Shown: piece after piece, positions 1-64,000 of the stretch | Layout of the letters: each line of letters begins with the position of its first letter | How positions within the stretch are numbered: position 1 is the first letter of the stretch | NCBI GenBank assembly: GCA_964369115.1 | Contig: CAYJED010000004.1 | Coordinates: 16,428 to 80,427, forward strand | Length of the DNA: 64,000 nucleotides | DNA from: an uncultured Candidatus Saccharibacteria bacterium | Lineage (GTDB): Bacteria > Patescibacteriota > Minisyncoccia > Phycocordibacterales > UBA5272 | Direction of reading: 5' to 3' | The notes under the pieces: model-generated | The model's input: the letters and a program-made list of their open reading frames with translations, nothing else | Database searches by the model: none | What the model was told of the DNA's origin: nothing | Program-made: the position numbers and the translations under genes

Positions 1-863
1 TCGCTTGGTTTCAGCTTAATCAGGGTAATGCAAATGCTTACCGTGAAGCAGCTCAAAAAGCTGGTAATGCTATCTTAGGGTTTATGATAATCGTTGCTCT
101 TATGGGTGGTATTTTCTTTGCTATCCTTAGAATGGCAGGAGTAAAGACAGAGTATCTTGATATCTTTAAAAATATCTTGGTCACGAGTTTGGTGGAGCGC
201 GCATATGCAATTGATGTTATTGATGGAGGTGCCATGATGGCAAGTTGTAGTTTTGAAGATCAGCGTATTTTTGGTACTAATTGTACGTTACAAAGTGGTA
301 CCCAGGGTCAGCCTTGTGGATCAAATTACACGTGCAGGTCTGGTTTTGAGTGTAATGCTCAAATGTTTTGTGAGAAAACCCCAAGCACTAACCCAACGTT
401 TGAAGAAGCATCTCAGGGCGCACAGGCTCCAAGAGAAAATATGATAGGTGGAAGCTGTGGAAGAGACGGTATTTGTTCTGAAGGGGTTTGTGATGGTGCA
501 AGCAATACGTGTGTTAGAGGAGCGTCAGCACAAGGAACATCTCAACAACAAGCTGCAAATGTTACCGGTTCACTTAATCCAACTAATGTTACAACGCTTT
601 ACGACTTCATCCTTAATATTCTTAGACTTGTGATGCGTTTCTTTGTGTTTCCAGCTCTTATTGCTATTTGGGTATGGACTGGATTTTCTTTTGTCCTCGC
701 CCAGGGTGCACCAGAAGCGCTCGCAAAGGCAAAGAAGCTTCTTCTTTGGGCAACAATAAGTACCTTTATTATCTTTATGATTCAGGCATTTATGACAGCG
801 GTCAGGGGTACGGTGCAAAAAGTTCTTTCAGAAAAGACAGAAATTATAGAAAGACATCTATAA
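1..863 (+). CDS. T4SS-pilin-like (TrbC/VirB2-like) two-TM membrane protein with Cys-rich ectodomain; 5' partial (frame open to window start)
   Basis: The ORF is open from nt 3, so the start lies upstream of the window. The C-terminal half has two hydrophobic helices (FFVFPALIAIWVWTGF and LLLWATISTFIIFMIQAF) arranged as in paralogs 933..1619 and 3743..4144. A Cys-rich module ENMIGGSCGRDGICSEGVCD is shared with the downstream gene. Confidence 0.5.
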   Translation, partial: AWFQLNQGNANAYREAAQKAGNAILGFMIIVALMGGIFFAILRMAGVKTEYLDIFKNILVTSLVERAYAIDVIDGGAMMASCSFEDQRIFGTNCTLQSGTQGQPCGSNYTCRSGFECNAQMFCEKTPSTNPTFEEASQGAQAPRENMIGGSCGRDGICSEGVCDGASNTCVRGASAQGTSQQQAANVTGSLNPTNVTTLYDFILNILRLVMRFFVFPALIAIWVWTGFSFVLAQGAPEALAKAKKLLLWATISTFIIFMIQAFMTAVRGTVQKVLSEKTEIIERHL

Positions 864-932
864 AAACAGGGAACAACTTCCTTGCACCTTCTCTGTTTAC
901 ATTGCTACACTTATCCATATAACTTATTTTTT

Positions 933-1619
933 ATGAAAGTACTACTCCTTACCGCACTATTTACGCTCACTGTTACAACTGCTTCTGCTCAATCTGTTGC
1001 TACTTTAACAGGAGGAATAGGAACTCTTGCTGGACTGATTGATGGGTTCACAGGAAAGGTAGTGCGCGCAACAGGGGGACTCTTTATGGCGCTTGCCATG
1101 ATTACCTTCTTTTACGGTGTTGTGGAATATATCTGGGGAGCGCGTCAAGGTGATGGTGATAGAGTAAAAAGAGGGAATGAATTTCTCAAGTGGAGTCTCG
1201 TGGCGCTCTTTGTGATGTTCTCGGTATATGGCATCATTCGTTTTGGACAAAGAATAGTTTTCGGAGATGCTGACGTTAGTCGTATTGTTATCCCTCAGCT
1301 TATTATGGGTGGAAGCTCTGGTAGTCCTGGTACGGGAAGTAACCCCGGTGGTTCTGTGGGTAGTCCTGGTACAGGGTCAGGGTTACCTTCTGGTCCAGCA
1401 GAAAACATGATAGGAGGAAGTTGTGGGAGAGATGGTATTTGTTCGGAAGGAACGTGTGACGCTGTAACTAATCGTTGTGTCCCATCTTCATCCGGAAATC
1501 CAGCTGGTCCAGCAGAAAACATGATAGGAGGAAGTTGTGGGAGAGATGGTATTTGTTCGGAAGGAACGTGTGACGCTGTAACTAATCGTTGTGTCCCATC
1601 TTCATCCGGAAATCCATGA
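933..1619 (+). CDS. T4SS-pilin-like secreted two-TM protein with two exact 38-aa Cys-rich C-terminal repeats
   Basis: An ATG at 933 follows a promoter-like AT-rich spacer. A signal peptide (MKVLLLTALFTLTVTTASA) is followed by two TM helices around the loop ARQGDGDRVKRG, then a Gly/Ser/Pro linker, then 2 x GPAENMIGGSCGRDGICSEGTCDAVTNRCVPSSSGNPA. Stop is TGA at 1617. Confidence 0.55.
   Translation: MKVLLLTALFTLTVTTASAQSVATLTGGIGTLAGLIDGFTGKVVRATGGLFMALAMITFFYGVVEYIWGARQGDGDRVKRGNEFLKWSLVALFVMFSVYGIIRFGQRIVFGDADVSRIVIPQLIMGGSSGSPGTGSNPGGSVGSPGTGSGLPSGPAENMIGGSCGRDGICSEGTCDAVTNRCVPSSSGNPAGPAENMIGGSCGRDGICSEGTCDAVTNRCVPSSSGNP
1392..1616. repeat. Exact tandem direct repeat, 114-bp unit x 2 (second copy 111 bp), coding for the Cys-rich module
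   Basis: 1392..1505 is identical to 1506..1616 by direct reading. Confidence 0.9.
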
Positions 1620-1819
1620 TCAGGCTCAAGTTCTTGCACACCAGGAGAAAGGTGTGGAGAAAATGGCATGGGTACCTGTGATGATGATTTCACTTGCGGG
1701 CCATACGAACTCTAAAATGAGAAGTATTGACAATTTATAAAAACCTTATATAATAAGATAAGGTAGGCCTGATTGTACTTTTTGACAAAGAAAACAGGCT
1801 TTTTGTTCTTAGACTTTTA

Positions 1820-2404
1820 GTGAGGTATCATATGTCTACTGCTTTGTCTTCGGAAGGGGTCTCTTTCTGGAAGAAGCTTCCTTGGCTTGCACGAATTGCT
1901 CTCCTGCTGGCTGTGTACATTCTCTTCATGGAGCTTATGGGATATTTCCTTGATCGCCAAGATGAGGCTTATCACAAAAGCCAAGTGAGGCGTGCAGATC
2001 TTGCTGAGCGAGAGATTGCAGTAAAAGAGCGCGAAGCTCGCCTGCTTGCTTCTGTTCAACCAAAACCTGCACAAGAAGAGGTTCCTGATGAAGCTGTTCC
2101 AAGTGCCTGTGGAGACGAAACGTCGCTTGCGGAATTTCTAAATAATCCGCCACAGGTTCAGTATTTTGAGAAAGCTTTCTCTTTGAGTATTGGCTGTGCT
2201 TTGGTTCGGCCAAGTTTCAAAGTCAAGAACGTTCAAGGTGATGGGTATACCATTTCATATGGACGCGATCCAGAAAAATACAACTGGTATCAGGAGAACT
2301 GCAGGTCTCAACATGAATGTCTCCGCATGTTTGCTCGCTATCAGCGAGAAGGCGGATCTTTCCGTATCACCATTCATCCTGGTGGTTCTGTTACTGTTCG
2401 ATAA
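1820..2404 (+). CDS. hypothetical membrane-anchored protein
   Basis: 194-aa ORF with an N-terminal TM segment (LPWLARIALLLAVYILFMELMGYF). No recognisable family. Confidence 0.4.
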   Translation: MRYHMSTALSSEGVSFWKKLPWLARIALLLAVYILFMELMGYFLDRQDEAYHKSQVRRADLAEREIAVKEREARLLASVQPKPAQEEVPDEAVPSACGDETSLAEFLNNPPQVQYFEKAFSLSIGCALVRPSFKVKNVQGDGYTISYGRDPEKYNWYQENCRSQHECLRMFARYQREGGSFRITIHPGGSVTVR

Positions 2405-2419
2405 AGAAAGGGGTTTCTG

Positions 2420-2788
2420 ATGTCAGACAAAAAAGATGACCATGGTCACGGTGATGACAAAAAATCACCCGTAAAGAAGCTTCTCGGATTCGCTGGACTG
2501 CTTCTTGCTGTTCTCGTCTTCGTGTACTTCCTTGCTGCTGTTTTGCCGGAAATTGTTCGAGGTAGCGGGTCATTGGCTCGTGAAACTGGAACTGCTGGCT
2601 TTCAGGCTGGGCAAGGTGGACGACACTTTGCTGCTGGGATGAGGGAGTTTCTTCGGGGTATGGTAAACGAACCTCTCAAGGTTCTTGCAACCTATGCTCT
2701 GGGCGCTCTAATCCTCTTCCTGATCATCAAAGAGATGATTGTTCCTTTATTCAAGAAGGATGATCATCACGGCGGCGGTCACCCTTAA
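2420..2788 (+). CDS. small membrane protein with His/Asp/Lys-rich termini
   Basis: 122 aa with two TM segments; N-terminal KKDDHGHGDDKK and C-terminal KKDDHHGGGHP. It is 16 nt downstream of the previous gene and has a GAAAGGGG RBS. Confidence 0.4.
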   Translation: MSDKKDDHGHGDDKKSPVKKLLGFAGLLLAVLVFVYFLAAVLPEIVRGSGSLARETGTAGFQAGQGGRHFAAGMREFLRGMVNEPLKVLATYALGALILFLIIKEMIVPLFKKDDHHGGGHP

Positions 2789-2839
2789 GGCTTTATGCCT
2801 TTCGTGAGACAACACGGTTAACAAACACTGCGGGTATTA

Positions 2840-2915
2840 CTCGCAGAGAGAGGTTTTCCTCTCGCATATTGCCCAGTCGCAGTATGCGATGGGTAAACCT
2901 CTCTTTTTCATTTTA
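2840..2915 (+). terminator. nested stem-loop structure followed by a T-run (candidate intrinsic terminator or structured RNA)
   Basis: agagagaggttt pairs with aaacctctct around the inner hairpin gcatattgc..gcagtatgc, then ttttcatttt follows. Confidence 0.35.
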
Positions 2916-3019
2916 TAAAAGTAAAATATTGACATATTATAAAATACTATGTATTATACTAATTAAATGGGAATAATTCCCAAACAGTACATTATCAAAA
3001 AGAAAAGAGGTGACTCTAT

Positions 3020-3568
3020 ATGTTAGACGATAAAGATAAAGGTGGTGATGATTTGGATGGTCGGTCACCTATTGACGTCATGAATGCTCTCTTTGCGAAG
3101 CTTAACGTGACTCCAATAAGTGAGATTTCACAAAAAGAAGTCCATGCGCGCGCTAAAGCACAAGCTGAAGCTCAGCTTTTGCAATCTCCAAAACCATCAC
3201 CTGATGCTCTTGAAGCAAAACCTGAGCCTATAAAGGTTGAGCCTCAGGTGGTTACGGGGAAGCATCCACTTCCAATAAATCATCCTTATCGTGTCGAAAC
3301 ACGTAGAAGGGCAGCAGAAATAGCAAGAGGGGTTGAAAGAATGAAAGGTGGGGAAATAAAGCCCCATCATCAGCCTGAAACTTCAAAAGAAACTGAAGAG
3401 GAAGGTCAAGATACCTTCATCTTTGGACTCTCACTTTTCCAGGTGCTCATGCTTATTGCTGTTGCTATTTTTGCAACCGCTGCCATAGAAAAAGGGATGC
3501 TCGGTAGTATCGATCAAATTCCTGAGCTTTTGGAAAAGCTTGTAAAATGGCTGTATTCGCTTCTCTAG
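3020..3568 (+). CDS. hypothetical protein with C-terminal TM helix
   Basis: 182-aa ORF with an AAGAGGTG RBS. The N-terminal half is charged and Pro-rich; a hydrophobic segment LSLFQVLMLIAVAIFATAAI lies near the C-terminus. Confidence 0.4.
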   Translation: MLDDKDKGGDDLDGRSPIDVMNALFAKLNVTPISEISQKEVHARAKAQAEAQLLQSPKPSPDALEAKPEPIKVEPQVVTGKHPLPINHPYRVETRRRAAEIARGVERMKGGEIKPHHQPETSKETEEEGQDTFIFGLSLFQVLMLIAVAIFATAAIEKGMLGSIDQIPELLEKLVKWLYSLL

Positions 3569-3587
3569 GCTTGTTTCGGTTACTTTA

Positions 3588-3635
3588 CCCACTTTTGTAT
3601 GGTCTATCCATGCAAAAGTGGGTTTTTTGTTTTTT
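3588..3635 (+). terminator. rho-independent terminator
   Basis: cccacttttg..caaaagtggg hairpin followed by ttttttgttttttc. Confidence 0.5.
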
Positions 3636-3742
3636 CTGGCAACGATAAAGTATCTTTTATAATAAAAATACTTTATTTTTCCACATTTTTCCTTGCAAAG
3701 CAGCTATTCCTTTATATACTTAAAGAATAACTAACTAATAGT

Positions 3743-4144
3743 ATGAAAAAAATCTTTACAACACTATCAATTATTGCAGGACAGTTTGCAGTAGCTTCTG
3801 CTCAGGCAACTATCACTATTGGGCAAGGAGCTCAGCAGGGGCAGGTTAACGGAGGGGCGATCCTCGGACTCCTTGCGCTTGCTCAGACTATCATTACTCG
3901 TCTTGTTCCATTTGCGGTAGGAGTTGCGGTGCTTGCATTCTTCTGGTTCCTTATTCAGTTTATTGTAAAAGGTTCTCAGGATCCACAGAAGCAGTCAGAT
4001 GCAAAAGCTGGTATGGGATGGTCTATTCTCGCGCTTTTCCTTATGGTGTCTATCTGGGGAATCATTGGTCTTATTGGAAGTATCTTCGGAGTTAATCAGG
4101 GAGGAAGTGTTCCAATTCCTGGTGTTCCAGTTCCAGCAAACTAA
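3743..4144 (+). CDS. T4SS-pilin-like (TrbC/VirB2-like) secreted two-TM protein
   Basis: Signal peptide, then TM helix (VGVAVLAFFWFLIQFIV), KGSQDP loop, second helix (GMGWSILALFLMVSIWGIIGLIG). Same core as 4172..4786 and 4789..5043. Confidence 0.55.
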   Translation: MKKIFTTLSIIAGQFAVASAQATITIGQGAQQGQVNGGAILGLLALAQTIITRLVPFAVGVAVLAFFWFLIQFIVKGSQDPQKQSDAKAGMGWSILALFLMVSIWGIIGLIGSIFGVNQGGSVPIPGVPVPAN

Positions 4145-4171
4145 ATATCTTAACTTAGGTATATATACAAT

Positions 4172-4786
4172 ATGAAAAAAGCGCTGCTTGCATTATGTGT
4201 TGTTGCTCTCGGCGCTTTTTTTGCACATGCTCAAATCCAACTTGGAGATGTTCGTGTAAACGTTGGGCAGACCTGTTGGACTATTGATGGAAAGCGTGGA
4301 TGTCGTAATCCTTCTACTGGACAGTGGCAGCAAGAAACAGGTGGAGGAAACATGATTGGAGGAAATACAAACACTGGACAGATTGGAGGGTCAGGAAGTA
4401 TTAATGGGAATCGTTTTGGTTTTGGAATTGGAGGAGGTTCTGCTGGAGGAGGGGGTGGTCTCGCATACGGGAGTCAGGTGTGTGCTGTAGTTAATAGCTT
4501 TACCGGTCTTGTGCGTCTCTTTGCGCTTGCGCAGTGTGTTGTGACGCTTTCTGTGCCACTTCTTGTTGGTGTTGCACTCCTTGCTTTCTTTTGGTTCCTT
4601 GTTGAGTTTATCTGGAAAGGTCGTAACGATCCTACTCATTATGCAAAAGCAAAAGTCGGAATGTTTTGGTCTATTGTAGCTCTCTTTGTAATGGTGTCTA
4701 TTTGGGGAATTATTGGATTTATTGGAGGAGTGCTTGGTATAGGGCAAGGCGGAGGAATGCCAGGGTTTAGACTTCCAGGTGAATAG
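4172..4786 (+). CDS. T4SS-pilin-like secreted two-TM protein with Gly-rich ectodomain
   Basis: Signal peptide, Gly-rich stretch (GGNMIGGNTNTGQIGGSGSINGNRFGFGIGGGSAGGGGG), then the conserved core LAFFWFLVEFIWKGRNDP...GMFWSIVALFVMVSIWGIIGFIG. Confidence 0.55.
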   Translation: MKKALLALCVVALGAFFAHAQIQLGDVRVNVGQTCWTIDGKRGCRNPSTGQWQQETGGGNMIGGNTNTGQIGGSGSINGNRFGFGIGGGSAGGGGGLAYGSQVCAVVNSFTGLVRLFALAQCVVTLSVPLLVGVALLAFFWFLVEFIWKGRNDPTHYAKAKVGMFWSIVALFVMVSIWGIIGFIGGVLGIGQGGGMPGFRLPGE

Positions 4787-4788
4787 GT

Positions 4789-5043
4789 ATGACTGACGAT
4801 AGAATTCTTGAAAAGATTTTAGTTGAAGTATTTTGGCCACTCTACCAGCTTGCACTTGGTCTTGCCTTTTGTTATTTCCTTTATGGAGCTTTTATGTTTA
4901 TTGTTAACATGAATGATCCTGAAAAAAAACTAAAAGGTCAGCGTCATCTTCTTTGGGGACTTATTGGACTTTTTATTATCTTTTCGGCAGGAGCTATAGT
5001 TCGTCTCTTTAATGACATGCTTGGCGGAATGTTTGTCTTCTAG
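4789..5043 (+). CDS. T4SS-pilin-like core-only paralog (no signal peptide)
   Basis: 84 aa with TM helix, NDPEKK loop and second helix (LLWGLIGLFIIFSAG). It starts 2 nt after the previous stop. Confidence 0.45.
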   Translation: MTDDRILEKILVEVFWPLYQLALGLAFCYFLYGAFMFIVNMNDPEKKLKGQRHLLWGLIGLFIIFSAGAIVRLFNDMLGGMFVF

Positions 5044-5126
5044 AATTAAGTCACCTTTTCCTAATTTTAAAAGGCAAGGCCTATGTAAAATTGCCTAGAA
5101 TACTGAGTGTGCTAGAATAAAAAAAT

Positions 5127-6548
5127 ATGAACGAGACACACCAAGAGCGTATGGAAAAAATTGTCTCCCTCTGTAAACGTAGGGGATTTATTTTTCCTTC
5201 ATCAGAAATTTATGGGGGATTTTCAGGAGTATATGACTATGGTCATTACGGAACACTTCTTTTTAATAATGTAAAAGAAGCGTGGAAAAAAAGTGTTGCT
5301 CAGGAACGTCTCGATATTTTTCTTTTGGATAGTGCTATTTTTATGCACCCAACGACATGGAAAGCTTCTGGTCACGTGGATGGATTTAATGATCCACAAG
5401 TAGACTGCCGTAAATGTAAAAGTCGCTTTCGTGCAGATCATATGCTTGAAGCGTTTGGTGTACAAGCAGATAAGCAAACACTTGAGTTTATTAACGCTGA
5501 ACTTGATAAACTCCGTATGGAGAAAAAGCTTGTCTGTGGTAACTGTAAAAGTGCTGACTTGACCTCCGCAAAAGTATTTTCACTTATGGTGAAATCAAAT
5601 CTCGGTTCCCCGGTAGATGCACTCTCAGAAGAAAATGTGGTATACCTTCGTCCAGAAACTTGTGGAGGAATTTATCTTGAATACAAGAATACCGTAGACT
5701 CACTACACCCAAAACTTCCTTTTGGTATTGCACAAGTTGGTAAGGCATTTCGTAATGAAATTGTTGCAAAGCAATTTGTGTTCAGAACACGTGAGTTTGA
5801 ACAGATGGAAATGCAGTATTTCCATCACCCACAAGACACAAAAGCTATTTTTGATGAATGGCATGCATACCGCTGGAATTTTTATCTTGATTATGGTATC
5901 CCTCATGAAAAACTTAATTGGTATAAACATGAGAAGCTTGCGCATTATGCCTCAGATGCATATGACATTGAGTACAACTACGCGATGCTTGGAGGTTTTA
6001 AAGAGCTTGAAGGAATTCATGCGCGAGGGGATTGGGACCTCTCACAGCACTCAAAGTTTTCAGGGCAAGATTTAAGTTATTTTGATGAAGCCACAAAAGA
6101 GCGATTTACTCCACATATTGTAGAAACTTCTGCGGGTGTAGCTCGTATGGCACTTGCTTTCTTGGATAACGCATATACTGAAGAAGAAGTTGGAGAAGCG
6201 CGCGAAGATGGTACAAAAGATATTCGTGCTGTGCTTAAGCTAGATAAGCGCCTTGCTCCAGTTAAGGTTGCTATTTTACCTCTTTCTAAAAAAGAAGAGC
6301 TTACTACTCCTGCTAAAGAGCTTTGGAAAACGCTCTCTAAAAAATTCTTTGTTGAATACGATGATACACAATCTATTGGAAAGCGTTATCGTCGTCAGGA
6401 TGAAATTGGTACGCCATACTGTGTGACGGTAGATTTTGATACGCTTACTGATAATGCTGTTACTGTGCGTGATAGAGATACCATGACTCAGGAGAGGGTT
6501 CCTCTTACTAACCTCACTCAATATCTCGTAGAAAAGCTTGAGAAGTAG
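5127..6548 (+). CDS. glyQS: glycine--tRNA ligase, alpha2 (GlyQS) type
   Basis: 473 aa. The N-terminus RGFIFPSSEIYGGFSGVYDYGHYG, a class II core and a C-terminal anticodon-binding region are typical of dimeric GlyRS. Confidence 0.85.
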   Translation: MNETHQERMEKIVSLCKRRGFIFPSSEIYGGFSGVYDYGHYGTLLFNNVKEAWKKSVAQERLDIFLLDSAIFMHPTTWKASGHVDGFNDPQVDCRKCKSRFRADHMLEAFGVQADKQTLEFINAELDKLRMEKKLVCGNCKSADLTSAKVFSLMVKSNLGSPVDALSEENVVYLRPETCGGIYLEYKNTVDSLHPKLPFGIAQVGKAFRNEIVAKQFVFRTREFEQMEMQYFHHPQDTKAIFDEWHAYRWNFYLDYGIPHEKLNWYKHEKLAHYASDAYDIEYNYAMLGGFKELEGIHARGDWDLSQHSKFSGQDLSYFDEATKERFTPHIVETSAGVARMALAFLDNAYTEEEVGEAREDGTKDIRAVLKLDKRLAPVKVAILPLSKKEELTTPAKELWKTLSKKFFVEYDDTQSIGKRYRRQDEIGTPYCVTVDFDTLTDNAVTVRDRDTMTQERVPLTNLTQYLVEKLEK

Positions 6549-6557
6549 ATTGGGTAT

Positions 6558-7019
6558 TTGTATATACGTATGTCTGAAATTAATCTTGAAAATAAAATAG
6601 AAAGTGATGGGGCAAAAAGTCTTAACACTAGTCTTAATCAAATCCAAGAACATTTAGAAGGACTTAAAACAAAAGATGACGAACATGACAAGTTGTTCTT
6701 TATTGTGTGTGAAGCTCTTAAAGAAGAAGGCTTAGATCTTCCAAATGAAAAAATGGAAGATATTCGAGAAATGAATATTGGAGATGATCACTTCATTGTC
6801 CTTCGTTTTAAGGATGGTGTTTCTATGAGTTTTAATAAAAACCAAGAAGCTATTTTAGCTAAAATTAAAGGTGATCAATATGTTATGGAAGGGGAGGAGG
6901 TGAGATCTTATAGAGAAAAATACTACAATTACCTTGCAGCATTTCTTATTATGAAAAATAAGATTATTGATGGGAAGTCAAGATTAGCGAAAACACGACT
7001 GGAAAAACTAGGTATTTAA
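6558..7019 (+). CDS. hypothetical protein
   Basis: 153-aa ORF. An alternative start lies at 6570 (MSEIN...). No family recognised. Confidence 0.35.
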   Translation: MYIRMSEINLENKIESDGAKSLNTSLNQIQEHLEGLKTKDDEHDKLFFIVCEALKEEGLDLPNEKMEDIREMNIGDDHFIVLRFKDGVSMSFNKNQEAILAKIKGDQYVMEGEEVRSYREKYYNYLAAFLIMKNKIIDGKSRLAKTRLEKLGI

Positions 7020-7042
7020 GTAATTTTAAGAAAATAATACGC

Positions 7043-7071
7043 TTGCAACATAAGAGAAAATAGGGTATAAT
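7043..7071 (+). promoter_or_regulatory. sigma70-like promoter for rpmG
   Basis: TTGCAA, 17-bp spacer, TATAAT (7043-7048 and 7066-7071). Confidence 0.45.
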
Positions 7072-7080
7072 AGATAAATT

Positions 7081-7242
7081 ATGGCAAAGGCACAAGATAA
7101 TCTCATTCAGCTCAAGAACAAGGAAACGGGTGAAGTCTACTGGACTTCTAAGAACCGAAAGCTTGTTACTCGTAAGATTGAACTTAAGAAGTATTCAAAG
7201 AAGCTTCGTAAGCACATTACTTTTAAGGAAAGCAAGAAGTAA
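7081..7242 (+). CDS. rpmG: 50S ribosomal protein L33
   Basis: 53 aa (MAKAQDNLIQLKNKETGEVYWTSKNRKLVTRKIELKKYSKKLRKHITFKESKK), matching the L33 pattern TKNKR..P.KLEL.KY......H..FKE.K. It is below the 60-aa cutoff of the ORF track. Confidence 0.8.
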   Translation: MAKAQDNLIQLKNKETGEVYWTSKNRKLVTRKIELKKYSKKLRKHITFKESKK

Positions 7243-7265
7243 TTTTTTAAAGATAGTAAAAAAGT

Positions 7266-7294
7266 AAAAAGCAGCCGAAAGGCTGCTTTTTATT
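7266..7294 (+). terminator. rho-independent terminator of rpmG
   Basis: aaaaagcagccgaaaggctgctttttatt. Confidence 0.55.
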
Positions 7295-7410
7295 GAGAGA
7301 TCTTGTAATTTTTGTATTTTGTGGTATAATTATAAATAGTCGGACCTGTATTTCTGGTCTGGCTTTTTTCTCCAACACACATACCTCTAGATGAGGTGAA
7401 AGGGTTTCAG

Positions 7411-8208
7411 ATGAAAAAGCTCATTGGCATCTTTGCTGCAGTACTGATGCTCGCCACGGGTGTCGCGCAGGCGGGGGTGATTCAGACGATGGACTTCAGC
7501 GGGCCGGTTGCTACCGGTTCGTCGCAAGCTCCGAACGTCTGGTACACCGATCGCTATGCGCCGGCCGGCTTCCAGGTTTCTGGCAGCCAGCTTCACCTGA
7601 CCGTCGACGAGACCGGCGCTGCAGCGAATCGCGGCGGGGCCTATTCCTCAACGTTCTACGACACCCAGGGTCGCAAGTACGACTTGCAACCCGAGGTGAC
7701 CGCGGTTTCCGTCGACATGTACATCGCGCAAGAGTTCGCGTCGGCGAACCAGCGTATCGGCGGCTTGTGGGGGACGGCTTTCACCGCTTCCGACATGATC
7801 GCTGGTGTCTACCCGATCCTCGAGTTCGCGAGTGACGGCGGCGTTGCGCGTTTCCAAGGATGGGATGCTGCAACCGGCTGGAAGAACTACGGCTTGCCGT
7901 CTGGTTTTTCCTACGACACCATGTACACGCTCGGGTTCGCTCTGAACGACGGCATGGTGGACTACCTGCTGAACGGTGAATTGCTCGGCTCGGTGAATGC
8001 CTTCGGCGGTGAATACCTCGGTAACGCGATGCTGCAAGGCATCAACAAGTTCCAGGTGGGTGATGACTTCGATTCGCGCACGATCGTGTTCGACAATCTG
8101 GTCGCATCCAGCTCGGTGCCGGAGCCCGCAAGTCTTGCGCTTGCCTCCTTGGCCTGTGCCGGCGTGTTCTTCACCCGTCGGCGTAACGATAAGAAGTCGC
8201 CGGAGTAA
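7411..8208 (+). CDS. PEP-CTERM-anchored secreted protein (high-GC, likely foreign)
   Basis: An ATG at 7411 lies 11 nt after AGGTGA. The product has a signal peptide and ends in VPEPASLALASLACAGVFFTRRR, a PEP-CTERM sorting signal (VPEP motif, TM helix, Arg cluster). GC is about 60% against about 37% in the flanks. A TTGTAA-16-TATAAT promoter lies at 7303-7330. Confidence 0.6.
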   Translation: MKKLIGIFAAVLMLATGVAQAGVIQTMDFSGPVATGSSQAPNVWYTDRYAPAGFQVSGSQLHLTVDETGAAANRGGAYSSTFYDTQGRKYDLQPEVTAVSVDMYIAQEFASANQRIGGLWGTAFTASDMIAGVYPILEFASDGGVARFQGWDAATGWKNYGLPSGFSYDTMYTLGFALNDGMVDYLLNGELLGSVNAFGGEYLGNAMLQGINKFQVGDDFDSRTIVFDNLVASSSVPEPASLALASLACAGVFFTRRRNDKKSPE

Positions 8209-8247
8209 CGGTGCCAATGTGCGTGTTTTAGTGTAGACACGCACAAC

Positions 8248-8282
8248 AACCGACCTGAATTTAAGGTCGGTTTTCTTTTTTA
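8248..8282 (+). terminator. rho-independent terminator
   Basis: aaccgacct..aggtcggtt hairpin followed by ttcttttttat. Confidence 0.5.
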
Positions 8283-8318
8283 TAATTAGCAAATAATGTG
8301 TTAGAATAGCTCAAGCAT

Positions 8319-8389
8319 GGGCCTATAGTTTAGTGGCAGAACAACGGCCTCCAAATCCGTTGGTCGAGGTTCGATTCCTCGTGGGCCCG
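8319..8389 (+). tRNA. tRNA-Trp (anticodon CCA)
   Basis: Cloverleaf: acceptor stem GGGCCTA/TGGGCCC, anticodon loop CUCCAAA with U33 and A37 giving anticodon CCA, T-arm GAGGTTCGATTCCTC. No CCA is encoded. The rpmG then tRNA-Trp order is a common bacterial arrangement. Confidence 0.65.
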
Positions 8390-8445
8390 CAAAAAGTAAA
8401 ATCTCGTAAGATACAATCTTACGAGATTTTACTTTTTGCGGGCCC
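8383..8445. repeat. perfect 30-bp-stem palindrome overlapping the 3' end of tRNA-Trp
   Basis: gggcccgcaaaaagtaaaatctcgtaagat, loop aca, atcttacgagattttactttttgcgggccc. The left arm begins inside the tRNA acceptor 3' strand. Confidence 0.8.
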
Positions 8446-8658
8446 ACAGAAAGCCAACTGCTTGGCTTTCGTGAGGAATCGAATAGGGGTCGAAAATCTG
8501 CTTCGAGCAAAGCGAGGCAGATTTGTGACCGATTCCTTATCACCCATATACATAATAATTTATGTCACATGCGCAAAAAAAGGGGGGGTAAAACAGGGGT
8601 CACGAAGTCTTATATTTTTGTACTCAAAAATAGACTTTGTGACCGATTCCATCCAGTC

Positions 8659-9534
8659 TTACCTGATTCTCTTCACTATTCTAAATGTTCCGTCACTACC
8701 ATTTACTCGTATTGTAAATGTTTCAATAAAGTCTTGAGGAAGTCTAATAAAGTTTTCTTTTTCCATTTCTTCAATTGAAACTGGATAGCGTTTAAAACGT
8801 TCATTATAAGCAATGATTCCTTTTTCAAGCATCTGCGTTACTGCTTCTATTTTGTATCCTCCCTCTGCAATGGACTTAATAATTTCATCATCCGTATTGT
8901 TGTAAATAACTTTTATAAGCTCTCTTGAAAGCTTGTACTGTTTTTCTTTGTTATTGTTAAGATTACCTGTTGTTACAAGATTTCTTCCAACATACGTTGA
9001 ATATACTAAGTACACCCCATCTGGAGCGTTTGGACGTTCTGCTGCAATTGCTAAATAGTTTTCTGCAGGGTCGTAACTTCTAGTAAAAATTTGATATTGT
9101 GTTCCAAGATAAAAAGGAATTTGCCAACTTGTTGGAATTGCTTGTATGCCTCGCTCAGCAATCTTTGCTATTTCATCAAGTGGTTTTCTGTCTTTGTTTG
9201 TTGTTTCTCCCTGAGGGACTGTTAAGATACTAAAGAGGTAAGGGTATTCAAAGCGCGGATCTAGCTTTGTTATGTTTTTAAAATAGCCAATAAAGAAACC
9301 TTCTCTGCCGTCCCATGCAACAAAGTCTTGTATTGCTCGTACCCAGTACATGTCAGCAAGAAAATTATTAAACCCAAAGCTTACATATGGAAGAATTGTT
9401 TCTGGTAAGAGGGTGCGCTTTGCCATTTCAAGTTTAAGAGTAAAAGGTGGACTAAAAGCATCATGTTTACCTTGAAGTACTGCACTTATAATAAGAAGTG
9501 AGAGAGCTGCTCCAAACAAAAAAGAATTCTTCAT
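8659..9534 (-). CDS. secreted hypothetical protein (last gene of ABC exporter operon)
   Basis: 291 aa with an N-terminal signal/TM segment (MKNSFLFGAALSLLIISAVLQG). It starts 6 nt after the permease gene. Confidence 0.45.
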   Translation of the reverse strand: MKNSFLFGAALSLLIISAVLQGKHDAFSPPFTLKLEMAKRTLLPETILPYVSFGFNNFLADMYWVRAIQDFVAWDGREGFFIGYFKNITKLDPRFEYPYLFSILTVPQGETTNKDRKPLDEIAKIAERGIQAIPTSWQIPFYLGTQYQIFTRSYDPAENYLAIAAERPNAPDGVYLVYSTYVGRNLVTTGNLNNNKEKQYKLSRELIKVIYNNTDDEIIKSIAEGGYKIEAVTQMLEKGIIAYNERFKRYPVSIEEMEKENFIRLPQDFIETFTIRVNGSDGTFRIVKRIR

Positions 9535-9539
9535 AGAGA

Positions 9540-10310
9540 TTAAAAGTCTTTTTTCTTAAATACAATATGAGTAACTATAAGAAGAAGGGTGGCGTAGCTT
9601 ATAGCATAGAGTATTGCTATAAGAAAAAGAGAAGGTGAAGGAAGTGTTCCGTAGACAATGTCGTTACGAATATTAAATTTTTCTAGATTTGGAAGGAGGT
9701 AGTAGCTTCCTCGTGTTACAAGTTCAATAAACGTAGAACTTGTTGTCATAAAGACTGTTTTAAACAGTGCCCCAGCATGACCTAGGAAGAAAAAAGCAAT
9801 AGTTGTAACTGAAGCCATAAGTGGCGACATGATGCCAGAAAAGAAAAGGGAGATAAGTATAAGAAGAATAGCTTCAAAGGTGCTTAAAAATACTGAAATG
9901 AGTATAGGGGTAATGTATTCGGTACCGTTATTAAGGAAAAGTACAACACATAACGCAAGAGTAGAAAAGAGAGTAACAATACTTGTTGTTGCTGTAAGCC
10001 CTAGACATTTTCCTGCAACCACCTCAGTTCGAGAAATTGGTTTTGGTAAAAGTAAGAAAAAAGTGCGGCGTTCAATCTCTTTGTAAATAAGCATTGAACC
10101 AATAAAGATTGCCACAAACATCTGCAGTGCGTAAATTGCAGTAACTCCAAAGTTCACAATAACGCGAGTCCCTTGTTCAAGTGAGATTGAGGCAATAAAA
10201 AGTGAAAAGAGTATTATTGCGATAATAACAAAAAATGCTGAAAGAAGGATTTTGTCACGGACAGTCTCCTTAAAGGTGTTTTTTGCGATGGTGAAGATAT
10301 TTTTTAACAT
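9540..10310 (-). CDS. ABC-2 family transporter permease
   Basis: 256 aa with six predicted TM helices. It lies directly downstream of the ABC ATPase (5-nt gap). Confidence 0.6.
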   Translation of the reverse strand: MLKNIFTIAKNTFKETVRDKILLSAFFVIIAIILFSLFIASISLEQGTRVIVNFGVTAIYALQMFVAIFIGSMLIYKEIERRTFFLLLPKPISRTEVVAGKCLGLTATTSIVTLFSTLALCVVLFLNNGTEYITPILISVFLSTFEAILLILISLFFSGIMSPLMASVTTIAFFFLGHAGALFKTVFMTTSSTFIELVTRGSYYLLPNLEKFNIRNDIVYGTLPSPSLFLIAILYAISYATLLLIVTHIVFKKKDF

Positions 10311-10315
10311 AAACT

Positions 10316-11068
10316 TTAATGATCAGGATAGATGGTAACTCCTTCTTTTTTACGTTCCGCTTCAATTATTGAAACAAAAGCATCTTCTAGATCTCTATAC
10401 CCAGATGCAATCTCTTTTGGAGAACCTGTGCGAATAAGTGCACCTTGATCAATAATACCAACGGTGTCACAAATTTCTGCAACATCACCTAAAATGTGAG
10501 TATTAATGAATATCGTCTTACCCACTTCTTTACGGGCGGTAATTATTTTTTTAACTTCAGCACGCCCAAGAGGGTCAAGGCCATCAAGAGGTTCGTCTAA
10601 GAAGAGAATTTCCGGATCATTAATAAGTGCTTGAGCAAGTCCTAGTCGCTGAAGCATTCCTTTTGAATAAGTGCGTATTTTTTTATCTTTTGCGTGGTAG
10701 AGGTTAACTTCCTTTAATATCTTTATGATGATGTCTTTTTTATGAGGTATCTTAAAAAGATCTGCAATAAAATCAAGGAATTCATATCCACTTAAGTATT
10801 GGTAAAAAAGAGGAGATTCTGGCATAAAGCCAATAGACTGATGAGATGTGATGTCTTTAGGGTCTTTGCCAAGTATTTCAATTGTTCCAGAGCTTGGAGT
10901 AGAGAGTCCGACAAGCATTTTAATAGTAGAAGTTTTTCCTGCACCATTTGGTCCTATAAAACCAAATACAGAACCTTTTTTAACTGCAAAAGAAACATCT
11001 TTAACGACATTTATTTTTTTGGTTGTGCCGTAGCACTTGGAAAGATTCTTGATTGAAATAGCGTCCAT
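10316..11068 (-). CDS. ABC transporter ATP-binding protein
   Basis: Walker A GPNGAGKTST, ABC signature YSKGMLQRLGLAQAL, Walker B ILFLDEP. The internal Met (MDAISIKNLSK) is taken as the start. Confidence 0.8.
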   Translation of the reverse strand: MDAISIKNLSKCYGTTKKINVVKDVSFAVKKGSVFGFIGPNGAGKTSTIKMLVGLSTPSSGTIEILGKDPKDITSHQSIGFMPESPLFYQYLSGYEFLDFIADLFKIPHKKDIIIKILKEVNLYHAKDKKIRTYSKGMLQRLGLAQALINDPEILFLDEPLDGLDPLGRAEVKKIITARKEVGKTIFINTHILGDVAEICDTVGIIDQGALIRTGSPKEIASGYRDLEDAFVSIIEAERKKEGVTIYPDH

Positions 11069-11169
11069 ATTTGTACATGGTAACAGATATGCTTCTTTAC
11101 GTAAAATGCATAATTTACCCACAGAAAAACTATTTCTCTATGCTGTAACGATAGTATACTTCTTTACAT

Positions 11170-12243
11170 ATGGACAAAAAAATTCGTGTAGGTATTAATG
11201 GCTTTGGGCGTATCGGACGAGCCTTCTTCAAGGTTGCAAGCGCTCGCCCCGACATAGAGGTGGTAGCGGTAAATGATTTAGGGGATGTAAATAATTTGGC
11301 ATACCTTCTTCAGTACGACACTGTATACAGAGTTTCTCATTTTGATGTGCATGCCGAAATTCATGACGGAGAAACTCCAGATAAAAAAGAGCAGTATCTT
11401 GTAACAAGTGGAGAACATGAATCCCGTGTAAAAGTATTTCAGGAAAAAGACCCTGCAAGTATTCCTTGGTCATCTCTTCATGTGGATGTTGTTGTTGAAT
11501 CAACGGGGCTTTTTGTTGCTTATGACAAAGCTTCGGCGCACCTAAAAGGTGGAGCAAAAGCCGTAGTTATTTCTGCCCCTGCTAAAAAAGGTGAAGATGA
11601 GTCCGTAAAAGGTGAAACTATTTTGCTTGGAGTAAATGAAGATAAGTTTGGCACATGTAGCGTTACTTCAAACGCTTCTTGTACAACAAATGCTTCATCT
11701 CCTGTGATTGCAATTTTAGATGAAGCGATTGGTATTGAAAAAGCAATTTTAAATACCGTTCATTCATATACAGCTTCTCAGAGTATTGTAGATGGGCCAA
11801 ATAAAAAAGATTTTCGTGAAGGTCGTGCCGCAGCTCAAAACATTGTACCGTCTTCAACAGGAGCTGCTATTGCAGTAACAAAAGCTTTCCCTTCTCTTGA
11901 AGGTCTTTTTGATGGGGTTTCTATTCGTGTTCCTACTCCAGCAGGATCAATCGCAGATATTACGTTTATTGCAAAACGCGAAACAACAGCTGAAGAGGTA
12001 AATGAAATTTTGCGTAAAGCTGCAAGCACAGATAGGTGGTCTCATATTTTTCAAGCAACTGACGAGGAACTTGTTTCAAGTGATATTATCGGACTCCCGT
12101 ACGCATCAATTGCTGATCTTAAAATGACACGTGTAGTAGGGGGTACTCTTGTAAAAGTACTTGCGTGGTACGACAATGAAATGGGGTACACTAACACACT
12201 TGTTGAGCATGTGGCAAAAGTTGGACAAAAATTACAAGCATAA
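11170..12243 (+). CDS. gap: glyceraldehyde-3-phosphate dehydrogenase
   Basis: N-terminal Rossmann INGFGRIGR and the catalytic region SNASCTTN. Confidence 0.9.
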   Translation: MDKKIRVGINGFGRIGRAFFKVASARPDIEVVAVNDLGDVNNLAYLLQYDTVYRVSHFDVHAEIHDGETPDKKEQYLVTSGEHESRVKVFQEKDPASIPWSSLHVDVVVESTGLFVAYDKASAHLKGGAKAVVISAPAKKGEDESVKGETILLGVNEDKFGTCSVTSNASCTTNASSPVIAILDEAIGIEKAILNTVHSYTASQSIVDGPNKKDFREGRAAAQNIVPSSTGAAIAVTKAFPSLEGLFDGVSIRVPTPAGSIADITFIAKRETTAEEVNEILRKAASTDRWSHIFQATDEELVSSDIIGLPYASIADLKMTRVVGGTLVKVLAWYDNEMGYTNTLVEHVAKVGQKLQA

Positions 12244-12320
12244 TACTGTTCATAAATATTCACAAAAAGAGCACTTCGGTGCTCTTTTTGTTACATATTC
12301 TTGATATACTTAACGTATAT

Positions 12321-12779
12321 ATGAAAATACATCTCGCTACCGATCACGCTGGTTTCCTTTTAAAAGAACAAGTAAAAGGGTATCTTGAAACATCTGGTCA
12401 CATTGTGCATGATTTTGGTGCGCTTACTCACGTAGAAGGAGATGACTATCCTCCTTATATTGCAGAAGCTGCAAGGAAGGTGCAGCATGATGCGATGCAT
12501 GACCCGTCTATTGCAATTATTTTTGGTGGCTCAGGGCAAGGGGAGGCAATCGTTGCCAATAGATATCGTCATGTGCGTGCCATTGTATATGCTGGAGGAG
12601 ATCTCTCCCTTGTGCGTCTAGGGCGCCTTCATAATGATGCAAATGTTCTTTCGCTTGGGGCTCGTTTTGTTTCTTTTGAAGAAGCAAAAGCTGCAATCGA
12701 AGTATTTTTAACAACCACATTTTCTCATGAGGAGCGTCACTCAGATCGTGTTATTATGATTGATGAGATAACTAAATAA
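12321..12779 (+). CDS. rpiB: ribose-5-phosphate isomerase B
   Basis: The MKIHLATDHAGF start is typical of RpiB/LacAB. About 150 aa taken from the ATG at 12321. Confidence 0.75.
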   Translation: MKIHLATDHAGFLLKEQVKGYLETSGHIVHDFGALTHVEGDDYPPYIAEAARKVQHDAMHDPSIAIIFGGSGQGEAIVANRYRHVRAIVYAGGDLSLVRLGRLHNDANVLSLGARFVSFEEAKAAIEVFLTTTFSHEERHSDRVIMIDEITK

Positions 12780-12789
12780 TTTTTTATAT

Positions 12790-13008
12790 ATGGAACCAAG
12801 TCTTAAATTTTTCTTCGCACTTCTTGGAATTCTTGTTCTCGGATCGTTGTTTGTTCCGGTTGTTCATAATCCAAATCCTGTAGAATGTAATAATTATCCA
12901 GATGGTACTGGAGGGTATTATCTTAAGTGTAATGATGAGTACATTACATTGTTTAAAAAATGGACTCTTCCAAAAGATACTCCAGAAACAAGAACTAGAA
13001 CATTTTAA
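12790..13008 (+). CDS. small secreted Cys-containing protein
   Basis: 72 aa with a signal/TM segment (FFFALLGILVLGSLFVP) and then Cys residues (CNNYPDG..CND). Confidence 0.35.
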   Translation: MEPSLKFFFALLGILVLGSLFVPVVHNPNPVECNNYPDGTGGYYLKCNDEYITLFKKWTLPKDTPETRTRTF

Positions 13009-13014
13009 TTACGT

Positions 13015-13167
13015 ATGAATTTAAAGTTTCTTATAACACTTCTTGCTGTTGTGGTTGCAGCTCTCTTCGTTCCTATTATTCCAAGTGATGTTACAGGATG
13101 TGATCAAGACGGGGTATGTGAAGATACTTCAATGTATGTTTCTATGTACGATAAGTTTCTTAAGTAG
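13015..13167 (+). CDS. small secreted Cys-containing protein, paralog of 12790..13008
   Basis: 50 aa (MNLKFLITLLAVVVAALFVPIIPSDVTGCDQDGVCEDTSMYVSMYDKFLK). It shares the LLxxxVxxxLFVP signal core with its neighbour. Below the ORF-track cutoff. Confidence 0.3.
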   Translation: MNLKFLITLLAVVVAALFVPIIPSDVTGCDQDGVCEDTSMYVSMYDKFLK

Positions 13168-13208
13168 CTTGTGTATAGCTCTTTATAATTAGAGGTATAC
13201 TCTTTAGT

Positions 13209-13877
13209 ATGACTATTACTCCAGCGATATTAGAGCCAACATATGAACATGTTACCCACAAACTTTTTCTTTTAGAAGGGGTTACAGAATGGGTGCAAAT
13301 TGATCTTTGTGACGGTATTGCTGGTCTTGAAAAAACGTGGCTCCCTTATAAAGAAAAACATCTCCCTGATGGTTTTTCTTATGAATTTGATTTGATGGTT
13401 AAGGATTGGAGAAAGTATGTTCCTCGGGTGATTGCTCTTGGGGCTAAACGTATAGTGGTGCATGTAGATTCATTTTCTTATGATGATATAAGTGAACTTA
13501 TTGCTATGGTTGCGCCACACTTTATTTTTCTTGGTCTTTGTGGATCAAATGAAGGAGAGTTGAAGGCTTTTGCTGAGAAAGTGCATCACGCAGAACAGCT
13601 TTACCATAAACTTTTTATTCAGGTGATGGGAATTGCTAAAGTTGGCACTCAGTCTCAGCCATTTGATGAACGAGTACTTAAACGTATATCATATTTACGA
13701 GATCATTGTCGGAATATTGATATTCAGGTAGACGGGAGCATGAACCCGGAAACTATTTTTGTTGTAAAGGAGCATGGTGTGCGGTGTGTCATTGTGGGCT
13801 CATACATAACTCGTCACGGAAATAATCACAAAGAAATTAAAAAAACATTAGAAACACTACGTGCCCACTACGGATAA
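13209..13877 (+). CDS. ribulose-phosphate 3-epimerase family protein (divergent)
   Basis: TIM-barrel-like spacing with QIDLCDG (compare the HxDxMDG motif of RPE). It sits between rpiB and the transketolase subunits. Confidence 0.45.
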   Translation: MTITPAILEPTYEHVTHKLFLLEGVTEWVQIDLCDGIAGLEKTWLPYKEKHLPDGFSYEFDLMVKDWRKYVPRVIALGAKRIVVHVDSFSYDDISELIAMVAPHFIFLGLCGSNEGELKAFAEKVHHAEQLYHKLFIQVMGIAKVGTQSQPFDERVLKRISYLRDHCRNIDIQVDGSMNPETIFVVKEHGVRCVIVGSYITRHGNNHKEIKKTLETLRAHYG

Positions 13878-13937
13878 AATGTTTATAAAAGATATTAACT
13901 GGTAAGTAGTATGTGGTGACTATATACTACAAAGTAT

Positions 13938-14804
13938 ATGCATTCACTTACTGACGTAGAAGTAGAAGCGCTTACGCTTCGCGCTGAAGATATTCGAGAA
14001 AGTATTATTAAAATGCTTATGGAAGCAGGGAGCGGACATACTGCAGGGCCACTCGGTATGACAGATGTTTTTACACTCCTCTATTTTAGAGTACTTAAAC
14101 ACAATCCGCGACATCCTGAATGGATTGAGCGCGACAGAGTTATTCTTTCTAATGGTCATATTGCGCCGGTTCTGTACGCTACCATGGCTCACGCTGGGTA
14201 TTTTTCTATCTCTGAACTCAAAACACTTCGTCGTTTTGGTTCACGTCTTCAGGGGCACCCGCACCGTGAGATGCTTCCTGGCCTTGAAACTTCATCAGGA
14301 CCTCTTGGGTCAGGTCTTTCTCAGGCAATTGGTATGGCTCTTATGGATAAGCTTGAGGAGCATAAGCCAGACAGACACTTTTATTGCCTTATGGGTGATG
14401 GAGAAATTAATGAAGGGCAGATGTGGGAATCGTTTCTCCTTCTCAATAAGTACAAGCTAAATAAAGTTATTTCTATTATTGATCGTAATACAATTCAAAT
14501 TGATGGCTATACAGAAGACGTCCTTCCTCTTGAGTCTTTAACTGCAAAAATGGAAGCATTTAATTTTCAGGTAATTGATGTAGATGGTCATAATTTTAGA
14601 GATATTATGCAAGCAATTGGTCGTGCAAAAAGCACCCTTGATAAACCTACGGTTATCATCGCACACACAATCCCAGGTAAGGGAGTTACTGCTTTTGAAG
14701 GTGACTATAGATGGCACGGTAAAGCTCCCAACGAAGAAGAGGGTCGTGCTGCACTTAAAGAGCTTCGAAGTCTTAAAGGTAAAGTTCACTACGGAGAATT
14801 ATAA
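13938..14804 (+). CDS. transketolase, N-terminal (thiamine-diphosphate binding) subunit
   Basis: GHTAGPLGMTD, GDGEINEGQMWE and SNGH.. motifs. At 288 aa it covers only the N-terminal half of a fused transketolase. Confidence 0.85.
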   Translation: MHSLTDVEVEALTLRAEDIRESIIKMLMEAGSGHTAGPLGMTDVFTLLYFRVLKHNPRHPEWIERDRVILSNGHIAPVLYATMAHAGYFSISELKTLRRFGSRLQGHPHREMLPGLETSSGPLGSGLSQAIGMALMDKLEEHKPDRHFYCLMGDGEINEGQMWESFLLLNKYKLNKVISIIDRNTIQIDGYTEDVLPLESLTAKMEAFNFQVIDVDGHNFRDIMQAIGRAKSTLDKPTVIIAHTIPGKGVTAFEGDYRWHGKAPNEEEGRAALKELRSLKGKVHYGEL

Positions 14805-14814
14805 TTTTTTATAT

Positions 14815-15801
14815 ATGCTTAGAAAAACAGTATTTACTTCTGAAGAAGAACAAAAAGCAACAAGAGAAGGTTTTGGTGAGGGTCTTGTGAATGCCGGAAC
14901 AAAAGACAGTCGCATCGTAGCTTTATGTGCTGATCTTACTGAAAGTGTGAAGATGGATGGATTTCGTAGCAAGTTCCCTAAAAGATTTTTTGAGGTTGGG
15001 ATTACAGAACAAGCTATGTCAGGATTAGCTTCAGGTGCAGCCGCTATGGGATATGTACCTTTTATTGCAAGCTACGCAATGTTTTCTCCTGGAAGAAACT
15101 GGGAGCAAATAAGAACAACTATTGCTTACAATAATGTTCCTGTTAAGGTAGTCGGAGCTCATGCTGGAATTTCTGTTGGGCCAGATGGGGCAACTCATCA
15201 AGCGATTGAAGATATTGCAATTATGCGTATGATTCCAAATATGGAGGTGTACGTTCCTTGTGATGCGGTGGAAGCTCGTGCTATTACAGAGCATATTGCA
15301 GAGACGGATAAGCCTGCATACCTTCGTCTTACTCGAGAAAAAACACCCCTCCTTCTTTCTGATACCTATACATGGAATCATGGTAAGGCTTATGCTCTTT
15401 ATGTTTCTCAGCATAAGTACGGTGGAGATTTTACACAAAATGTTGCTATTATTTCTTGCGGACCTATTATTTATGAAGCTATTAAGGCGGCTATAGCTCT
15501 TGAGAAAGAAGGTATAGGGGTGACTGTAGTAAACGTTCCTCAGGTAAAACCTTTAGATACTGCATTTCTTCTTCGTCTTGTGAAAAATGTAAGAGCAATT
15601 GTTACAGTCGAAGAACATCAAGTGTCAGGTGGTTTAGGAAGTGCTATTGCAGAATATTTAAGCGAACATCACCCAATTCGTATTGGTCGTGTTGGAGTGA
15701 GTGATCGATTTGGTCAAAGTGGAAAAATGAACGAGTTGTATGAAGAGTACGGACTTACCGCAAAACATGTTGCTGCAAAAGTTCGTGAAGTGTTACATTA
15801 G
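14815..15801 (+). CDS. transketolase, C-terminal (pyrimidine-binding/C-terminal domain) subunit
   Basis: FEVGITEQAMSGLASGAA... and C-terminal domain motifs. An ATG at 14815 lies 11 nt after the N-subunit stop. Confidence 0.85.
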   Translation: MLRKTVFTSEEEQKATREGFGEGLVNAGTKDSRIVALCADLTESVKMDGFRSKFPKRFFEVGITEQAMSGLASGAAAMGYVPFIASYAMFSPGRNWEQIRTTIAYNNVPVKVVGAHAGISVGPDGATHQAIEDIAIMRMIPNMEVYVPCDAVEARAITEHIAETDKPAYLRLTREKTPLLLSDTYTWNHGKAYALYVSQHKYGGDFTQNVAIISCGPIIYEAIKAAIALEKEGIGVTVVNVPQVKPLDTAFLLRLVKNVRAIVTVEEHQVSGGLGSAIAEYLSEHHPIRIGRVGVSDRFGQSGKMNELYEEYGLTAKHVAAKVREVLH

Positions 15802-15813
15802 CTATAATATAAT

Positions 15814-16577
15814 ATGAATTTTATAAGAGAAAATGTAAGTAACGCAATAAGAAGAATTTCTGGTAAAGAGGTCCCAAGTCCTGCAATTATAAAATCAATC
15901 TCATAAGAGGCTGGTAAAAATGAGCTTGCTATAAGAGGTGATATTTTTTGGTATTTTGATGAATTGGAGTTGAGAGATGAGCGTCTACGTAATAGACAGT
16001 TCTTGATGTTGGGAGTGCTGATGCTGCTTTTGCTGAGTATTGTGAGAAAAAGTTTTCTTCACAAGTTGTGTGTATTGATATTAAAGAGGGTGAGTTAGGA
16101 AAGAATCATGCTAGAGCTGTTGCTGGAGATGCAAGAAAACTTCCTTTTAAAGATGAGAGTTTTGATCTTGTCGTTTCTGCGGCTTCGATGCCACACCTTT
16201 TTGCTCCGTACAGAGACGATATTACGGATGAGCTAATTCCAATTATTGGAGTAGTAAAAGAAAAAGCTTTAGAAGATATTCTTGCTGTATTTAGAGAATC
16301 GTATCGAGTTACCAAAAATAAAGGCCAAATTAGAATGGGTACCTTTTCAGATGTTGAGCTACTGAAGAATAGCCATAACTATCTCGGTAAAGATTTTAAA
16401 TATACTGATGCTCAAGGAATAGAAAAAGTGCACAACTCAGAAGATGAGTTTAATCAAATGTTAGACAGAGCTTTTCTTATAAAGGAAGCACTTACTATTT
16501 TTGAAAAAGAAACCGGTGCACGTTGCATATTTAAGGAAACAAAAACTGGCGGCCTTATTATTATAATGAAATCTTAA
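15814..16577 (+). pseudogene. class I SAM-dependent methyltransferase, N-terminally disrupted (frameshifted remnant)
   Basis: Motif I (VLDVGSADAAF) and motif II-like KLPFKDESFDLVVS are in frame at 15996..16577, but a TAG lies two codons upstream of motif I. Short ORFs in other frames (MNFIRENV..., MSVYVIDSS*) fill 15814..15995. Confidence 0.35.
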
Positions 16578-16587
16578 ACTTTAAAAC

Positions 16588-16619
16588 AAAAAACCGAAGC
16601 CTTTAGGCTTCGGTTTTTT
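16588..16619. terminator. bidirectional rho-independent terminator
   Basis: aaaaccgaagcc tttag ggcttcggtttttt between convergent genes. Confidence 0.6.
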
Positions 16620-16634
16620 ATAATTGTTATTTTC

Positions 16635-17624
16635 CTAAATAATTGAAAGCTCGTATTCTTTAGGTGCTTTCTTGAGAAGCTCCTCAAGAGCTGTCTCAGA
16701 AAGAAGTCCTTCTTGGGCTCCGACGTGTTGCACAACATTCATACTGTTGATCGGTGCTCGTCTCATTGCGTACGGTGCATCATATCCTTTTGCAAGGTAG
16801 GCAATGAAGGTAGAAAAGAATGCATCGCCAGCTCCGGTGCGTTCAAGCGGTGGAGCTAGGTCTGGGTAAAGTGGCATACTGAAATAGCTGTTATCGTACT
16901 TCATGTAGGCACCATGTGGACCATCTGTTACAAGTATCACCTTTGGGCCAAGAGCGTGTAATCCATCAAGAAGCTCTTTGATAGTTGCTCCTTCATGTGA
17001 AAGAAGTTGCTCTGCTTCTTCTTTGTTCATACAGACTACTTCCGTACATTTATAAAGATCTGCAAGTTGTGGACCAAAACCAAGCTGGAAAGTCCCTGGT
17101 TGGAAAGCGAGTTTTATTTCAGGGTTATTCTTTACGTATTCAATAAGATCGTAATGGAAAGGAAGAGTGTGTTTTCCAAGAGATGAAAGGTAAAGCCACT
17201 TTGGTTTTCCAATTTCTGGAATCAGAGGAGTGAATTCTTCGTGTTTGATAAGAATAGTTCTATCGTCTTCTTTCCAGAGTACGTAGTGATAGTTCGTCTT
17301 TTTACCTTCTTCTTGCCGAACGAAGTCTGTAGCAACACCTTCTTTGGTAAGTTGTGCTAGACATTCATCCCCATGGGCATCTTTTCCTAAAGAGGTAAGA
17401 AGGGCGGATTTGAGCCCCAACCGAGCTGCTGAGACCGATGCATTTGCACTGTTTCCTACAGCTGGAAGTATGTATACATCATCAAAAGGAACTTTCATTC
17501 CATAAGGGATACAGATCTCACGTCCGTGAGCTGTTTCTTGTAAATGTCCAATTGAAAGTCTAATAAAAGCATCAACGACAGTGTCCCCAATAGCAATAAA
17601 ATCAAATTCTTGTTTGGTTTCCAT
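16635..17624 (-). CDS. PfkB-family carbohydrate kinase
   Basis: 329 aa with the C-terminal GAGDAFFSTFIAYLAKG (PfkB signature 2) and an N-terminal GG-like motif. Confidence 0.75.
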   Translation of the reverse strand: METKQEFDFIAIGDTVVDAFIRLSIGHLQETAHGREICIPYGMKVPFDDVYILPAVGNSANASVSAARLGLKSALLTSLGKDAHGDECLAQLTKEGVATDFVRQEEGKKTNYHYVLWKEDDRTILIKHEEFTPLIPEIGKPKWLYLSSLGKHTLPFHYDLIEYVKNNPEIKLAFQPGTFQLGFGPQLADLYKCTEVVCMNKEEAEQLLSHEGATIKELLDGLHALGPKVILVTDGPHGAYMKYDNSYFSMPLYPDLAPPLERTGAGDAFFSTFIAYLAKGYDAPYAMRRAPINSMNVVQHVGAQEGLLSETALEELLKKAPKEYELSII

Positions 17625-17667
17625 ATCCCTTAAGTGTAGCAGGTTATATGGTGTATACTGTGTTGAT

Positions 17668-18558
17668 ATGAAGACATTGATACCGCAAAGCGAGTTTTAC
17701 CTCGAAACCATTAATGAGTATAAGCGTAACGGAAAAGCTATTGCTCACTTTAATATTTCTAATCTTGATCAAGCGCGTGCAATTGCAGAAGTTGCACAGG
17801 AACTTAATCAGCCTGTTATTATCGGTGCTTCAGAAGGGGAGCGAGAGTATATGGGTGTTGAAATGGTGCGTACTATCGTTACTGAGCTTAATGAAGAGTA
17901 CGATGTGCCAATTTTCTTAAATGCAGATCATACCTATTCACTTGAGAAAGTAATGGAAGTGGTAGAAGCAGGGTATGATAGTGTTATCGTAGACGGCGCT
18001 AAACTTTCTTATGAAGAAAATGTTGCTCTTGTAAAAAGTTGTGTAGATTGGGTAAGGGTGTATGAACAGAAAACAGGTAAGCGTGTACTTGTAGAAGCAG
18101 AACTTGGGTATATTGGTCAGTCATCATCACTTAACGCAGCTCTTCCAGAAGGGGTGAGTGAAGAAAATATTACAACTCCCGAGCAAGCAAAAGATTTTGT
18201 GCTTCGCACAGGTATTGATATGTTTGCTCCGGCAATTGGAAATGTGCATGGCATGCTTATAGATGCTCCGATGCCAAAGTTACACATCGATCGTCTTTCA
18301 GCTATCGCTACTTCAGTAGATACTCCACTTGTGCTTCATGGCGCATCTGGAAATACAGATGAAGATCTCTCTCTAGCAATTAAGCATGGTATCGCTCTTA
18401 TTCACATTAACACCGAGATTCGTAAAGCGTTCCGCGATGGTGAGATGAACTACCTCGAAGAACATCCAAATGAAGTTGCACCATATAAGTTTGGTCGCGA
18501 AGGTCAAGAAGAAATGAAGAAGGTGGTGCGTGCAAAGATGGAACTATACGTTAAGTAA
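17668..18558 (+). CDS. fba: class II fructose-bisphosphate aldolase
   Basis: FNISNLDQARAI, LNADHT, VLHGASG and GIALIHINTE motifs of class II FBA/tagatose-bisphosphate aldolases. Start taken at the ATG at 17668; it is divergent from pfkB across a 43-bp spacer. Confidence 0.8.
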   Translation: MKTLIPQSEFYLETINEYKRNGKAIAHFNISNLDQARAIAEVAQELNQPVIIGASEGEREYMGVEMVRTIVTELNEEYDVPIFLNADHTYSLEKVMEVVEAGYDSVIVDGAKLSYEENVALVKSCVDWVRVYEQKTGKRVLVEAELGYIGQSSSLNAALPEGVSEENITTPEQAKDFVLRTGIDMFAPAIGNVHGMLIDAPMPKLHIDRLSAIATSVDTPLVLHGASGNTDEDLSLAIKHGIALIHINTEIRKAFRDGEMNYLEEHPNEVAPYKFGREGQEEMKKVVRAKMELYVK

Positions 18559-18562
18559 TAAT

Positions 18563-18588
18563 AAAACCGACACATCTGTGTCGGTTTT
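18563..18588. terminator. bidirectional rho-independent terminator
   Basis: aaaaccgacacatctgtgtcggtttt. Confidence 0.6.
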
Positions 18589-18598
18589 ATTATATGTG

Positions 18599-19081
18599 CT
18601 ACACAATTTTTGAGATGTATTCCCCGACTGTGTACGCTATAAAAGCGCACGTGCTTCCAATTGCTACAGACTGTAATGCAAGTGTAAGGGGGTTCCTTTT
18701 TAGAATTTTTGCACGAAGGAAACCTATAAGAGCAAAAGTAATTATAGTAAATAGTGTTGAGAGAACAAACTTATTTGCTTGTATCGCGAAAATAATTGGT
18801 AGAAGTGGAATAAAACCAATAACAGTAAATGACGTAAATGTTGCAAGCGCATCTTTAAATGCTTTCTTTTCATTTTCTTTCACCTGAGAGTCCTCTGCCA
18901 GATAGTCAGCAGACGCCATAGAAAATCCATCAGAAAAAAGGTTTGCAAGACCAAGAATAATAATAACCCTTGTATCAAGCCCAGCACCTACTGCTCCTGC
19001 CATAACTGCAAAGGTAGTAACTGCGCCGTCAGATCCTCCATAGACGAGGCTAGGGAGGTATTTTTGAATAGTTTCTTTCAT
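18599..19081 (-). CDS. VIT1/CCC1-family membrane protein
   Basis: LVYGGSDGAVTTFAVMAGAVGAG near the N-terminus plus several TM helices. Confidence 0.55.
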   Translation of the reverse strand: MKETIQKYLPSLVYGGSDGAVTTFAVMAGAVGAGLDTRVIIILGLANLFSDGFSMASADYLAEDSQVKENEKKAFKDALATFTSFTVIGFIPLLPIIFAIQANKFVLSTLFTIITFALIGFLRAKILKRNPLTLALQSVAIGSTCAFIAYTVGEYISKIV

Positions 19082-19136
19082 AAAAAATAGTATATACTAA
19101 AAATACATTTATTTATATTTATCGATATTTACTATT

Positions 19137-20279
19137 ATGCAGCACGATTACAACAAAGAAGCGTTAGAGCTCCATCTTAAGCATCATGGAAAAATTGAAG
19201 TAGTGGCAAAAGTTCCACTTGAAAACAGGGATGATCTATCAAGAGCCTATTCTCCTGGTGTTGGGGAAATTTCAAAAGTAATTGCTGAAGATGTTTCTAA
19301 AAGTTATGATCTTACGCTTAAAGGAAATACTGTTGCAATTATTTCAGATGGATCAGCTATTTTAGGGCTTGGTAATCTCGGAAGTCATGCTGCTATTCCT
19401 GTTATGGAAGGGAAGGCTGCAATTCTTAAAACGTTTGCTGGAGTTGATGCATTTCCAATTTGTTTAGATACACAAGATACTGAAGAAATTATAAAAGCTG
19501 TGAAGCAGCTTGCTCCAGTGTTTGGTGCAATTAACTTAGAAGACATTGCAGCGCCTCGGTGCTTTGAAATAGAAGAACGTTTACGTCGTGAGCTCTCTAT
19601 TCCTGTAATGCACGATGATCAGTGGGGGACTGCAACGGTGGTGCTTGCTGGACTCATTAATGCTCTTAAGGTAACTGATCGTACAAGAAAAGATGTTCGC
19701 ATTGTGGTAAATGGAGTAGGGGCGGCAGGGGTTGCTATTTCAAGGTTACTTCTCTCGTATGGATTTTCACACATACTCTTTTGTGATAGTAAAGGAATTG
19801 TACATAGTGATCGCACTGATCTCACAAAGGAAAAAATCGAACTTCTTTCTAAGAGTGAAGAAAAAGGATTTGAAGGATCTCTTTCTCAGGCGGTACAAGG
19901 GGCGGATGTTTTTATTGGAGTATCAAAAGCAGGGGCTCTCACCGAAGAGACGGCCCGTAGTATGAACAAAGATGCAATTGTATTTGCTCTTGCAAACCCT
20001 GTTCCTGAAATTATGCCAGATGTTGCTCGTGAGGCAGGGGTGGCTGTTATTGCAACAGGGCGCAGTGATTTTCCTAATCAACTTAATAACTCCCTTGTAT
20101 TTCCTGGAATATTTAAGGGAATGCTTGCAAAAAGAACTGCACAGTTTACCGATGAAGTATTTATGAAAGCGGCACTTGCGCTTGCTGCTCATGTAAAAAA
20201 TCCTACAAGAGACATGGTGCTTCCGACGATGTTTGATAAAGAGCTTGTTTCAGTAATTGCTCGTTCTGTACAAGAATAA
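19137..20279 (+). CDS. NAD(P)-dependent malic enzyme (short form)
   Basis: YSPGVG, the AAxxIPVMEGKA region, GAGAAG and a HDDQ(W)GTA-like stretch. 380 aa. Confidence 0.8.
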   Translation: MQHDYNKEALELHLKHHGKIEVVAKVPLENRDDLSRAYSPGVGEISKVIAEDVSKSYDLTLKGNTVAIISDGSAILGLGNLGSHAAIPVMEGKAAILKTFAGVDAFPICLDTQDTEEIIKAVKQLAPVFGAINLEDIAAPRCFEIEERLRRELSIPVMHDDQWGTATVVLAGLINALKVTDRTRKDVRIVVNGVGAAGVAISRLLLSYGFSHILFCDSKGIVHSDRTDLTKEKIELLSKSEEKGFEGSLSQAVQGADVFIGVSKAGALTEETARSMNKDAIVFALANPVPEIMPDVAREAGVAVIATGRSDFPNQLNNSLVFPGIFKGMLAKRTAQFTDEVFMKAALALAAHVKNPTRDMVLPTMFDKELVSVIARSVQE

Positions 20280-20382
20280 AAACACCTTACGTATTCATGG
20301 GATAGGTAAGGTGTTAAAGGTTTAATTTTTGTTGACGGGTGATATCTCGCAGCTCTTGATAAAGCGTTTTAATATAGGATGT

Positions 20383-21045
20383 TCAACTGGGAGACATAGA
20401 TTCTTGTGTTATGTTTCTAAAGACAATAGCTGTTACAGCTTGCTCATACTTTGGAAACCATAGCTCAGTTTCTTTTATTTTTTGTTGAGCTTTTTCATTT
20501 CCCATAGCCTTAATCGTCCACATGTTGTCAATTCTGTCCTCAGCTTTCACAATAAACGGACGCCACGACTTTGTTTCCAGGAGGCGTGCATGGTACATCT
20601 CATTGGTTTCGCTAATATGTTTTTGTTTTGTAACACACCAAGTGTCCTCTGCTACTTTAGTGCCAAGAAGCAATTGAACATGTGACATTTCAAGAACAGA
20701 ATGGACGTGTCCTCGGTTTTTGGCAACCTCCTCGAAACAGTCGTGAACAATTATCTCAACGATACATAAGACGTCAAAAACTCTAAACTTTTTCTGTCTT
20801 TCAATCATTCGAATCGCTGAGCGCACAATATGAAAAATGTACGCTTCGCCACTTGATCTCGGAGGAGTATCTACATGGCCGTCAAAAGCAATATCAAATG
20901 CGGTATCGATAAGTGTGAGACATTCTTCGCTAAAAGGTGTTCCTGTAAGACTCTTATGAATAAGAGCTCTCAGGTTTTCTCGTACTGGTTCACGCTGATT
21001 GATGCCATACATGAGACGAATAAACGATTGCTCGCTCATGGTCAT
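20383..21045 (-). CDS. HD-domain protein, RelA/SpoT-type (p)ppGpp hydrolase-like
   Basis: IVHD...E and KAEDRIDNMWT (compare KLADRLHNMRT of SpoT HD domains). Confidence 0.5.
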   Translation of the reverse strand: MTMSEQSFIRLMYGINQREPVRENLRALIHKSLTGTPFSEECLTLIDTAFDIAFDGHVDTPPRSSGEAYIFHIVRSAIRMIERQKKFRVFDVLCIVEIIVHDCFEEVAKNRGHVHSVLEMSHVQLLLGTKVAEDTWCVTKQKHISETNEMYHARLLETKSWRPFIVKAEDRIDNMWTIKAMGNEKAQQKIKETELWFPKYEQAVTAIVFRNITQESMSPS

Positions 21046-21137
21046 AACCCCTTAAGTAAAAGAACAAAGTACTCAAACACTACAATATTTTTTATGGTAA
21101 GTCAAAATACGTTTTTTGTGGTAAAGTAGAAACTACT

Positions 21138-22358
21138 ATGTCATTTTCTTTTGAAATCACTAAACGCTCTGAGGAAGTTAAGCTTGCTCGGGCGGGGGTC
21201 ATTCATACACCCCATGGAGATGTTCTTACACCTGCTTTTATTACTGTTGGCACAAAAGCTACTGTAAAGTCGCTTACTGTAGAAGATGTAAAAGATCTTG
21301 TCGGATCTCAGTGTGTTCTAGCAAATACCTATCATCTTTACCTTCAGCCAGGGGATGAACTTGTAGCGCGTCATGGAGGTTTTGCAAAAATGATGGGTTG
21401 GGAAGGTCCAACATTTACTGACTCAGGTGGATTTCAAGTGTTTTCACTCGGGCAGGCTATTGGTCACGGAGTGAGTAAGATTGCGACATCAGATGAGATT
21501 AGTAAACGGGAAACCTCTGAGCAGGAAAAAGAAAAAACTCATGAACGTCTCGCGAAAATTGATGACGACGGAGTAACGTTTAAGTCTGTTCACGATGGGT
21601 CGGAACACAGATTTACTCCAGAGCGTAGTATGCAAATACAGCACAATCTGGGCGCTGATATGTTTTTTGCATTTGATGAATGCACTTCCCCGCTTGCTCC
21701 AGTTGAATATCAGAAGAAAGCAATAGCACGAACCCATGCTTGGGCAAAAAGAAGTTTAGACGAACATAAGCGTCTTGGTGTTTCTTCGGCAACAGGGAAG
21801 CAGCAAGCGCTTTTTGGTGTGGTGCAAGGTGGGTCCTATGAAGAACTTCGTAAGGAGTCTGCGCGAGTACTTGGAGCAATGGACTTTGATGGATATGGAA
21901 TAGGGGGCAGTTTTACTAAAGAAGACATGGGTACAGCAGTGCACTGGGTAAATGAAATTCTTCCAGAGGGTAAGCCACGACATTTGCTTGGTATTGGAGA
22001 ACCTCTTGATATATTGCTTGGTATTGAAAATGGTGTTGATACCTTTGATTGTGTTGCGCCTACGCGTATTGCTCGTAATGGTGCAATTTATACTCGTGAT
22101 GGACGCATCAATCTTAATAATGCGCAGTTTAAAGAAGATATGTCTCCACTTTCAGATGACCCATCATGGTATACCCATCGTTATACAAAATCTTATGTGG
22201 CGCATCTTTTTAGATCAGATGAAATGCTTGCAGCAACACTTGCTTCTGTTCATAATCTTCGCTTTCTAACTGCGCTCTGTGAAGAAGCAAGAGAACATAT
22301 TCTTAAGGGAACATTTTTGGAATTTAAAGAAAATTTTATTAAGCGGTACTACAAATAA
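21138..22358 (+). CDS. tgt: queuine tRNA-ribosyltransferase
   Basis: TPAFITVGTKATVK, GGFQVFSLG and LGIGEP motifs. 406 aa with an insert relative to minimal Tgt. Confidence 0.8.
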   Translation: MSFSFEITKRSEEVKLARAGVIHTPHGDVLTPAFITVGTKATVKSLTVEDVKDLVGSQCVLANTYHLYLQPGDELVARHGGFAKMMGWEGPTFTDSGGFQVFSLGQAIGHGVSKIATSDEISKRETSEQEKEKTHERLAKIDDDGVTFKSVHDGSEHRFTPERSMQIQHNLGADMFFAFDECTSPLAPVEYQKKAIARTHAWAKRSLDEHKRLGVSSATGKQQALFGVVQGGSYEELRKESARVLGAMDFDGYGIGGSFTKEDMGTAVHWVNEILPEGKPRHLLGIGEPLDILLGIENGVDTFDCVAPTRIARNGAIYTRDGRINLNNAQFKEDMSPLSDDPSWYTHRYTKSYVAHLFRSDEMLAATLASVHNLRFLTALCEEAREHILKGTFLEFKENFIKRYYK

Positions 22359-22410
22359 TAAAAGTAAGTAAAACAAAAGCGCCTAAGGAGGGCGCTTTTC
22401 ATTTCTTGAG

Positions 22411-22752
22411 CTATTCTTCGTTCATGATGTGGTGGTAGACATCTTTTGTGTAAATGACTCCGTAGACAAAAGCTCCGATTAGTAATGTGATGAACCACTT
22501 ACCTACCGCTCCGCTACCATACACAAGACCGCTACTTGCTATAGCAGAAAGAAGAAACGACAGCAAGTAGGTTTTTTTTATTACGTTAGATATATTCTTC
22601 GTTACACACAAGACACTTAGAGATTTAGCAGGAATGGTGTTTTTATTTTTTTCACCGTAGAGTACTTGGTCTCCGTTCCAACCAAGTACTGCTGAGAGAA
22701 TTCCACAGCTAAGTATTACAAATGTCACAAGCCACGTAATGAGCTGTTCCAT
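22411..22752 (-). CDS. small membrane protein
   Basis: 113 aa with three hydrophobic segments. Confidence 0.35.
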   Translation of the reverse strand: MEQLITWLVTFVILSCGILSAVLGWNGDQVLYGEKNKNTIPAKSLSVLCVTKNISNVIKKTYLLSFLLSAIASSGLVYGSGAVGKWFITLLIGAFVYGVIYTKDVYHHIMNEE

Positions 22753-22816
22753 GACTATTCTCCAAAGAAAGGGTTTAGTATCAGGTCCTTTTTGATGCTA
22801 TAATTGATTATCATCT

Positions 22817-24865
22817 ATGTCAAGCAATCAGAAAAAAACTGAAGGTTCTTTTGTTCTTAAGGGGTTTGTTCCTGCTGGAGATCAGCCAAAAGCAATTAAA
22901 GGTCTTGTTGAGGGTCTCAAGAAGGGTCTTAAAAAACAGACCCTCTTAGGTGCCACTGGAACAGGAAAGACATTTACTATTGCAAATGTTATACAAGAAG
23001 CACAAAAGCCCACACTTGTTATTGCTCACAATAAGACACTTGCTGCTCAGCTTGCACAAGAGTTTAGAAGTTTTTTTCCGGACGCTGCGGTTCACTACTT
23101 TGTTTCGTATTATGACTACTATCAGCCTGAAGCATATATGCCAGTTACTGATACCTATATCGAAAAGGATGCACAAATTAACGAAGAGATTGATCGTCTT
23201 CGCCATGCTTCCACCCAAGCTCTCCTTACACGCAAAGATACAATTATCGTGGCGTCAGTATCATGTATTTATGGTCTAGGTTCACCTGAAGATTATGAGC
23301 GAGAGAACATGCTTATTAAGCTAGGTGATGCAACCACTAAAATTGAGCTTATGCAACGCTTCGTTGCTATCTACTATGAGCGCACAAATGCCGATCTTTC
23401 ACCGGGAACATTTAGAGCTATTGGTAACCGTATCGACATTATGCCAATTTCTGAAACGGTTATGCTTCAGATTGAAATTGCCGGAGGAAAGATCTCGTAC
23501 CTTCAAATTGTTGATCCAATTTCTATGAAGGTAATCAAGGAAGTAAATGAATATTTTATTTTCCCGGCAAAGCACTTTATTTCTGATATCCCAACTCGTG
23601 AAAGAGCTGTTGCAACCATCGAAGAAGAGCTCAAGCTTCGACTAGAGGAGCTTGATCAGCAAGGAAAGATACTTGAAGCAGAGCGTCTCAAGCGTCGTAC
23701 TCGTTATGATGTAGCAATGATTCGTGAGGTTGGTTTTTGTCAGGGTATAGAAAATTACTCACGACATCTTTCTGGTAAGGATCCTGGTGTTGCCCCAGAT
23801 ACTCTTCTTGAATATTTCCCTCACGATAAGGATGGAAAGCCAGAATTTCTTACTATTATCGACGAGTCGCACGTGACTCTTCCACAGCTTCATGGAATGT
23901 ATGCAGGGGATCAGTCTCGTAAAGGAACGCTTGTTGAGTATGGATTTCGACTCCCTTCAGCAAAAGATAACCGTCCACTTCGCTATGAAGAATTTGAAGA
24001 GCGCATCAAAGAAGTGATTTATGTAAGTGCGACACCTGGAAATTACGAGAGAACAGAATCTGAACAAGTCGTGGAACAGATTATTCGCCCAACAGGGCTA
24101 CTGGACCCTGTACTTGAAGTTCGTAAAGTAAAAGAAGTTACTTCATACAAAGGGCAGGTACATGACTTTATTGATGAAGCAGTGAAGGATGTTAAAAAAG
24201 GTGGGCGAGTGCTTGTAACAACACTTACCAAAAAGATGGCTGAAAACTTAGCTGAATATCTTCGTGAGCAAGGAGTAAAAGCAGAGTATGTGCACTCAGA
24301 TGTAAAGACTATTGACCGCATCCAGATACTTACTCGTTTTAGAAAAGGGGAATTTGATTGTCTTGTAGGAGTTAACCTTCTTCGCGAAGGACTTGATCTT
24401 CCTGAGGTGACACTTATTGGTATCTTAGATGCTGACAAAGAAGGATTCCTTCGTTCAGAGACGTCACTTATTCAGACTATCGGTCGTGCTGCGCGTAACT
24501 CGGACGGTCGTGTGATTCTCTATGCTGATGTGATGACAGGGTCACTTGAACGAGCTATTGCAGAAACAAATCGTCGTCGCGGTATTCAGGAAGTGTACAA
24601 CAAAGAGCATGGTATTACCCCAACAACAATTAAGAAACATATTCACGACATCACTGAAGAGCTTCAAAGTAAGCATGCTAAGGCTGTAAATGAAGAATTA
24701 AGCGTTGATCAAAAACTCTTTAAGAAAAATCCAGATAAGTTAATTAAGCTTAAAGAAAAGCAGATGAAGGAAGCGGTGAAGATTCTTGATTTTGAAACTG
24801 CAGCGATACTTCGTGATGAACTTGAGGTGCTTAAAGAGAGGCTTTCAAATAAAGCTGATAAATAG
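22817..24865 (+). CDS. uvrB: excinuclease ABC subunit B
   Basis: GATGTGKT Walker A, the beta-hairpin YYDYYQPEAY, the DESH box, a helicase C domain and a C-terminal UVR domain. Confidence 0.95.
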   Translation: MSSNQKKTEGSFVLKGFVPAGDQPKAIKGLVEGLKKGLKKQTLLGATGTGKTFTIANVIQEAQKPTLVIAHNKTLAAQLAQEFRSFFPDAAVHYFVSYYDYYQPEAYMPVTDTYIEKDAQINEEIDRLRHASTQALLTRKDTIIVASVSCIYGLGSPEDYERENMLIKLGDATTKIELMQRFVAIYYERTNADLSPGTFRAIGNRIDIMPISETVMLQIEIAGGKISYLQIVDPISMKVIKEVNEYFIFPAKHFISDIPTRERAVATIEEELKLRLEELDQQGKILEAERLKRRTRYDVAMIREVGFCQGIENYSRHLSGKDPGVAPDTLLEYFPHDKDGKPEFLTIIDESHVTLPQLHGMYAGDQSRKGTLVEYGFRLPSAKDNRPLRYEEFEERIKEVIYVSATPGNYERTESEQVVEQIIRPTGLLDPVLEVRKVKEVTSYKGQVHDFIDEAVKDVKKGGRVLVTTLTKKMAENLAEYLREQGVKAEYVHSDVKTIDRIQILTRFRKGEFDCLVGVNLLREGLDLPEVTLIGILDADKEGFLRSETSLIQTIGRAARNSDGRVILYADVMTGSLERAIAETNRRRGIQEVYNKEHGITPTTIKKHIHDITEELQSKHAKAVNEELSVDQKLFKKNPDKLIKLKEKQMKEAVKILDFETAAILRDELEVLKERLSNKADK

Positions 24866-25236
24866 TTTTCTTTTTAAGATTCATTTTTAAGAATATTTTT
24901 TGCTTTCAACGTAGTGCATTTGTTTTTATTTGTAAGTGGTTTTTGTTTTTAGCTTTCCATCGAAAAAGACGGAATAATTTCTTGCTATAAATTTTCCTCT
25001 GCCTCGGCTCGTCAGCCTGCGGCAAGCTTTTTCTCACGGAAAGCTCGGAGTTATTTGGATACAGGGGTCATGTCTAGGCCTTGCCTAGACACATAGGCAA
25101 GGCCTATGTAATTTAGTGTTTTTTATTTAAAAAGCTTTACACATTAAGCATTTTTGTGCTATTGACTTTTATATAAAAATATGCTATTATATAGATAGTA
25201 TCTGATCTTTGTTTTTATACCTCTGAAAGGTAAATC

Positions 25237-25632
25237 ATGAAAGCTGTTAAGATTTTCGTTGCCGCTTCCTTCCTTGTAATGATTTCGTTTTTTGGTTTCC
25301 GTTACTTTAGCGAAACTGAGAACCAAAAAGTCAACTCCTTCATCCCAAAAGATGTTCCTCCTTTACATCTCGTGAAGGCAAATCAAAATATTTACCCTCA
25401 ACCGGTAAACATGGTTTCTCTCGTTATTTATTTTGAAAATGAGGTCACCGATGTACAGGAGTTTGCCAACAGGGTTTACTTGTCGGAGGGCATTGTTGAG
25501 TTTCGTGCGGGCAAAGGAGGGAAAATCTTTCAGATTCTGTTTGACCCTGGTTACACGAGTCATGCAGATCTTATTACTGCAGTGTATTCAAGAATTGATG
25601 ACCCTTCGCTCTTTGTTAAAAAAGAGCTTTAA
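25237..25632 (+). CDS. hypothetical secreted/membrane-anchored protein
   Basis: 131 aa with an N-terminal TM segment. Confidence 0.35.
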   Translation: MKAVKIFVAASFLVMISFFGFRYFSETENQKVNSFIPKDVPPLHLVKANQNIYPQPVNMVSLVIYFENEVTDVQEFANRVYLSEGIVEFRAGKGGKIFQILFDPGYTSHADLITAVYSRIDDPSLFVKKEL

Positions 25633-25782
25633 ACACCCGACACCCGCCAAGCATCTGCTTTGGCGGGTGCTTTTGTTTCCATTAGAGCTTTGCCAACAAG
25701 ATATTTTTATAATTTTATTATCTTTTTCAAAGAAATCCCATATTTTGCAAGTTTTTATAAGGAAGCGTATACTAATTATTGT

Positions 25783-26313
25783 ATGAAAAGATATGTACCG
25801 ATACTTATAGGAATTGTTGCTCTTTGTGCCGTATTATACGTAGGAAGTACCCAGACAGGGGAAGATAAGGTTGTAGTAGAAGCTGAAGAGACTACAGAGC
25901 TCACTTCATTTAAAGGAACAGTAACTCGTGCTATTACAGATGGTGAAGCAGTGCTTCAGTATTCATTTGATATGCCGCTTACTGCAACAGCTACAGTTGA
26001 GCGCGACGGCGCACTTGTAAAAGTGACTGACGCTGACGCTCTCTTGGCTGCGGTATATATGAGCTACGAAGGTGCTCGTAATTATTCACCAGCACAGTAT
26101 ATTGCAAATGTTCTTGTGCCAAATGTAAGCTCAGTAACTGACGCAGGTACTGTTTCTACAGGTCTTTACGAATGGACTGTTGTTGAATCAGAGTGGACCA
26201 CATGGCATGTTGCTCGTGCTGACACTGAGGGTAAGTGGCTTTTCGTTGTTGAATCAAAGAAAGCTGACGTTGAAAAAGTACTCCCACTTCTTGAAAGTAT
26301 TTCAGGAAACTAG
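25783..26313 (+). CDS. hypothetical secreted protein
   Basis: An ATG at 25783 follows AAGGAAG. A signal/TM segment is followed by a Thr/Val-rich domain. Confidence 0.4.
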   Translation: MKRYVPILIGIVALCAVLYVGSTQTGEDKVVVEAEETTELTSFKGTVTRAITDGEAVLQYSFDMPLTATATVERDGALVKVTDADALLAAVYMSYEGARNYSPAQYIANVLVPNVSSVTDAGTVSTGLYEWTVVESEWTTWHVARADTEGKWLFVVESKKADVEKVLPLLESISGN

Positions 26314-26405
26314 TCTTTAGTCTTTATTTATTAAAAAAGAAAACACGGCATGTGCCGTGTTTTCTTTTTTTGAATGACTAGCATAAACATGCTAGAGTGG
26401 ATGGT

Positions 26406-27437
26406 ATGAGTAAAAAAGTCTTTGTGGGAATGTCTGGGGGAGTTGACTCCTCTGTATCGGCTGCACTTCTTAAAGAAGCTGGATATGATGTGACTGGTGT
26501 TTTTATAAAAGTATGGCAACCAGACTTTATAGAGTGTACTTGGAAAGAAGATAGATTAGATGCGATGAGTGTTGCGGCGACATTAGATATCCCATTTCTT
26601 ACGCTTGATCTTGAGAAAGAGTATAAAGAGGGGGTAATTGATTATATGATCAAGGAGTACAGAGAAGGAAGAACTCCTAACCCAGATGTTATGTGTAACC
26701 GTGAAGTAAAGTTCGGTGCTTTTTATGCATGGGCAAAAAAAGAGGGTGCTGACTATGTAGCAACAGGGCATTATGCTCATCATAACGGTGTATCGCTTGT
26801 AAAAAGTGAAGATGAATTAAAAGATCAAACATACTTTTTGTGGACATTAAAAAAAGAAATTATTCCCCATGTTCTTTTTCCTGTTGGACAAATGGAAAAG
26901 TCTAAAGTACGAGAAGAAGCAAAGCGCTTTAATTTACCAGTTGCAGACAAGAAAGATAGTCAGGGATTATGTTTTGTCGGAACAATTGATATTAAGACTC
27001 TCCTTAAGGAATATATTGAAGAAAAGAGAGGAGATGTAATAAATGAAAGCGGGGAAGTGATCGGGTATCACGACGGAGTAACATTCTTTACGCTTGGCGA
27101 GCGTCACGGTTTTACTATTACAAAGAAAAGCACAGATGATACTCCGTATTTTGTTATTGCAAAAGACTTTGAAAAAAATACACTCACTGTAGCTCATACA
27201 CCAAAAGAAGAACAGAAGGGGGAGATTATAACAGTTCACTCAGAAAATTTTACACTACCAATTGTACAAGGTGCTCTCTATGAGGCGCGTGCTCGTTATC
27301 GCGCTCCTCTTGCCCGCGTAGAAGCGGTGAGCTCTACTTCATTTAAAGTACTTGAGGGTTCACTTGTAGCAATTAGTGGTCAATCGCTTGTGCTCTACGA
27401 TAAAGAGGTTTGTATAGGAGGAGGGGTGATAGTGTAA
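26406..27437 (+). CDS. mnmA: tRNA-specific 2-thiouridylase MnmA
   Basis: PP-loop SGGVDSSV and the later Cys motifs. About 343 aa. Confidence 0.85.
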   Translation: MSKKVFVGMSGGVDSSVSAALLKEAGYDVTGVFIKVWQPDFIECTWKEDRLDAMSVAATLDIPFLTLDLEKEYKEGVIDYMIKEYREGRTPNPDVMCNREVKFGAFYAWAKKEGADYVATGHYAHHNGVSLVKSEDELKDQTYFLWTLKKEIIPHVLFPVGQMEKSKVREEAKRFNLPVADKKDSQGLCFVGTIDIKTLLKEYIEEKRGDVINESGEVIGYHDGVTFFTLGERHGFTITKKSTDDTPYFVIAKDFEKNTLTVAHTPKEEQKGEIITVHSENFTLPIVQGALYEARARYRAPLARVEAVSSTSFKVLEGSLVAISGQSLVLYDKEVCIGGGVIV

Positions 27438-27483
27438 TATTTTTAGATAGAAGAAAATCGGTAAGGCAAAGCCTTACCGATTG

Positions 27484-27828
27484 TTAGCTAAAGAGACCAC
27501 CCTTTAGTTGTTTGTAATCTTCTATTTTTGAAAGGCACATGACGGAAGCAAGTTGCAGTGTACGGGTTTCAATCTCCAGAGTTACTTCTTTTCCAAGGGT
27601 AAATGGAAGCGGCGCCCCAAGTCCTTCGTGCCAGTGATTGCAAATGTGTGGAGCACCACCGTGAGGACTTTCTAGACGATGGTCTTCAAAAAGGATGTAC
27701 TTCTTTTCTTTATTGGGAAAGACACACTCAACAACAATTACTTTTTCATTTGTTTTCACAGAAAAAGTAATTTTATTTTTTCTGCATATCTCAAGCGCTT
27801 GACGCGTAAGATGTTTCATCGATCTCAC
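27484..27828 (-). CDS. hypothetical protein
   Basis: 114-aa ORF with a His/Cys cluster (HICNHWHEG). Confidence 0.3.
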   Translation of the reverse strand: MRSMKHLTRQALEICRKNKITFSVKTNEKVIVVECVFPNKEKKYILFEDHRLESPHGGAPHICNHWHEGLGAPLPFTLGKEVTLEIETRTLQLASVMCLSKIEDYKQLKGGLFS

Positions 27829-27878
27829 AGCTTCTCCTTGTGGGTAAAGGTAAAGGGGCGACCGAAGGTCGCCCCTTT

Positions 27879-28445
27879 TCAGGCGGTAATGTTTTCTGCA
27901 AGGAAAAGACTTTCAGCCACGGAGCGGCTATGCGTTTCCGCGAGTAGCCCTACAAACATTTCCGAGGTAACCGTAATTACATCTTTGTCTTGAAGCTTTC
28001 GTAGATGTTCTGCACGGTAGAGGTTTCCGTAGTGGCTTCGCATCATTGCTTCGTCTGCATAAGCAAGTTCATGCATCTGAATGTCGCAGCAATGGCCGAG
28101 TTCAAAACGAATACCGTAAGGAAGAAGAGCCTTATTGATGTGATGTCGCGTAGAGCCTGCCATGGCAAGATGCATCACAGCCTCCTCGATTCGCATCGTT
28201 TCCCTGCTGATATAACGCTTGTGCCTGTGGTAGAGAGCAAACGGAACAGCAAGAAAGATGAAGTCTTTCGTCCCGGCAGCGTGATCTGCAAAGAGAAGTA
28301 CTGCCTTGGCTGCATCTTCAGGAATGTGAGTTTCCTCACACACAAGAAGAATCGCGTCCACGGTCTCCTTACTCAGGTGCTTGAAAGCGCTTTGCGGAAC
28401 AGGAAAGCGGGTTTTCCGAGTCGGATTACGAACAATGCCACACAC
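27879..28445 (-). CDS. hypothetical protein (moderately GC-rich)
   Basis: 188-aa ORF with no recognised family, followed by a terminator hairpin at about 27845..27872. Confidence 0.3.
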   Translation of the reverse strand: MCGIVRNPTRKTRFPVPQSAFKHLSKETVDAILLVCEETHIPEDAAKAVLLFADHAAGTKDFIFLAVPFALYHRHKRYISRETMRIEEAVMHLAMAGSTRHHINKALLPYGIRFELGHCCDIQMHELAYADEAMMRSHYGNLYRAEHLRKLQDKDVITVTSEMFVGLLAETHSRSVAESLFLAENITA

Positions 28446-28501
28446 GATGTATCTCCTTTAAGGTTGAGAAAGAACGAGGTCTACCAGCATATGCAAAAGC
28501 T

Positions 28502-29335
28502 CTATATATTTCCTTTTATTTCTTGAAAATTTTTGATAGAAGAAAGATTTCCTCGCTTTTTAAGGCTCTCTATTTTTTTAATAATTGCACGAGTGTTTTC
28601 TTTAGTTGTTTCCGTTACCTGTGCGAAGTCATACGACAAAATGCCTGTATCAAGTGGAATTTCTCCTAAGATGCTATCTTTGTATTTTTCTTGTACATGA
28701 GCATAAAACTCATTATTTGTTGGCTTATTAATGACAGCGTAACATGGTATCATTGTTTTTTTACAAATATCATAAATTTGTTCAAATACTTTTACGCTAT
28801 TTCGATGGGGCTCTATTACTCCTATCACTGCATCAATACCCGCGTAGAGTCCGTAATTAAGCATGTCTGCTCCTGCAACACTGTCGATCACCACATGTCC
28901 TTTTCCTTCATCAAGAAGTCCTAAGTAAAATTTAAGAGGACCAGAGAGAGCGTGAGCACATTTGGTTTGAAAAAGAAGATCAGGGCTTCCGAGGCCGATG
29001 TTAATGAGAGAAAGGCGAGGGGAAATTTTGGTAACAATTTTTTCTGTGTATGCATCAAGCGGTTCTAGTGTAAACAGTGAAGCGGTATTTTCTTGTAGAG
29101 CAAGATTAAGGAGTCTATCATTTTCTGTAAGTCCAACAGCCTCCAAAAAGTCTTTATCAGTCTTATGCATGAGTGGAGTTTTTTCTGGATCAACACCAAG
29201 ATTTGAAGTAAGGTCCATGTTATGGTCCGCATCAATTGCCAAAACAGAAATACCCATATCTTCTATGGTCTTTGTCATAAGCCATGAGGTTGAGCTTTTT
29301 CCTGAGCCACCTTTTCCAACAAAAGCAATTTTCAT
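28502..29335 (-). CDS. ParA/MinD/CooC-family P-loop ATPase
   Basis: Deviant Walker A (KIAFVGKGGSGKSS) and an Asp-rich switch region. Confidence 0.6.
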   Translation of the reverse strand: MKIAFVGKGGSGKSSTSWLMTKTIEDMGISVLAIDADHNMDLTSNLGVDPEKTPLMHKTDKDFLEAVGLTENDRLLNLALQENTASLFTLEPLDAYTEKIVTKISPRLSLINIGLGSPDLLFQTKCAHALSGPLKFYLGLLDEGKGHVVIDSVAGADMLNYGLYAGIDAVIGVIEPHRNSVKVFEQIYDICKKTMIPCYAVINKPTNNEFYAHVQEKYKDSILGEIPLDTGILSYDFAQVTETTKENTRAIIKKIESLKKRGNLSSIKNFQEIKGNI

Positions 29336-29382
29336 ACTTTTATCCTAACAAAAAATACTATTATATGCAAACTATTTGCATA

Positions 29383-30054
29383 TTAGTGATCATGAGCGTG
29401 CGTATGTTTTTTATGATAACGAATTTCAAGATAGATAATCCAAAGTACAATAACTGAAAGAGAAGTGATGCTTGCAAACTCTAAAAGATGAAATTGTTCG
29501 TGATTAATATCTTTTCCTAACAGGTACACAAGAAGTGCTGCGATAGGAGATCCTCCTTGTGCGATAGCACCATAAGTAATCGTTTTTCTTACACTAAGTC
29601 CAAGCCCTCTAAAAAGAGTAAGTGTTCCTATGATTTTTGGGAATTCATGAATAATGATACCAACGGTTGCAGCGTATCCTAAAAATGGATTAAGGAGATA
29701 TGTTGCCCCGATAACAGTCCCATCAATTAGTGAATGAAATGCTTCACTTATAACAATACCTTTTACACCACCTTCTTTCGGGTCGTGGTGATGATGAGAA
29801 GAAAATCGAGCGAGAATAAAAAGGGTAATAAGTCCAACAATGCCACTTATTATTATTGTTCGTAATGTAATGTCTTCACCGTGTTCATGAAATGTAGAGT
29901 ACAGCGCCACTGATAAAAGTGTGACACCTATAATAAGTGTTATGCGCTTAAACGTAGTGCTTTCTTTTTTGGTTCGCAAAAAAAGTGCAATGAAAGCAAG
30001 AAGAGGGAGCGCGCTTGCGCTTATGAGCATAAGAAGAAAAGAAGGAAATACCAT
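29383..30054 (-). CDS. ZIP-family metal (zinc) transporter, ZupT-like
   Basis: Multi-TM protein with a His-rich loop (HHHHDPKEGG), IIIHEFPK (compare HNxPEG) and a C-terminal His cluster. Divergent from a Fur-family regulator. Confidence 0.5.
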   Translation of the reverse strand: MVFPSFLLMLISASALPLLAFIALFLRTKKESTTFKRITLIIGVTLLSVALYSTFHEHGEDITLRTIIISGIVGLITLFILARFSSHHHHDPKEGGVKGIVISEAFHSLIDGTVIGATYLLNPFLGYAATVGIIIHEFPKIIGTLTLFRGLGLSVRKTITYGAIAQGGSPIAALLVYLLGKDINHEQFHLLEFASITSLSVIVLWIIYLEIRYHKKHTHAHDH

Positions 30055-30123
30055 ATAAAAATAAGTTTATACTTTTTGCAATTTATTTGCAAGAAAGACT
30101 ATTATGTGGTATAGTATATAGAT

Positions 30124-30552
30124 ATGGCAGTCTACTCAAAAGACGAACTCACGCTCATGCTTCAGGAGGCGGGGCTTCGCATTACAGATCATCGACTTAC
30201 TGTTTTGTCTACGGTAGCAAAGTGTCGCAATCCGGTCACTGTTCATGAACTTGTAGAAATACTTCGTAAGAAAGAAAATATTGACCAGGCAACTGTTTAT
30301 AGAAATTTAGCTTCACTCCACGAAGCTCATCTTCTTAGACGTCTTGATTTTAATCATGGACACGCTCACTACGAACTTGAAACAGGGCGCGCTTCACATC
30401 AGGTCGTGTGTCATAAGTGTGAGACTATTGAAAAGATAGAAGGTATTTCTGTGGAAGATGCAATTAAGAAAATGCTTAAGAAGAGTAAAAAGTTTAAAAC
30501 CACAACAACGCACTCTCTTGAAATTTACGGAGTATGCAGAAAATGCGATTAA
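30124..30552 (+). CDS. zur: Fur-family transcriptional regulator (likely Zur)
   Basis: DNA-binding helix ATVYRNL and C-terminal CHKC..CRKC metal sites. Adjacent to the ZIP transporter. Confidence 0.7.
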   Translation: MAVYSKDELTLMLQEAGLRITDHRLTVLSTVAKCRNPVTVHELVEILRKKENIDQATVYRNLASLHEAHLLRRLDFNHGHAHYELETGRASHQVVCHKCETIEKIEGISVEDAIKKMLKKSKKFKTTTTHSLEIYGVCRKCD

Positions 30553-31667
30553 CAGTACTTTTTATTTCGCTTCTCTTTGTCTTTGGAAATCTCTTTGCAC
30601 AGGAGTCTCAACTGTTAGAAGATAAAGAGCTAATGCTTCTTGGCCAAGTTGAAAAAGTGCTGACTACAAAAATAGATGATGTTCCTAATACTGAAGTAAC
30701 GGCAGTATATACAACACTCAAAGTAAAGCTTTTAGATGGTGAACAAAAAGATACTTCTATCGTAATAGAAGACTCCTCATTTAATGTTGCTGAAGGAGAT
30801 AAGGTGTATGTTCGTTATGTTATTACGAAAGATGGAGATGAATATTATTCAATTGCAGAAATATACAGACTAGACGGACTTCTTCTTCTTGTGGGTATTT
30901 TTATTGGAGCTGTACTTCTTTTTGGAAGAAAACAAGGATTTTTATCACTCGTCGCACTCTTTATTTCTTTTGGGGTTATTTTTAAGCTTCTTTTCCCTCA
31001 AATGTTAAGCGGAGGAAATATTGTGCTTATTGCAACACTTGGAGCACTTCTTTCTCTTTTTGTGGTGATGTATGTAACACATGGGTTTACTCGGCTTACT
31101 ACCTCAGCATTTCTTGGGTGTACGTTTTCTGTTATAACAACACTTCTTTTTGCACGATTTGCTGCAGATCTTACAAAGGTGACAGGCTTTTCAAGTGAAG
31201 AAAGCGTTTTCCTTAACATGGCAACAAACGGTAATCTTGATTTTGTCGGACTTCTTATTGGTGGAATTATTATTGGAGTAATTGGAGTTATTGATGATGT
31301 TGCGATTACACAAGCTTCAATTGTGCATGAGTTACGACATACTGACAGCTCTCTTTCACCAAAAGTGTTGTATGGAAAAGCAATTAAAATAGGAAGAGAT
31401 CATATGGGTGCAGTAATTAATACCCTTATCTTGGCATACACCGGAGCATCACTCCCCCTTATCCTTCTTTTGTATGGCAGTAATGCTTCGTTTGTGGAAC
31501 TTATTAATAGAGAAGCGCTTACAACTGAAATTATACGAAGTATCGCAGGGTCACTCGGGCTTTTACTTGCAGTACCGCTTACTACGCTTATTGCTATTTT
31601 CTTAATGAAAAATAAAGAGTACGTAGAGTCTTCTAAAGGTTCTCATGTTCACCGTCATCGCCACTAA
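30534..31667 (+). CDS. YibE/F-like integral membrane protein
   Basis: Signal peptide, a periplasmic domain of about 100 aa, then 6-7 TM helices and a His-rich C-terminus. Overlaps the zur stop by 19 nt. Confidence 0.4.
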   Translation: MQKMRLTVLFISLLFVFGNLFAQESQLLEDKELMLLGQVEKVLTTKIDDVPNTEVTAVYTTLKVKLLDGEQKDTSIVIEDSSFNVAEGDKVYVRYVITKDGDEYYSIAEIYRLDGLLLLVGIFIGAVLLFGRKQGFLSLVALFISFGVIFKLLFPQMLSGGNIVLIATLGALLSLFVVMYVTHGFTRLTTSAFLGCTFSVITTLLFARFAADLTKVTGFSSEESVFLNMATNGNLDFVGLLIGGIIIGVIGVIDDVAITQASIVHELRHTDSSLSPKVLYGKAIKIGRDHMGAVINTLILAYTGASLPLILLLYGSNASFVELINREALTTEIIRSIAGSLGLLLAVPLTTLIAIFLMKNKEYVESSKGSHVHRHRH

Positions 31668-31794
31668 TATTTTGATATACTTTTATATATGATTAAGGCA
31701 CAAGACTAGTTAACTTCACTAATCCCGTAAGACGCATTAAATCAAGTATGTCTAAGTAAGATAAAAGGTATCCTAAACAGGATACCTTTTACTT

Positions 31795-31945
31795 TGCTAA
31801 TCGATACTTCGGAAGAAACCCCGAGACGGAACCGTAGTTGTCGTTGGCATTGTCGACATCGTTGGTGTCGAACTTGACCTTGTCGTCATTGAACTTGAAG
31901 TACGGAGACTTCGAGAAATCGGAATCGGCATTCGGAGCTTTTACT
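31795..31945 (-). pseudogene. degenerate fragment homologous to the C-terminus of 32306..33202
   Basis: The minus strand encodes APNADSDFSKSPYFKFNDDKVKFDTNDVDNANDNYG, compared with APGADSGFSESPYFELIGVEVRFDTHVVGYAFDVYG in the intact gene. Nucleotide identity is about 80%. A stop lies immediately upstream and there is no start. Confidence 0.45.
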
Positions 31946-32305
31946 ATTTCCCGTCCACATCACAAACCACGAGGTATGATATGCACATAAATCACGGTTC
32001 TGTATTTAATCCAACAGCACAATATTACTTGTCTGTCTTAGAAAATAGTAAGCAGTATCTCTAGAGCAACAACACTGTCATAAAAACCTTAATCTTTATG
32101 ATCCTGATTGTGATTTCTCATAGGAGAAAGAGTTCGGTGATAGCAATCCGTGAACTGCTATACACTAACCTAGACTCAGATATTATTATATCAAAAAATA
32201 TAAAAAATTGCCTACGGCAATAAAAAAGAGGGTTTGCTTTCGCAAACCCTCTCAAGGATTCAAGGATCAAGAAATCAAAAGACTCAAGATCCCAAAGTGC
32301 AAGTA

Positions 32306-33202
32306 TCAACCTTGCGGAAGACACACCGAAGCCGAGCCATAGACGTCGAAGGCATAGCCGACAACGTGGGTGTCGAACCTGACCTCGACGCCAATGAGCT
32401 CGAAGTACGGAGACTCCGAGAAACCGGAATCGGCACCCGGAGCAAACTCGTCACCCGCACAGTCAATCCAGAGATCGTCATAGTGCTGGAGACGCTCAGG
32501 GTGAGTCAGGAGCATAATGCCGATGGCAAATGCACCCAAACCGCATTCATTTGCGTTCATTACTTCACGGGCACGGCGAACCGAGCGACCGCGATGACGG
32601 ATACCAAATTGTGCAGGTACCACCAGGATGTCCTGATCCTTTTGCTCGTCACCGAGCTTCTGGAAAATGGACACGGACTTGGCGGATTGACGGAGCTGAT
32701 TTGAACCAAGCTGACCTTCACGGTAGTTGTAGAACGCACCGTTTCTGGTTTGCTTGATCAAGTCGAACACTTTTTGCACGGCTTCACCATAAGTGGAGCC
32801 CACCTTTTCCCATCGTGGAATGGCGAACCATCCTTCGGCGTTTTCAGGTAGCGTAGCTTCGGCAAGCTTTTCATTGGCATAGCCGATACCAGGGAACAGT
32901 TCACGGAGTCGGTTGGTCTGCTCGGTGATACCCTTGGGCTTTTTGTAGCTCGACAGGTAACCGAACGTCGACTTCACTTCCTCGCCCTTGTACTTGTCGG
33001 AGACCGACAAGTCTTTGAGCGTCGCCAGGGCGACCTCGCCGATGTTGCCGACGAGTTCGTCGCCGTGTTCGATGACACGCTGTGCACCGTCCTTGTCGAG
33101 ACCGAGTTCGGTCACGATCTTTTCGACAGCATCAGCGATGAGGCGGTTGATCTGCTTGATTTGACCTGCGGTTGCAGGAATGACTTGAGTAATCCCGTTC
33201 AT
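32306..33202 (-). CDS. hypothetical protein (GC-rich, likely acquired)
   Basis: 298-aa ORF at about 55% GC; the antisense frames are open, as expected for GC-rich DNA. Confidence 0.45.
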   Translation of the reverse strand: MNGITQVIPATAGQIKQINRLIADAVEKIVTELGLDKDGAQRVIEHGDELVGNIGEVALATLKDLSVSDKYKGEEVKSTFGYLSSYKKPKGITEQTNRLRELFPGIGYANEKLAEATLPENAEGWFAIPRWEKVGSTYGEAVQKVFDLIKQTRNGAFYNYREGQLGSNQLRQSAKSVSIFQKLGDEQKDQDILVVPAQFGIRHRGRSVRRAREVMNANECGLGAFAIGIMLLTHPERLQHYDDLWIDCAGDEFAPGADSGFSESPYFELIGVEVRFDTHVVGYAFDVYGSASVCLPQG

Positions 33203-33728
33203 GGGTTATCTCTCCTTGTAAATGTTCAAACTCGGTTTACATTGCCGAAACAATTTGCCACAGATTGTGACTCCTACAATAATAGCATGAAAGTAGTAAA
33301 AAGTCAAGGTAAAAAACATAGTAAAAACAGCGTTTTTTAGACGCTGTTTTTACTTTCTAGCACCCTTCTCGTGCTAGCTGTTGAAGGTGAGCCAGTACTA
33401 TCTAGGGTGGAACACCATTGAAAACGAGATAATAAAATGGAAAACAGTTTTCAATAAGTACCCGAACCGACTTTTAGCACTAACTAATTATGAATAATAT
33501 CTATATTTTACAATCTTTTCATAGAAAAACCATCAAAAAGATTTTCTAATTTATATACCGTATCTGGTATAGAACTATGCATTAGTGAGTAAAATCAAGC
33601 AAAAACCTAACCTTGACATTATTGTTTACCAATGCTATAATATAACAACTGAACTAACCCTAAATGAAAGAGGGAAAGTTAGTCGGTGTATGTTACGAAA
33701 ACATACATGCTCATTACAGGAGAAAGAC

Positions 33729-34058
33729 ATGAGCCATTTCGATGAGAAGGACAACTTGTTCGGGCCTGCTCGCGCCTCCATGCGTGCACGTCTCGGCGAG
33801 TTCATGGATGTCTACATGGATGCCAAAATCAAGATCGCCCAGAAGCTGGCCGACAAGATCGCCGGCGAAAATGATGTCGAACAACTGATGGCACTCCGCG
33901 CCAAGTTGAACGATGTCATGTTCGCTGAAGATGACATCACCCAGCTGGATACGAAGATCAAGGCGCTGTTGGCGATGTTGCAGACGAACGCAACTGCCTT
34001 CATCACTCTTCGACAGCAGTGGAAGTCGTCCATCGAGGACACTCACGGCCGTCATTGA
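33729..34058 (+). CDS. hypothetical protein, high-GC gene within the AT-rich element
   Basis: An ATG at 33729 follows AGGAGAAAG. 109 aa, acidic and helical, about 55% GC. Confidence 0.45.
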   Translation: MSHFDEKDNLFGPARASMRARLGEFMDVYMDAKIKIAQKLADKIAGENDVEQLMALRAKLNDVMFAEDDITQLDTKIKALLAMLQTNATAFITLRQQWKSSIEDTHGRH

Positions 34059-34476
34059 GCCCTGTCCAGCTTCAAAAAAAGCCCTACTTCGGTAGGGCTT
34101 TTTTCTATACTAAATTTATCTGTTATAACAGAGAAATAACAGATAATTAGCGTAACTATTCCGACTATCTTTTTTGTTGTTATAACAACCAAAAAACAAC
34201 TATTTTTAGTAAAACTTTTTATCTCATTCTGATTGTTATAACAATCAAATAACAATTACGGAGCTGTTTACCAATTGTGATATAATACACACATAAACCT
34301 AACCCTTTCTATCACTAAAAAGGTATGGTTTTCAAAATCACGCTAAATGATAAAGATCTCCCAATGAGCTCTCACATTTAGCGTGTCGTATCTGGAAACG
34401 GATACGGGCCGGGTAACTGGCCAGAGGTTCGTTGGGAGTTTTTTGCTTTTATAAATAAAAATCACGCTAAATAATT

Positions 34477-34992
34477 ATGAGTACAAATACAAAAAAGATT
34501 TGCAAATACTGTAAATCTGAAATCATTTTGTCTGCTAAAAAATGTCCACAATGTCAGTCGGACCTTCGTAACTGGTTTGTAAGACACTGGATTATTTCAA
34601 TACTTATCGGACTTGTTGTTCTTGGAATAATAGGATCAGGATCAAACAAAAATACAACGACTGATAGTTCAAAAATACCGCAAGGATCAACTGAAAAACA
34701 ATCAGGTAAACAATATGTAGAGGTGGTGAGGTTTAGTGGAAAGGGTCAGAAAAGTTCAGAACCTTTCAAGATCAGTGGAAGTAGGTTCAAAGTTACTTAC
34801 GATTGTAAGGGTGACACCGCGACTACATATTGTGGAGCTTTTGCGTATAAAGTCGGTAGCAATATACCTCAAGGTGTTATGAATGCCACACAAGCAGTAA
34901 AGGATGAAACTGTTATATATGGATCTGGTGAATATTACATAACAGCTAACACAATGGGTGATTTTTCTATGGTTATTTACGACTATAAGTAA
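34477..34992 (+). CDS. zinc-ribbon membrane protein
   Basis: N-terminal CKYC..CPQC zinc ribbon, a TM helix, then an extracellular beta-rich domain. Confidence 0.45.
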   Translation: MSTNTKKICKYCKSEIILSAKKCPQCQSDLRNWFVRHWIISILIGLVVLGIIGSGSNKNTTTDSSKIPQGSTEKQSGKQYVEVVRFSGKGQKSSEPFKISGSRFKVTYDCKGDTATTYCGAFAYKVGSNIPQGVMNATQAVKDETVIYGSGEYYITANTMGDFSMVIYDYK

Positions 34993-35044
34993 CAAAAACA
35001 ATAACTCATTATCGTGGTAAAATACATATAAGTTATAGAACTTT

Positions 35045-35734
35045 ATGGACGGTAATGAGGACTTCAACAAGAGCACATATTGGGTACTTTCTGAACTCAA
35101 AGAAGAGAGTTTTGTGCTTTCGGATAACGATCAAGAAATAGAATTTTGTTTTGATGGTAGAAAAAGCTCACCAGATAAAAAAGTTCAAGATAGGGTGCTT
35201 CGTTTTCTCGAGAAAGAAAAAGCTGTTTCCCTTACAGCGTTTTATATAAAACCAAAGCCACTAAAAAACCTAACTAGAAATTTTGATACCTATGGGTATG
35301 GACCAATTGGATATGATGTAAAACTACTACAGCCGAGATTTGATGAACTGTACAATGAATATTCTGCTTTCAAGTCAAACAAAAATAATAAAGAGCAGTA
35401 TCAGTTCAATCTCACTATCTATCACGACAGAGGAACATTTTTTGTTGATGAGAAGAGAAAAATAGAATTCAGAAATCTTATAAGACCACTTATTATTGAG
35501 ATACTGTATAAAGCAAAAGGTAAAGATGTTGCTTCGGATAAAATAAAAACAGGGCTACAGAAAAAACTACTGAAAGATGGGCACGTTGATAATATCACAA
35601 GTATCATTGACGATATGCGCAAGAGTATAAAAAAGCACCTAAAGATAGATCCTAAAATAGTTCTACCTGATGGTGTTTCTGGTCCTGGTTACAGAATTGG
35701 AGATATCGAAATCAATATTGTAAGAGAAAAATAG
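35045..35734 (+). CDS. hypothetical protein
   Basis: 229-aa ORF; no family recognised. Confidence 0.4.
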   Translation: MDGNEDFNKSTYWVLSELKEESFVLSDNDQEIEFCFDGRKSSPDKKVQDRVLRFLEKEKAVSLTAFYIKPKPLKNLTRNFDTYGYGPIGYDVKLLQPRFDELYNEYSAFKSNKNNKEQYQFNLTIYHDRGTFFVDEKRKIEFRNLIRPLIIEILYKAKGKDVASDKIKTGLQKKLLKDGHVDNITSIIDDMRKSIKKHLKIDPKIVLPDGVSGPGYRIGDIEINIVREK

Positions 35735-35858
35735 ATAAGACCTTGTAGGTATGGTGTGAATTATCATACTGAACAGCTTACTTTGTAACGGTTTCTGAAT
35801 TCCTATAAGGTCGTAATGGGTATGTAATAGGCCCATACATATTTCCTACAATGTTTTT

Positions 35859-36011
35859 ATGACGCTCGAAGAGTTCATAAAAACAATAGGCAAAGAAGCG
35901 GATGGACTATCTCAAGAAGAGATTGAGTTTTACTATACCGTAACAGTAAAAACCTTCGATATATTTTTTGATAGATACAAGAAAGAAAAAATGTTGGTAG
36001 CACACGGATAA
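35859..36011 (+). CDS. small hypothetical protein upstream of recombinase (possible directionality or regulatory factor)
   Basis: 50-aa ORF MTLEEFIKTIGKEADGLSQEEIEFYYTVTVKTFDIFFDRYKKEKMLVAHG. It ends 31 nt before the recombinase. Confidence 0.25.
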   Translation: MTLEEFIKTIGKEADGLSQEEIEFYYTVTVKTFDIFFDRYKKEKMLVAHG

Positions 36012-36042
36012 TTCATCATAAAAATGATAAAATATAACTATA

Positions 36043-37830
36043 ATGGACCAACCAATTTATGTCATAGGGTATGCTAGAGTGAGTACCCCAAAACAAGCTC
36101 AAACTGGTGAGAGTTTGGAGGCACAAGAAAAAGCAATAAGAAAATATTGTGAAAAGAAAGGATATGCCCTCTTTCCTGATAACAAAGTTTTCAAAGAGCC
36201 ATATTCTGGGAGTAATCTTTTCAGGCCAGCATACAGAGAAATACTAGGAATTATAAAGAACAATATACATTCAAAAACAAAGGTAAAATATTTAGTATTT
36301 TGGGACTTTGATCGTCTCACGAGAGGAGGTTCGGCTGATTATGATCAGATATGGAAAGATGTTTCTGAATATGGCGTTGAATTGAGAGATACAACAGAAA
36401 TAATTCAAGAGGAAGTAAATATTATAAAGGAAGAGTTTGGTCTTGATATTGAATATGGTTGGAGCACAGCCAGACCAAGTGAAGAAGCTGAAAAAACAAA
36501 AGCAGAAGACGCAAGGAAACATAAGCGAAAAATATTGCAGACAATGATAACGGCGGAGATCCGTCTAACGATAGATGGCTATCACATAGGAAGACCTGAT
36601 TATGGTTTTCAAAACAAAAAGATTTTTGTGGGCACAAAGAAAAAATGTATCCAGGAAAGATTTGAACCCGAAGCGGTATTTGTTGAAAGAATATACAAAC
36701 TTCGTGCTGAAGGGGTGCTTTCTGATCAAGAAATTTGTAACGATGTGAATACTTTAGGATATAAAAGTAGAACTTTCAATAAATGGAACAAAGACAAGAC
36801 AAAAGTGTTGAGTGTTTCCGGGGGCAATAAACTGACCATAAAGCAGTTACAAGATATGATCAAGCGTTTTACTTACTGTGGTGTTATCTGTGAACGGTGG
36901 ACCAAATATCAGCCGATAAAAGCAAAGTATGAAGGTCTTGTGACTGTTGATCAGTGGAATACAGCAAACAGAGGTAAGGTTCAATTGGAAATAGGAGACG
37001 ACGATTATTTCACTTTGCTAAAAGATGTAAATATTCATAGTAAGAAGCGTAAAAAATATAACCCTAACTTTCCTTTCAAAGGTGTTTTGATGTGTGAAGT
37101 ATGTGGTAAGGTGATGAAGGCAAGCGCTTCAACTGGTAAAAGTGGGAAACCTTTTCCGGCTTATCATTGTGGTAGAGGTCACAAAAATAACGGTATCCCT
37201 AAAAAAGAACTTGAAGATGCTTTCAATAATTACTTGGAAAAGATAAAATTCACTGATAAGTTCTTGAATATTTTTGAAAAGACAGTTTATCTACAATTCA
37301 GAAAGAGAGAAGGAGAGCTTGCTGATTATACAAGCAAGGCAAATATCAATGTTGGAGAATTAGAAGCGCAGAAATCTGCACTTATAAAGTCATTCCCAGC
37401 AGCAACTCACCCAGAGGTTAGAAAAGGAATAGAAGATGAGATAACTAAACTGCAAGACGAGATTGCTAAAGCAAGATCACAAAGAGATAAAATGGAGATC
37501 GAAGAAGCTGACGTTGAGAATTTTATTGCTTGGTGTAAGGAAACAATGGAACACCCAACAAAAATCCTTACAGATATTAGGTCCGAGCAAGAATTAGCGA
37601 ACACTTTTTTACTTTTCTTTGAGAAGTTTCCTACCTATACAGAATTAGTTAGTGGAACACCTAAACTATCTTTAGTTTTCAAGCTTTCAGAAGAATTCAA
37701 GGTCAATCAAGACCTGTTGGTGAGCCAGTACTATCTAGGGTGGAACACCATTGAAAACGAGATAATAAAATGGAAAACAGTTTTCAATAAGTACCCGAAC
37801 CGACTTTTAGCACTAACTAATTATGAATAA
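36043..37830 (+). CDS. large serine recombinase (attP-form C-terminus)
   Basis: N-terminal resolvase domain (IGYARVSTPKQAQTGESLEAQ), a recombinase domain, a zinc ribbon (CEVCGKV...HCGRGH) and a coiled coil. The last 37 codons are encoded by the left end of copy 2. Confidence 0.85.
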   Translation: MDQPIYVIGYARVSTPKQAQTGESLEAQEKAIRKYCEKKGYALFPDNKVFKEPYSGSNLFRPAYREILGIIKNNIHSKTKVKYLVFWDFDRLTRGGSADYDQIWKDVSEYGVELRDTTEIIQEEVNIIKEEFGLDIEYGWSTARPSEEAEKTKAEDARKHKRKILQTMITAEIRLTIDGYHIGRPDYGFQNKKIFVGTKKKCIQERFEPEAVFVERIYKLRAEGVLSDQEICNDVNTLGYKSRTFNKWNKDKTKVLSVSGGNKLTIKQLQDMIKRFTYCGVICERWTKYQPIKAKYEGLVTVDQWNTANRGKVQLEIGDDDYFTLLKDVNIHSKKRKKYNPNFPFKGVLMCEVCGKVMKASASTGKSGKPFPAYHCGRGHKNNGIPKKELEDAFNNYLEKIKFTDKFLNIFEKTVYLQFRKREGELADYTSKANINVGELEAQKSALIKSFPAATHPEVRKGIEDEITKLQDEIAKARSQRDKMEIEEADVENFIAWCKETMEHPTKILTDIRSEQELANTFLLFFEKFPTYTELVSGTPKLSLVFKLSEEFKVNQDLLVSQYYLGWNTIENEIIKWKTVFNKYPNRLLALTNYE

Positions 37831-38061
37831 TATCTATATTTTACAATCTTTTCATAGAAAAACCATCAAAAAGATTTTCTAATTTATATACCGTATCTGG
37901 TATAGAACTATGCATTAGTGAGTAAAATCAAGCAAAAACCTAACCTTGACATTATTGTTTACCAATGCTATAATATAACAACTGAACTAACCCTAAATGA
38001 AAGAGGGAAAGTTAGTCGGTGTATGTTACGAAAACATACATGCTCATTACAGGAGAAAGAC

Positions 38062-38391
38062 ATGAGCCATTTCGATGAGAAGGACAACTTGTTCGGGCCT
38101 GCTCGCGCCTCCATGCGTGCACGTCTCGGCGAGTTCATGGATGTCTACATGGATGCCAAAATCAAGATCGCCCAGAAGCTGGCCGACAAGATCGCCGGCG
38201 AAAATGATGTCGAACAACTGATGGCACTCCGCGCCAAGTTGAACGATGTCATGTTCGCTGAAGATGACATCACCCAGCTGGATACGAAGATCAAGGCGCT
38301 GTTGGCGATGTTGCAGACGAACGCAACTGCCTTCATCACTCTTCGACAGCAGTGGAAGTCGTCCATCGAGGACACTCACGGCCGTCATTGA
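38062..38391 (+). CDS. hypothetical protein (identical copy of 33729..34058)
   Basis: Exact duplicate. Confidence 0.45.
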   Translation: MSHFDEKDNLFGPARASMRARLGEFMDVYMDAKIKIAQKLADKIAGENDVEQLMALRAKLNDVMFAEDDITQLDTKIKALLAMLQTNATAFITLRQQWKSSIEDTHGRH

Positions 38392-38809
38392 GCCCTGTCC
38401 AGCTTCAAAAAAAGCCCTACTTCGGTAGGGCTTTTTTCTATACTAAATTTATCTGTTATAACAGAGAAATAACAGATAATTAGCGTAACTATTCCGACTA
38501 TCTTTTTTGTTGTTATAACAACCAAAAAACAACTATTTTTAGTAAAACTTTTTATCTCATTCTGATTGTTATAACAATCAAATAACAATTACGGAGCTGT
38601 TTACCAATTGTGATATAATACACACATAAACCTAACCCTTTCTATCACTAAAAAGGTATGGTTTTCAAAATCACGCTAAATGATAAAGATCTCCCAATGA
38701 GCTCTCACATTTAGCGTGTCGTATCTGGAAACGGATACGGGCCGGGTAACTGGCCAGAGGTTCGTTGGGAGTTTTTTGCTTTTATAAATAAAAATCACGC
38801 TAAATAATT

Positions 38810-39325
38810 ATGAGTACAAATACAAAAAAGATTTGCAAATACTGTAAATCTGAAATCATTTTGTCTGCTAAAAAATGTCCACAATGTCAGTCGGACCTTC
38901 GTAACTGGTTTGTAAGACACTGGATTATTTCAATACTTATCGGACTTGTTGTTCTTGGAATAATAGGATCAGGATCAAACAAAAATACAACGACTGATAG
39001 TTCAAAAATACCGCAAGGATCAACTGAAAAACAATCAGGTAAACAATATGTAGAGGTGGTGAGGTTTAGTGGAAAGGGTCAGAAAAGTTCAGAACCTTTC
39101 AAGATCAGTGGAAGTAGGTTCAAAGTTACTTACGATTGTAAGGGTGACACCGCGACTACATATTGTGGAGCTTTTGCGTATAAAGTCGGTAGCAATATAC
39201 CTCAAGGTGTTATGAATGCCACACAAGCAGTAAAGGATGAAACTGTTATATATGGATCTGGTGAATATTACATAACAGCTAACACAATGGGTGATTTTTC
39301 TATGGTTATTTACGACTATAAGTAA
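38810..39325 (+). CDS. zinc-ribbon membrane protein (identical copy)
   Basis: Exact duplicate of 34477..34992. Confidence 0.45.
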   Translation: MSTNTKKICKYCKSEIILSAKKCPQCQSDLRNWFVRHWIISILIGLVVLGIIGSGSNKNTTTDSSKIPQGSTEKQSGKQYVEVVRFSGKGQKSSEPFKISGSRFKVTYDCKGDTATTYCGAFAYKVGSNIPQGVMNATQAVKDETVIYGSGEYYITANTMGDFSMVIYDYK

Positions 39326-39377
39326 CAAAAACAATAACTCATTATCGTGGTAAAATACATATAAGTTATAGAACTTT

Positions 39378-40067
39378 ATGGACGGTAATGAGGACTTCAA
39401 CAAGAGCACATATTGGGTACTTTCTGAACTCAAAGAAGAGAGTTTTGTGCTTTCGGATAACGATCAAGAAATAGAATTTTGTTTTGATGGTAGAAAAAGC
39501 TCACCAGATAAAAAAGTTCAAGATAGGGTGCTTCGTTTTCTCGAGAAAGAAAAAGCTGTTTCCCTTACAGCGTTTTATATAAAACCAAAGCCACTAAAAA
39601 ACCTAACTAGAAATTTTGATACCTATGGGTATGGACCAATTGGATATGATGTAAAACTACTACAGCCGAGATTTGATGAACTGTACAATGAATATTCTGC
39701 TTTCAAGTCAAACAAAAATAATAAAGAGCAGTATCAGTTCAATCTCACTATCTATCACGACAGAGGAACATTTTTTGTTGATGAGAAGAGAAAAATAGAA
39801 TTCAGAAATCTTATAAGACCACTTATTATTGAGATACTGTATAAAGCAAAAGGTAAAGATGTTGCTTCGGATAAAATAAAAACAGGGCTACAGAAAAAAC
39901 TACTGAAAGATGGGCACGTTGATAATATCACAAGTATCATTGACGATATGCGCAAGAGTATAAAAAAGCACCTAAAGATAGATCCTAAAATAGTTCTACC
40001 TGATGGTGTTTCTGGTCCTGGTTACAGAATTGGAGATATCGAAATCAATATTGTAAGAGAAAAATAG
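39378..40067 (+). CDS. hypothetical protein (identical copy)
   Basis: Exact duplicate of 35045..35734. Confidence 0.4.
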   Translation: MDGNEDFNKSTYWVLSELKEESFVLSDNDQEIEFCFDGRKSSPDKKVQDRVLRFLEKEKAVSLTAFYIKPKPLKNLTRNFDTYGYGPIGYDVKLLQPRFDELYNEYSAFKSNKNNKEQYQFNLTIYHDRGTFFVDEKRKIEFRNLIRPLIIEILYKAKGKDVASDKIKTGLQKKLLKDGHVDNITSIIDDMRKSIKKHLKIDPKIVLPDGVSGPGYRIGDIEINIVREK

Positions 40068-40375
40068 ATAAGACCTTGTAGGTATGGTGTGAATTATCAT
40101 ACTGAACAGCTTACTTTGTAACGGTTTCTGAATTCCTATAAGGTCGTAATGGGTATGTAATAGGCCCATACATATTTCCTACAATGTTTTTATGACGCTC
40201 GAAGAGTTCATAAAAACAATAGGCAAAGAAGCGGATGGACTATCTCAAGAAGAGATTGAGTTTTACTATACCGTAACAGTAAAAACCTTCGATATATTTT
40301 TTGATAGATACAAGAAAGAAAAAATGTTGGTAGCACACGGATAATTCATCATAAAAATGATAAAATATAACTATA

Positions 40376-42091
40376 ATGGACCAACCAATTTATGTCATAG
40401 GGTATGCTAGAGTGAGTACCCCAAAACAAGCTCAAACTGGTGAGAGTTTGGAGGCACAAGAAAAAGCAATAAGAAAATATTGTGAAAAGAAAGGATATGC
40501 CCTCTTTCCTGATAACAAAGTTTTCAAAGAGCCATATTCTGGGAGTAATCTTTTCAGGCCAGCATACAGAGAAATACTAGGAATTATAAAGAACAATATA
40601 CATTCAAAAACAAAGGTAAAATATTTAGTATTTTGGGACTTTGATCGTCTCACGAGAGGAGGTTCGGCTGATTATGATCAGATATGGAAAGATGTTTCTG
40701 AATATGGCGTTGAATTGAGAGATACAACAGAAATAATTCAAGAGGAAGTAAATATTATAAAGGAAGAGTTTGGTCTTGATATTGAATATGGTTGGAGCAC
40801 AGCCAGACCAAGTGAAGAAGCTGAAAAAACAAAAGCAGAAGACGCAAGGAAACATAAGCGAAAAATATTGCAGACAATGATAACGGCGGAGATCCGTCTA
40901 ACGATAGATGGCTATCACATAGGAAGACCTGATTATGGTTTTCAAAACAAAAAGATTTTTGTGGGCACAAAGAAAAAATGTATCCAGGAAAGATTTGAAC
41001 CCGAAGCGGTATTTGTTGAAAGAATATACAAACTTCGTGCTGAAGGGGTGCTTTCTGATCAAGAAATTTGTAACGATGTGAATACTTTAGGATATAAAAG
41101 TAGAACTTTCAATAAATGGAACAAAGACAAGACAAAAGTGTTGAGTGTTTCCGGGGGCAATAAACTGACCATAAAGCAGTTACAAGATATGATCAAGCGT
41201 TTTACTTACTGTGGTGTTATCTGTGAACGGTGGACCAAATATCAGCCGATAAAAGCAAAGTATGAAGGTCTTGTGACTGTTGATCAGTGGAATACAGCAA
41301 ACAGAGGTAAGGTTCAATTGGAAATAGGAGACGACGATTATTTCACTTTGCTAAAAGATGTAAATATTCATAGTAAGAAGCGTAAAAAATATAACCCTAA
41401 CTTTCCTTTCAAAGGTGTTTTGATGTGTGAAGTATGTGGTAAGGTGATGAAGGCAAGCGCTTCAACTGGTAAAAGTGGGAAACCTTTTCCGGCTTATCAT
41501 TGTGGTAGAGGTCACAAAAATAACGGTATCCCTAAAAAAGAACTTGAAGATGCTTTCAATAATTACTTGGAAAAGATAAAATTCACTGATAAGTTCTTGA
41601 ATATTTTTGAAAAGACAGTTTATCTACAATTCAGAAAGAGAGAAGGAGAGCTTGCTGATTATACAAGCAAGGCAAATATCAATGTTGGAGAATTAGAAGC
41701 GCAGAAATCTGCACTTATAAAGTCATTCCCAGCAGCAACTCACCCAGAGGTTAGAAAAGGAATAGAAGATGAGATAACTAAACTGCAAGACGAGATTGCT
41801 AAAGCAAGATCACAAAGAGATAAAATGGAGATCGAAGAAGCTGACGTTGAGAATTTTATTGCTTGGTGTAAGGAAACAATGGAACACCCAACAAAAATCC
41901 TTACAGATATTAGGTCCGAGCAAGAATTAGCGAACACTTTTTTACTTTTCTTTGAGAAGTTTCCTACCTATACAGAATTAGTTAGTGGAACACCTAAACT
42001 ATCTTTAGTTTTCAAGCTTTCAGAAGAATTCAAGGTCAATCAAGACCTGTTGGTGACCCTACGGAGAGTCGAACTCCGCTTCCAGGCATGA
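40376..42091 (+). CDS. large serine recombinase (integrated-form C-terminus, reads into tRNA-Glu antisense)
   Basis: Identical to 36043..37830 for 560 aa, then diverges at the GGTGA core into ...TLRRVELRFQA encoded by the complement of the tRNA-Glu 3' half. Confidence 0.8.
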   Translation: MDQPIYVIGYARVSTPKQAQTGESLEAQEKAIRKYCEKKGYALFPDNKVFKEPYSGSNLFRPAYREILGIIKNNIHSKTKVKYLVFWDFDRLTRGGSADYDQIWKDVSEYGVELRDTTEIIQEEVNIIKEEFGLDIEYGWSTARPSEEAEKTKAEDARKHKRKILQTMITAEIRLTIDGYHIGRPDYGFQNKKIFVGTKKKCIQERFEPEAVFVERIYKLRAEGVLSDQEICNDVNTLGYKSRTFNKWNKDKTKVLSVSGGNKLTIKQLQDMIKRFTYCGVICERWTKYQPIKAKYEGLVTVDQWNTANRGKVQLEIGDDDYFTLLKDVNIHSKKRKKYNPNFPFKGVLMCEVCGKVMKASASTGKSGKPFPAYHCGRGHKNNGIPKKELEDAFNNYLEKIKFTDKFLNIFEKTVYLQFRKREGELADYTSKANINVGELEAQKSALIKSFPAATHPEVRKGIEDEITKLQDEIAKARSQRDKMEIEEADVENFIAWCKETMEHPTKILTDIRSEQELANTFLLFFEKFPTYTELVSGTPKLSLVFKLSEEFKVNQDLLVTLRRVELRFQA

Positions 42092-42125
42092 GAAGCCTGT
42101 GTCCTAGCCGATAGACGATAGGGCC
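42051..42125 (-). tRNA. tRNA-Glu (anticodon CUC), CCA encoded
   Basis: The reverse complement folds as a cloverleaf: acceptor GGCCCTA/TAGGGTC, anticodon stem CAGGC/GCCTG with loop UUCUCAU, T-arm CGGAG-TTCGACT-CTCCG, 3' ACCA. Confidence 0.7.
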
Positions 42126-42341
42126 ACATAACATTTGTAACCAAATGTTCGGGCGGTCATTTGCCATAAAACCTAACAAATGATGTAGCCGATATTAGTT
42201 TTAGGTTTAAGTTAGTAGTTTTTAGTAAATACTAAGAAACTTGCAACTTTTACTGCAAAAACTAAGTAATCTGGATAATACCATGTTTTTGTCCTTAATG
42301 CAAATAGTCTATATTTTATAAGGTTTTTTAGAAATAGACTA

Positions 42342-42371
42342 TTGACAATATTGTTTAAATTGTTGTATAAT
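42342..42371 (+). promoter_or_regulatory. sigma70-like promoter
   Basis: TTGACA, 18-bp spacer, TATAAT. Confidence 0.4.
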
Positions 42372-42496
42372 GCTTGACTTTTTGTTACAGATTTGCTATA
42401 ATTACATTACACAATAGTTAAAGTGTTAAGTCAATAATACCTGTAAAGGTGTTTTATTTTTCACTGAAAATTATTTCAAAATCCTGACACGATCCG

Positions 42497-43060
42497 TTGA
42501 TGAAGCGTAATCATCTTCTTATGATAAACAAAATCTACAAGGTTACTCAGATGCTCGCGTTTGTGCCTTTCATGGCTATTCCGAGTATTTCAGTTTCCTC
42601 ACATATAGGTTCACTTGAGACGCGCCCCGTAACAAAGGAAGTCCGCAGAGTGGAAAGTATTCGTCAAGAACGTGCAGAGGCTATTAATGCTTTCTTTGAA
42701 GAACGTAATATGCCACTTCACGGAACAGGTATGACATTCGTTCTTGTTGCTGAAAAATACGGTCTTGATTGGCGTCTTCTTCCAGCGATTGGAATTCGTG
42801 AATCATCCGGTGGAAAAGCGGCTTGTGGATACAATGCCTTTGGTTGGGGCTCATGCAAGCTCGGACATAATTATTCAAGTTATGAAGAGGCCATTGAAGT
42901 TATTGGTAAAAATCTAGGAGGAGCAAATAAAAATACTGCTCGTTATTATGCCGGTAAAACAACCGAAGAAAAGCTTTATCACTATAACGGATCGGTAGAA
43001 CCTCCATACATTGGCGAAGTACTCGCAATCATGGATATGATCTCCGAAGATATTGACTAA
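42497..43060 (+). CDS. peptidoglycan hydrolase-like (glucosaminidase/muramidase family) secreted protein
   Basis: Signal peptide, then LLPAIGIRESSGG...YNAFGWG, resembling the ESGWG..NNLFG motifs of glucosaminidase domains. Confidence 0.4.
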   Translation: MMKRNHLLMINKIYKVTQMLAFVPFMAIPSISVSSHIGSLETRPVTKEVRRVESIRQERAEAINAFFEERNMPLHGTGMTFVLVAEKYGLDWRLLPAIGIRESSGGKAACGYNAFGWGSCKLGHNYSSYEEAIEVIGKNLGGANKNTARYYAGKTTEEKLYHYNGSVEPPYIGEVLAIMDMISEDID

Positions 43061-43184
43061 TTACGGTATCAAACAAAGCATCACCCTCGTAAGAGGGTGG
43101 TGCTTTGTTATTTTGTATTGTAAAAAGTGCATGGTAGGATAGTTTTTAGACTGTTCACTTTTTACAACACGGAGGACATCTGAA

Positions 43185-43478
43185 ATGAGAGTTTTGATTG
43201 TTGCTTCTCGTGGTCTTTTGGCATTACTTGCTGGAAGCAGTCTCCTGTATCAAGCAACTCCTGCGCAACTCATTCCGGTCGGCGGGTTTCCTGTCCCGAA
43301 GGATGATTCCTACAGGATGATGCTGGCTGACAGGCTGTTTACGCACAGCGCCTTCCGCACCCATCTTCCTCGCTTCGGTAAGCGTGCTCCTCATGGAGGT
43401 AGTGCTATGTTGCGCCAGCATGCAAGGATGAATGATCGCCGGCGTGGCGGGCGTCTCGGTTCTCGTAAGGGGCGCTGA
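43185..43478 (+). CDS. small secreted Arg-rich hypothetical protein (high GC)
   Basis: 97 aa with a signal peptide, about 58% GC. A terminator hairpin aaagccgcacccgttgggtgcggcttttt follows. Confidence 0.3.
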   Translation: MRVLIVASRGLLALLAGSSLLYQATPAQLIPVGGFPVPKDDSYRMMLADRLFTHSAFRTHLPRFGKRAPHGGSAMLRQHARMNDRRRGGRLGSRKGR

Positions 43479-43556
43479 GATTGAGGCTGTCCAGAAATAT
43501 GAAAGCCGCACCCGTTGGGTGCGGCTTTTTACATTCTTGTAGCACTTTCTAGTGCG

Positions 43557-43862
43557 TTAGTCCTTCTTATCAATCTTATTGATTGGACTTTTTACAAATA
43601 CGAAGTAGACAACGGCAAGTACTGCAACAAAATCAATCAAGCTTGAGATAAACGCCCCGTACTTAAATGTCACTTCTGTCATCGGTACTGTGTATGAAAG
43701 AGAGTTGAGGTTACCTGCTGCACCGGTAATTGCTCCGATAAGAGGGTTGATGAGATTTTCTACAATTGAGTTAACAATCTTTGTCACTGCTCCACCCATG
43801 ATAATACCTACCGCGAGCCCAAGCACTCCTTTTTCTCGAATAAAACTAATGAATTCTTTCAT
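43557..43862 (-). CDS. mscL: large-conductance mechanosensitive channel
   Basis: MKEFISFIREKGVLGLAVGIIMGGAVTKIV... matches the MscL N-terminus and TM1. 101 aa from the internal Met. Confidence 0.8.
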   Translation of the reverse strand: MKEFISFIREKGVLGLAVGIIMGGAVTKIVNSIVENLINPLIGAITGAAGNLNSLSYTVPMTEVTFKYGAFISSLIDFVAVLAVVYFVFVKSPINKIDKKD

Positions 43863-43934
43863 GGTTTGTGTAATTGAATTAGTATAAAGATAAGTATAGT
43901 CTTTTCGGGTCTCGCTGTATATACTTTCACTACT

Positions 43935-45065
43935 ATGGAGCAAAAAGAAAAATTCTCCCTTAAAGATCATCTTTTTAATGAAGCAAAAGTACAAAAGATC
44001 ACTAAAGAAATAGCTCAAGTACATTCTTCATTTAAAAAGTCTGCTTTTGTAAAAGAAACAGTACAAGCTTTTCCAAATCTCGGATTAAAAGAGCGTATAT
44101 TTCATATACGAGAAATGCTTAAGAAGTATTTACCGGAAGATTATAAAGATGCGATAAAAGTTCTTCTTTCGTCACTACCAGAGGAACTCGATCCAACAAA
44201 AGAAGATGATGATTTTGGGGATTTTATTTATGCACCATATGGGGACTTTGTGGCAACATATGGGAAAGATGCAAAAAATCTTAAAATCTCATTACAAGCG
44301 CTTCACGAGATTACACGACGTTTTTCTTGTGAAGATGCAATTCGTTCTTTTATAAATAATCATCAAGAAGAAACATTAAAGACATTAGAGAAGTGGACGA
44401 AAGACAAGAACTACCATGTGCGAAGACTTGTAAGCGAAGGAACACGTCCTAAGCTTCCTTGGTCGCGTAAGATAGGTATGTCTATAGAAAAAGCAATACC
44501 GCTTCTTGATGAGCTTTTTTATGACACAACTCGCTATGTAACACGCAGTGTTGCAAATCATATGAATGATATTGCAAAGCTTGATCCAAAGCTTGTACTT
44601 ACCACCCTTAAGCGATGGAAAGCTTCTAAGAAACAAAGTGACAGTGAAATGAACTTTATCATTAAGCATTCACTTCGCACCCTTGTAAAAGAGGGGAATG
44701 TCGAAGCGTTTTCTCTCCTTGGGTTTACACAGAGTGCTACTATTACACTTAAGAATTGTACAGCTTTAGAAAAAGCGAAGGTGGGAGATGTTCTTACATT
44801 TTCTTTTATGCTAGAGAGTGACAGAGATACAGAAGCAATGATCGACTATGTGATGCTATTTCAAAATAAAAGTGGAAAACAAGATAGTAAAAAAGTGTTT
44901 AAACTAAAAAAGCTCACTCTTACAAAAGGGGAGAAGGTGGAAGTGGCGAAACGCCATCCGTTACGAGCGGAGATGACAACTCGAACACTTTATAAAGGTA
45001 AACACACTGTCATTATTCAAGTGAATAGTAAAAAGCTTCACGAATTTAGTTTTGATTTAGTATAG
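43935..45065 (+). CDS. DNA alkylation repair (AlkD-like HEAT-repeat) family protein
   Basis: 376 aa, all-helical, with a YHVRRLVSEGTRPKLPW-type motif. A weak call. Confidence 0.35.
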   Translation: MEQKEKFSLKDHLFNEAKVQKITKEIAQVHSSFKKSAFVKETVQAFPNLGLKERIFHIREMLKKYLPEDYKDAIKVLLSSLPEELDPTKEDDDFGDFIYAPYGDFVATYGKDAKNLKISLQALHEITRRFSCEDAIRSFINNHQEETLKTLEKWTKDKNYHVRRLVSEGTRPKLPWSRKIGMSIEKAIPLLDELFYDTTRYVTRSVANHMNDIAKLDPKLVLTTLKRWKASKKQSDSEMNFIIKHSLRTLVKEGNVEAFSLLGFTQSATITLKNCTALEKAKVGDVLTFSFMLESDRDTEAMIDYVMLFQNKSGKQDSKKVFKLKKLTLTKGEKVEVAKRHPLRAEMTTRTLYKGKHTVIIQVNSKKLHEFSFDLV

Positions 45066-45252
45066 TAAAGGTTTAGTTGTAGATCTTTTACTCCCCGCAT
45101 ATACAAAAATTCCGAGAAAGAATCTCGGAATTTTTGTATATGCGGTGTATGTGAGTTAAGTACCCACAGGTCTAGACCCTGTAAAGGTATTTTAGCATCC
45201 TTTTCTTACTCTAAAATATGTATGTGGGTCACTATTGTTTTTAGATAAAATA

Positions 45253-45924
45253 CTACATTCCAACAATCTGTATGACTAACATCGCTATCTTTTTCTTATC
45301 TTCATCTGACAAAGAAACCCTAGAACCTTCTAACCTAAAATTAAAATAATCATCACTAATAAGATAGGCACCGATAAACTCAGTCATATCTTCCAAGGTA
45401 TTCATACTAAGTAAACCAGTATCTCTATTTTGCCTGTGGTAAACATCCATACCCGCGAGACCGTTGCAAATACCTTTAATGTTAAGAAATGCATACAGCT
45501 CTATATATGGATGAAACTTTTCATCAATATCATTTGATCCATTTAAGAAATTAATGAGGGCTTGCTCGTATCCAGCTTGATTTTGAAAAACATGAGCAGA
45601 TTCATGAGCTAATTTAACAAGAAGTTGCTCTTTAGCGCTATCAACACCCCAACCGAAACTGTCTACATTCTCTCTACGAAATGGCATGGCACCGAGAGCG
45701 ATCTGAGACATTCCATTTTCAAGTCTTTTTGTACTTGATTCAGCACTTGCTTCATTAATACTAAGTTCTCCGTTTACCACAGAAAGAATTTTACCAACTC
45801 TTAATGAATTTCTACTTTCTACATTGAGTAATACTTGATCCATAATCGGGGAAAGTCCAGAGAATAATCTTCTTGGTGCAGATTCTTGTATTGGATTATT
45901 GCTTTTTGATTCCGGTGTTTTCAT
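45253..45924 (-). CDS. HExxH-motif hypothetical protein (putative metallopeptidase-like)
   Basis: LAHESAHVF motif. Flanked by about 70-bp imperfect direct repeats. Confidence 0.4.
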   Translation of the reverse strand: MKTPESKSNNPIQESAPRRLFSGLSPIMDQVLLNVESRNSLRVGKILSVVNGELSINEASAESSTKRLENGMSQIALGAMPFRRENVDSFGWGVDSAKEQLLVKLAHESAHVFQNQAGYEQALINFLNGSNDIDEKFHPYIELYAFLNIKGICNGLAGMDVYHRQNRDTGLLSMNTLEDMTEFIGAYLISDDYFNFRLEGSRVSLSDEDKKKIAMLVIQIVGM

Positions 45925-46074
45925 AAATTATGTATCTGGGTCACTCCGATACTTTTTTATTTTTGCGGTGTATGTGAGTTAAGTACCCACGGTCTTAAGT
46001 GTTATAAGGCTATTTTAGCACTTTTTCTCTATGGATGCTAAGGCAAGTGAGTCGGGTATTCCAAATGCCAACAA

Positions 46075-46830
46075 ATGCCAATTTTTGGTATAATACAAGG
46101 TATGACAGTCGGCGAATTAGTAGCACAAATAGCATCTCAGAACTCCTCTCCCACATCAAAGGATATGGCTTCATCTATTGAGAAAGTCAGAGAAATCTAT
46201 GAGAAGAATTTCGGACCCGAAGCTCCTTTTAGGAAAGCTTTAGAAAAGAATATGGAAATGGTAAATTCTGCCGTTGAATCTGTAAGACCTCAACTTGAGA
46301 CAATGGAAAGACTTCGGTCTTCAATTCCGCACATAACACTTCCAAGGATGATAGAAGAAGATGATTATTTGCTTCCCGAAATGATAAACCCAATTCGTGA
46401 AGTGAGAGTAACTAATATTCACGAACTAACTGGTTACAAATCTAACAGGCAAAGCGATGTTGTAGTCGCTGAATATCTACTCCCTAAAAATGCCACATGG
46501 GGAAGTTTGGATATTAAATTTTTAGATGGACATATTGTTCAAGTTTCTTACCCAAGAATGAAATCAATGAAATTTGATTACAAAGATATGGGATTTTTGA
46601 ATATAAAAAGAAATATACCAAATTTAAAATGGGAACTGTTTAGAGCAATCGCAGAAAATGGAGGTGCACTGACAAAAGATAATTTTGATAGAAGGTTTGG
46701 TAGAAATGTTAAATATGAACTCAATAAAGCTCTCAAAAAGTTTTTTGGTATGAATACTGATCCAATAACCCATTACACTAAATGGCATGGATACCGTACC
46801 AAATTCTCTCTCAGAGGTGAACGATATTAG
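46075..46830 (+). CDS. hypothetical protein
   Basis: 251-aa ORF; no family recognised. Confidence 0.35.
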   Translation: MPIFGIIQGMTVGELVAQIASQNSSPTSKDMASSIEKVREIYEKNFGPEAPFRKALEKNMEMVNSAVESVRPQLETMERLRSSIPHITLPRMIEEDDYLLPEMINPIREVRVTNIHELTGYKSNRQSDVVVAEYLLPKNATWGSLDIKFLDGHIVQVSYPRMKSMKFDYKDMGFLNIKRNIPNLKWELFRAIAENGGALTKDNFDRRFGRNVKYELNKALKKFFGMNTDPITHYTKWHGYRTKFSLRGERY

Positions 46831-46964
46831 AATTGTCATTTTATTTGGAATGACGCTTAAAAGACTTTTTACTATATAGGTAAAAAGTCTTTTATTTTAT
46901 AGATAATCTCATCAGTCAGTCATAGAAAGTAAAAAGAAATTGTCATTTTGTCATTCAATGACGA

Positions 46965-48305
46965 ATGTTAGTAGAAGAGTTTAATAAGATCCTCTTCTCT
47001 AAAAACCCTATGGCAAAAGAAAAGATCATATGGTCTGCAGTTGCTCGCAAACTGCAAGACCTGATCAAAAACGGATACAATCCGCGCAAGTTAAGCGAGA
47101 ACGAACGAAGAGACTTGGAAAGGTCAATAAAGGAATTCGGAACAGTTGTTCCAGTGATCCTCAATACTGGCTCCCGAACCAATATTATTATTGGTGGCGA
47201 ACAACGAGTCAAAGTATATGCCGATCTCGGCATAGCAGAGATTGAGTGCATGATACCCTCCCGAGAGCTAACGCTTGAGGAAGAGCGAGAACTCAATCTT
47301 CGTCTCAACAAGAACACGGGTTCGTGGAATGAAGAACTTCTCAAAGAGTTTGATATGAGCCTGCTTCTTGATATCGGTTTTGGAGATGAAGAATTACAAA
47401 ACCTATTTGATGATGTTGACCTTGTCGAGGATGACTTTAACCTTGAAAAAGCACTCAAGGAAACAATTAAGCCGAAAGTAAAATCAGGAGAAATTTGGGA
47501 GCTTGGGAAACATCGCCTACTTGTCGGCGATTCTACGGATCAGGAACTCGTGCAGAAGCTCATGAACGGAGACTTGGCGGACATTGTGTACTGCGACCCG
47601 CCATACAACATCGGCTTGGACTATTCCAAAGGAGTTGGAAACAAGGAAAAATACCAGGGTTCGTATTCAGGCAAGGACGACTCCAAGAAAGACAGCGACT
47701 ACATGGATTTCTTGGACAAGAGCATGGAAGTGGCAAAAAGTATCAGCAAGAAAAATGCCCACTTCTTCTATTGGTGCGATTCCTCATATCTTTGGATGGT
47801 TCAAACCTTGTATGCAAAACACAAGGTAGATTCCAAGCGTGTCTGCATGTGGATCAAGAACAACCAGAACCCTACTCACAAGATTGCCTTTAATAAAGTG
47901 TACGAGCCGTGTGTATACGGAACGCTCGGCAAGCCATATCTCAATACAGGAATGAATAACACCAACGAGATCCTTAACCAAGAAGTAACCACTGGCAATC
48001 AAGTACACGATGAAATCCTAGACATGATAGATATCTGGATTGAGAAAAGGGACAACGCTCAGTCGTACCAGCACCCTACGCAAAAACCCGTCACCTTAAA
48101 CGAGAAACCATTTAAGCGTTGCAGTTCTCCACTGCATATCATCTACAGCGGATTTGCAGGAAGCGGTAGTGACCTAATTGCCGCCGAAGAACTACATCGC
48201 GTATGGCGTGGCGTTGAGAAAGATCTCATCTTCGCAACCATTGTCATTGACCGATGGGAGAAATTTACCAACCTTAAGGCAAAGAAAATCTATGAAAATA
48301 AATAA
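46965..48305 (+). CDS. ParB-like nuclease domain fused to DNA methyltransferase (DPPY, N6-adenine/N4-cytosine class)
   Basis: N-terminal ParB-like region (...GYNPRKLSENERRDLERSIKEFG..), then the DPPY motif IV (IVYCDPPYN) and, C-terminal to it, an FAGSGS AdoMet-binding motif with HPTQKP. Confidence 0.75.
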   Translation: MLVEEFNKILFSKNPMAKEKIIWSAVARKLQDLIKNGYNPRKLSENERRDLERSIKEFGTVVPVILNTGSRTNIIIGGEQRVKVYADLGIAEIECMIPSRELTLEEERELNLRLNKNTGSWNEELLKEFDMSLLLDIGFGDEELQNLFDDVDLVEDDFNLEKALKETIKPKVKSGEIWELGKHRLLVGDSTDQELVQKLMNGDLADIVYCDPPYNIGLDYSKGVGNKEKYQGSYSGKDDSKKDSDYMDFLDKSMEVAKSISKKNAHFFYWCDSSYLWMVQTLYAKHKVDSKRVCMWIKNNQNPTHKIAFNKVYEPCVYGTLGKPYLNTGMNNTNEILNQEVTTGNQVHDEILDMIDIWIEKRDNAQSYQHPTQKPVTLNEKPFKRCSSPLHIIYSGFAGSGSDLIAAEELHRVWRGVEKDLIFATIVIDRWEKFTNLKAKKIYENK

Positions 48306-49041
48306 AAGAGACACATTCAAAGTTGGCGATCACATCATTGCTTGCGGTGATTCGCTGGACAAGGCATTTGTCGGCAAGGTCATAGGAAGCAATAAGATAC
48401 GAGCGGTCGTCACTGATCCTCCATACGGCGTTGCGTATGTTGAGAATAAGAAAGGCTTTCTGAAACTTAGCTCTGATGAAGATAAAGCTATAACCAACGA
48501 TCATATCCAAACCGAAGAAGAGTATGGGGAGTTTACCCGCAAATACTTGGGAGCGGTTATTCCATATCTTGAAGAATACAATGCGGTCTACATTTTCAAT
48601 GCCGATCCGATGTTCCCGAGCCTACGCTCTGGCATGAAGTCCGCTGGTTTCTACTACAGCCAAATGATAATTTGGCTCAAGAACCAGCCCGTCATGAGCC
48701 GAAAGGATTACTTGTCGATGTATGAACTCATTGCATACGGTTGGTTCGGTAAGCATCGAATGGAACGGTCTAAAGCGAGAAATGTTATCTACCACCCCCG
48801 ACCGACCAAATCCAGACTTCACCCGACACAAAAACCGATCGGACTGCTCAGAAAAATCATCCCTAACTCAACAAAGGTCGGTGACATTGTTTACGATCCA
48901 TTCCTTGGAAGTGGCTCAACCGCTATTGCCTGTGAACACTTAGGTCGAAAGTGTGTCGGTATCGAGCTTGATGAAGCATATGTAGAAACTACGCTCAAAA
49001 GACTCGAAAAGCTCACTGGCGAAACAGCGATAAAGCTCTAA
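48292..49041 (+). CDS. DNA methyltransferase (DPPY class), second subunit or paralog
   Basis: VVTDPPYG, HPTQKP and DPFLGSGST motifs. Overlaps the upstream methyltransferase by 14 nt. Confidence 0.75.
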   Translation: MKINKRDTFKVGDHIIACGDSLDKAFVGKVIGSNKIRAVVTDPPYGVAYVENKKGFLKLSSDEDKAITNDHIQTEEEYGEFTRKYLGAVIPYLEEYNAVYIFNADPMFPSLRSGMKSAGFYYSQMIIWLKNQPVMSRKDYLSMYELIAYGWFGKHRMERSKARNVIYHPRPTKSRLHPTQKPIGLLRKIIPNSTKVGDIVYDPFLGSGSTAIACEHLGRKCVGIELDEAYVETTLKRLEKLTGETAIKL

Positions 49042-49045
49042 TGAA

Positions 49046-49420
49046 ATGATGGAAGAAGACTTTTCAAAAGATCCATACAAGAAGCAAGTCTACGAGACTT
49101 ACGCTCTTTGGAAGTCTTTTCCTTCGTTTCTCAAGGGACAGCCAAGAGTAGCGCTTGAGAAATTTGGTATTGAGGAGGAATCAGCGTTTGAACTGCTTGC
49201 CATAAAGACTCAGGCTGAATTCTCGAAAACATACAAGGTCGATACCGGCACGCTCACGGATTGGAATAAGAGACTTGAGAAAGATGGACTAGTCAAAGAC
49301 ATCAACTCTTGGGCAAGAAAGCTGACTCCGAATGTTATCTTTGCGCTCTATAAGAACATCATCAAAAGCGGCAAAGCTCATGAAGTGAGAGCTTGGTTTG
49401 AGATTATAGAAAACAACTAG
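49046..49420 (+). CDS. hypothetical protein
   Basis: 124 aa, starting 4 nt after the methyltransferase stop. Possibly HTH-like. Confidence 0.35.
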   Translation: MMEEDFSKDPYKKQVYETYALWKSFPSFLKGQPRVALEKFGIEEESAFELLAIKTQAEFSKTYKVDTGTLTDWNKRLEKDGLVKDINSWARKLTPNVIFALYKNIIKSGKAHEVRAWFEIIENN

Positions 49421-49421
49421 T

Positions 49422-49622
49422 ATGAAAAAGATTAACTTAGAAGAAATAAATAGTATTCTCTCGGACACCATTCACAAGGTGTTGAATAAGGAAATACCAC
49501 TCAAGCAGGCATCGGTGATTGCTCGTCTTACAGCAACGCTTTCAAAGAACATTGCGAACACTGATCTTAAAGATCGGGTTGAATTCTTGGAAAGCATACT
49601 AAGAAAAAATAAAGACTCATGA
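49422..49622 (+). CDS. hypothetical small protein
   Basis: 66 aa, translationally coupled (ATGA overlap with the next gene). Confidence 0.3.
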   Translation: MKKINLEEINSILSDTIHKVLNKEIPLKQASVIARLTATLSKNIANTDLKDRVEFLESILRKNKDS

Positions 49623-51109
49623 AAAATCTCAGTAACATTTTAAGAAGATCATCAATAACGCCTTTTGAACGAGTGAAGACGCTTGTTCATAATGATATTC
49701 ACAAAGAAAAGACTGGCGAAAGCATGTTGTCTGACTCCGAAGTGTATGTATTGATAGATAGCTGGAACCCAAGAGTAATCGAGGCAAAAGAATATAACAG
49801 ATATGTGGGTATTGTTCGCTTAGAAAATACCATGAAGATGGATGCTCAAATGTTTTTAAACAGAGCGGAAATAGCACTGTTGCGAAATCAAAGAGTGCTT
49901 GATAGTTTCGTTTTCAATGCAACCTTGCTTAAGGCGTTAGCGGAGCAAGAATTTCTCAAGGATATCCCGAGAGAAGAAAGCATGCAGTTTCTTACTGAGC
50001 ATACTTATTTTGAGTATCAAAAACTGCTTCATATTTTCACCTTCAACAATCTACCGAAGGAAATTCAAAATGATTTATTCCTGCTCGATGAATATGCTAA
50101 CTGCGACAAACGATATTTAGAGGACGAGGTATTTCTTTATGAGAGATTTAAGGACGGTACTGAGTTAAGCAAACAAGACAAAGATCTCATCATTGGTCGT
50201 ATCTACTCTGGTATGTACTACGAGGGAGCAAAGAAGATAAAGAAAAGTACATCAGAGAAAGATGGATTTTTGATCCACCACTTCTTTGGTGAATTACCCG
50301 TAGAAGATATCTTCAAAAAGATGGCATACGATGCACATATTCAATACGACGATAGTGATTTTGAAAGCAAAGTCTTATCAGGACTAGAGGAATATGTAAA
50401 AAACAAAAATATAAGCATGGAGTCTTTGGTTAAGGATGCAATATCTCGTTGGCTAGACGAAGGGTTGTTCGTGAATGACTACTCACCGATTTTTATGAGC
50501 GAGCGTTTCAATACCTGGAATGGAAACACTAAAAAGAATCATAAGGAGCTATTCACAGCTTGGTACACGGAACTGAAAAAGTCCGAGCAGGTTTTTCAAA
50601 GTTTGTTTGATGCAAAGAAGCTAGAAAAAGGATCTGTCGAGATAGAGATACTGGGAATGAAGAAAACGCTGGAGATTGTAACCGGCACTAGTTTGCTCGC
50701 TTGCAAAGAGAATCTGCTCTTTATTTCTGAATATAAGCGACAGGTTGAAATGCTTTTACCAGCTGCAAATATGCATCTCTTTGTGAAGAAGCATGCGTAT
50801 CCAGTTAAAAGCTACAAAACACTTTGCGAGTTTAAGAACCTAGCTGAAAGATTTTCCATTCAGTTTGATATTGATATAACCGATCAATACGATCATTTCA
50901 TTAATTCATACAAAGAAGAAGTTGCTCTTTTAAACCACAGTATGAGTAGGCTACTAGATACGGCAACCGAATATCTCTACACGGAAAAATCTTCGCATTA
51001 CATTCCCGATATTAATGAGGGTGGTTTCTTGTTTGATACCGAGAAGGATGACGGTGTAGCTGAAATTGCTAATTTATATTCTGAGGAGTTTAAAAAGCTA
51101 GGAATGTAA
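49619..51109 (+). CDS. hypothetical protein (496 aa), last gene of methylase operon
   Basis: Long ORF with no recognised motif, coupled to the upstream genes. Confidence 0.4.
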   Translation: MKNLSNILRRSSITPFERVKTLVHNDIHKEKTGESMLSDSEVYVLIDSWNPRVIEAKEYNRYVGIVRLENTMKMDAQMFLNRAEIALLRNQRVLDSFVFNATLLKALAEQEFLKDIPREESMQFLTEHTYFEYQKLLHIFTFNNLPKEIQNDLFLLDEYANCDKRYLEDEVFLYERFKDGTELSKQDKDLIIGRIYSGMYYEGAKKIKKSTSEKDGFLIHHFFGELPVEDIFKKMAYDAHIQYDDSDFESKVLSGLEEYVKNKNISMESLVKDAISRWLDEGLFVNDYSPIFMSERFNTWNGNTKKNHKELFTAWYTELKKSEQVFQSLFDAKKLEKGSVEIEILGMKKTLEIVTGTSLLACKENLLFISEYKRQVEMLLPAANMHLFVKKHAYPVKSYKTLCEFKNLAERFSIQFDIDITDQYDHFINSYKEEVALLNHSMSRLLDTATEYLYTEKSSHYIPDINEGGFLFDTEKDDGVAEIANLYSEEFKKLGM

Positions 51110-51219
51110 ATTTTTTATTTTCCTTTACCACCTTTCTGAACAGGCTGACCTTGGCTTGGTGTTGGTCGTGGCGCTGGCTGGGGTTTTGGCGCTGGTTTAG
51201 AGTTATTATTTGCCATATA

Positions 51220-51669
51220 TTAGATAAAAATCATTAGCAATATACCGACTAGGAATAATGTAAGTGCTTGTTTGTAATCCTTGTTCTTGCCTTCCAAAGC
51301 TTTTGAATTATCATCAAACGCTTTTTGATAATCTGAGAGTAATTGATCTAAAAGGGTTTCAGTTTTCATTGAACGATAATCTTTTGGATCATTATAAAAA
51401 TCCACTACGCCCGTATTATATGTTTTAACTTTCAATGTTTGCCAAAGGAAATATCCAGAAAAGAGCAGAATCATTATCGGTATTACTTGAAGAGCATGGA
51501 TATGATGAAAACTTTGTATGTAGAAAATGAGAATAGCTCCCTCTAGTGGAATCATTACTCCTGCTTTTGCATCAAGTCCGTTATCGGCATTGAGTAAATA
51601 ATCAACCTTGCTTCTTGTTGCATTTACAAGTATTTCTAGTGATTTGGTTTTGTCTTCATGCTCGGTCAT
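51220..51669 (-). CDS. small membrane protein co-transcribed downstream of Type III res
   Basis: 149 aa with two central TM helices and one C-terminal TM helix. Its start overlaps the res stop by 4 nt. Confidence 0.4.
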   Translation of the reverse strand: MTEHEDKTKSLEILVNATRSKVDYLLNADNGLDAKAGVMIPLEGAILIFYIQSFHHIHALQVIPIMILLFSGYFLWQTLKVKTYNTGVVDFYNDPKDYRSMKTETLLDQLLSDYQKAFDDNSKALEGKNKDYKQALTLFLVGILLMIFI

Positions 51670-53960
51670 ATAACATCCTTTAAATTATCCCAACCGTTCA
51701 AGCTCGGAGAGTAAGTATATTTCTTTCCTGAATTGAGTTTCCAACCATTCGGGCCGTCTTGAACAGCAATACCACCAGCTATATTCTTTTTACCTTTGAG
51801 CCATTCTTGCAGCGCCTCGGCTTTGTATTTAGTATCGGCAATTTCAGCAGTAGATCCTTTCTTGGTGTCTACGATCCAAACCTTGTCTTTTGTCTTAAAA
51901 ATCCAATCAGGATAAAAGAGTTTTTCTTTATTCTCGTCAGGGTTGTAGTAAGCAAGCGAGAAATATTCGCTTCCTGAATCACCGTTTTTGTACCACCATT
52001 CAATAGCTTTGTGCTCTTCTAGGAATTTAATGAATTCCTTTTCGTTATCTTCGCCTTTGTAATCTCTCTCGATATAAAACGGAGCCATAGCCGATTTCTT
52101 CACACTCATTTCTTCGTACTGGTCGGTATAGAAAAGACTCTCACGAGGAATCTCAATTTGCTCCGTTCGTTTTGCGCGCTCAGATTTGCGATTTACTTCT
52201 TGTTCACGGATTGGACGATAGACTGCAAGAGCATCACCGATCACAGGAGCGAGAACGCTTGCTTGGTTCAACAGGTCGTTAACGATAATGTTGTAAATAA
52301 CATGGCGTGTTTCTCCTGTATTGTTCAATAACCAAACATTAAGAGCGGTCTTGAGCTTTCCCCATGAACGCTCTGGTGCAAATTTCTTGTTTTCGTCAGT
52401 CTGCTTTGCAATAAGGTTAAAGCAGAATAAGTTGTATAGGCGTTCAAGATCATACTGGGACATTTCTTGATCGTGGCTTCCACCTTCTGCCAGTAGCTCT
52501 TTTGTGAAATTATCATAATCGTCAATTTCCACATTAACGATTAGTCCATTCGTAACTGTTACAGATATATCTAAACCTTTGTCTTTCAGTCGCTTGAGTA
52601 CCTTAGTTTCTTTTTCATTGATTCCAAAATACTTATCTGCTACTTTTTGAAATACGTCTTGGAAAGAATCACCAAGGTCGTTATAGTCGGTACGACTCAT
52701 GAATACGGAATCAACCATAATAGGCTTAACAGATTGCTTGCGGTAACTTCCGTAAATGGCAGGTCGGTTTTGTTCTGTAGATTTAGAGTAACCCGTGATG
52801 ACTTCGTTTCTTTTGTAGTTGGTATAAAGATAACCTAGATTTAATTCTGGCTTTGGAAAATGAAAACCTAGAGGCATACGAAGAATACGGCCAACAGTCT
52901 GAATAGCAAAAGTTGGGTTTTTAATCTCACGGAACATCACAAGCACACTTGCGCGAGGACAATCCCAGCCTGTCGCGGCGGCTTGTTTAAAAAGAAGAAA
53001 TGATACTGGCGAATTGTTTCTCTCGATGTCTTCAAGGTTGATCTTATCTTCGGAAAGCCACACCGCAATCTCATGCTCAAAAACACCTTTTGATTTAAGA
53101 AAGTCAGTTATCAAAGCTTGTTTTGTTACTCCACCTGACTCCTTACTTGCTTTGTCGTCATTTGGAAGCTGTACCAATACGAGAGGGTTCACTTCAACAC
53201 CAATTTCTTTGTAATACGCCACAAGCTCGGCTCGTTTGTTATATGCGAGAGTCAAAAGAATATCGTCCTGATCCATTCCCGCAAATTCTTTTTTAGCCAA
53301 ATCTTCTTCTGTCTGAAAAATAATCTTTTCTTTGATAAGCCCCTCACGCACAACATCGGCACGATTAACGTCTACAGTCACGCCTACTGTTTGCGGGGTA
53401 GCAGAAACACCGATAATAATTCGGGGCTTAATAACATTCTGGATAAGGTCGCTTGCAAGCACCGTGGACGAGGCGATATGTTCCTCGTCGATGATAAGTA
53501 CCACTTCGCGACCTTGCGAGTGTGTAGCTTCAAGATATTCGTCAAAAGTAGTATTCAATTCTCCCTCAGTGCGGAGCTTACGGTTTGTTTGCGCGCGAGA
53601 CACCAACTTCTGCCAGTTTATGAAAAAGACACCGCTTCGAGGGATGCAACCGTCACGGAGATCATTCAAATCAAGGAGCGTATTTTCGCTTGCACCGCCG
53701 TAATATGAAAAAAGTTTGTCTTTGGATTGCATCGCAAGCGAGTCTGAGTTTGTGATCCACAGAAATCCAACGTCAGCATTCTGGAAGCGTGGATCAGAAA
53801 CAATATCGCGGAGAAACTGCGCCATCATAATTGTCTTACCCGATCCAGTTGGAGATTTAAAAGTCAGGTTTAAATTACGATCGCCAAGTTTCCAAAGCGT
53901 CAGGAATTTCTCCTTGAGTTGTGAGATTGCAGTTTCTTGGAATGGTTTAAGTGCGAACAT
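51666..53960 (-). CDS. res: Type III restriction enzyme, Res subunit (SF2 helicase-nuclease)
   Basis: KPFQETAI, Walker A SPTGSGKT, the DEEH box, SAT motif, and helicase motif VI-like QTVGRILR. Confidence 0.8.
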   Translation of the reverse strand: MFALKPFQETAISQLKEKFLTLWKLGDRNLNLTFKSPTGSGKTIMMAQFLRDIVSDPRFQNADVGFLWITNSDSLAMQSKDKLFSYYGGASENTLLDLNDLRDGCIPRSGVFFINWQKLVSRAQTNRKLRTEGELNTTFDEYLEATHSQGREVVLIIDEEHIASSTVLASDLIQNVIKPRIIIGVSATPQTVGVTVDVNRADVVREGLIKEKIIFQTEEDLAKKEFAGMDQDDILLTLAYNKRAELVAYYKEIGVEVNPLVLVQLPNDDKASKESGGVTKQALITDFLKSKGVFEHEIAVWLSEDKINLEDIERNNSPVSFLLFKQAAATGWDCPRASVLVMFREIKNPTFAIQTVGRILRMPLGFHFPKPELNLGYLYTNYKRNEVITGYSKSTEQNRPAIYGSYRKQSVKPIMVDSVFMSRTDYNDLGDSFQDVFQKVADKYFGINEKETKVLKRLKDKGLDISVTVTNGLIVNVEIDDYDNFTKELLAEGGSHDQEMSQYDLERLYNLFCFNLIAKQTDENKKFAPERSWGKLKTALNVWLLNNTGETRHVIYNIIVNDLLNQASVLAPVIGDALAVYRPIREQEVNRKSERAKRTEQIEIPRESLFYTDQYEEMSVKKSAMAPFYIERDYKGEDNEKEFIKFLEEHKAIEWWYKNGDSGSEYFSLAYYNPDENKEKLFYPDWIFKTKDKVWIVDTKKGSTAEIADTKYKAEALQEWLKGKKNIAGGIAVQDGPNGWKLNSGKKYTYSPSLNGWDNLKDVI

Positions 53961-53963
53961 AGA

Positions 53964-55700
53964 TTAAATGCGGTTAATTTCTTTATAAACTTCAAGGATC
54001 GGTTCGGGAATATCTTCGACACGGATAGTCCTCGTAGAATAATCATTCTTATACTCATTCTTACCCCAACCAAAAACATACAGCGTTGTTGGCTGATTTT
54101 TCTTCTCAAGAATCTTTATAATTTCTTTAAGTTTTGTTTTATCTTCCGTGAAATAGATAGCGGTTAACTTTCCGTTACCTTCAAAAATTTGCCACCACTC
54201 ATTTTTATCGACTTCATTTGAGGTGTTTTCTCGGAGTGCGATCATCTCTCCAGCCTGATAAGTAATTTTAATTTTTGCCTCATCAGAAATACGATGTAAC
54301 TTATCTACGTTTACCATATCGGTTTTAAAGTAAGATAAATTCCCACTAAGACCCTCGACTTTCACTCCTTTTCTGTTTTTATATCCTTTAATAACGCGTT
54401 TCAATCGCTCATATGTAACTTCTTCACAGATCTTATTTTCATTATTCGTACAAAGAATAAACTTACGATTACCACCATCTTGTTTATTGAGTTCAAGAAC
54501 GGCATGACCTGTAGTACCAGAGCCAGCGAAAAAATCGAGAATAACAGCATCTCTTTTGTCACTCATAACTCTTAAACTATCCATTACTGCGTAGAGAGAT
54601 TTTGGATAAGAAAATATTTGAAGTTCTGCGAAAATATCTTTTAATAGATTTGTTCCGTAAGCAGTCGAAGAATATTCTTTCTTATCCCACCAAGTCATAG
54701 GCAAAATTCCATCTTCGTTCATTCGTCCCTTTACATAAATCTGAAGTTTGCTTTTTTGTATACGAGATTGAAATTCATCCTGTTCATTCATGAATCTTTC
54801 AATACCCCAACGCCAACGTCTTTGCTTGCCGTCATCATCAATTGGATAGATTATTTCCTCTCCCTTTTTAGGCTTTTCTAATAATTGGTAATCTTCTAAA
54901 TTGTCGTCCCATGTTAATTTAGGCAACCTAATTGAATCTTTGGTTGCAAAGATCGGGTAGTACATTTTTGGAGACTCTTCTCGCATACTTCCGGGCTTGC
55001 GGAAGTTAACCCATTCAAAAGCACCATTCGCGTCTTTTTCATCATATCGGTCAATTTGAGACTGGTTTCTATCAAGTCTGGACACAAAAGCGGATTCTGT
55101 TTTTCCAAAAAAGACGGCATATTCGTGGGTAATAGATATTCCTTTTGTTGTAGATCTGCCCGCTGGATTGTTTCTGATAGGCACAGTTCCTAAATGATTG
55201 AATTCTCCAAAAATTTCTTCCATCAAGAGAATCAGTCTTGAAATTTCATAATCATCAATCGTGACGCAAATTATGCCATTTTCTTTGAGCAAGTTTTTAG
55301 CCAAACGCAACCTCTTTTCCATAAAAGAGATCCACTTGCTATGGCGAAAATTGTCGTTCTTATCTACATAGTCATTGTTGTATCGCCAGTCTGTTGCGCC
55401 GGTATTGTATGGCGGATCCGCGTAAATAACATCGACTGCGCCGCGATGCGTATAGTTCAAAACAGAAAGCGAGTGGTAATTATCTCCCTCGATTAGAATG
55501 TTCGTCGGGAGTGAATTATCAGAAACTAACTTTCTACTTTTAACTTCTTTAAGAAGAGGAATATTCGTCTCGCATTGCAAAACGACATCCTCTGGTTTAT
55601 CTTCCCAGACGAGTCCGTATTTTTTGCGATTCTTTAATTTTTTTATTTCAGATTGTAAATCTGAAATTTGAGCGCGTAGCTCTTTTTCTGTTTGAGACAT
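53964..55700 (-). CDS. mod: Type III restriction-modification system Mod methyltransferase
   Basis: IYADPPYNTG (motif IV) and FFAGSGTTGHA (motif I). 578 aa, immediately upstream of res. Confidence 0.85.
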   Translation of the reverse strand: MSQTEKELRAQISDLQSEIKKLKNRKKYGLVWEDKPEDVVLQCETNIPLLKEVKSRKLVSDNSLPTNILIEGDNYHSLSVLNYTHRGAVDVIYADPPYNTGATDWRYNNDYVDKNDNFRHSKWISFMEKRLRLAKNLLKENGIICVTIDDYEISRLILLMEEIFGEFNHLGTVPIRNNPAGRSTTKGISITHEYAVFFGKTESAFVSRLDRNQSQIDRYDEKDANGAFEWVNFRKPGSMREESPKMYYPIFATKDSIRLPKLTWDDNLEDYQLLEKPKKGEEIIYPIDDDGKQRRWRWGIERFMNEQDEFQSRIQKSKLQIYVKGRMNEDGILPMTWWDKKEYSSTAYGTNLLKDIFAELQIFSYPKSLYAVMDSLRVMSDKRDAVILDFFAGSGTTGHAVLELNKQDGGNRKFILCTNNENKICEEVTYERLKRVIKGYKNRKGVKVEGLSGNLSYFKTDMVNVDKLHRISDEAKIKITYQAGEMIALRENTSNEVDKNEWWQIFEGNGKLTAIYFTEDKTKLKEIIKILEKKNQPTTLYVFGWGKNEYKNDYSTRTIRVEDIPEPILEVYKEINRI

Positions 55701-56004
55701 AGGGGTACAGTTCTATGTCTCGGCTATCCATATTTGGTTTGTATAGAAACGGCAAAGAGGGACAGCCGAGCCTGTACCCCATAATGGTGCTACCCCGAAA
55801 GGTTCCTGTTATGGAACTCGGACTGCCCCTCTTTGCCTATAACAGGTAAGAGAAAACAGTCCTTTCGGGGACGAAGCACTAAATATATAAACACTATGGG
55901 GTACAAATGAACTCTAACATAAAAACACCTCTAAATAAAGGCTTATTTAGAGGTGTTTACCAACAGTCTGGACTTTGCGAGTGCTTCGCGTCATTTAATA
56001 GTAT

Positions 56005-56328
56005 GTGGACGATATTGAGGCCGTTATCAAGGCCAGCCAGCATTTCAAATATGAGGAATCCGAGGTAAGTTATGCTTTCAACAAAGCCTCTGACTTACCG
56101 GAATCTAAGTCGAATCTGAAGCGAGCCATAAAGGAGCGCATTCAGCTTTTGTGCGCTTCATATATTTCACTGGCTTCTTTCTTGCCTGATGAGGATGCGG
56201 AATATTTGCTCGGCCTTCATGGAGAGCAGAAGAAAAAGCGATCAATTAAAATCATGATGCGAATGATGAAAGAAATGGATAAGCTCGAAAAAGAGATCCG
56301 TAATTTTGATCCGTTTTCACCTCTATAA
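56005..56328 (+). CDS. hypothetical protein (GTG start; duplicate at 59374..59697)
   Basis: 107-aa ORF downstream of a 15-bp-stem hairpin. No clear RBS. Confidence 0.25.
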   Translation: MDDIEAVIKASQHFKYEESEVSYAFNKASDLPESKSNLKRAIKERIQLLCASYISLASFLPDEDAEYLLGLHGEQKKKRSIKIMMRMMKEMDKLEKEIRNFDPFSPL

Positions 56329-56419
56329 AAAATTGAGCGGACTCGCTTCGCGAGTAAATGCCAAAGGGTCAAAGAACCCAAGAGTCAAAGAATCAGAAAA
56401 ATACAAAGAGACAACAGGT

Positions 56420-58261
56420 CTAAGATTCAGACTTGCGGAGACGGAACACGAACTCAACGTCCGGAATCCACGCGCTGTCGGGCGACGCCCAACTGCGGCG
56501 CAGCCACAAACCGCCAACGTCGCGTTCGAGGCGGAAGACGTACGGGCTGCCGCCGGAGTCAGCGATTTGCTTCATACCAATACGTACCCATTCATTGAGA
56601 GGTTGATCTTTGTATTTAAGACGATAGTTAGGACCAGTATCAGGAGGACACAACTCCAAGCCAAGCGTTTGTGCGCGTTCGTAAATTTGGTCAGTGGTAG
56701 CGCTTGTCTTGAATCCGAGGTCAGCGACAGTAAGACGGATGAGTGTTGCTTCTTCGCGAGTCTTTCCGGGAATGAAGTCGCGATTTTTCATCATAGACTT
56801 TGCGTAATCAGAAATATTTATGTGAGCCGCTTCCATTTCAGCAATTAACTGTTCAGTAGTCTTGCCTCCGATCTCTACGCTTTCTCTGCGGATTTTCTTT
56901 TCAGGGAATGAAGTGTAGACATGTTCAAGACCTTCCGGCAATTTTTGGAATATGCCTGGTTCAAGCTGTCCGACATAGGCTTTGGTGTCTTTTGTGATCT
57001 GACTTGGCACGTGAGCAATATCTTCTTTTGTACACTCAAAAATAACAAGCATGTCTTCCTCGGTGTTTCGCCCTTTGCGTAGTTCAGCGATACGAGGGTC
57101 TGTCTGATAACCGAACCCTTCAATTGATGAATTGATTTCGTAGAGGAATACTAAATCGTCTTTGGTAAAGGGTTCATCCTGTTCACGCTTCTGGTCGAGA
57201 GCGGTCAGTATTTTCATATCTCCGCTTTTCTTGCGGTACGCATCAGCCTCACCACCAAAGTCTTGGAGTTTTGCATCAAGTGCTTCCTGCATAATTGGCT
57301 CTACGCCCTGATGCGGAAGAATACCTCTCACTTCGCCGATTCTATTGTCGCCCTCCATGCGGATCGCAAGACGAGGTTGGGTTGGTTCGCCGTTTGAATC
57401 ATTCGTGTAATAAACATAAAAGTCGCCATTCTCTATTTGTGTTTCTGCTGTCGATTTACCGGCAGTACACCAACCAGTTCCTTTTCCTTCAAGTGACTCA
57501 AATAATTGTTCGGCATCGCCGCTCTGTCCTTGTTGATATTTTTTCCATTCACCTTTAACTTCCTCGCGGTTCTCCATTGAAGCGGCGAGAGATTTTGAAA
57601 TGAGTTCGGCGTATAAGCTCGGAAACTTTTGAGAAAAGGCTTCGCGGATTTCAGGCTCTTTGAGATTCTTATTGTCTTCTTTTACCTTGAGATAAATATC
57701 AGCAATCTGTGCCAACGGCTCGCGGTAGATATCGGGGTATGGTGCAACAGTACTATCGGTACGCTTTTTGAACTCGCCACGCTCCTTGTCGAACTGTGAA
57801 AGTTTAGTGATATTTTTCCAAACGAAGTACTTGAACCACGCTGGGTACATAGCATCGTCTGAAGTAAGGTACTCCATCCACGCATCAAGCGATGCCCGCT
57901 GATCTTCAATAGCAACATCCATCATTTGTTCACGGACATTGTCAGGAATTTCCTCTACTGCTTGTCCGCGCTCGCGGGCGATGCGTTTCTGTAATTCAAA
58001 ATATGATTCAGGAAAATTCTCCTTCTTTATGATGAACGCATCATATATTTTATCGCGAAACATTTCGAGATTGCGTTCGCGTTTCTTTTCGTCAGGGTTA
58101 AGAAAAACATTCTCCAAGCGATCCATGTATGCCTCGATACGCTCGGCAGGATCGTTCGGCATTTTTTCGCCAGTGTGTCGCTCCTCTCGCACAACTGCCC
58201 GATTTACCTCGGGAGAGGTTTGGAGTTCTGGGCTTTTAAGATGGAGCGGATGTTTTTCCAT
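56420..58261 (-). CDS. DGR target protein with C-terminal CLec-like variable region (copy 1)
   Basis: 613 aa. The C-terminus SGGSPYVFRLERDVGGLWLRRSWASPDSAWIPDVEFVFRLRK corresponds codon-for-codon to the Asn-rich TR. There is no signal peptide. Confidence 0.8.
   Translation of the reverse strand: MEKHPLHLKSPELQTSPEVNRAVVREERHTGEKMPNDPAERIEAYMDRLENVFLNPDEKKRERNLEMFRDKIYDAFIIKKENFPESYFELQKRIARERGQAVEEIPDNVREQMMDVAIEDQRASLDAWMEYLTSDDAMYPAWFKYFVWKNITKLSQFDKERGEFKKRTDSTVAPYPDIYREPLAQIADIYLKVKEDNKNLKEPEIREAFSQKFPSLYAELISKSLAASMENREEVKGEWKKYQQGQSGDAEQLFESLEGKGTGWCTAGKSTAETQIENGDFYVYYTNDSNGEPTQPRLAIRMEGDNRIGEVRGILPHQGVEPIMQEALDAKLQDFGGEADAYRKKSGDMKILTALDQKREQDEPFTKDDLVFLYEINSSIEGFGYQTDPRIAELRKGRNTEEDMLVIFECTKEDIAHVPSQITKDTKAYVGQLEPGIFQKLPEGLEHVYTSFPEKKIRRESVEIGGKTTEQLIAEMEAAHINISDYAKSMMKNRDFIPGKTREEATLIRLTVADLGFKTSATTDQIYERAQTLGLELCPPDTGPNYRLKYKDQPLNEWVRIGMKQIADSGGSPYVFRLERDVGGLWLRRSWASPDSAWIPDVEFVFRLRKSES
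56432..56564 (-). repeat. DGR variable repeat VR (copy 1)
   Basis: The reverse complement matches TR 58554..58686 at 110/133 positions; all 23 mismatches are opposite TR adenines. Confidence 0.85.
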
Positions 58262-58553
58262 ATATGGTTCGCATTATAGCATAAATTACTGCGAAATAAA
58301 GAGGTTTTTGGTATACTATTTTCAGATTGGTTTCATTGAACGGCTACGGTTTTTCAAGACCAATTTACTTCATGTAGATTGAGAGCGCGAACGGTTACGG
58401 CTTTTCGCGGAGGATGTGCATTGAGGTCTTTAAAAAGAAAAAACTTGGTGCGACGCGCTGGTTGATTTTCGATCACGCATAACGATACAGCACGGCTTCT
58501 GGCATATCATGTGCGCTTAAGTCGGCGGTGAGATGGATGGCGTGCCGCACAAA

Positions 58554-58686
58554 CGCTGACTCCGACGGCAACCCGAACGTCTTCAACCTCGAACGCAACG
58601 ATGACGGTTTGTGGCTGAACAACAATTGGGCGAAACCCGACAACACGTGGAATCCGGACAATAAGTTCGTGTTCCGTCTCCGAAAC
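58554..58686 (+). repeat. DGR template repeat TR (copy 1)
   Basis: Non-coding AAC-rich repeat (translating as ...SDGNPNVFNLERNDDGLWLNNNWAKPDNTWNPDNKFVFRLRN), followed by a hairpin ccgcgac..gtcgcgg. Confidence 0.85.
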
Positions 58687-58710
58687 TATTTTCTTTTCCG
58701 CGACCTCATG

Positions 58711-59121
58711 TTACATGTCGCGGTTTTTCTTTTCAGGGTTGGCAAGATTTTTCTTCCAACCGCCAAACATCTTGCCAACTTCTTCGAGTTTCAATGCAAC
58801 GCTCTCACAGTGAGCGTTTGAAATAAGCTTGCCCTCCCATGCAACAGAAACAAGAAACTTTAGTGTGTCTAACACCAAAATACACTCATTAATTTTCTCC
58901 TCTTTCTTATCTTTTTCTATAAAATAGGCAATGTATGACAATTCAAGCAGATCGAGAAACTTGTTCTCAATTCGTGAGCCAATTGTATAGCGTGCCCCTT
59001 TAGCAATATGCGGAACAATATTAACCCAAATCAAATAGCCCTCTTTAATCCTGTTGAGAATCGAGGCGTTGTTGGTGTGCGAAAGTCGGGGGGGGGGGGG
59101 GAGATTAGTAGCTCGGTTCAT
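58711..59121 (-). CDS. avd: Avd-like four-helix-bundle accessory protein (copy 1)
   Basis: About 130 aa with HIAKGARYTIGSRIENKFLDLLELSYIA...LEEVGKMFGGWKK, resembling the Avd/23S-rRNA-IVS four-helix-bundle family. A poly-C run (14 nt) encodes PPPP near the N-terminus. Confidence 0.6.
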   Translation of the reverse strand: MNRATNLPPPPRLSHTNNASILNRIKEGYLIWVNIVPHIAKGARYTIGSRIENKFLDLLELSYIAYFIEKDKKEEKINECILVLDTLKFLVSVAWEGKLISNAHCESVALKLEEVGKMFGGWKKNLANPEKKNRDM

Positions 59122-59211
59122 ATCTACAATAATATCATTTCTGTCGAAAACTTACTCGTCGCATGGCGAGAATTCCTCCATGGAAAACGGACTGCCCCTC
59201 TTTGCCTATAA
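59008..59211 (+). pseudogene. truncated 5' fragment of the DGR reverse transcriptase (copy 1 of duplication)
   Basis: Identical to the first 60 codons of the 62377.. ORF (...ENLLVAWREFLHGKR), then interrupted by the duplication junction. Confidence 0.6.
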
Positions 59212-59373
59212 CAGGTAAGAGAAAACAGTCCTTTCGGGGACGAAGCACTAAATATATAAACACTATGGGGTACAAATGAACTCTAACATAAAAACACCTC
59301 TAAATAAAGGCTTATTTAGAGGTGTTTACCAACAGTCTGGACTTTGCGAGTGCTTCGCGTCATTTAATAGTAT

Positions 59374-59697
59374 GTGGACGATATTGAGGCCGTTATCAAG
59401 GCCAGCCAGCATTTCAAATATGAGGAATCCGAGGTAAGTTATGCTTTCAACAAAGCCTCTGACTTACCGGAATCTAAGTCGAATCTGAAGCGAGCCATAA
59501 AGGAGCGCATTCAGCTTTTGTGCGCTTCATATATTTCACTGGCTTCTTTCTTGCCTGATGAGGATGCGGAATATTTGCTCGGCCTTCATGGAGAGCAGAA
59601 GAAAAAGCGATCAATTAAAATCATGATGCGAATGATGAAAGAAATGGATAAGCTCGAAAAAGAGATCCGTAATTTTGATCCGTTTTCACCTCTATAA
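59374..59697 (+). CDS. hypothetical protein (duplicate of 56005..56328)
   Basis: Exact duplicate. Confidence 0.25.
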   Translation: MDDIEAVIKASQHFKYEESEVSYAFNKASDLPESKSNLKRAIKERIQLLCASYISLASFLPDEDAEYLLGLHGEQKKKRSIKIMMRMMKEMDKLEKEIRNFDPFSPL

Positions 59698-59788
59698 AAA
59701 ATTGAGCGGACTCGCTTCGCGAGTAAATGCCAAAGGGTCAAAGAACCCAAGAGTCAAAGAATCAGAAAAATACAAAGAGACAACAGGT

Positions 59789-61630
59789 CTAAGATTCAGA
59801 CTTGCGGAGACGGAACACGAACTCAACGTCCGGAATCCACGCGCTGTCGGGCGACGCCCAACTGCGGCGCAGCCACAAACCGCCAACGTCGCGTTCGAGG
59901 CGGAAGACGTACGGGCTGCCGCCGGAGTCAGCGATTTGCTTCATACCAATACGTACCCATTCATTGAGAGGTTGATCTTTGTATTTAAGACGATAGTTAG
60001 GACCAGTATCAGGAGGACACAACTCCAAGCCAAGCGTTTGTGCGCGTTCGTAAATTTGGTCAGTGGTAGCGCTTGTCTTGAATCCGAGGTCAGCGACAGT
60101 AAGACGGATGAGTGTTGCTTCTTCGCGAGTCTTTCCGGGAATGAAGTCGCGATTTTTCATCATAGACTTTGCGTAATCAGAAATATTTATGTGAGCCGCT
60201 TCCATTTCAGCAATTAACTGTTCAGTAGTCTTGCCTCCGATCTCTACGCTTTCTCTGCGGATTTTCTTTTCAGGGAATGAAGTGTAGACATGTTCAAGAC
60301 CTTCCGGCAATTTTTGGAATATGCCTGGTTCAAGCTGTCCGACATAGGCTTTGGTGTCTTTTGTGATCTGACTTGGCACGTGAGCAATATCTTCTTTTGT
60401 ACACTCAAAAATAACAAGCATGTCTTCCTCGGTGTTTCGCCCTTTGCGTAGTTCAGCGATACGAGGGTCTGTCTGATAACCGAACCCTTCAATTGATGAA
60501 TTGATTTCGTAGAGGAATACTAAATCGTCTTTGGTAAAGGGTTCATCCTGTTCACGCTTCTGGTCGAGAGCGGTCAGTATTTTCATATCTCCGCTTTTCT
60601 TGCGGTACGCATCAGCCTCACCACCAAAGTCTTGGAGTTTTGCATCAAGTGCTTCCTGCATAATTGGCTCTACGCCCTGATGCGGAAGAATACCTCTCAC
60701 TTCGCCGATTCTATTGTCGCCCTCCATGCGGATCGCAAGACGAGGTTGGGTTGGTTCGCCGTTTGAATCATTCGTGTAATAAACATAAAAGTCGCCATTC
60801 TCTATTTGTGTTTCTGCTGTCGATTTACCGGCAGTACACCAACCAGTTCCTTTTCCTTCAAGTGACTCAAATAATTGTTCGGCATCGCCGCTCTGTCCTT
60901 GTTGATATTTTTTCCATTCACCTTTAACTTCCTCGCGGTTCTCCATTGAAGCGGCGAGAGATTTTGAAATGAGTTCGGCGTATAAGCTCGGAAACTTTTG
61001 AGAAAAGGCTTCGCGGATTTCAGGCTCTTTGAGATTCTTATTGTCTTCTTTTACCTTGAGATAAATATCAGCAATCTGTGCCAACGGCTCGCGGTAGATA
61101 TCGGGGTATGGTGCAACAGTACTATCGGTACGCTTTTTGAACTCGCCACGCTCCTTGTCGAACTGTGAAAGTTTAGTGATATTTTTCCAAACGAAGTACT
61201 TGAACCACGCTGGGTACATAGCATCGTCTGAAGTAAGGTACTCCATCCACGCATCAAGCGATGCCCGCTGATCTTCAATAGCAACATCCATCATTTGTTC
61301 ACGGACATTGTCAGGAATTTCCTCTACTGCTTGTCCGCGCTCGCGGGCGATGCGTTTCTGTAATTCAAAATATGATTCAGGAAAATTCTCCTTCTTTATG
61401 ATGAACGCATCATATATTTTATCGCGAAACATTTCGAGATTGCGTTCGCGTTTCTTTTCGTCAGGGTTAAGAAAAACATTCTCCAAGCGATCCATGTATG
61501 CCTCGATACGCTCGGCAGGATCGTTCGGCATTTTTTCGCCAGTGTGTCGCTCCTCTCGCACAACTGCCCGATTTACCTCGGGAGAGGTTTGGAGTTCTGG
61601 GCTTTTAAGATGGAGCGGATGTTTTTCCAT
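59789..61630 (-). CDS. DGR target protein (copy 2, identical)
   Basis: Identical 613-aa product, VR included. Confidence 0.8.
   Translation of the reverse strand: MEKHPLHLKSPELQTSPEVNRAVVREERHTGEKMPNDPAERIEAYMDRLENVFLNPDEKKRERNLEMFRDKIYDAFIIKKENFPESYFELQKRIARERGQAVEEIPDNVREQMMDVAIEDQRASLDAWMEYLTSDDAMYPAWFKYFVWKNITKLSQFDKERGEFKKRTDSTVAPYPDIYREPLAQIADIYLKVKEDNKNLKEPEIREAFSQKFPSLYAELISKSLAASMENREEVKGEWKKYQQGQSGDAEQLFESLEGKGTGWCTAGKSTAETQIENGDFYVYYTNDSNGEPTQPRLAIRMEGDNRIGEVRGILPHQGVEPIMQEALDAKLQDFGGEADAYRKKSGDMKILTALDQKREQDEPFTKDDLVFLYEINSSIEGFGYQTDPRIAELRKGRNTEEDMLVIFECTKEDIAHVPSQITKDTKAYVGQLEPGIFQKLPEGLEHVYTSFPEKKIRRESVEIGGKTTEQLIAEMEAAHINISDYAKSMMKNRDFIPGKTREEATLIRLTVADLGFKTSATTDQIYERAQTLGLELCPPDTGPNYRLKYKDQPLNEWVRIGMKQIADSGGSPYVFRLERDVGGLWLRRSWASPDSAWIPDVEFVFRLRKSES
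59801..59933 (-). repeat. DGR variable repeat VR (copy 2, identical to copy 1)
   Basis: Offset of 3369 from VR copy 1. Confidence 0.85.
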
Positions 61631-61922
61631 ATATGGTTCGCATTATAGCATAAATTACTGCGAAATAAAGAGGTTTTTGGTATACTATTTTCAGATTGGT
61701 TTCATTGAACGGCTACGGTTTTTCAAGACCAATTTACTTCATGTAGATTGAGAGCGCGAACGGTTACGGCTTTTCGCGGAGGATGTGCATTGAGGTCTTT
61801 AAAAAGAAAAAACTTGGTGCGACGCGCTGGTTGATTTTCGATCACGCATAACGATACAGCACGGCTTCTGGCATATCATGTGCGCTTAAGTCGGCGGTGA
61901 GATGGATGGCGTGCCGCACAAA

Positions 61923-62055
61923 CGCTGACTCCGACGGCAACCCGAACGTCTTCAACCTCGAACGCAACGATGACGGTTTGTGGCTGAACAACAATTGGGC
62001 GAAACCCGACAACACGTGGAATCCGGACAATAAGTTCGTGTTCCGTCTCCGAAAC
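61923..62055 (+). repeat. DGR template repeat TR (copy 2)
   Basis: Offset of 3369 from TR copy 1. Confidence 0.85.
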
Positions 62056-62079
62056 TATTTTCTTTTCCGCGACCTCATG

Positions 62080-62490
62080 TTACATGTCGCGGTTTTTCTT
62101 TTCAGGGTTGGCAAGATTTTTCTTCCAACCGCCAAACATCTTGCCAACTTCTTCGAGTTTCAATGCAACGCTCTCACAGTGAGCGTTTGAAATAAGCTTG
62201 CCCTCCCATGCAACAGAAACAAGAAACTTTAGTGTGTCTAACACCAAAATACACTCATTAATTTTCTCCTCTTTCTTATCTTTTTCTATAAAATAGGCAA
62301 TGTATGACAATTCAAGCAGATCGAGAAACTTGTTCTCAATTCGTGAGCCAATTGTATAGCGTGCCCCTTTAGCAATATGCGGAACAATATTAACCCAAAT
62401 CAAATAGCCCTCTTTAATCCTGTTGAGAATCGAGGCGTTGTTGGTGTGCGAAAGTCGGGGGGGGGGGGGGAGATTAGTAGCTCGGTTCAT
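62080..62490 (-). CDS. avd: Avd-like accessory protein (copy 2)
   Basis: Identical to copy 1. The G14 tract lies at 62457..62470. Confidence 0.6.
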   Translation of the reverse strand: MNRATNLPPPPRLSHTNNASILNRIKEGYLIWVNIVPHIAKGARYTIGSRIENKFLDLLELSYIAYFIEKDKKEEKINECILVLDTLKFLVSVAWEGKLISNAHCESVALKLEEVGKMFGGWKKNLANPEKKNRDM

Positions 62491-63480
62491 ATCTACAATA
62501 ATATCATTTCTGTCGAAAACTTACTCGTCGCATGGCGAGAATTCCTCCATGGAAAACGGAGCCGTAAAGATGTAGCCCAATTTTCAGTGCATCTGACCGA
62601 TAATATACTTGCCCTTCATCGTGAACTCGTTGATAAGACCTACCATCACGGTCCATACAAAGCTTTTCGTATCAACGATCCTAAGCCGCGCGATATTCAT
62701 AAGGCGAGTGTTCGTGATCGGTTACTTCACCATGCTATTTATAGAATTTTGTATCCATATTTTGATCCTAAATTTATTTTTGATTCATACTCATGTCGTC
62801 GTGGCAAAGGCACGCACCGTGCGCTTGATAGATTCCGAGACTATGCGCGCAAAGTTTCTAAAAATCATATCCAAACGGTGTGGGTGTTAAAGTGCGATAT
62901 CAGAAAGTTTTTTGCAAACATTGATCACAGAATTTTGGAAGATATTTTGAAACTCAGGATGGGAGATGAAGATGTGATACGGCTTTTCAGAGAAATAGTC
63001 GGCAGTTTTAATACCAAAGACAAACACGGTGTCGGTCTCCCTCTTGGCAATTTGACGAGCCAGCTACTAGTAAACATTTATATGAATGAGTTTGATCACT
63101 TTCTCAAGCGAGATTTGAAAATTAAATACTGCGTCAGATATGCGGATGATTTTGTTATCCTGCATAAAGACAAAAAATATTTAGAAAGTGTCTTGCCAAA
63201 AATCTCTGCATTTTTAGAGACAAGGCTCAAGCTTTCTCTGCATCCCGATAAGGTATTTATAAAAACATTCGCTTCGTGCGTGGACTTTCTTGGTTGGGTG
63301 CATTTTCCGCATCATCGCGTACCGAGGACATCAACAAAAAAGAGAATGTTCAGAAATTTAAATCAAAACCCAAAAAAGGAATCACTAAGTTCCTATGCTG
63401 GACTTCTGAGTCACGGCGATACACATGAATTACGAGAGACGATATTTGAGCGGTATTCAGACAATAAGGAGAAAAACTGA
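62377..63480 (+). CDS. DGR-type reverse transcriptase (5' boundary uncertain; ORF overlaps avd on the opposite strand)
   Basis: RT motifs: RINDPKPRDIHKASVRDRLLHHAI (1-2), LKCDIRKFFANIDH (3), GLPLGNLTSQLLVNIYM (4, the DGR-type SQ variant), YADD (5), LHPDK (6), FLGW (7). Confidence 0.8.
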   Translation: MRNNINPNQIALFNPVENRGVVGVRKSGGGGEISSSVHIYNNIISVENLLVAWREFLHGKRSRKDVAQFSVHLTDNILALHRELVDKTYHHGPYKAFRINDPKPRDIHKASVRDRLLHHAIYRILYPYFDPKFIFDSYSCRRGKGTHRALDRFRDYARKVSKNHIQTVWVLKCDIRKFFANIDHRILEDILKLRMGDEDVIRLFREIVGSFNTKDKHGVGLPLGNLTSQLLVNIYMNEFDHFLKRDLKIKYCVRYADDFVILHKDKKYLESVLPKISAFLETRLKLSLHPDKVFIKTFASCVDFLGWVHFPHHRVPRTSTKKRMFRNLNQNPKKESLSSYAGLLSHGDTHELRETIFERYSDNKEKN

Positions 63481-63554
63481 TTTTTGAGTTACCAACACCT
63501 ACCACTCGGGACGCTCTGGACTCCTAGGGCGAGTTGCGTCATCAATGTAGCTGT

Positions 63555-64000
63555 ATGAAAACAACAGCACCAATTGGCTACGAAATGACCCAAGTAGTCC
63601 AAACGCCAATAAAAGCACGATATTGCCTCTATGCCCGTAAATCGACGGAATCAGAAGAAAGACAAGTCCTTTCAATAGATTCACAGATCAAGGAAATGTT
63701 ACAGCTCGCAGAAAGAGAAGGCCTTGAGATTGTGGCAATGAAAAGAGAGTCCCACTCTGCCAAAGAGACAGGGCAACGACCCGTGTTCAATGAAATAATC
63801 GAAGAGCTCAGACAAGAGAAATTCAATGCGATATTAACTTGGGCACCTGATCGAATTAGCAGAAATGCCGGTGACTTGGGAAAGATAGTGGATCTCATGG
63901 ATGCAGGTAAGCTACTTCAAATACGGACATTTGGGCAAACATTTTCTAATAATCCCAATGAGAAGTTCCTCTTAATGATCCTCGGATCGCAGGCAAAGCT
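63555..64000 (+). CDS. serine recombinase (resolvase-domain N-terminus), 3' partial at window end
   Basis: MKTTAPIGY...YCLYARKSTESEERQVLSIDSQ...LTWAPDRISRN shows the catalytic Ser motif and the start of the resolvase fold. The ORF runs off the window. Confidence 0.7.
   Translation, partial: MKTTAPIGYEMTQVVQTPIKARYCLYARKSTESEERQVLSIDSQIKEMLQLAEREGLEIVAMKRESHSAKETGQRPVFNEIIEELRQEKFNAILTWAPDRISRNAGDLGKIVDLMDAGKLLQIRTFGQTFSNNPNEKFLLMILGSQAK

Follow-up and report, generated by a model that had tools for sequence, protein, structure and literature searches.

The window, a stretch of 64,000 nucleotides of DNA, carries a 4.3-kb integrative element whose host is a Candidatus Nomurabacteria (Patescibacteria, candidate phyla radiation) bacterium, and which would be moved by its own large serine recombinase (LSR) through recombination of attP with an attB at the 3' extremity of tRNA-Glu(CUC). 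The attP site is located within the LSR open reading frame, and integration rewrites the C-terminus of the enzyme. This overall reading is highly probable.

The element is present as two head-to-tail units on the plus strand, unit 1 (33386..37718) and unit 2 (37719..42051), whose left and right outer junctions are attL and attR, respectively. The units are identical, as the earlier note had claimed (4333 bp each, 0 mismatches), and the 100% identity is prolonged by 5 bp at 42052-42056, giving 4338 bp in total. GGTGA bounds the units at attL (33386..33390), at a reconstituted attP junction (37719..37723, within recombinase codons 559-561) and at attR (42052..42056), and the left, middle and right junction sequences quoted in that note match the letters. 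The third core had been placed inside the acceptor end of a minus-strand tRNA-Glu(CUC) (42051..42125), a position on which ARAGORN and Rfam (tRNA, 49.7 bits) agree. Its reverse complement, TCACC, corresponds to tRNA positions 71-75, namely the end of the acceptor stem, the discriminator and CC.

Sequences from other samples back the interpretation of these junctions as an attL, attP-like and attR series. The predicted empty site, CGTGCTAGCTGTTGAA GGTGA CCCTACGGAGAG, was found as an exact match in four independent metagenome contigs (L003, L004, L010 and L011), and the left flank of unit 1 runs on into the empty-site sequence of these contigs. Junctions of single-copy insertions, which the earlier note had also proposed to look for, occur at 100% identity in five other samples, both attL and attR in L001 and attL or attR in four Logan samples. 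In L001 (JBPOHU010000004.1) a continuous contig leads from attL through one single-copy unit to attR and bears an identical record of the integrated form of the recombinase. All four att states are thus observed, attB in other strains, attL and attR here and in the five samples, and attP at the middle junction of the window. The 595-aa protein encoded across this attP junction has no database record, and a scan of viral contigs for the junction gave no match. Since attP and attB share only the 5 bp GGTGA, the tRNA stays intact; compared with the empty sites, the change is restricted to the sequence 3' of C75.

The tandem arrangement would have come about in one of two ways, a dimeric circle having integrated or a second circle having been inserted by homologous (Campbell-type) recombination; a third possibility is that the assembler merged an integrated copy with a free circle. 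That the dimer is an assembly product, in which an integrated copy together with excised circles or a strain mix led to a loop being traversed one time too many, is a serious possibility, if somewhat short of an even chance. Other datasets contain single-copy junctions or empty sites only, the L001 contig passes from attL to attR through just one unit, and one relative was assembled as a circular contig of 4975 bp with a full-length LSR. Moreover, an exact 4.3-kb tandem is beyond the resolution of short-read assemblers unless the copy number of the loop is estimated from coverage. Against this, an integrated dimer is the expected product of dimeric-circle integration, and a second near-exact tandem duplication in the window (55811-62560, period 3369 bp, with junctions at 10-12 bp of imperfect microhomology), for which no circular form is expected, suggests that true tandems may occur in the population. 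Whether the dimer is real or a circle was merged, the attP junction must have been physically present in the sample.

By sequence and predicted structure, the 595-aa open reading frame at the attP junction (36043..37830, plus strand) is a genuine large serine recombinase. An HMM search, as the earlier note had suggested, found Resolvase, Recombinase and Zn_ribbon_recom (Pfam), and the protein matches the PHROG 95 integrases (E 3e-44). The AlphaFold2 model (mean pLDDT 86.9) comprises catalytic, recombinase, zinc-ribbon and coiled-coil parts, the coiled coil being embedded in the zinc-ribbon domain, and is matched by Foldseek to cryo-EM structures of full-length LSRs (9y66, 9dxd and 9iu2; E 2e-15 to 7e-11). 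The expected serine recombinase and zinc-ribbon residues are kept (R12, S14, D90, R91, R94, C351, C354, H375 and C376). The model includes an extra C-terminal helical domain (residues 488-559), and identity to any LSR in the collections of isolated phages and plasmids is at most 26%.

The two LSR copies have their first 560 residues in common and different C-termini beyond. In the 595-aa form, residues 1-560 come from unit 1, and the left end of unit 2 supplies a 35-aa tail (SQYYLGWNTIENEIIKWKTVF...), in which a flexible linker precedes a conserved amphipathic helix, W-N-x-I-E-x-x-I-x-x-W-x-x-V-F. By contrast, the integrated (attR) form (40376..42091, plus strand) is 571 aa long and ends in 11 residues, TLRRVELRFQA, read from the antisense strand of the tRNA, a replacement that the earlier note had described and the open reading frames confirm. 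The attP site falls at codon 560, which is where the confident fold of the model stops, and the integrated form retains every folded domain. The tail helix itself is modelled with a pLDDT of 41-51; most of the aligned sequences lack the tail, and for this reason the model says little about the contacts of the helix.

The rewriting of the C-terminus, claimed from this one locus, proves to be the general rule in a family of some 80 elements that share the layout and were previously uncharacterised; these are small (4-9 kb), and most of them are located in tRNA-Glu. Similarity of the 82 LSR homologues to the query ends at about residue 560, and in 46 of these loci the stop codon falls within a tRNA encoded on the minus strand (Glu 34, His 6, Lys 2, Arg 2, Trp 1 and Val 1). 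About 18 relatives have the long tail, whose W-N...W helix is invariant, and a tail HMM detects an orphan tail in 12 integrated relatives, at their left ends. On these three lines of comparison, a position of attP inside the integrase frame is a trait of the family. The window has its own orphan tail at attL (33387..33497, plus strand; tail HMM E 7e-13), in which the P' arm is followed by the codons of the linker and W-N...W helix and then a stop. The full tail is also found on long contigs or chromosomes in some distant relatives (P0075 in a contig of 10.7 Mb, L077 and L033 next to TraG-like genes), and the full-length form is therefore not always a free circle.

The tail codons appear to hold part of the recombination site as well. 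The P' arm contains TGGAAC (37741..37746, plus strand; second copy 33408-33413), which encodes W567-N568 and starts 21 nt after the G of the GTG codon; TGG AAC is invariant as DNA, at fixed spacing, in 18/18 attP-form relatives. The B' arm contains TCGAAC (42069..42074, plus strand), which is T-arm sequence of the tRNA read in antisense; it follows the G of GTG by 16 nt, and this offset is kept in 33/33 tRNA-Glu attR sites. The motif is thus 5 bp nearer the crossover in attB than in attP, and the zinc-ribbon motif of LSRs is shifted by the same 5 bp, being closer to the centre in attB (PMC3783163). By this analogy, TGGAAC and TCGAAC are candidate binding motifs of the zinc-ribbon domain, and the W-N codons, if bound as DNA while coding for protein, would be constrained at both levels.

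The tail helix may be the native C-terminus of the LSR, whose loss on integration would alter activity or directionality; this proposal is tentative. The other possibility, that genome compaction alone accounts for attP overlapping the 3' end of the gene, with a functionless tail conserved as P' arm DNA, is unlikely, and the pattern of conservation bears on both. The invariance of TGG AAC, within the expected half-site and at fixed spacing from the core, fits compaction, as do the low model confidence for the tail and the intact folded domains of the integrated form. The Asn codon is AAC in 18/18 tails and never AAT, a DNA-level constraint that could explain part of the apparent protein conservation. 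However, conservation reaches 25-60 bp from the crossover, past a half-site of about 25 bp, and there amino acids are kept with synonymous codons (E, GAA 7 and GAG 6; I, ATA 8 and ATT 6; F, TTT 6 and TTC 4), which points to selection on the protein. In the 18 long tails the arrangement V(GTG)-6 codons-W-N does not vary, the second Trp is invariant and the helical i/i+3/i+4/i+7 pattern is kept, and the orphan tails at attL are intact in 12 integrated relatives. There is also a precedent among tyrosine recombinases, the myxophage Mx8 integrase, in which an altered C-terminus changes the specificity of the enzyme (PMC6070905).

The cargo listed in the earlier note, open reading frames of 109, 171, 229 and 50 aa, is present in both units, but that list left out an RNA. 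The open reading frames and the RNA are on the plus strand. A LOOT RNA (RF03000; 84.5 bits against a gathering score of 46.4), new to the present analysis, is found in each unit (34296-34422 and 38629-38755) and in 13 loci of relatives; a terminator-like 3' extension (34423-34445, the whole spanning 34296..34445) is complementary to its helix P3. Downstream lies the zinc-ribbon protein p171 (34477..34992, copy 2 38810-39325). It has a single transmembrane helix and matches PHROG 14275 and, weakly, DZR and DUF930; its start region (34458-34472) is an exact 15-nt repeat of the 5' strand of LOOT P2 (34334-34348; p = 0.002). Upstream, p109 (33729..34058, copy 2 38062-38391) is a coding gene of atypical composition, with a GC3 of 73% against about 28% in the other element genes and differences from the sister element L015 distributed 15:8:46 over codon positions 1:2:3. 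It has a perfect sigma-70-type promoter (33613-33641), a terminator hairpin (34074-34104) and 24 homologues, of which the one with a named source belongs to Candidatus Paceibacterota. Three TGTTATAACA palindromes (34121-34130, 34178-34187 and 34234-34243; 34121..34243 overall), spaced by 56-57 bp and each followed by an AA(A/T)AACA half-site, look like putative operators or iterons.

The two remaining genes precede the recombinase. The protein p229 (35045..35734, copy 2 39378-40067) is a core gene of this sub-lineage, confined to the window, L015 and L101, and may include a C-terminal winged-helix DNA-binding domain, as suggested by a weak Trans_reg_C match in 3/9 members (best E 0.0018). Its AlphaFold2 model is unusable (pLDDT 40), and its remote relatives, which match no Pfam family, have only the N-terminal ~115 residues in common. 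Homology searches with the element proteins found neither a directionality factor nor a replication gene. The small protein p50 (35859..36011, copy 2 40192-40344), a conserved companion of the recombinase with no match in Pfam or PHROG, is nevertheless the best candidate for a recombination directionality factor, because 72 relatives have enough upstream sequence and an iterated HMM finds a member of its family immediately before the LSR in 55 of them; it could also be a regulator.

The sister element L015, 93% identical, is located in a different, non-tRNA site, and the element therefore moves. Its core is GTGAGC, which places the crossover dinucleotide within GTGA. Such near-identical elements in two sites, and a very small size with no phage or conjugation genes in Pfam and PHROG searches, are what a circle-excising serine-recombinase transposon of the Tn4451/Tn5397 type, with loose targets, would also present. 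This reading is improbable, since tRNA 3' ends hold 46/82 relatives (34 in tRNA-Glu) in constant geometry, and the L015 site repeats the core and has TAGAAC, for the motif TxGAAC, at offset 16, as TCGAAC in the tRNA-Glu attB, so that its appearance is that of a pseudo-attB and not of loose targeting. Duplication by host replication slippage or microhomology, independent of the recombinase, has a parallel in the microhomology-bounded duplication elsewhere in the window but is scarcely credible, as the ends of the repeat agree, base for base, with the att core and with the element ends given by empty sites, and the middle junction recreates the family's conserved full-length reading frame.

The site-specific LSR element favoured here shares with Bxb1, phiC31, the A118-type LI integrase (Listeria) and SPbeta SprA the catalytic, recombinase and zinc-ribbon/coiled-coil domains, a very short attP/attB identity and a common motif 5 bp nearer the centre in attB than in attP. 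Unlike these phage LSRs, it has the extra helical domain at 488-559 with at most 26% identity, carries attP inside the 3' coding region of its own gene, and targets a tRNA 3' end in a candidate-phyla-radiation host as part of 4-9 kb elements. The Mx8 phage reportedly also targets a tRNA gene, and its integrase is said to have a C-terminal segment of about 110 residues replaced. This is much longer than the linker and single helix exchanged here, where the folded domains are kept. As in the present LSR, the Mx8 attP lies in the integrase gene, and integration gives a new 3' end and an altered C-terminus (PMC6070905, PMC4383910). However, Mx8 IntP is a tyrosine recombinase, of a different superfamily and chemistry; if tail loss alters the LSR, the latter would be an equivalent of Mx8 IntP/IntX among the serine recombinases. 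The SSV-type ("suicidal") archaeal integrases likewise have a recombination site within the reading frame and a gene split on integration (PMC7253208, PMC4383910), but these are tyrosine recombinases divided into two non-functional parts, whereas here the large part is a complete multi-domain enzyme.

As in genomic islands of tRNA genes (Islander/TIGER definition), the tRNA stays functional and empty and occupied alleles coexist; those islands are inserted by tyrosine integrases, with duplication of a detectable piece of the tRNA, in contrast to only 5 bp here. The dependence of LSR expression on the state of the DNA recalls TnpX of Tn4451/Tn4453, where the circular joint also creates a new feature. 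That feature is reportedly a promoter formed at the circle junction, whereas here the joint completes a coding sequence. Finally, in mycobacteriophage integration-dependent immunity, attP lies in a coding region and integration is said to change the C-terminus of the gene product and thereby its behaviour. The gene affected there is a repressor, in a system with a tyrosine integrase; in the present element it is the LSR gene itself.

The element consists of two direct, head-to-tail repeats of 4333 bp (33386-37718 and 37719-42051), whose identity runs on for five further bases. Three GGTGA cores, at 33386, 37719 and 42052, delimit the units, and this pentamer is the sole sequence common to the att sites. 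The earlier note had described an exact tandem dimer with a third GGTGA at its end, as well as a minus-strand tRNA-Glu(CUC) gene at the right junction, and both descriptions hold: the units align without a single mismatch, and ARAGORN and Rfam place the tRNA at 42051-42125. On the strand of the tRNA the core becomes TCACC, which corresponds to tRNA positions 71-75 (the final two bases of the acceptor stem, discriminator A73, and C74-C75); as it covers these positions only, the insertion leaves the whole tRNA body untouched. After C75, the empty site continues with T and the occupied site with A. The G+C content of the element is 36.0%, compared with 40.0% for the window.

Contigs of related strains were retrieved through exact-sequence lookup of neighbouring chromosomal proteins. 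The empty site predicted in the earlier note, ...CGTGCTAGCTGTTGAA GGTGA CCCTACGGAGAG... (left flank, one core and the tRNA), is matched exactly in four of these (L003, L004, L010 and L011), which derive from JGI, Logan and NCBI metagenomes. A single-copy insertion, of the kind the note suggested seeking, is present on JBPOHU010000004.1 (NCBI; MAG: Candidatus Nomurabacteria bacterium), in which 110 bp of left flank, attL, one unit, attR and 126 bp of tRNA flank follow one another, and which also encodes the 571-aa form of the large serine recombinase (LSR). The element also occurs, at 100% identity, on contigs of four other Logan runs: one contig reads through attL, two extend through attR and one is confined to the unit. 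Samples with the element include ERR4405439, ERR4405440, SRR25822718 and SRR34217545. The attB, attL and attR states are each documented independently, and the window's middle junction is the sole place where attP was observed. The 595-aa attP-form protein has no exact match in the assembly index and the attP junction has none in IMG/VR, so that the circle or dimer is without an independent sighting; a single-protein scan of genome contigs returned, as its sole match, a 4.6-kb contig that was already known.

A sister element (L015), 93% identical, occupies a non-tRNA site and is flanked by GTGAGC. Because this sequence and the GGTGA core intersect in GTGA, the crossover is confined to these four bases. 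At the same tRNA-Glu site in a related host, another relative (L101) carries a Band_7 gene in place of p109, the LOOT RNA and p171. Together these two loci show that the element moves and exchanges cargo. The L015 site lies between a tyrosine recombinase gene (4202-5035) and a second, unrelated LSR gene of 457 aa (10318-11691), and TTTGACCCTTCTCG motifs are repeated on both of its sides; on account of these recombinase genes and repeats the site is a mobile-element hotspot. Its left arm is similar to the hairpin that follows the tRNA downstream at the window's attB.

The ORF that had been taken for an LSR proved to be one by HMM search, with matches to Pfam Resolvase, Recombinase and Zn_ribbon_recom that each exceed the curated cut-off. 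The Resolvase match (E 2.4e-16) provides the catalytic domain characteristic of LSRs, and the 595-aa ORF also matches PHROG 95 "integrase" (E 3e-44). In the catalytic region, which includes the motif YARVS14T, R12, S14 and D90 are nearly invariant and R91 and R94 invariant among 46-70 relatives; the zinc ligands C351, C354, H375 and C376 are likewise invariant in the relatives' alignment. An AlphaFold2 model built on 70 relatives (mean pLDDT 86.9) comprises a catalytic domain with the long helix E, a recombinase domain, a zinc ribbon with a two-helix coiled coil (405-484) and a helical domain (488-559), the latter also well predicted. The long helices of the coiled coil (405-450 and 457-484) are embedded in the zinc-ribbon domain, and the order of recombinase domain and coiled-coil-bearing zinc ribbon is that of LSRs, as are the short att sites of minimal identity and the attB motif placed 5 bp inward relative to attP. 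Foldseek retrieves the full-length LSR-DNA cryo-EM chains 9y66, 9dxd and 9iu2 (Bxb1) with E values of 2e-15 to 7e-11, and the catalytic domain also matches that of TP901-1 (3bvp). By mechanism and fold the protein is a member of the large serine recombinases, and its identity to LSRs of isolated phages or plasmids is at most 26%, over part of the length. To judge from the DNA products (attB, attL, attR and attP), it presumably catalyses attP × attB recombination.

The core falls at codons 559-561 of the recombinase gene, which has two products, of 595 aa (attP form, 36043-37830) and 571 aa (integrated attR form, 40376-42091). That the ORF spans the att site and exchanges its C-terminus upon integration had been read from the window, and the pattern extends to the whole family. 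Database searches yielded 82 homologues, those with a named source belonging mostly to Patescibacteria groups. Most are ~569 aa long and lose similarity to the query at residue ~560, which is the crossover; their C-termini (…VTLRGIEPRF, …VTPRRVELRL, …GDEGIEPALAVLETAVLPLN) are translated tRNA antisense strands. The stop codon lies inside a minus-strand tRNA in 46 of the 82 fetched loci (Glu 34, His 6, Lys 2, Arg 2, Trp 1, Val 1). Some 18 sequences, including the window, have no tRNA there and possess a longer tail that aligns with the 35-residue tail of the window. Six variable residues separate the V at the crossover from an invariant W-N, and the positions after this pair are I/L, E, x, T/E, I, x, x, W, x, x, V/I and F. 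A profile of this tail detects an orphan copy upstream of the recombinase gene, on the same strand, in 12 integrated relatives and at 33387 here; the orphan tails therefore mark the attL ends and give element sizes of 4.3-9.4 kb. The contig of one relative, L020, is a circle of 4975 bp that encodes a full-length LSR. Because stop codons within tRNAs, long tails, orphan tails and this circle occur side by side, the splitting of the gene by integration is both conserved and evolutionarily reversible, and the intactness of the orphan tails implies that the elements keep passing through the attP state.

Some relatives are organised as arrays. In L044 (1-9818) three different recombinase genes, two of them with full tails, share one strand within 9.8 kb, and in L029 (6200-6274) and L037 (10365-10442) an extra orphan tail remnant follows a full-length recombinase. 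Tandem arrays of this heterologous kind may be widespread in the family, and canonical attP × attB recombination does not account for them. In L034 a group I intron (3542-3780; Rfam RF00028, 53 bits) adjoins a tRNA gene cluster, downstream of a relative's integration site.

The W-N codons are TGG AAC in 18 of 18 attP forms, never AAT, and are placed exactly 21 nt past the G of the GTG codon. In 33 tRNA-Glu attR sites TCGAAC, contributed by the antisense T-arm, is found 16 nt past the same G, and the non-tRNA pseudo-site of L015 has TAGAAC, likewise at 16 nt. The 12-mers in the window's element are GGGTGGAACACC (attP) and GAGTCGAACTCC (attB). In the Listeria LSR studied by Rutherford et al., the zinc-ribbon-domain motif recurs in attB 5 bp nearer the centre than in attP, a shift proposed to set directionality (PMC3783163). 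By analogy, the same 5-bp shift supports TGGAAC and TCGAAC as putative zinc-ribbon-domain motifs and, since the shifted motif is shared with the T-arm, the P' arm (the attP half-site right of the core) would imitate the tRNA T-arm. When the P and P' arms were compared for inverted symmetry, a convincing TxGAAC counterpart in the P arm was not found.

The structural facts of the tail exchange are secure, and several features bear on whether the tail acts as a peptide. In favour of a peptide, its conservation reaches ~60 bp from the crossover, past a normal half-site; its codons vary synonymously (E: GAA 7, GAG 6; I: ATA 8, ATT 6; F: TTT 6, TTC 4), and it combines helical periodicity with an invariant second Trp. 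Distant relatives, in conjugative-element contexts and on one 10.7-Mb Acanthopleuribacter contig, keep the same C-terminus, for which reason the tail looks like a native protein end. Against it, the helix that AlphaFold2 places at 567-583, behind a disordered linker (560-571), is of low confidence, and conservation of the W-N pair is confounded by the DNA motif. Integration would strip this tethered helix and leave every folded domain in place. In Mx8, where attP also lies within the integrase gene, the new 3' end alters the specificity of the enzyme and does not inactivate it (PMC6070905). By analogy, we tentatively suggest that loss of the helix might modify activity or directionality rather than abolish them. 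It is rather unlikely, though conceivable, that the LSR is a built-in sensor of DNA state, in which the helix would be present only with an intact attP (circle or tandem junction) and would tune directionality or activity; the excised and integrated forms would then be functionally different enzymes with no need of a separate regulator, and the W-N nucleotides would serve also as the zinc-ribbon attP motif that mimics the tRNA T-arm. If this were true, a natural clade of tRNA-targeting LSRs would offer a new directionality logic and highly conserved landing sites.

An integrated dimer would have the order attL-unit-attP-unit-attR, and would be expected from the integration of a dimeric circle or from the entry of a second circle into a resident copy by homologous recombination. 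Recombination of attP with attL or attR is not carried out by LSRs (PMC3783163); on that account, the dimer would be stable unless it were lost by homologous recombination or excised whole. We consider it slightly more likely than not that the window holds such a true dimer. Rather less than an even chance is given to the alternative that an integrated copy and free circles were merged, the assembler having traversed the loop once by way of attP-junction reads and printed a dimer; for this speaks that all other datasets show single copies or empty sites. Among the relative loci no long tandem repeat was seen, and exact tandems collapse in short-read assemblies, as these are assumed to be. Elsewhere in the window, at 55811-62560, is another near-exact tandem duplication, which has a period of 3369 bp and imperfect microhomology of 10-12 bp at its bounds; it shows that tandem structures occur in this assembly and does not settle the reality of either. 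A dimer arising by microhomology-mediated duplication in the host is rejected, given that the boundaries are the att core. Whether the dimer is true or merged, the attP junction must have been in the reads, and the element has therefore been active recently.

The second duplication lies in a diversity-generating retroelement (55811-63480), with a reverse transcriptase on the plus strand (62377-63480), template repeats at 58551-58685 and 61920-62054, and variable repeats at 56433-56567 and 59802-59936. The variable repeats fall within two identical 613-aa target genes on the minus strand, and all 24 differences between template and variable repeats are at template adenines. The target-plus-template unit is what has been tandemly duplicated at a period of 3369 bp, with 2 mismatches and the junction microhomology ATGGAA..CGGA (10-12 bp, imperfect). 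Further upstream, a 129-nt direct repeat of 80% identity (31810-31938 and 32315-32443) has one copy forming the 3' end of a 298-aa gene (32306-33202, minus strand) immediately left of attB. At 18 of its 26 mismatches the downstream copy has adenine and the gene copy another base, and it looks like a second template/variable pair, possibly older and with a remote reverse transcriptase. The 298-aa gene has a GC3 of 62% and paralogues near a bAvd gene in L003. ORF 882-1619 contains a 113-nt sequence twice in perfect tandem (1390-1502 and 1504-1616), with a third copy at 424-536 (67% identity).

To the right, about 3 kb from the tRNA, gene sets differ among the related strains L003-L012 (window ~45000-55700). 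The island contains SAVED, Peptidase_S24 and methylase genes in L003, L004 and L006, Eco57I-type methylase, HNH and HATPase genes in L005, and ParB-methylase, ResIII helicase and methylase genes in the window and L007-L009. It is a hypervariable defence-like island adjoining the integration site.

No replication, capsid or transfer genes are recognisable in the element. Directly upstream of the LSR lies p50, one of a small helical family that occupies this place in 55 of 72 relatives. Databases give it no annotation; its conserved position makes it the strongest candidate for a directionality factor or regulator. The p229 protein is confined to this sub-lineage, with only 9 close homologues, and gives a weak Trans_reg_C match (an OmpR-type winged-helix signal). 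It matches no Pfam family and no Rep family, hhalign against the PhoB C-terminal domain aligned 8 residues only, and its AlphaFold2 model (pLDDT 40) is unusable. A profile search found 67 remote relatives that have the N-terminal domain in common, and none of 10 tested has a Pfam family. Three TGTTATAACA palindromes are spaced at 56-57 bp between the p109 terminator and the next promoter; they prompt the idea, and only that, of a tiny iteron plasmid. The p109 gene (33729-34058) is the segment most divergent from the sister element, with 80% nucleotide identity versus 93-99% elsewhere. Since its differences from L015 fall 15:8:46 on codon positions 1:2:3, it is a real gene. Its GC3 is 73%, against ~28% in the other element genes and an element G+C of 36%, and it follows a perfect TTGACA-17-TATAAT promoter. 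Among its 24 homologues one is named Candidatus Paceibacterota and most have no source name.

Each unit contains one full-length LOOT RNA (RF03000; within 34296-34476 and 38629-38809), which scores 84.5 bits against a gathering threshold of 46.4 and covers model positions 1-121. Rfam lists this family as an sRNA gene. Fourteen further instances (56-93 bits) were found in 13 relative loci (L014, L015, L027, L038, L047, L050, L056, L062, L075, with two copies, L084, L085, L087 and L091), inside the element wherever the left end can be mapped; one LOOT is located in the variable island of the related strain L005 (9525-9650). The first covariance model had only 14 base pairs, from RNAalifold, and its matches were re-checked with the Rfam model, which all passed. 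Outside the Rfam match, a -10-like box stands immediately upstream, and a terminator-like 3' extension, which ends in a U-run, includes a G-rich arm that can pair with helix P3 in 14 of 14 instances (z -1.6 to -6.1), the P3-pairing sequences varying between loci. For pairing at the translation start, duplex folds of LOOT with long downstream stretches gave no information, and an exact-repeat test was used instead. In 7 of 14 tested instances, 8-15 nt beside the downstream ORF's ATG repeat the P2 helix's 5' strand exactly (p ≤ 0.008); the repeat is present also in L015, there with the sequence of the window, and differs from locus to locus. In 12 of 14 instances the downstream ORF starts, by eye, with a hydrophobic transmembrane- or signal-like segment. 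Taken together, these features suggest that LOOT may be a regulatory RNA that can base-pair, whether in cis or in trans, with the region where translation of its neighbour starts. An orphan RNA is thus placed on mobile elements, just 5' of membrane-protein genes.

For the insertion of large DNA into genomes, serine integrases are the principal tools, and the control of their direction is an active structural question. The recombinases described here form an uncharacterised LSR clade that targets the conserved 3' ends of tRNA genes, and it provides examples of small mobile elements that are active in Patescibacteria, a group with a poorly known mobilome. As the recombinase gene runs across attP, there are two isoforms, one per DNA state, which raise the testable hypothesis of a factor-independent control of direction. 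In a limited literature search no paper was found on an LSR with attP in its own coding region or on a tRNA-targeting LSR clade, and large LSR surveys may hold unremarked cases. Phage JC1 was rejected as a precedent for an LSR in a tRNA gene, its "tRNA gene" being carried by the phage. According to the 2014 Islander reference paper, serine-family integrases were then not known to target tRNA genes (PMC4383910). The Islander type of tRNA-gene island combines a tyrosine integrase with a displaced tRNA fragment at the far end, whereas the present element has a serine recombinase and a tRNA repeat of 5 bp at attL, and does not belong to it. Similar in layout are the Mx8 IntP and SSV-type integrases, in which attP likewise lies inside the integrase ORF and the protein is altered or split; these, however, are tyrosine recombinases, while the enzyme here is a serine recombinase with no Phage_integrase domain, so that the element shares their arrangement and is not a member of their class.

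What the first reader, a model, noticed from the sequence alone, without database searches (positions are those of the whole stretch)
46965..51109. Five-gene co-directional operon: ParB-fused DNA methyltransferase + second methyltransferase + three unknown proteins (124, 66, 496 aa)
The genes are tightly coupled, with overlaps or gaps of 4 nt or less. The first is a ParB-like nuclease domain fused to a DPPY-type N6A/N4C methyltransferase; the second is another methyltransferase of the same class. No cognate restriction endonuclease is recognisable, and the three downstream genes (49046..51109) have no detectable motifs. The operon converges on a Type III RM system and sits between two serine-recombinase-associated elements, which is a typical defence-island context. 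The unknown trio could be the effector part of a methylation-linked defence system not yet described, or it could be phage-derived.
Basis: partly seen in the sequence, partly recalled or inferred. Interest (0 to 1): 0.6.

Follow-up and report, generated by a model that had tools for sequence, protein, structure and literature searches.

The report
Conserved core of a phage-derived island
The five genes are real and always occur together, but they look less like a stand-alone defence system than like the fixed core of a previously undescribed, phage-derived mobile island of tiny uncultured bacteria (Paceibacteria) that carries swappable defence genes, and two of its proteins match nothing known.

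Summary
Five co-directional, tightly packed genes encode a ParB-fused DPPY methyltransferase, a second DPPY methyltransferase, and proteins of 124, 66 and 496 aa.

The same five genes, in the same order, occur in every related locus examined: more than 45 Patescibacteria contigs, including 28 GTDB species. They are always followed, after 0.1-9 kb of variable cargo, by a conserved large serine recombinase. Wherever the upstream flank was examined, with few exceptions, they are preceded by a ~110-nt conserved non-coding 'left end' (LE). Two loci share 95% identical DNA starting 9 nt before LE but have unrelated flanks, so the unit moves.

In the window, the Type III RM and the DGR are cargo.

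The closest relatives of the methyltransferase pair (53-59% identity) lie in tailed phages directly upstream of TerS-TerL-portal. Sister islands with the same LE and recombinase carry TerS+TerL where this island has the trio. The 124-aa protein links weakly and transitively to TerS DNA-binding domains.

The 496-aa protein models confidently (pLDDT 90) as an all-alpha fold with no PDB or viral match. All five genes are under purifying selection.

Best reading: the core of a satellite-like integrative element. A novel methylation-linked defence system is not excluded. The function of the 66- and 496-aa proteins is unresolved.

The parts
45131..45206 (+). Second, upstream copy of the conserved left-end (LE) sequence. 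A single unrelated 223-aa gene (45253-45924, minus strand) lies between the two copies.
   Evidence: It is 78-80% identical to the copy at 45954-46020. L004 has the same two-copy arrangement.
45954..46081 (+). LE: conserved non-coding left end of the element (type B core GCGGTGTATGTGAGTTAAGTACCC ... TAAGG ... GTGAGTCGGG), ending in the direct repeat CAAATGCCAA x2 (46062-46081).
   Evidence: LE aligns with the sequence upstream of the cassette in 21 other loci, with 25 invariant columns. L012/L013 DNA identity begins 9 nt before its GCGG. The exact 24-mer of type A is present in 41 metagenome contigs. There is no RNA consensus fold and no Rfam hit.
46075..46830 (+). Variable upstream gene, class c4 (251-aa ORF; the conserved start MTVGEL is at 46102). 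It is a separate transcription unit and a candidate regulator.
   Evidence: It is 40-55% identical to the gene at the same position in 15+ loci and is replaced by unrelated c7 or c15 classes in others. There is no family hit. The regulator role is inference from the co-occurring palindromes.
46835..46962 (+). Control region: palindrome GTCAT-N10-ATGAC (46835-46854), terminator hairpin (46858-46894) and operator-like TTGTCATTTTGTCATTCAATGAC (46940-46962).
Evidence: The layout is conserved in all c4-class loci, with compensatory changes in the hairpin stem, and is absent in c7 and c15 classes.
46965..48305 (+). ParB-N-domain::beta-class N6A/N4C DNA methyltransferase (446-aa ORF; probably 431 aa starting at 47010).
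   Evidence: Family hits and motifs are. It is 68-89% identical across loci, with dN/dS 0.04-0.16. It is 53-55% identical to genes in tailed phages.
48292..49041 (+). Second beta-class DNA methyltransferase (249 aa), with no ParB domain.
   Evidence: PF01555 scores 116 bits, with DPPY and FLGSG motifs. It is 72-87% identical across loci, with dN/dS 0.03-0.12. The phage neighbours of the ParB-MTase homologs are 55-59% identical to it.
49046..49420 (+). p124: helix-turn-helix DNA-binding protein, distantly similar to the N-terminal domain of terminase small subunits.
49422..49622 (+). p66: small basic helical protein of unknown role.
   Evidence: It is present at 46-78% identity in every cassette. 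It has no family hit, alone or concatenated to p124.
49619..51109 (+). p496: acidic all-alpha protein of unknown function and apparently novel fold.
51115..55700 (-). Cargo 1: 33-aa Pro-rich ORF, PycTM-like 149-aa membrane protein, Type III Res (764 aa) and Type III Mod (578 aa).
   Evidence: Annotation is. The same block is 69-76% identical in L008/L016. Res+Mod also sit at the same position in L034, and more distant Type III versions in L041 and L044. The block is absent from most other loci.
55811..63480 (.). Cargo 2: diversity-generating retroelement, with the target gene plus bAvd in two 3369-bp copies and one reverse transcriptase (62377-63480).
   Evidence: The repeats are and the bAvd Pfam hit. 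TR 58551-58685 differs from VR 56433-56567 at 24 positions, all at TR adenines. The RT is 44-50% identical to RVT_1 genes in L006, L008 and L014.
63534..64000 (+). Start (155 aa) of the large serine recombinase that closes the element; it is cut by the window end.
   Evidence: It is 78-92% identical to the 440-458-aa Resolvase+Recombinase+Zn_ribbon_recom genes found downstream of the cassette in other loci. L006/L030 homology stops at its stop codon.

Best explanation
The five genes are the invariant core ('left arm') of a family of roughly 8-19-kb integrative elements of Paceibacteria (Patescibacteria/CPR). Each element runs from a ~110-nt conserved left-end sequence (LE) to a large serine recombinase gene. 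A hotspot between the 496-aa gene and the recombinase holds interchangeable cargo; in the window this is a Type III RM with a membrane protein, plus a DGR.

The core is of tailed-phage origin. The ParB-methyltransferase and its partner methyltransferase are the phage 'methylate before packaging' pair that sits directly upstream of the terminase genes. In this element the terminase position is occupied by p124 (a TerS-like HTH DNA-binding protein), p66 and p496.

Proposed working (inferred, not shown):
- The recombinase integrates and excises the element at or next to LE.
- A variable upstream regulator (here the c4 gene with its GTCAT...ATGAC palindromes) gates transcription of the five-gene operon.
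- The two orphan methyltransferases mark element and host DNA so that it survives restriction, including after transfer.
- p124 binds element DNA and, together with p66 and p496, promotes propagation of the excised element. The most likely route is exploiting the packaging machinery of a helper phage, as phage satellites do.

Shown: conserved synteny, mobility of the whole unit, phage affinity of the methyltransferase pair, positional equivalence of the trio with TerS/TerL in sister elements, and purifying selection on all genes. Inferred: every biochemical role of p124, p66 and p496, and the role of LE.
For: Synteny:
- All five genes occur in the same order in every locus with enough sequence. 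This includes relatives whose p496 is only 25-29% identical, and a 616-aa variant.
- The recombinase lies downstream on the same strand in every locus whose flank reaches far enough, and is directly adjacent in L025 and nearly so in L104.

Mobility:
- L012 and L013 share 94.9% DNA identity over 13 kb, beginning 9 nt before LE, with unrelated left flanks. L006/L030 identity ends at the recombinase stop codon.
- For L013 against L017, the flanking RecG is 63% identical with 35% shared codons. The methyltransferases are 94-98% identical with 78-79% shared codons.

Cargo varies between loci: DGR, Type III RM, SNase and large unknown genes.

Phage origin:
- ParB-MTase at 53-55% and MT2 at 55-59% identity lie adjacent in IMG/VR phages. 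They are followed there by TerS (phrog_4044, 1e-5), TerL (4e-26), portal (1e-120), HNH and capsid genes.
- Streptococcus phage Javan159 has the same layout.
- The literature reports ParB-CTPase::N6N4-MTase fusions as enriched in prophages (10.1101/2025.10.10.680097).

Sister elements:
- Elements with the same LE, and with a large serine recombinase where the flank reaches, carry ParB-MTase'+MT2' followed by TerL or TerS+TerL. L063 and L088 hit phrog_38 at 3e-77 and 7e-83. L106 has a TerS and a TerL 59% identical to that of L088.
- L088 and L096 share cargo genes at 69-97% identity with the trio-type L020.

Recombinase clade co-varies with LE type.

All genes have dN/dS <=0.21.

L044 has an ImmR/ImmA-type repressor-protease pair between LE and the cassette.
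Against: - No excised circle, empty integration site or att core was recovered, so recombinase-mediated mobility is inferred from boundaries only.
- No inverted copy of LE was found at the recombinase end.
- p124's TerS link is transitive and covers only about 63 residues. Direct hhalign against the phage TerS of L048 and L049 found nothing. Concatenating p124 and p66 gave no TerS hit.
- p496 has no ATPase or nuclease fold, so it cannot replace TerL enzymatically.
- No helper phage was identified. IMG/VR holds no p496 relative detectable by that scan; one cassette-bearing contig is listed there as viral, but it has no structural genes.
- The TerS/TerL-type sister loci are short, so complete prophages cannot be excluded for all of them.
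Confidence: 0.55

Rival explanations
1. The five genes form a new methylation-linked anti-phage defence system. The two methyltransferases mark self DNA. p124, p66 and p496 sense or attack unmethylated invading DNA. The island merely carries the system.
For: - Strict five-gene co-occurrence and operon structure.
- No cognate known restriction enzyme.
- The cassette sits beside other defence genes.
- p496 evolves 3-5 times faster than its neighbours, as arms-race proteins often do.
- PADLOC 2023 would not contain an undescribed system.
Against: - The cassette is never seen apart from LE and the recombinase, whereas the bona fide defence systems beside it come and go.
- The methyltransferases are among the most conserved genes (72-98%, dN/dS ~0.05). 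This is unlike the rapidly switching specificities of RM and BREX methylases.
- Their nearest relatives are phage packaging-region genes.
- There is no nuclease, ATPase, helicase, HEPN or other effector fold in the trio.
- Sister elements put a terminase at the same position.
Confidence: 0.17
2. The element is an autonomous integrative plasmid-like element rather than a satellite. p496 is a novel replication initiator, with p124 and p66 as its DNA-binding and accessory partners. The element spreads by natural transformation or vesicles, not in phage capsids.
For: - No helper phage was found.
- p124-p66-p496 share one history that differs from the methyltransferase genes. In L012/L013, dS is 0.09-0.10 for the trio genes against 0.44-0.53 for the methyltransferases. 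This is the pattern seen for Rep/ori modules.
- p496 contains helix plus beta-hairpin elements that could be winged helices.
- Element length varies widely, about 2-15 kb from LE to the recombinase, so no strict capsid limit is evident.
Against: - No iterons or AT-rich origin-like repeats were found in or next to the trio.
- p496 is acidic (pI 5.3), which is unusual for an initiator.
- There is no similarity to any Rep, primase or helicase.
- Sister elements carry terminase genes, which points to capsid transfer.
Confidence: 0.15
3. The locus is a decaying prophage remnant or a fixed chromosomal epigenetic module with no mobility of its own.
For: - The methyltransferase pair is phage-like.
- There are no structural genes.
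- Some genomes share neighbours: RecG upstream in L004, L013 and L017, and cluster 18 downstream in L017, L019, L025 and L036.
Against: - All five genes and the recombinase are under purifying selection (dN/dS 0.0-0.21) across lineages whose housekeeping genes are only ~60% identical.
- Identical architecture is kept down to 25% identity of p496.
- Near-identical elements occur in unrelated flanks.
- Synonymous divergence in the element is lower than in the host flank.
- The family was detected in only 28 of 185,579 species representatives, i.e. it is patchy.
Confidence: 0.08

Closest known systems
Phage ParB-domain::N6/N4 methyltransferase plus second methyltransferase, placed just upstream of terS-terL (e.g. 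Streptococcus phage Javan159; IMG/VR contigs L046-L050)
   Same: - Same two-gene order and the same domain fusion.
- 53-59% identity to the IMG/VR phage genes and ~30% to Javan159.
- Same location immediately before the packaging position.
   Different: - In phages the next genes are TerS, TerL, portal and capsid.
- Here they are p124, p66 and p496, followed by cargo and a recombinase, with no structural genes.
Phage satellites (PICI/SaPI, PICMI, P4-like), including their defence-gene hotspots
   Same: - Small integrative element with its own integrase.
- No capsid or tail genes.
- Retains packaging-type DNA-binding genes; sister elements retain TerS/TerL.
- Has a variable hotspot loaded with defence systems next to the integrase.
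   Different: - The integrase is a large serine recombinase.
- No identifiable repressor, primase or capsid-remodelling homologs.
- The helper phage, induction and packaging are all unobserved.
- The host phylum has no described satellites in the literature searched.
Large-serine-recombinase mobile elements (phage-type serine integrases, Tn4451/Tn5397-type, SCCmec ccr elements)
   Same: - Recombinase with Resolvase + Recombinase + Zn-ribbon domains at one extremity.
- Discrete ends and variable cargo.
   Different: - The accessory core is unrelated: there is no Mob or relaxase, and no cch or polA-type genes.
- The att sites are not defined here.
Type II restriction-modification systems and orphan methyltransferases (CcrM, Dam-like)
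   Same: - Beta-class DPPY methyltransferases.
- PADLOC labels both as Type II MTase.
- Weak similarity to CcrM models.
   Different: - No restriction enzyme partner.
- Scores lie far below the CcrM equivalog cut-off (49-85 bits against 830).
- The genes are tied to a mobile element rather than to the cell cycle.

Membership tests
Beta-class N6-adenine/N4-cytosine DNA methyltransferases (PF01555) | Pfam score above the gathering threshold. | tested here: met
   65.7 and 116.1 bits against a cut-off of 26.7.
Beta-class N6-adenine/N4-cytosine DNA methyltransferases (PF01555) | Catalytic motif IV (D/S/N)PP(Y/F) placed before the SAM-binding motif I FxGxG. | tested here: met
   DPPY at 211 with FAGSG at 397, and DPPY at 42 with FLGSG at 204.
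Beta-class N6-adenine/N4-cytosine DNA methyltransferases (PF01555) | Methyl transfer to a defined DNA motif. | not testable with these tools
   This needs SMRT or ONT methylome data, or expression of the genes.
ParB-CTPase-fold::methyltransferase fusions of phages | N-terminal ParB/Srx fold with the box II GxxR motif, fused to an N6_N4 methyltransferase. | tested here: met
   phrog_620 at 1.8e-26 over residues 25-165, and phrog_498 at 2.4e-84 over the full length. ParB_N scores 25.5 bits, 0.8 below the cut-off. GEQR is at residue 78.
ParB-CTPase-fold::methyltransferase fusions of phages | Nucleotide (CTP/ATP) binding by the ParB fold. | not testable with these tools
   The paper read found that binding cannot be predicted from sequence.
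Restriction-modification system | A cognate restriction endonuclease encoded with the methyltransferase. | tested here: not met
   There is no nuclease family or fold in p124, p66 or p496. The adjacent Type III Res has its own Mod.
Known anti-phage defence systems (PADLOC-DB 2.0) | At least the signature proteins match a system model. | tested here: not met
   Only generic MTase_II models hit, and the trio has no hits.
Terminase small subunit (TerS) | N-terminal HTH DNA-binding domain homologous to TerS families. | tested here: inconclusive
   p124 alone gives phrog_2538 at E=0.16, and one family member gives phrog_24579 at 0.005. The bridging L092 131-aa ORF matches the p124 profile at 7.6e-9 and three TerS PHROGs at 1e-5 to 2e-3. 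hhalign against the phage TerS of L048 and L049 was negative.
Terminase small subunit (TerS) | Oligomerisation and TerL-binding regions, encoded next to a TerL. | tested here: not met
   There is no TerL in any trio-type cassette. The p124+p66 concatenation gave no TerS hit.
Large-serine-recombinase integrative element | Recombinase with Resolvase, Recombinase and Zn_ribbon_recom domains at an end of the element. | tested here: met
   Homologous loci carry all three domains. The window holds only the first 155 aa, which are 78-92% identical to those genes.
Large-serine-recombinase integrative element | Discrete ends, with the same element in unrelated flanks. | tested here: met
   Shown by L012/L013 and L006/L030.
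Large-serine-recombinase integrative element | Identified attL/attR, an empty attB or a circular junction. | tested here: inconclusive
   LE lies at the boundary and co-varies with the recombinase clade. Several loci have a recombinase 3' end abutting LE: L036, L044, L066, L090 and L097. No empty site and no symmetric partner arm was found.
Phage satellite | Integrase present, virion structural genes absent, packaging-related gene(s) retained. | tested here: inconclusive
   The first two features are met. The third rests on the weak p124-TerS link and on sister elements that carry TerS/TerL.
Phage satellite | Helper-phage-dependent induction and packaging. | not testable with these tools
   No helper phage was identified. 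The type-A LE 24-mer is absent from IMG/VR, and the type-B 24-mer is found once, in a sister element.

The most novel reading that the evidence does not exclude
These are the first phage-satellite-type elements of the Candidate Phyla Radiation. In them the p124-p66-p496 trio is a new, non-enzymatic module that replaced TerS-TerL and redirects a helper phage's packaging motor onto the island. p496 would be a new protein fold that binds terminase or portal, and the ultra-conserved LE would be the shared recombination and packaging signal.
Probability: 0.22. Interest if true: 0.8.

Novelty: new variant of a known kind. Interest (0 to 1): 0.62.

Why it matters
Patescibacteria make up a large share of bacterial diversity, yet almost nothing is known about their mobile elements, about how they exchange genes, or about how their many DGRs and defence systems travel.

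This locus defines a recognisable, widespread element with clear markers: a 24-nt left end, a five-gene core and a serine recombinase. Those markers can be used to find cargo hotspots in CPR genomes.

It also provides two strongly conserved proteins with no known relatives, one of them a confident new fold, as concrete targets.

If the satellite reading is right, it extends phage-satellite biology to an entire superphylum. If the defence reading is right, it adds a new methylation-coupled immune mechanism.

The compact recombinase and its ultra-conserved site may also interest genome engineers.

Tried and rejected
- LE as a structured RNA: RNAalifold on 22 and on 53 sequences gave no consensus structure on either strand, and Rfam found only hairpin noise. 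Rejected.
- p124+p66 as a split terminase small subunit: the concatenated proteins from four lineages gave no TerS hits. Not supported.
- Direct profile comparison of p124 with the TerS of related phages was negative.
- c4/c7/c15 as OmpR-type winged-helix regulators, which was my reading of their C-terminal motifs: no Trans_reg_C or other hit even at E<=10. Dropped.
- p496 as terminase, portal, Rep, nuclease or HEPN/HD: there are no sequence hits and no structural hits. The afdb50 library was unavailable.
- Trio relatives in the phages that carry the related methyltransferase pair: none found.
- Iterons or origin-like repeats in or beside the trio: none found.
- GGTACC, which is invariant inside type-A LE, as a depleted methylation target: 5 observed against 4.9 expected. 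No signal.
- An inverted copy of LE at the recombinase end: none found.
- Literature searches for a described CPR element of this kind found nothing relevant.

Full report
**1. The observation**

The five ORFs exist as described: 46965-48305, 48292-49041, 49046-49420, 49422-49622 and 49619-51109, all on the + strand.
- The junctions are a 14-nt overlap, a 4-nt gap, a 1-nt gap and a 4-nt overlap.
- Gene 1 combines a ParB N-terminal fold with a PF01555 methyltransferase (DPPY at 211, FAGSG at 397). The ParB evidence is phrog_620 at 1.8e-26, a GEQR box II, and Pfam ParB_N at 25.5 bits, just under its cut-off.
- Gene 2 is a 249-aa PF01555 enzyme (DPPY at 42, FLGSG at 204). Both genes have the beta-class motif order.
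- Homologs have no ATG at the position of 46965 and are called at 431 aa, so the real start of gene 1 is probably 47010.
- The 124-, 66- and 496-aa products have no significant match in Pfam, PHROGs, PADLOC or NCBIfam.
- A strong terminator hairpin (46858-46894) precedes the unit, and no + strand terminator lies inside it.
- Downstream and convergent lie a PycTM-like 149-aa gene plus Type III Res and Mod.
- The window's proteins are deposited as hypothetical proteins of a Candidatus Pacebacteria MAG.

**2. Conserved co-occurrence**

- p496 has 121 homologs (39-97% identity, nearly all 476-515 aa, all unnamed or 'hypothetical', and Patescibacteria where named).
- p124 has 203 homologs (62-98% identity).
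- A profile search of 1.84 billion representatives finds only 209 relatives of p496.
- In every locus fetched through p496, through p124, through a GTDB scan (28 species, one copy each) or through the left-end DNA motif, the order is the same: ParB-MTase, MT2, p124, p66, p496.
- This holds down to cassettes whose p496 is 25-29% identical, and to a 616-aa variant.

**3. The cassette is one arm of a larger mobile unit**

- A ~440-aa large serine recombinase (Resolvase + Recombinase + Zn_ribbon_recom) lies downstream on the same strand in all loci whose flank reaches far enough. It is 0.1 kb away in L025, up to ~9 kb away elsewhere, and separated by a single small gene in L104.
- The partial ORF at the window's end (63534-64000) is 78-92% identical to these recombinases.
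- Upstream of the cassette lies one of three unrelated gene classes (c4, c7 or c15). In nearly all loci this gene is preceded by the same ~110-nt non-coding sequence, LE.
- L012 and L013 share 94.9% identical DNA over 13 kb, beginning 9 nt before LE, and their left flanks are unrelated. L006 and L030 lose similarity at the recombinase stop codon.
- Between L013 and L017 the flanking RecG is 63% identical with 35% shared codons at identical residues. The methyltransferases are 94-98% identical with 78-79% shared codons. The element is therefore younger than the host split.
- The genes between p496 and the recombinase differ from locus to locus: DGR, Type III RM, SNase and large unknown genes.
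- In the window, the Type III RM (51220-55700) and the DGR (55811-63480) are this cargo. The DGR's TR and VR differ only at TR adenines, 24 of 24 positions.

**4. Phage affinity**

- The trio has no relatives in GenBank phages, in plasmids, or in IMG/VR as scanned. The single exception is one IMG/VR contig that is simply another copy of the island.
- The methyltransferase pair does have phage relatives. IMG/VR contigs L046-L050 carry ParB-MTase (53-55% identical). In L048-L050, MT2 (56-59%) lies directly after it.
- In L047-L050 the packaging genes follow: a TerS-type HTH protein (L048; phrog_4044, 1e-5), TerL (4e-26) and portal (1e-120), with HNH, protease/capsid (L048) and major capsid (L049) genes beyond.
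- Streptococcus phage Javan159 shows the same layout at ~30% identity.
- A recent survey reports ParB-CTPase::N6N4-MTase fusions as enriched in prophages, with unknown function.

**5. Sister elements**

- Scanning metagenome contigs for the exact first 24 nt of type-A LE returned 41 loci.
- About fifteen of them are trio-type islands.
- Others carry the same LE followed by a diverged ParB-MTase and MT2, and then a terminase large subunit (L063 and L088; phrog_38 at 3e-77 and 7e-83).
- L106 has a TerS plus a TerL 59% identical to that of L088. In L106 and L088 the next genes are minus-strand cargo, not portal or capsid genes.
- L088 and L096 share cargo genes at 69-97% identity with the trio-type island L020.
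- L092 and L079 have recombinases 95-98% identical to those of trio-type islands but different left arms.
- The trio is therefore one of several interchangeable modules at the terminase position of an LE-recombinase element family.

**6. What the trio proteins are**

p124:
- It is a small helical protein with a helix-turn-helix at about residues 55-76. A profile hit to an Xre-type protein supports this.
- Its family profile matches a 131-aa ORF of L092 at E=7.6e-9 over residues 54-117. That ORF hits three TerS PHROGs at 1e-5 to 2e-3.
- p124 itself reaches only E=0.16 against the same family, over the same region.
- I read this as a distant TerS-type DNA-binding domain. It is not proof of packaging function.
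- Direct hhalign against phage TerS failed.

p66:
- It has no hits, alone or concatenated to p124.

p496:
- It models confidently (pLDDT 90.3, pTM 0.81) as an all-alpha protein with two small hairpins.
- It is acidic (pI 5.3).
- It is not a terminase, portal, nuclease or ATPase by any test available here.

**7. Selection and mosaicism**

- dN/dS is 0.04-0.16 for ParB-MTase, 0.03-0.12 for MT2, 0-0.05 for p124, 0.10-0.21 for p496 and 0.02-0.03 for the recombinase. All of these are functional genes. p496 is the least constrained of them.
- Within one pair of loci, dS differs several-fold between the methyltransferase genes and p124-p496. In L012/L013 it is 0.44-0.53 against 0.09-0.10.
- Identity rankings for ParB-MTase and for p124/p66/p496 are discordant across loci.
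- The cassette therefore recombines between a methyltransferase half and a trio half.

**8. LE and regulation**

- LE has 25 invariant positions across 22 loci.
- It comes in two co-varying types. These correlate with recombinase clades: type-A recombinases are 85-100% identical to each other and 66-76% identical to type-B recombinases.
- It shows no RNA consensus structure.
- In several loci it abuts the 3' end of another recombinase gene, which suggests tandem or circle-like junctions.
- I infer that it is the recombinase's site, with or without a promoter-operator. A packaging signal is also possible.
- In c4-class islands, GTCAT...ATGAC palindromes flank a terminator whose stem shows compensatory changes between loci. 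They sit immediately before the methyltransferase gene. This suggests that c4 regulates the operon.
- L044 has an ImmR/ImmA-like pair at that place.

**9. Verdict**

- The context is better described as follows: the cassette is the backbone of a phage-derived, recombinase-bounded island, and the defence genes beside it are its cargo.
- The most likely mechanism is propagation of the island: methylation for protection from restriction, DNA recognition by p124, and an unknown p66/p496 activity at the terminase position, probably exploitation of a helper phage. I give this 0.55.
- A new methylation-linked defence system (0.17) and a plasmid-like replication module (0.15) remain open.
- No description of this element turned up in the literature searches.

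Noticed in passing
window 33386-42051 and tRNA-Glu 42051-42125(-): There is a perfect tandem duplication (2 x 4333 bp). Each copy carries 157-, 171- and 229-aa ORFs and a 595/571-aa large serine recombinase of a different family from the island's. The duplication ends exactly at a tRNA-Glu gene. It is either a second integrative element in tandem or an assembly artefact.
   Followed up: partly
window 55811-62549: A 3369-bp segment is present twice at 99-100% identity. It holds a 107-aa ORF, the 613-aa DGR target and bAvd. TR is at 58551-58685 and VR at 56433-56567, and they differ at 24 positions, all at TR adenines. TR and VR are in inverted orientation.
   Followed up: partly
window 31810-33202: The gene at 32306-33202(-) is 74-78% identical to the 280-305-aa gene that directly follows p496 in other islands. 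Here it lies 14 kb upstream and inverted. It has its own VR-like (32315-32443) and TR-like (31810-31938) pair, in which only 18 of 26 differences are at adenines. This suggests a rearranged or decaying DGR target.
   Followed up: partly
window 45131-45206 and 45954-46081; also L004 2889-2978 and 3945-4056: Two copies of the left-end sequence bracket a single unrelated gene. In the window this is a 223-aa gene on the minus strand; in L004 it is a TehB-like methyltransferase. It looks as if single genes are inserted at LE.
   Followed up: no
window 51115-51669(-): A PycTM-like 149-aa membrane protein (PADLOC E=1.9e-5) overlaps the start of Type III Res by 4 nt. It is followed by a 33-aa proline-rich ORF. 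The same membrane gene travels with the Type III RM in L008/L016 but not in L034.
   Followed up: no
L006 16793-17073, L013 11958-12249, L017 12424-12713, L026 12584-12863 (not in the window): A ~280-nt block, apparently lying between the called ORFs, is 93-94% identical between otherwise different cargo regions of several islands. Its function is unknown.
   Followed up: no
L063, L088, L096, L106, L092, L079: These are sister elements with the same LE; most also show a serine recombinase within the sequence available. Their left arms differ: ParB-MTase'+MT2'+TerL, ParB-MTase+TerS, or a helicase-containing arm. Some share cargo genes at 69-97% identity with trio-type islands.
   Followed up: partly
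L044 5233-6821: An HTH_3 repressor plus M78 peptidase pair (ImmR/ImmA type) sits between LE and the cassette. A CBASS-type CD_NTase_C gene and a 565-aa resolvase lie just upstream.
   Followed up: no

Follow-up and report, generated by a model that had tools for sequence, protein, structure and literature searches.

The gene cluster examined here lies within the window, the 64,000-nucleotide stretch of DNA from an uncultured Candidatus Saccharibacteria bacterium that was analyzed as a whole. Four genes run on the minus strand and a fifth converges on them from the plus strand:

mod, 53964..55700, minus strand, 578 aa, Type III DNA methyltransferase
res, 51666..53960, minus strand, 764 aa, Type III restriction subunit
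membrane-protein gene, 51220..51669, minus strand, 149 aa, PycTM-like
micropeptide gene, 51115..51216, minus strand, 33 aa, hydrophilic and Pro/Lys-rich
convergent gene, 49619..51109, plus strand, 496 aa

The mod stop is separated from the res start codon by 3 nt. At the 3′ end of res (...GAT GTT ATA TGA), the ATG of the membrane-protein gene is contained within ATATGA, creating an ATGA overlap, with the sequence AAGGA situated 9 nt 5′ of this ATG. The membrane-protein gene ends in TAA and is followed by a 3-nt spacer (TAT) and the ATG of the micropeptide gene, whose product is MANNNSKPAPKPQPAPRPTPSQGQPVQKGGKGK (translation of 51115..51216, minus strand). Reading this junction reveals no Shine-Dalgarno sequence before the peptide ATG, and the stop codons of the peptide and the convergent gene are 5 nt apart. 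The initial annotation had placed the start of a 149-aa protein in the res stop and a 33-codon ORF 3 nt beyond its end; all four ORFs are exactly as it described them. Both the ATGA overlap and the small ORF behind it are seen again in relatives with only 42–74% membrane-protein identity, so the arrangement is more than chance. From the mod start to the peptide stop there is no terminator-like site; the sole one in the region (55958..55923, minus strand) lies upstream of mod, and the membrane-protein and micropeptide genes (together, the cassette) may share one transcript with mod-res. A candidate promoter internal to the cluster (9/12 match at 51743..51714) was discarded because promoter-like sites are fewer here than in shuffled controls.

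Mod matches Pfam N6_N4_Mtase (PF01555, E = 2.2e-30) and PADLOC MTase_III (E = 3e-91), and its translation contains the DPPY (VIYADPPYNTG) and FAGSGTT (FFAGSGTT) motifs. The central target-recognition region is variable, with only 40–45% nucleotide identity to the related locus L037 across 55200–54750 and 70–89% in the flanks. Res matches Pfam ResIII (PF04851, E = 1.8e-16) and PADLOC REase_III (E = 5.1e-19), and its C-terminus has a weak NCBIfam match to a restriction endonuclease family. The SF2 helicase motifs SPTGSGKT, DEEH, SAT, and QTVGRILR can be read from its translation, as can a C-terminal PD..(D)xK nuclease motif (YPDWIF...IVDTKKG). Judged by these matches in both subunits, mod-res is an ordinary Type III restriction-modification (R-M) system. 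EcoP15I and EcoP1I are Type III R-M systems, and the pair resembles them in its mod-then-res order, its β-class DPPY methyltransferase with a variable central target-recognition domain, and its combination of an SF2 helicase and a PD-(D/E)xK nuclease in Res. Res is shorter here (764 aa); the pair is otherwise unremarkable.

The 149-aa protein contains hydrophobic stretches at residues 36–52, 56–79, and 132–149, and its AlphaFold2 model (pLDDT 88) has helices at residues 3–53, 59–79, and 103–148. The model predicts an N-terminal cytoplasmic helix that runs into TM1, followed by TM2, a loop, and a long helix that runs into a C-terminal TM3, which bears out the two central and one C-terminal TM helices originally proposed. 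Alignment of the family identifies three conserved motifs: ADNxLDxK before TM1, YNTG after TM2, and LLxQLLSDYQxAFDxN...KN before TM3. Direct scans of the protein against Pfam, NCBIfam, and PHROGs yielded only noise (Bax1-I, 0.018; phrog_21076, 0.012), and a Foldseek search of the model against the PDB and BFVD returned nothing below E = 0.19. Profiles of PycTM, a Pycsar effector reportedly described by Tal et al. in 2021, do match. PADLOC model PDLC02364 aligns residues 30–148 with model positions 21–148 of 160 (E = 1.9e-5), and the PADLOC PycTM models match 24 of 25 family members and 41 of 60 members of the wider family. Comparison by hhalign with a cyclase-linked PycTM, taken from locus L085 where it adjoins a PycC cyclase, gave probabilities of 89.9% for the close family and 96.5% for the wider one. 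The corresponding Pfam family, PF18967, gives a weaker signal. The local PF18967.5 model, a short one of 107 positions, fails to recover the family: it does not match the window protein and gives two relatives only sub-threshold values of 0.011–0.043 (gathering score 27.2 bits); precomputed PF18967.6 matches are marked faint for the window protein, and precomputed PF18967 matches are unmarked (strong) for relatives P0062–P0064, P0066, and P0068. The membrane protein thus appears to be a remote, divergent member of the PycTM superfamily that falls below the curated Pfam threshold.

Kinship to small-TM abortive-infection effectors had been suggested for this protein, and the remote PycTM homology, together with weaker matches to the “2TM Effector” models of PADLOC (6 of 25 family members, best E = 4.4e-4), argues for it. 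The proposed profile check against SLATT families was negative in Pfam: SLATT_1-6 have no Pfam match at E ≤ 10 among the 25 members or at E ≤ 0.01 among the 60 wider members, and one wider-family member matches an RT-associated SLATT model. The CBASS 2TM and SLATT-type membrane effectors, said to have been described by Burroughs et al. in 2015, are likewise small multi-TM proteins thought to kill by membrane disruption. The cassette differs from them in having no CD-NTase/SMODS or reverse-transcriptase partner in its operon, and in the lack of a SLATT_1-6 match noted above.

In Pycsar, PycTM acts as a receptor that forms a membrane-spanning pore upon binding cCMP or cUMP (PMC11224242). The cassette protein shares its size (~150–170 aa), three-helix layout, near full-length remote homology, and occurrence in defense islands, but lies below the PF18967.5 threshold, belongs to a family that the databases searched contain only from CPR bacteria, and has no PycC nearby. 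Its neighbors in the window are mod, res, the peptide, and the 496-aa gene, with no PycC cyclase beside it; Pfam and PADLOC find no nucleotidyltransferase in the operon, and no cyclase families are listed among the called genes within ~8 kb of any related locus that was looked up. At L085, by contrast, PycC (E = 1.2e-100) directly adjoins a canonical PycTM. The product of the 496-aa convergent gene has no PADLOC, Pfam, or NCBIfam match and was rejected as a terminase, being dissimilar to the Terminase_6C protein at that position in L110.

In place of a nucleotide cyclase, the constant partner of the cassette protein is a peptide of 26–54 aa. A small ORF follows the membrane-protein gene in every locus examined, at a spacing of −20 to +45 nt, and is absent from ~70 loci that lack the membrane-protein gene. 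Both ends of the peptides are conserved, the N-terminus as M-[AST]-N-[KN]-N and the C-terminus as the motif RP-x-P-[SN]-x-G-Q-x-V-x-K-[GD]-x-K-x-K. The elements P-x-P..G-x-x-[VI]-[ST]-K-G are kept at the C-terminus even where the membrane protein is only ~30% identical, and remote relatives retain a small ORF ending ...[VI][ST]KG. The 14 distinct DNA versions of the gene contain exclusively in-frame indels, and their last 17 codons have a pN/pS of 0.33. A profile search with the peptide found only stand-alone proteins of 31–63 aa, on contigs equal in size to those carrying the membrane protein.

The initial annotation was right that the peptide has no clear ribosome-binding site, but its doubt as to whether the ORF is a real gene does not survive the constant co-occurrence with the membrane-protein gene, the pN/pS value, and the in-frame indels. 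That the ORF arose by chance or is a non-coding spacer, with the membrane protein acting alone, would fit the missing Shine-Dalgarno sequence, the low complexity of the sequence, and the fact that the peptide matches no family in PADLOC, Pfam, NCBIfam, or PHROGs. This alternative is effectively refuted by an amino-acid motif that is kept in all cassette-positive loci despite third-position changes, by the calling of the ORF by gene callers in many independent assemblies, and by its disappearance wherever the membrane-protein gene is missing. On this pattern of conservation, the 33-codon ORF is a real gene under purifying selection and the most constant partner of the membrane-protein gene, and it is probably translated by reinitiation after that gene. 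The peptide pI ranges from 4.1 to 12 across relatives, and the partner chemistry is therefore only partly conserved. Three other roles for the ORF were considered and set aside. The two genes share a reading frame in the window and L016, as a fusion by stop-codon readthrough would need, but elsewhere they are separated by 4- or 8-nt spacers or overlap. A PANGU-type role as a basic sensor that binds DNA does not accord with the unconserved charge, and an arbitrium-like secreted peptide or a spanin would call for a signal sequence, lipobox, or hydrophobic stretch, none of which the peptide has.

We then compared the cassette with mod-res across homologous loci. Among 77 informative loci with res homologs 64–85% identical to that of the window, only 7 carry the cassette; 70 lack the membrane-protein gene, the four closest loci included. 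Conversely, stand-alone cassettes with no res occur in four lineages (L016–18, L108, L113, and L116), and in L013–15 the cassette follows a 505-aa res remnant (residues 262–764) that is still an open frame. Cassette-positive loci occupy two separate places in the Res tree, and L012 encodes a Res that is 94% identical to that of the window alongside a membrane protein that is only 42% identical. When the window and L037 are compared by sliding nucleotide identity, a recombination breakpoint appears at 51900..52050, in the 3′ part of res: identity is 96–99% downstream and only ~40–80% upstream, such that the final ~390 nt of res go with the cassette. The 496-aa gene of L037 is 97% identical to that of the window and its res 73%. 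The comparison with L012 yields the complementary pattern, with ~85% identity through mod-res and 51–57% across the cassette. These mosaic breakpoints indicate that the history of the cassette differs from that of mod-res.

The initial annotation had stated that membrane-protein partners are no standard part of Type III R-M systems, with which we agree; its picture of the membrane gene as an extension of the mod-res operon, if taken to mean one functional unit, finds no support in these distributions. Absence of the gene from homologous mod-res loci, which it had itself named as evidence against such a unit, is largely what we observe. The membrane protein and peptide are therefore not conserved core components of Type III R-M, and the cassette is probably a separable module, a phage-defense or toxin unit of its own rather than part of the restriction enzyme.

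There are nonetheless signs of a link to Res. Of the seven lineages in the sub-family with at least 42% identity to the membrane protein of the window, six lie directly after this res family, always with the ATGA overlap and with a Res C-terminus (..KDVI) that carries the start codon. The last two Res residues differ systematically, ..KDVI (ATATGA) in cassette-positive loci and ..KDLL or ..KDLF in cassette-negative ones. This constant ATGA and adapted ..KDVI mean that some functional coupling to Res is possible. A precedent exists in the prr locus, where the PrrC anticodon nuclease is embedded in the Type Ic R-M system EcoprrI and unleashed by the T4 Stp peptide. By analogy, the Type III enzyme (through the Res C-terminal domain, for example) could hold the membrane effector in check until a phage anti-restriction factor disables Res or Mod, at which point the freed effector would kill the cell; the peptide would serve as an adaptor or co-inhibitor. 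Such a back-up would account for ATGA coupling conserved down to 42–43% membrane-protein identity, for the co-traveling 3′ end of res, and for the remnant kept open in L013–15, and both loci would place an abortive-infection effector gene within a co-transcribed R-M operon as a second line behind restriction. We consider it unlikely, given the 70 cassette-free loci, the stand-alone lineages, the discordant identities in L012, and the unrelated, complete defense systems that fill the same position elsewhere, which point to island packing rather than a dedicated partnership. The cassette also differs from prr in that its effector is a membrane protein whereas PrrC is a nuclease, in that it is dispensable for most related R-M loci and exists without R-M, and in showing no evidence of being physically masked by an R-M enzyme.

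The position itself is informative. After homologous res genes at other loci, the slot is occupied by Pycsar, Gabija GajA, a CBASS cyclase, AriA/PtuA-like ATPases, PDC-S06, or a KAP NTPase, and this variety of defense systems in one post-res slot marks it as a defense hotspot. The stand-alone cassettes have toxin-antitoxin and mobile-element genes as neighbors (HigB, SocA_Panacea, recombinases, and an S24 repressor). Beside tRNA-Glu, the window encodes a large serine recombinase (36043..37830 and 40376..42091); serine recombinase, S24 repressor, and Terminase_6C genes are also present in relatives, and one relative is on an IMG/VR viral contig.

This integrative, phage-like context, along with the frequent role of small membrane proteins in moron positions as exclusion proteins, might indicate a non-abortive prophage or island function, either superinfection exclusion through a block of DNA entry or a holin-like pair for lysis or lysis timing, with the peptide as regulator. 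However, no endolysin is listed among the neighbors in the loci looked up, the cassette is convergent with packaging or late-side genes rather than part of them, and a Pfam holin model gives a single weak match among the 60 wider-family members, so that neither the endolysin adjacency nor the late-operon position of a lysis cassette is found. Homology points instead to PycTM and 2TM effectors, and a tblastn search with the membrane protein detected no homolog in 50,697 deposited phage genomes or 72,556 plasmid records. We regard this function as improbable.

The pair does have the gene layout of a toxin-antitoxin or two-gene abortive-infection system, being adjacent, probably co-transcribed, co-inherited, and shared in presence and absence, with one member a potential toxin. 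It could accordingly be a pure addiction module that stabilizes a mobile island and has no role in phage defense, as might be expected of a tightly coupled two-gene cassette on a mosaic mobile element, whose history tracks the downstream island backbone (as in L037) and whose stand-alone copies adjoin other toxin-antitoxin genes. Many toxin-antitoxin modules act in defense too, however, and these data fit the defense reading alike; since the slot is otherwise filled by bona fide defense systems, we consider addiction alone quite improbable.

We therefore favor, with a probability of about one half, an autonomous module of membrane effector and micropeptide that occupies a defense-island slot and is separate from mod-res. 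The cassette lies immediately 3′ of res, on an integrative and prophage-like island carried by a Patescibacteria (CPR) bacterium. Its PycTM-like effector may have lost, or never had, a cyclase partner and has the micropeptide as its constant partner instead. How the peptide contacts the protein, in which direction it regulates it, and how the effector kills are inferred as follows. The conserved C-terminal motif of the peptide might bind conserved polar residues on the cytoplasmic side of the membrane protein (ADNxLDxK, YNTG, and LLSDYQxAFDxN), thereby taking over the regulatory role that cCMP and cUMP play in Pycsar, and would most likely keep the pore-former closed in the manner of an antitoxin. 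Infection could titrate or degrade the peptide or stop its resupply, and the freed effector would then depolarize the membrane, either aborting the infection or killing cells that lose the island. Co-transcription with mod-res could provide layered defense, although the evidence is against obligatory coupling. A more elaborate reading, which we consider speculative and unlikely, is that these cassettes form a cyclase-free, peptide-gated branch of Pycsar effectors, one CPR lineage of which may have been welded translationally to Res as a PrrC-like guard that fires when restriction is disabled.

Control of a membrane effector by a cytoplasmic partner is also a feature of the two-gene RexAB system of phage lambda. 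In Type II PANGU, the TM effector has a nucleoid-associated sensor as its partner (bioRxiv 10.64898/2026.04.06.716658). The cassette resembles both as a two-gene, often element-borne system in which a cytoplasmic partner would govern a membrane effector, but is homologous to neither, and its partner is a disordered micropeptide with no DNA-binding fold, whose unconserved charge argues against a nucleoid-sensor role. A search of the literature on PycTM and DUF5706, on Pycsar in combination with type III restriction, and on SLATT combined with a small peptide did not recover a description of the arrangement.

If the peptide does control a PycTM-like pore, small membrane effectors of defense systems based on nucleotide signaling could be rewired to a protein or peptide ligand, and the cassette would represent a minimal, two-gene killing module of ~560 nt in highly reduced CPR genomes whose phage defenses are poorly known. 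The case is also cautionary: the 3′ flank of a single res family is a hotspot hosting Pycsar, Gabija, CBASS, and other systems, and a gene that overlaps an R-M enzyme gene by ATGA need not belong to that enzyme. Micro-ORFs of 26–54 codons beside effector genes are easily missed and may be common partners.

The gene order of the cassette, with the toxin first and a partner second that has no ribosome-binding site of its own, is atypical for a labile antitoxin and equally suits a stoichiometric subunit or an activator.

The genes of the Type III restriction-modification (R-M) locus and the two small ORFs that follow them occupy exactly the minus-strand positions assigned by the initial annotation:

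53964..55700, minus strand, mod (578 aa)
51666..53960, minus strand, res (764 aa)
51220..51669, minus strand, membrane-protein ORF (149 aa)
51115..51216, minus strand, peptide ORF (33 aa)

The junction sequences likewise bear out its description. The membrane gene starts inside the res stop, with the ATGA overlap read in ...GAT GTT ATA TGA CCG, and AAGGA lies 9 nt upstream of its ATG. Its TAA stop is separated from the peptide ATG by the three nucleotides TAT, and no Shine-Dalgarno sequence precedes the latter. Five nucleotides separate the peptide stop from that of a convergent plus-strand gene (49619..51109, 496 aa). From the mod start to the end of the peptide ORF there is no terminator-like site, the sole one lying upstream of mod, which is consistent with one transcript. 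The R-M system is an ordinary one: Mod matches N6_N4_Mtase (E=2.2e-30) as well as PADLOC MTase_III (E=3e-91), Res matches ResIII (E=1.8e-16) as well as REase_III (E=5.1e-19), and their translations show the DPPY, Walker A, DEEH, and PD..DxK motifs. The central region of mod (54750..55200) displays 40-45% nucleotide identity to the related locus L037, compared to 70-89% in the flanks, a divergence of the kind expected from target-recognition domain swapping.

The membrane protein has the three predicted TM helices, two central and one C-terminal (hydrophobic residues 36-52, 56-79, and 132-149), and a confident AlphaFold2 model (pLDDT 88, pTM 0.73) places long helices at residues 3-53, 59-79, and 103-148. 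Direct searches of the 149-aa protein against Pfam, NCBIfam, and PHROGs returned only noise. The PADLOC model PDLC02364 for PycTM, the Pycsar membrane effector, matches residues 30-148 (E=1.9e-5), and PycTM models are matched by 24 of 25 aligned family members (best E=1.6e-7). Searching 1.84 billion representatives with a profile yielded 239 relatives of ~150 aa; PycTM models are matched by 41 of the 60 sampled from this wider family (best E=2e-10). In L085, one of the homologous res loci, the genes directly 3' of res form a canonical Pycsar pair, the pyrimidine cyclase PycC (E=1.2e-100) and PycTM (E=1.5e-36). Aligned to this PycTM with hhalign, the window family scores 89.9% probability (E=1.7e-6, 115 columns) and the wider family 96.5% (E=8.8e-10, 131 columns). 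The family stays below threshold for the local Pfam model PF18967.5, SLATT models, which the initial annotation had put forward for comparison, are unmatched, and fold searches of the model against PDB and BFVD were uninformative. Given these PADLOC and hhalign matches and the subthreshold Pfam score, the protein is probably a remote member of the PycTM superfamily, below the curated threshold. No cyclase is listed near the membrane gene in any looked-up locus. In the family alignment, the strongly conserved polar residues (ADNxLDxK before TM1, YNTG after TM2, and LLSDYQxAFDxN..KN before TM3) group on the cytoplasmic side, adjoining the membrane.

A small ORF follows the membrane gene in every locus that carries it, starting -20 to +45 nt relative to the membrane-gene stop:

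window: MANNNSKPAPKPQPAPRPTPSQGQPVQKGGKGK
L007: MANKNTLSIKNDQSKPSPTPKPATPTPRPAPSQGQTVSKGGKNK
L016: MSNKNKSQNTPPQPKPTPPPQRPTPNTGQSVSKGNKRK
L012: MSNNKPIKSGQPQPKQPVPPSNPAPKVGNQGKPVSKGNKVK
L110, partial: ...PPPPPRKEPQPTDSVTKGI
L113, partial: ...LPRPNQGETITKG...PKPNPGETITRGG
L116, partial: ...PAPSDPEYITKGQ

Its motif is present in all loci with the membrane gene (cassette-positive) and in 0 of ~70 without it; the copies in L042 and L012 escaped the regular expression and were confirmed by eye. Its conserved parts are an N-terminal M-[AST]-N/K-rich start and a C-terminal P-x-P..G-x-x-[VI]-[ST]-K-G; charge varies (pI 4.1-12). Across 14 distinct DNA versions, pN/pS is 0.33 over the last 17 codons and all length changes are in-frame. 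When 5.8 billion proteins were searched with a peptide profile, the only matches were stand-alone proteins of 31-63 aa, whose contigs agree in size with those of the membrane-protein matches. The co-occurrence, the pN/pS value, and the in-frame length changes dispel the earlier doubt about whether the peptide ORF is a gene; it is one, and it is the membrane gene's constant partner.

The initial annotation treated the cassette (membrane gene plus peptide gene) as an extension of the mod-res operon. The arrangement itself is real, but among the 80 metagenomic loci with the most similar res (64-85% identity), 77 of which have at least 430 nt 3' of res, the membrane gene is found in only seven (L037, L042, L044, L046, L047, L048, and L050) and is absent from 70. 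It is missing from the loci of the four most similar res genes (85, 83, 82, and 77% identical). Conversely, the cassette stands alone in L016-18 (amid TA-like genes), L108, L113-115, and L116, and in L013-15 it is preceded by a 505-aa protein corresponding to Res residues 262-764 (73% identical). Cassette-positive loci fall at two separate places in the Res tree, with the window and L012 nested within a cassette-negative clade. Nucleotide mosaics confirm these separate histories: the window and L037 share 40-80% identity over mod and most of res, then 96-99% from ~52050 through the res 3' end, cassette, and 496-aa gene, whereas the window and L012 share ~85% over mod-res and 51-57% over the cassette. 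The cassette thus stands outside the R-M core. The 496-aa gene, kept with the cassette (97% identity in L037), is unmatched in Pfam, PADLOC, NCBIfam, and PHROGs, and its product is dissimilar to the Terminase_6C protein at the equivalent position in L110. In L013:2099-8004, as in L014 and L015, an AlwI-type R-M system (a RadC-methyltransferase fusion, a second D12 methyltransferase, and RE_AlwI) replaces mod and the first 261 res codons; the 505-aa res remnant is still open.

In six of the seven lineages whose membrane protein is at least 42% identical to the window's, the gene lies directly 3' of a res from this family and shows the ATGA overlap, and Res ends in ..KDVI (ATATGA) in cassette-positive loci versus ..KDLL or ..KDLF in cassette-negative ones. 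Both features would also fit a PrrC-like functional link of the cassette to Res; the simplest reading is inherited synteny with operon compaction. The same slot in other homologous loci (L053, L063, L070, L074, L080, L085, L088, and L091) holds Gabija GajA (E=6.6e-209), a CBASS cyclase (E=2e-109) with a 2-TM neighbour, the canonical Pycsar pair, AriA/PtuA/Old-like ATPases, PDC-S06, a KAP NTPase, or a Ppl-like protein, frequently starting 2-5 nt from, or overlapping, the res stop. By this gene content, the position is a defence-gene hotspot.

We propose that the peptide docks through its conserved C-terminal motif onto the conserved cytoplasmic face of the membrane protein and stands in for the cyclic-nucleotide input of Pycsar. 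Most likely, it would act as a stoichiometric inhibitor whose loss upon infection or island loss frees the pore-former. Translation by reinitiation, in keeping with the missing RBS and a spacing of 3-8 nt, would tie peptide supply to that of the membrane protein. Gene order fits an activator role equally well. The nearest known concepts are Pycsar PycTM, by homology although no cyclase accompanies it here, CBASS 2TM and SLATT effectors, PrrC in the prr R-M locus, and, as pairs of a sensor and a membrane effector, RexAB and Type II PANGU. Literature searches turned up no earlier account of a micropeptide partner for a PycTM-like protein or of an association of such a protein with Type III R-M.

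An identical 149-aa protein is on record from a Candidatus Pacebacteria MAG; relatives occur in MAGs labelled Paceibacterota, Parcubacteria, Nomurabacteria, and Saccharibacteria, and one on an IMG/VR viral contig. The window region is an integrative island, with large serine recombinases adjoining tRNA-Glu, a ParB-methyltransferase, a second methyltransferase, and a diversity-generating retroelement (DGR, 56420..63480) that adjoins the R-M operon:

56420..58261, minus strand, DGR target gene (613 aa; VR 56429..56579)
58538..58689, opposite orientation, TR
58711..59121, minus strand, bAvd (PF22296, E=1.2e-11)
62377..63480, plus strand, reverse transcriptase (RVT_1, E=2.1e-23)

TR and VR differ at 30 of 151 positions, 25 of them TR adenines. 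A perfect tandem duplication (55819..59191 / 59188..62560; period 3369 nt, zero differences) spans the DGR target, TR, and bAvd; since only one copy is present in L012, a related contig, the duplication may be an assembly artefact or very recent. A second (33386..37723 / 37719..42056; period 4333 nt) ends at tRNA-Glu (42051..42125) and carries LOOT RNA (Rfam RF03000, 84.5 bits; two copies, 34296..34422 and 38629..38755), a large serine recombinase (595 and 571 aa), and two small ORFs. The presence of two such exact repeats in a single window suggests a problem with the assembly. Orphan methyltransferases are typical self-protection or anti-restriction genes in mobile elements; at 46965..49041, on the opposite strand, genes for a ParB_N-methyltransferase fusion (446 aa) and an N6_N4 methyltransferase (287 aa) overlap.
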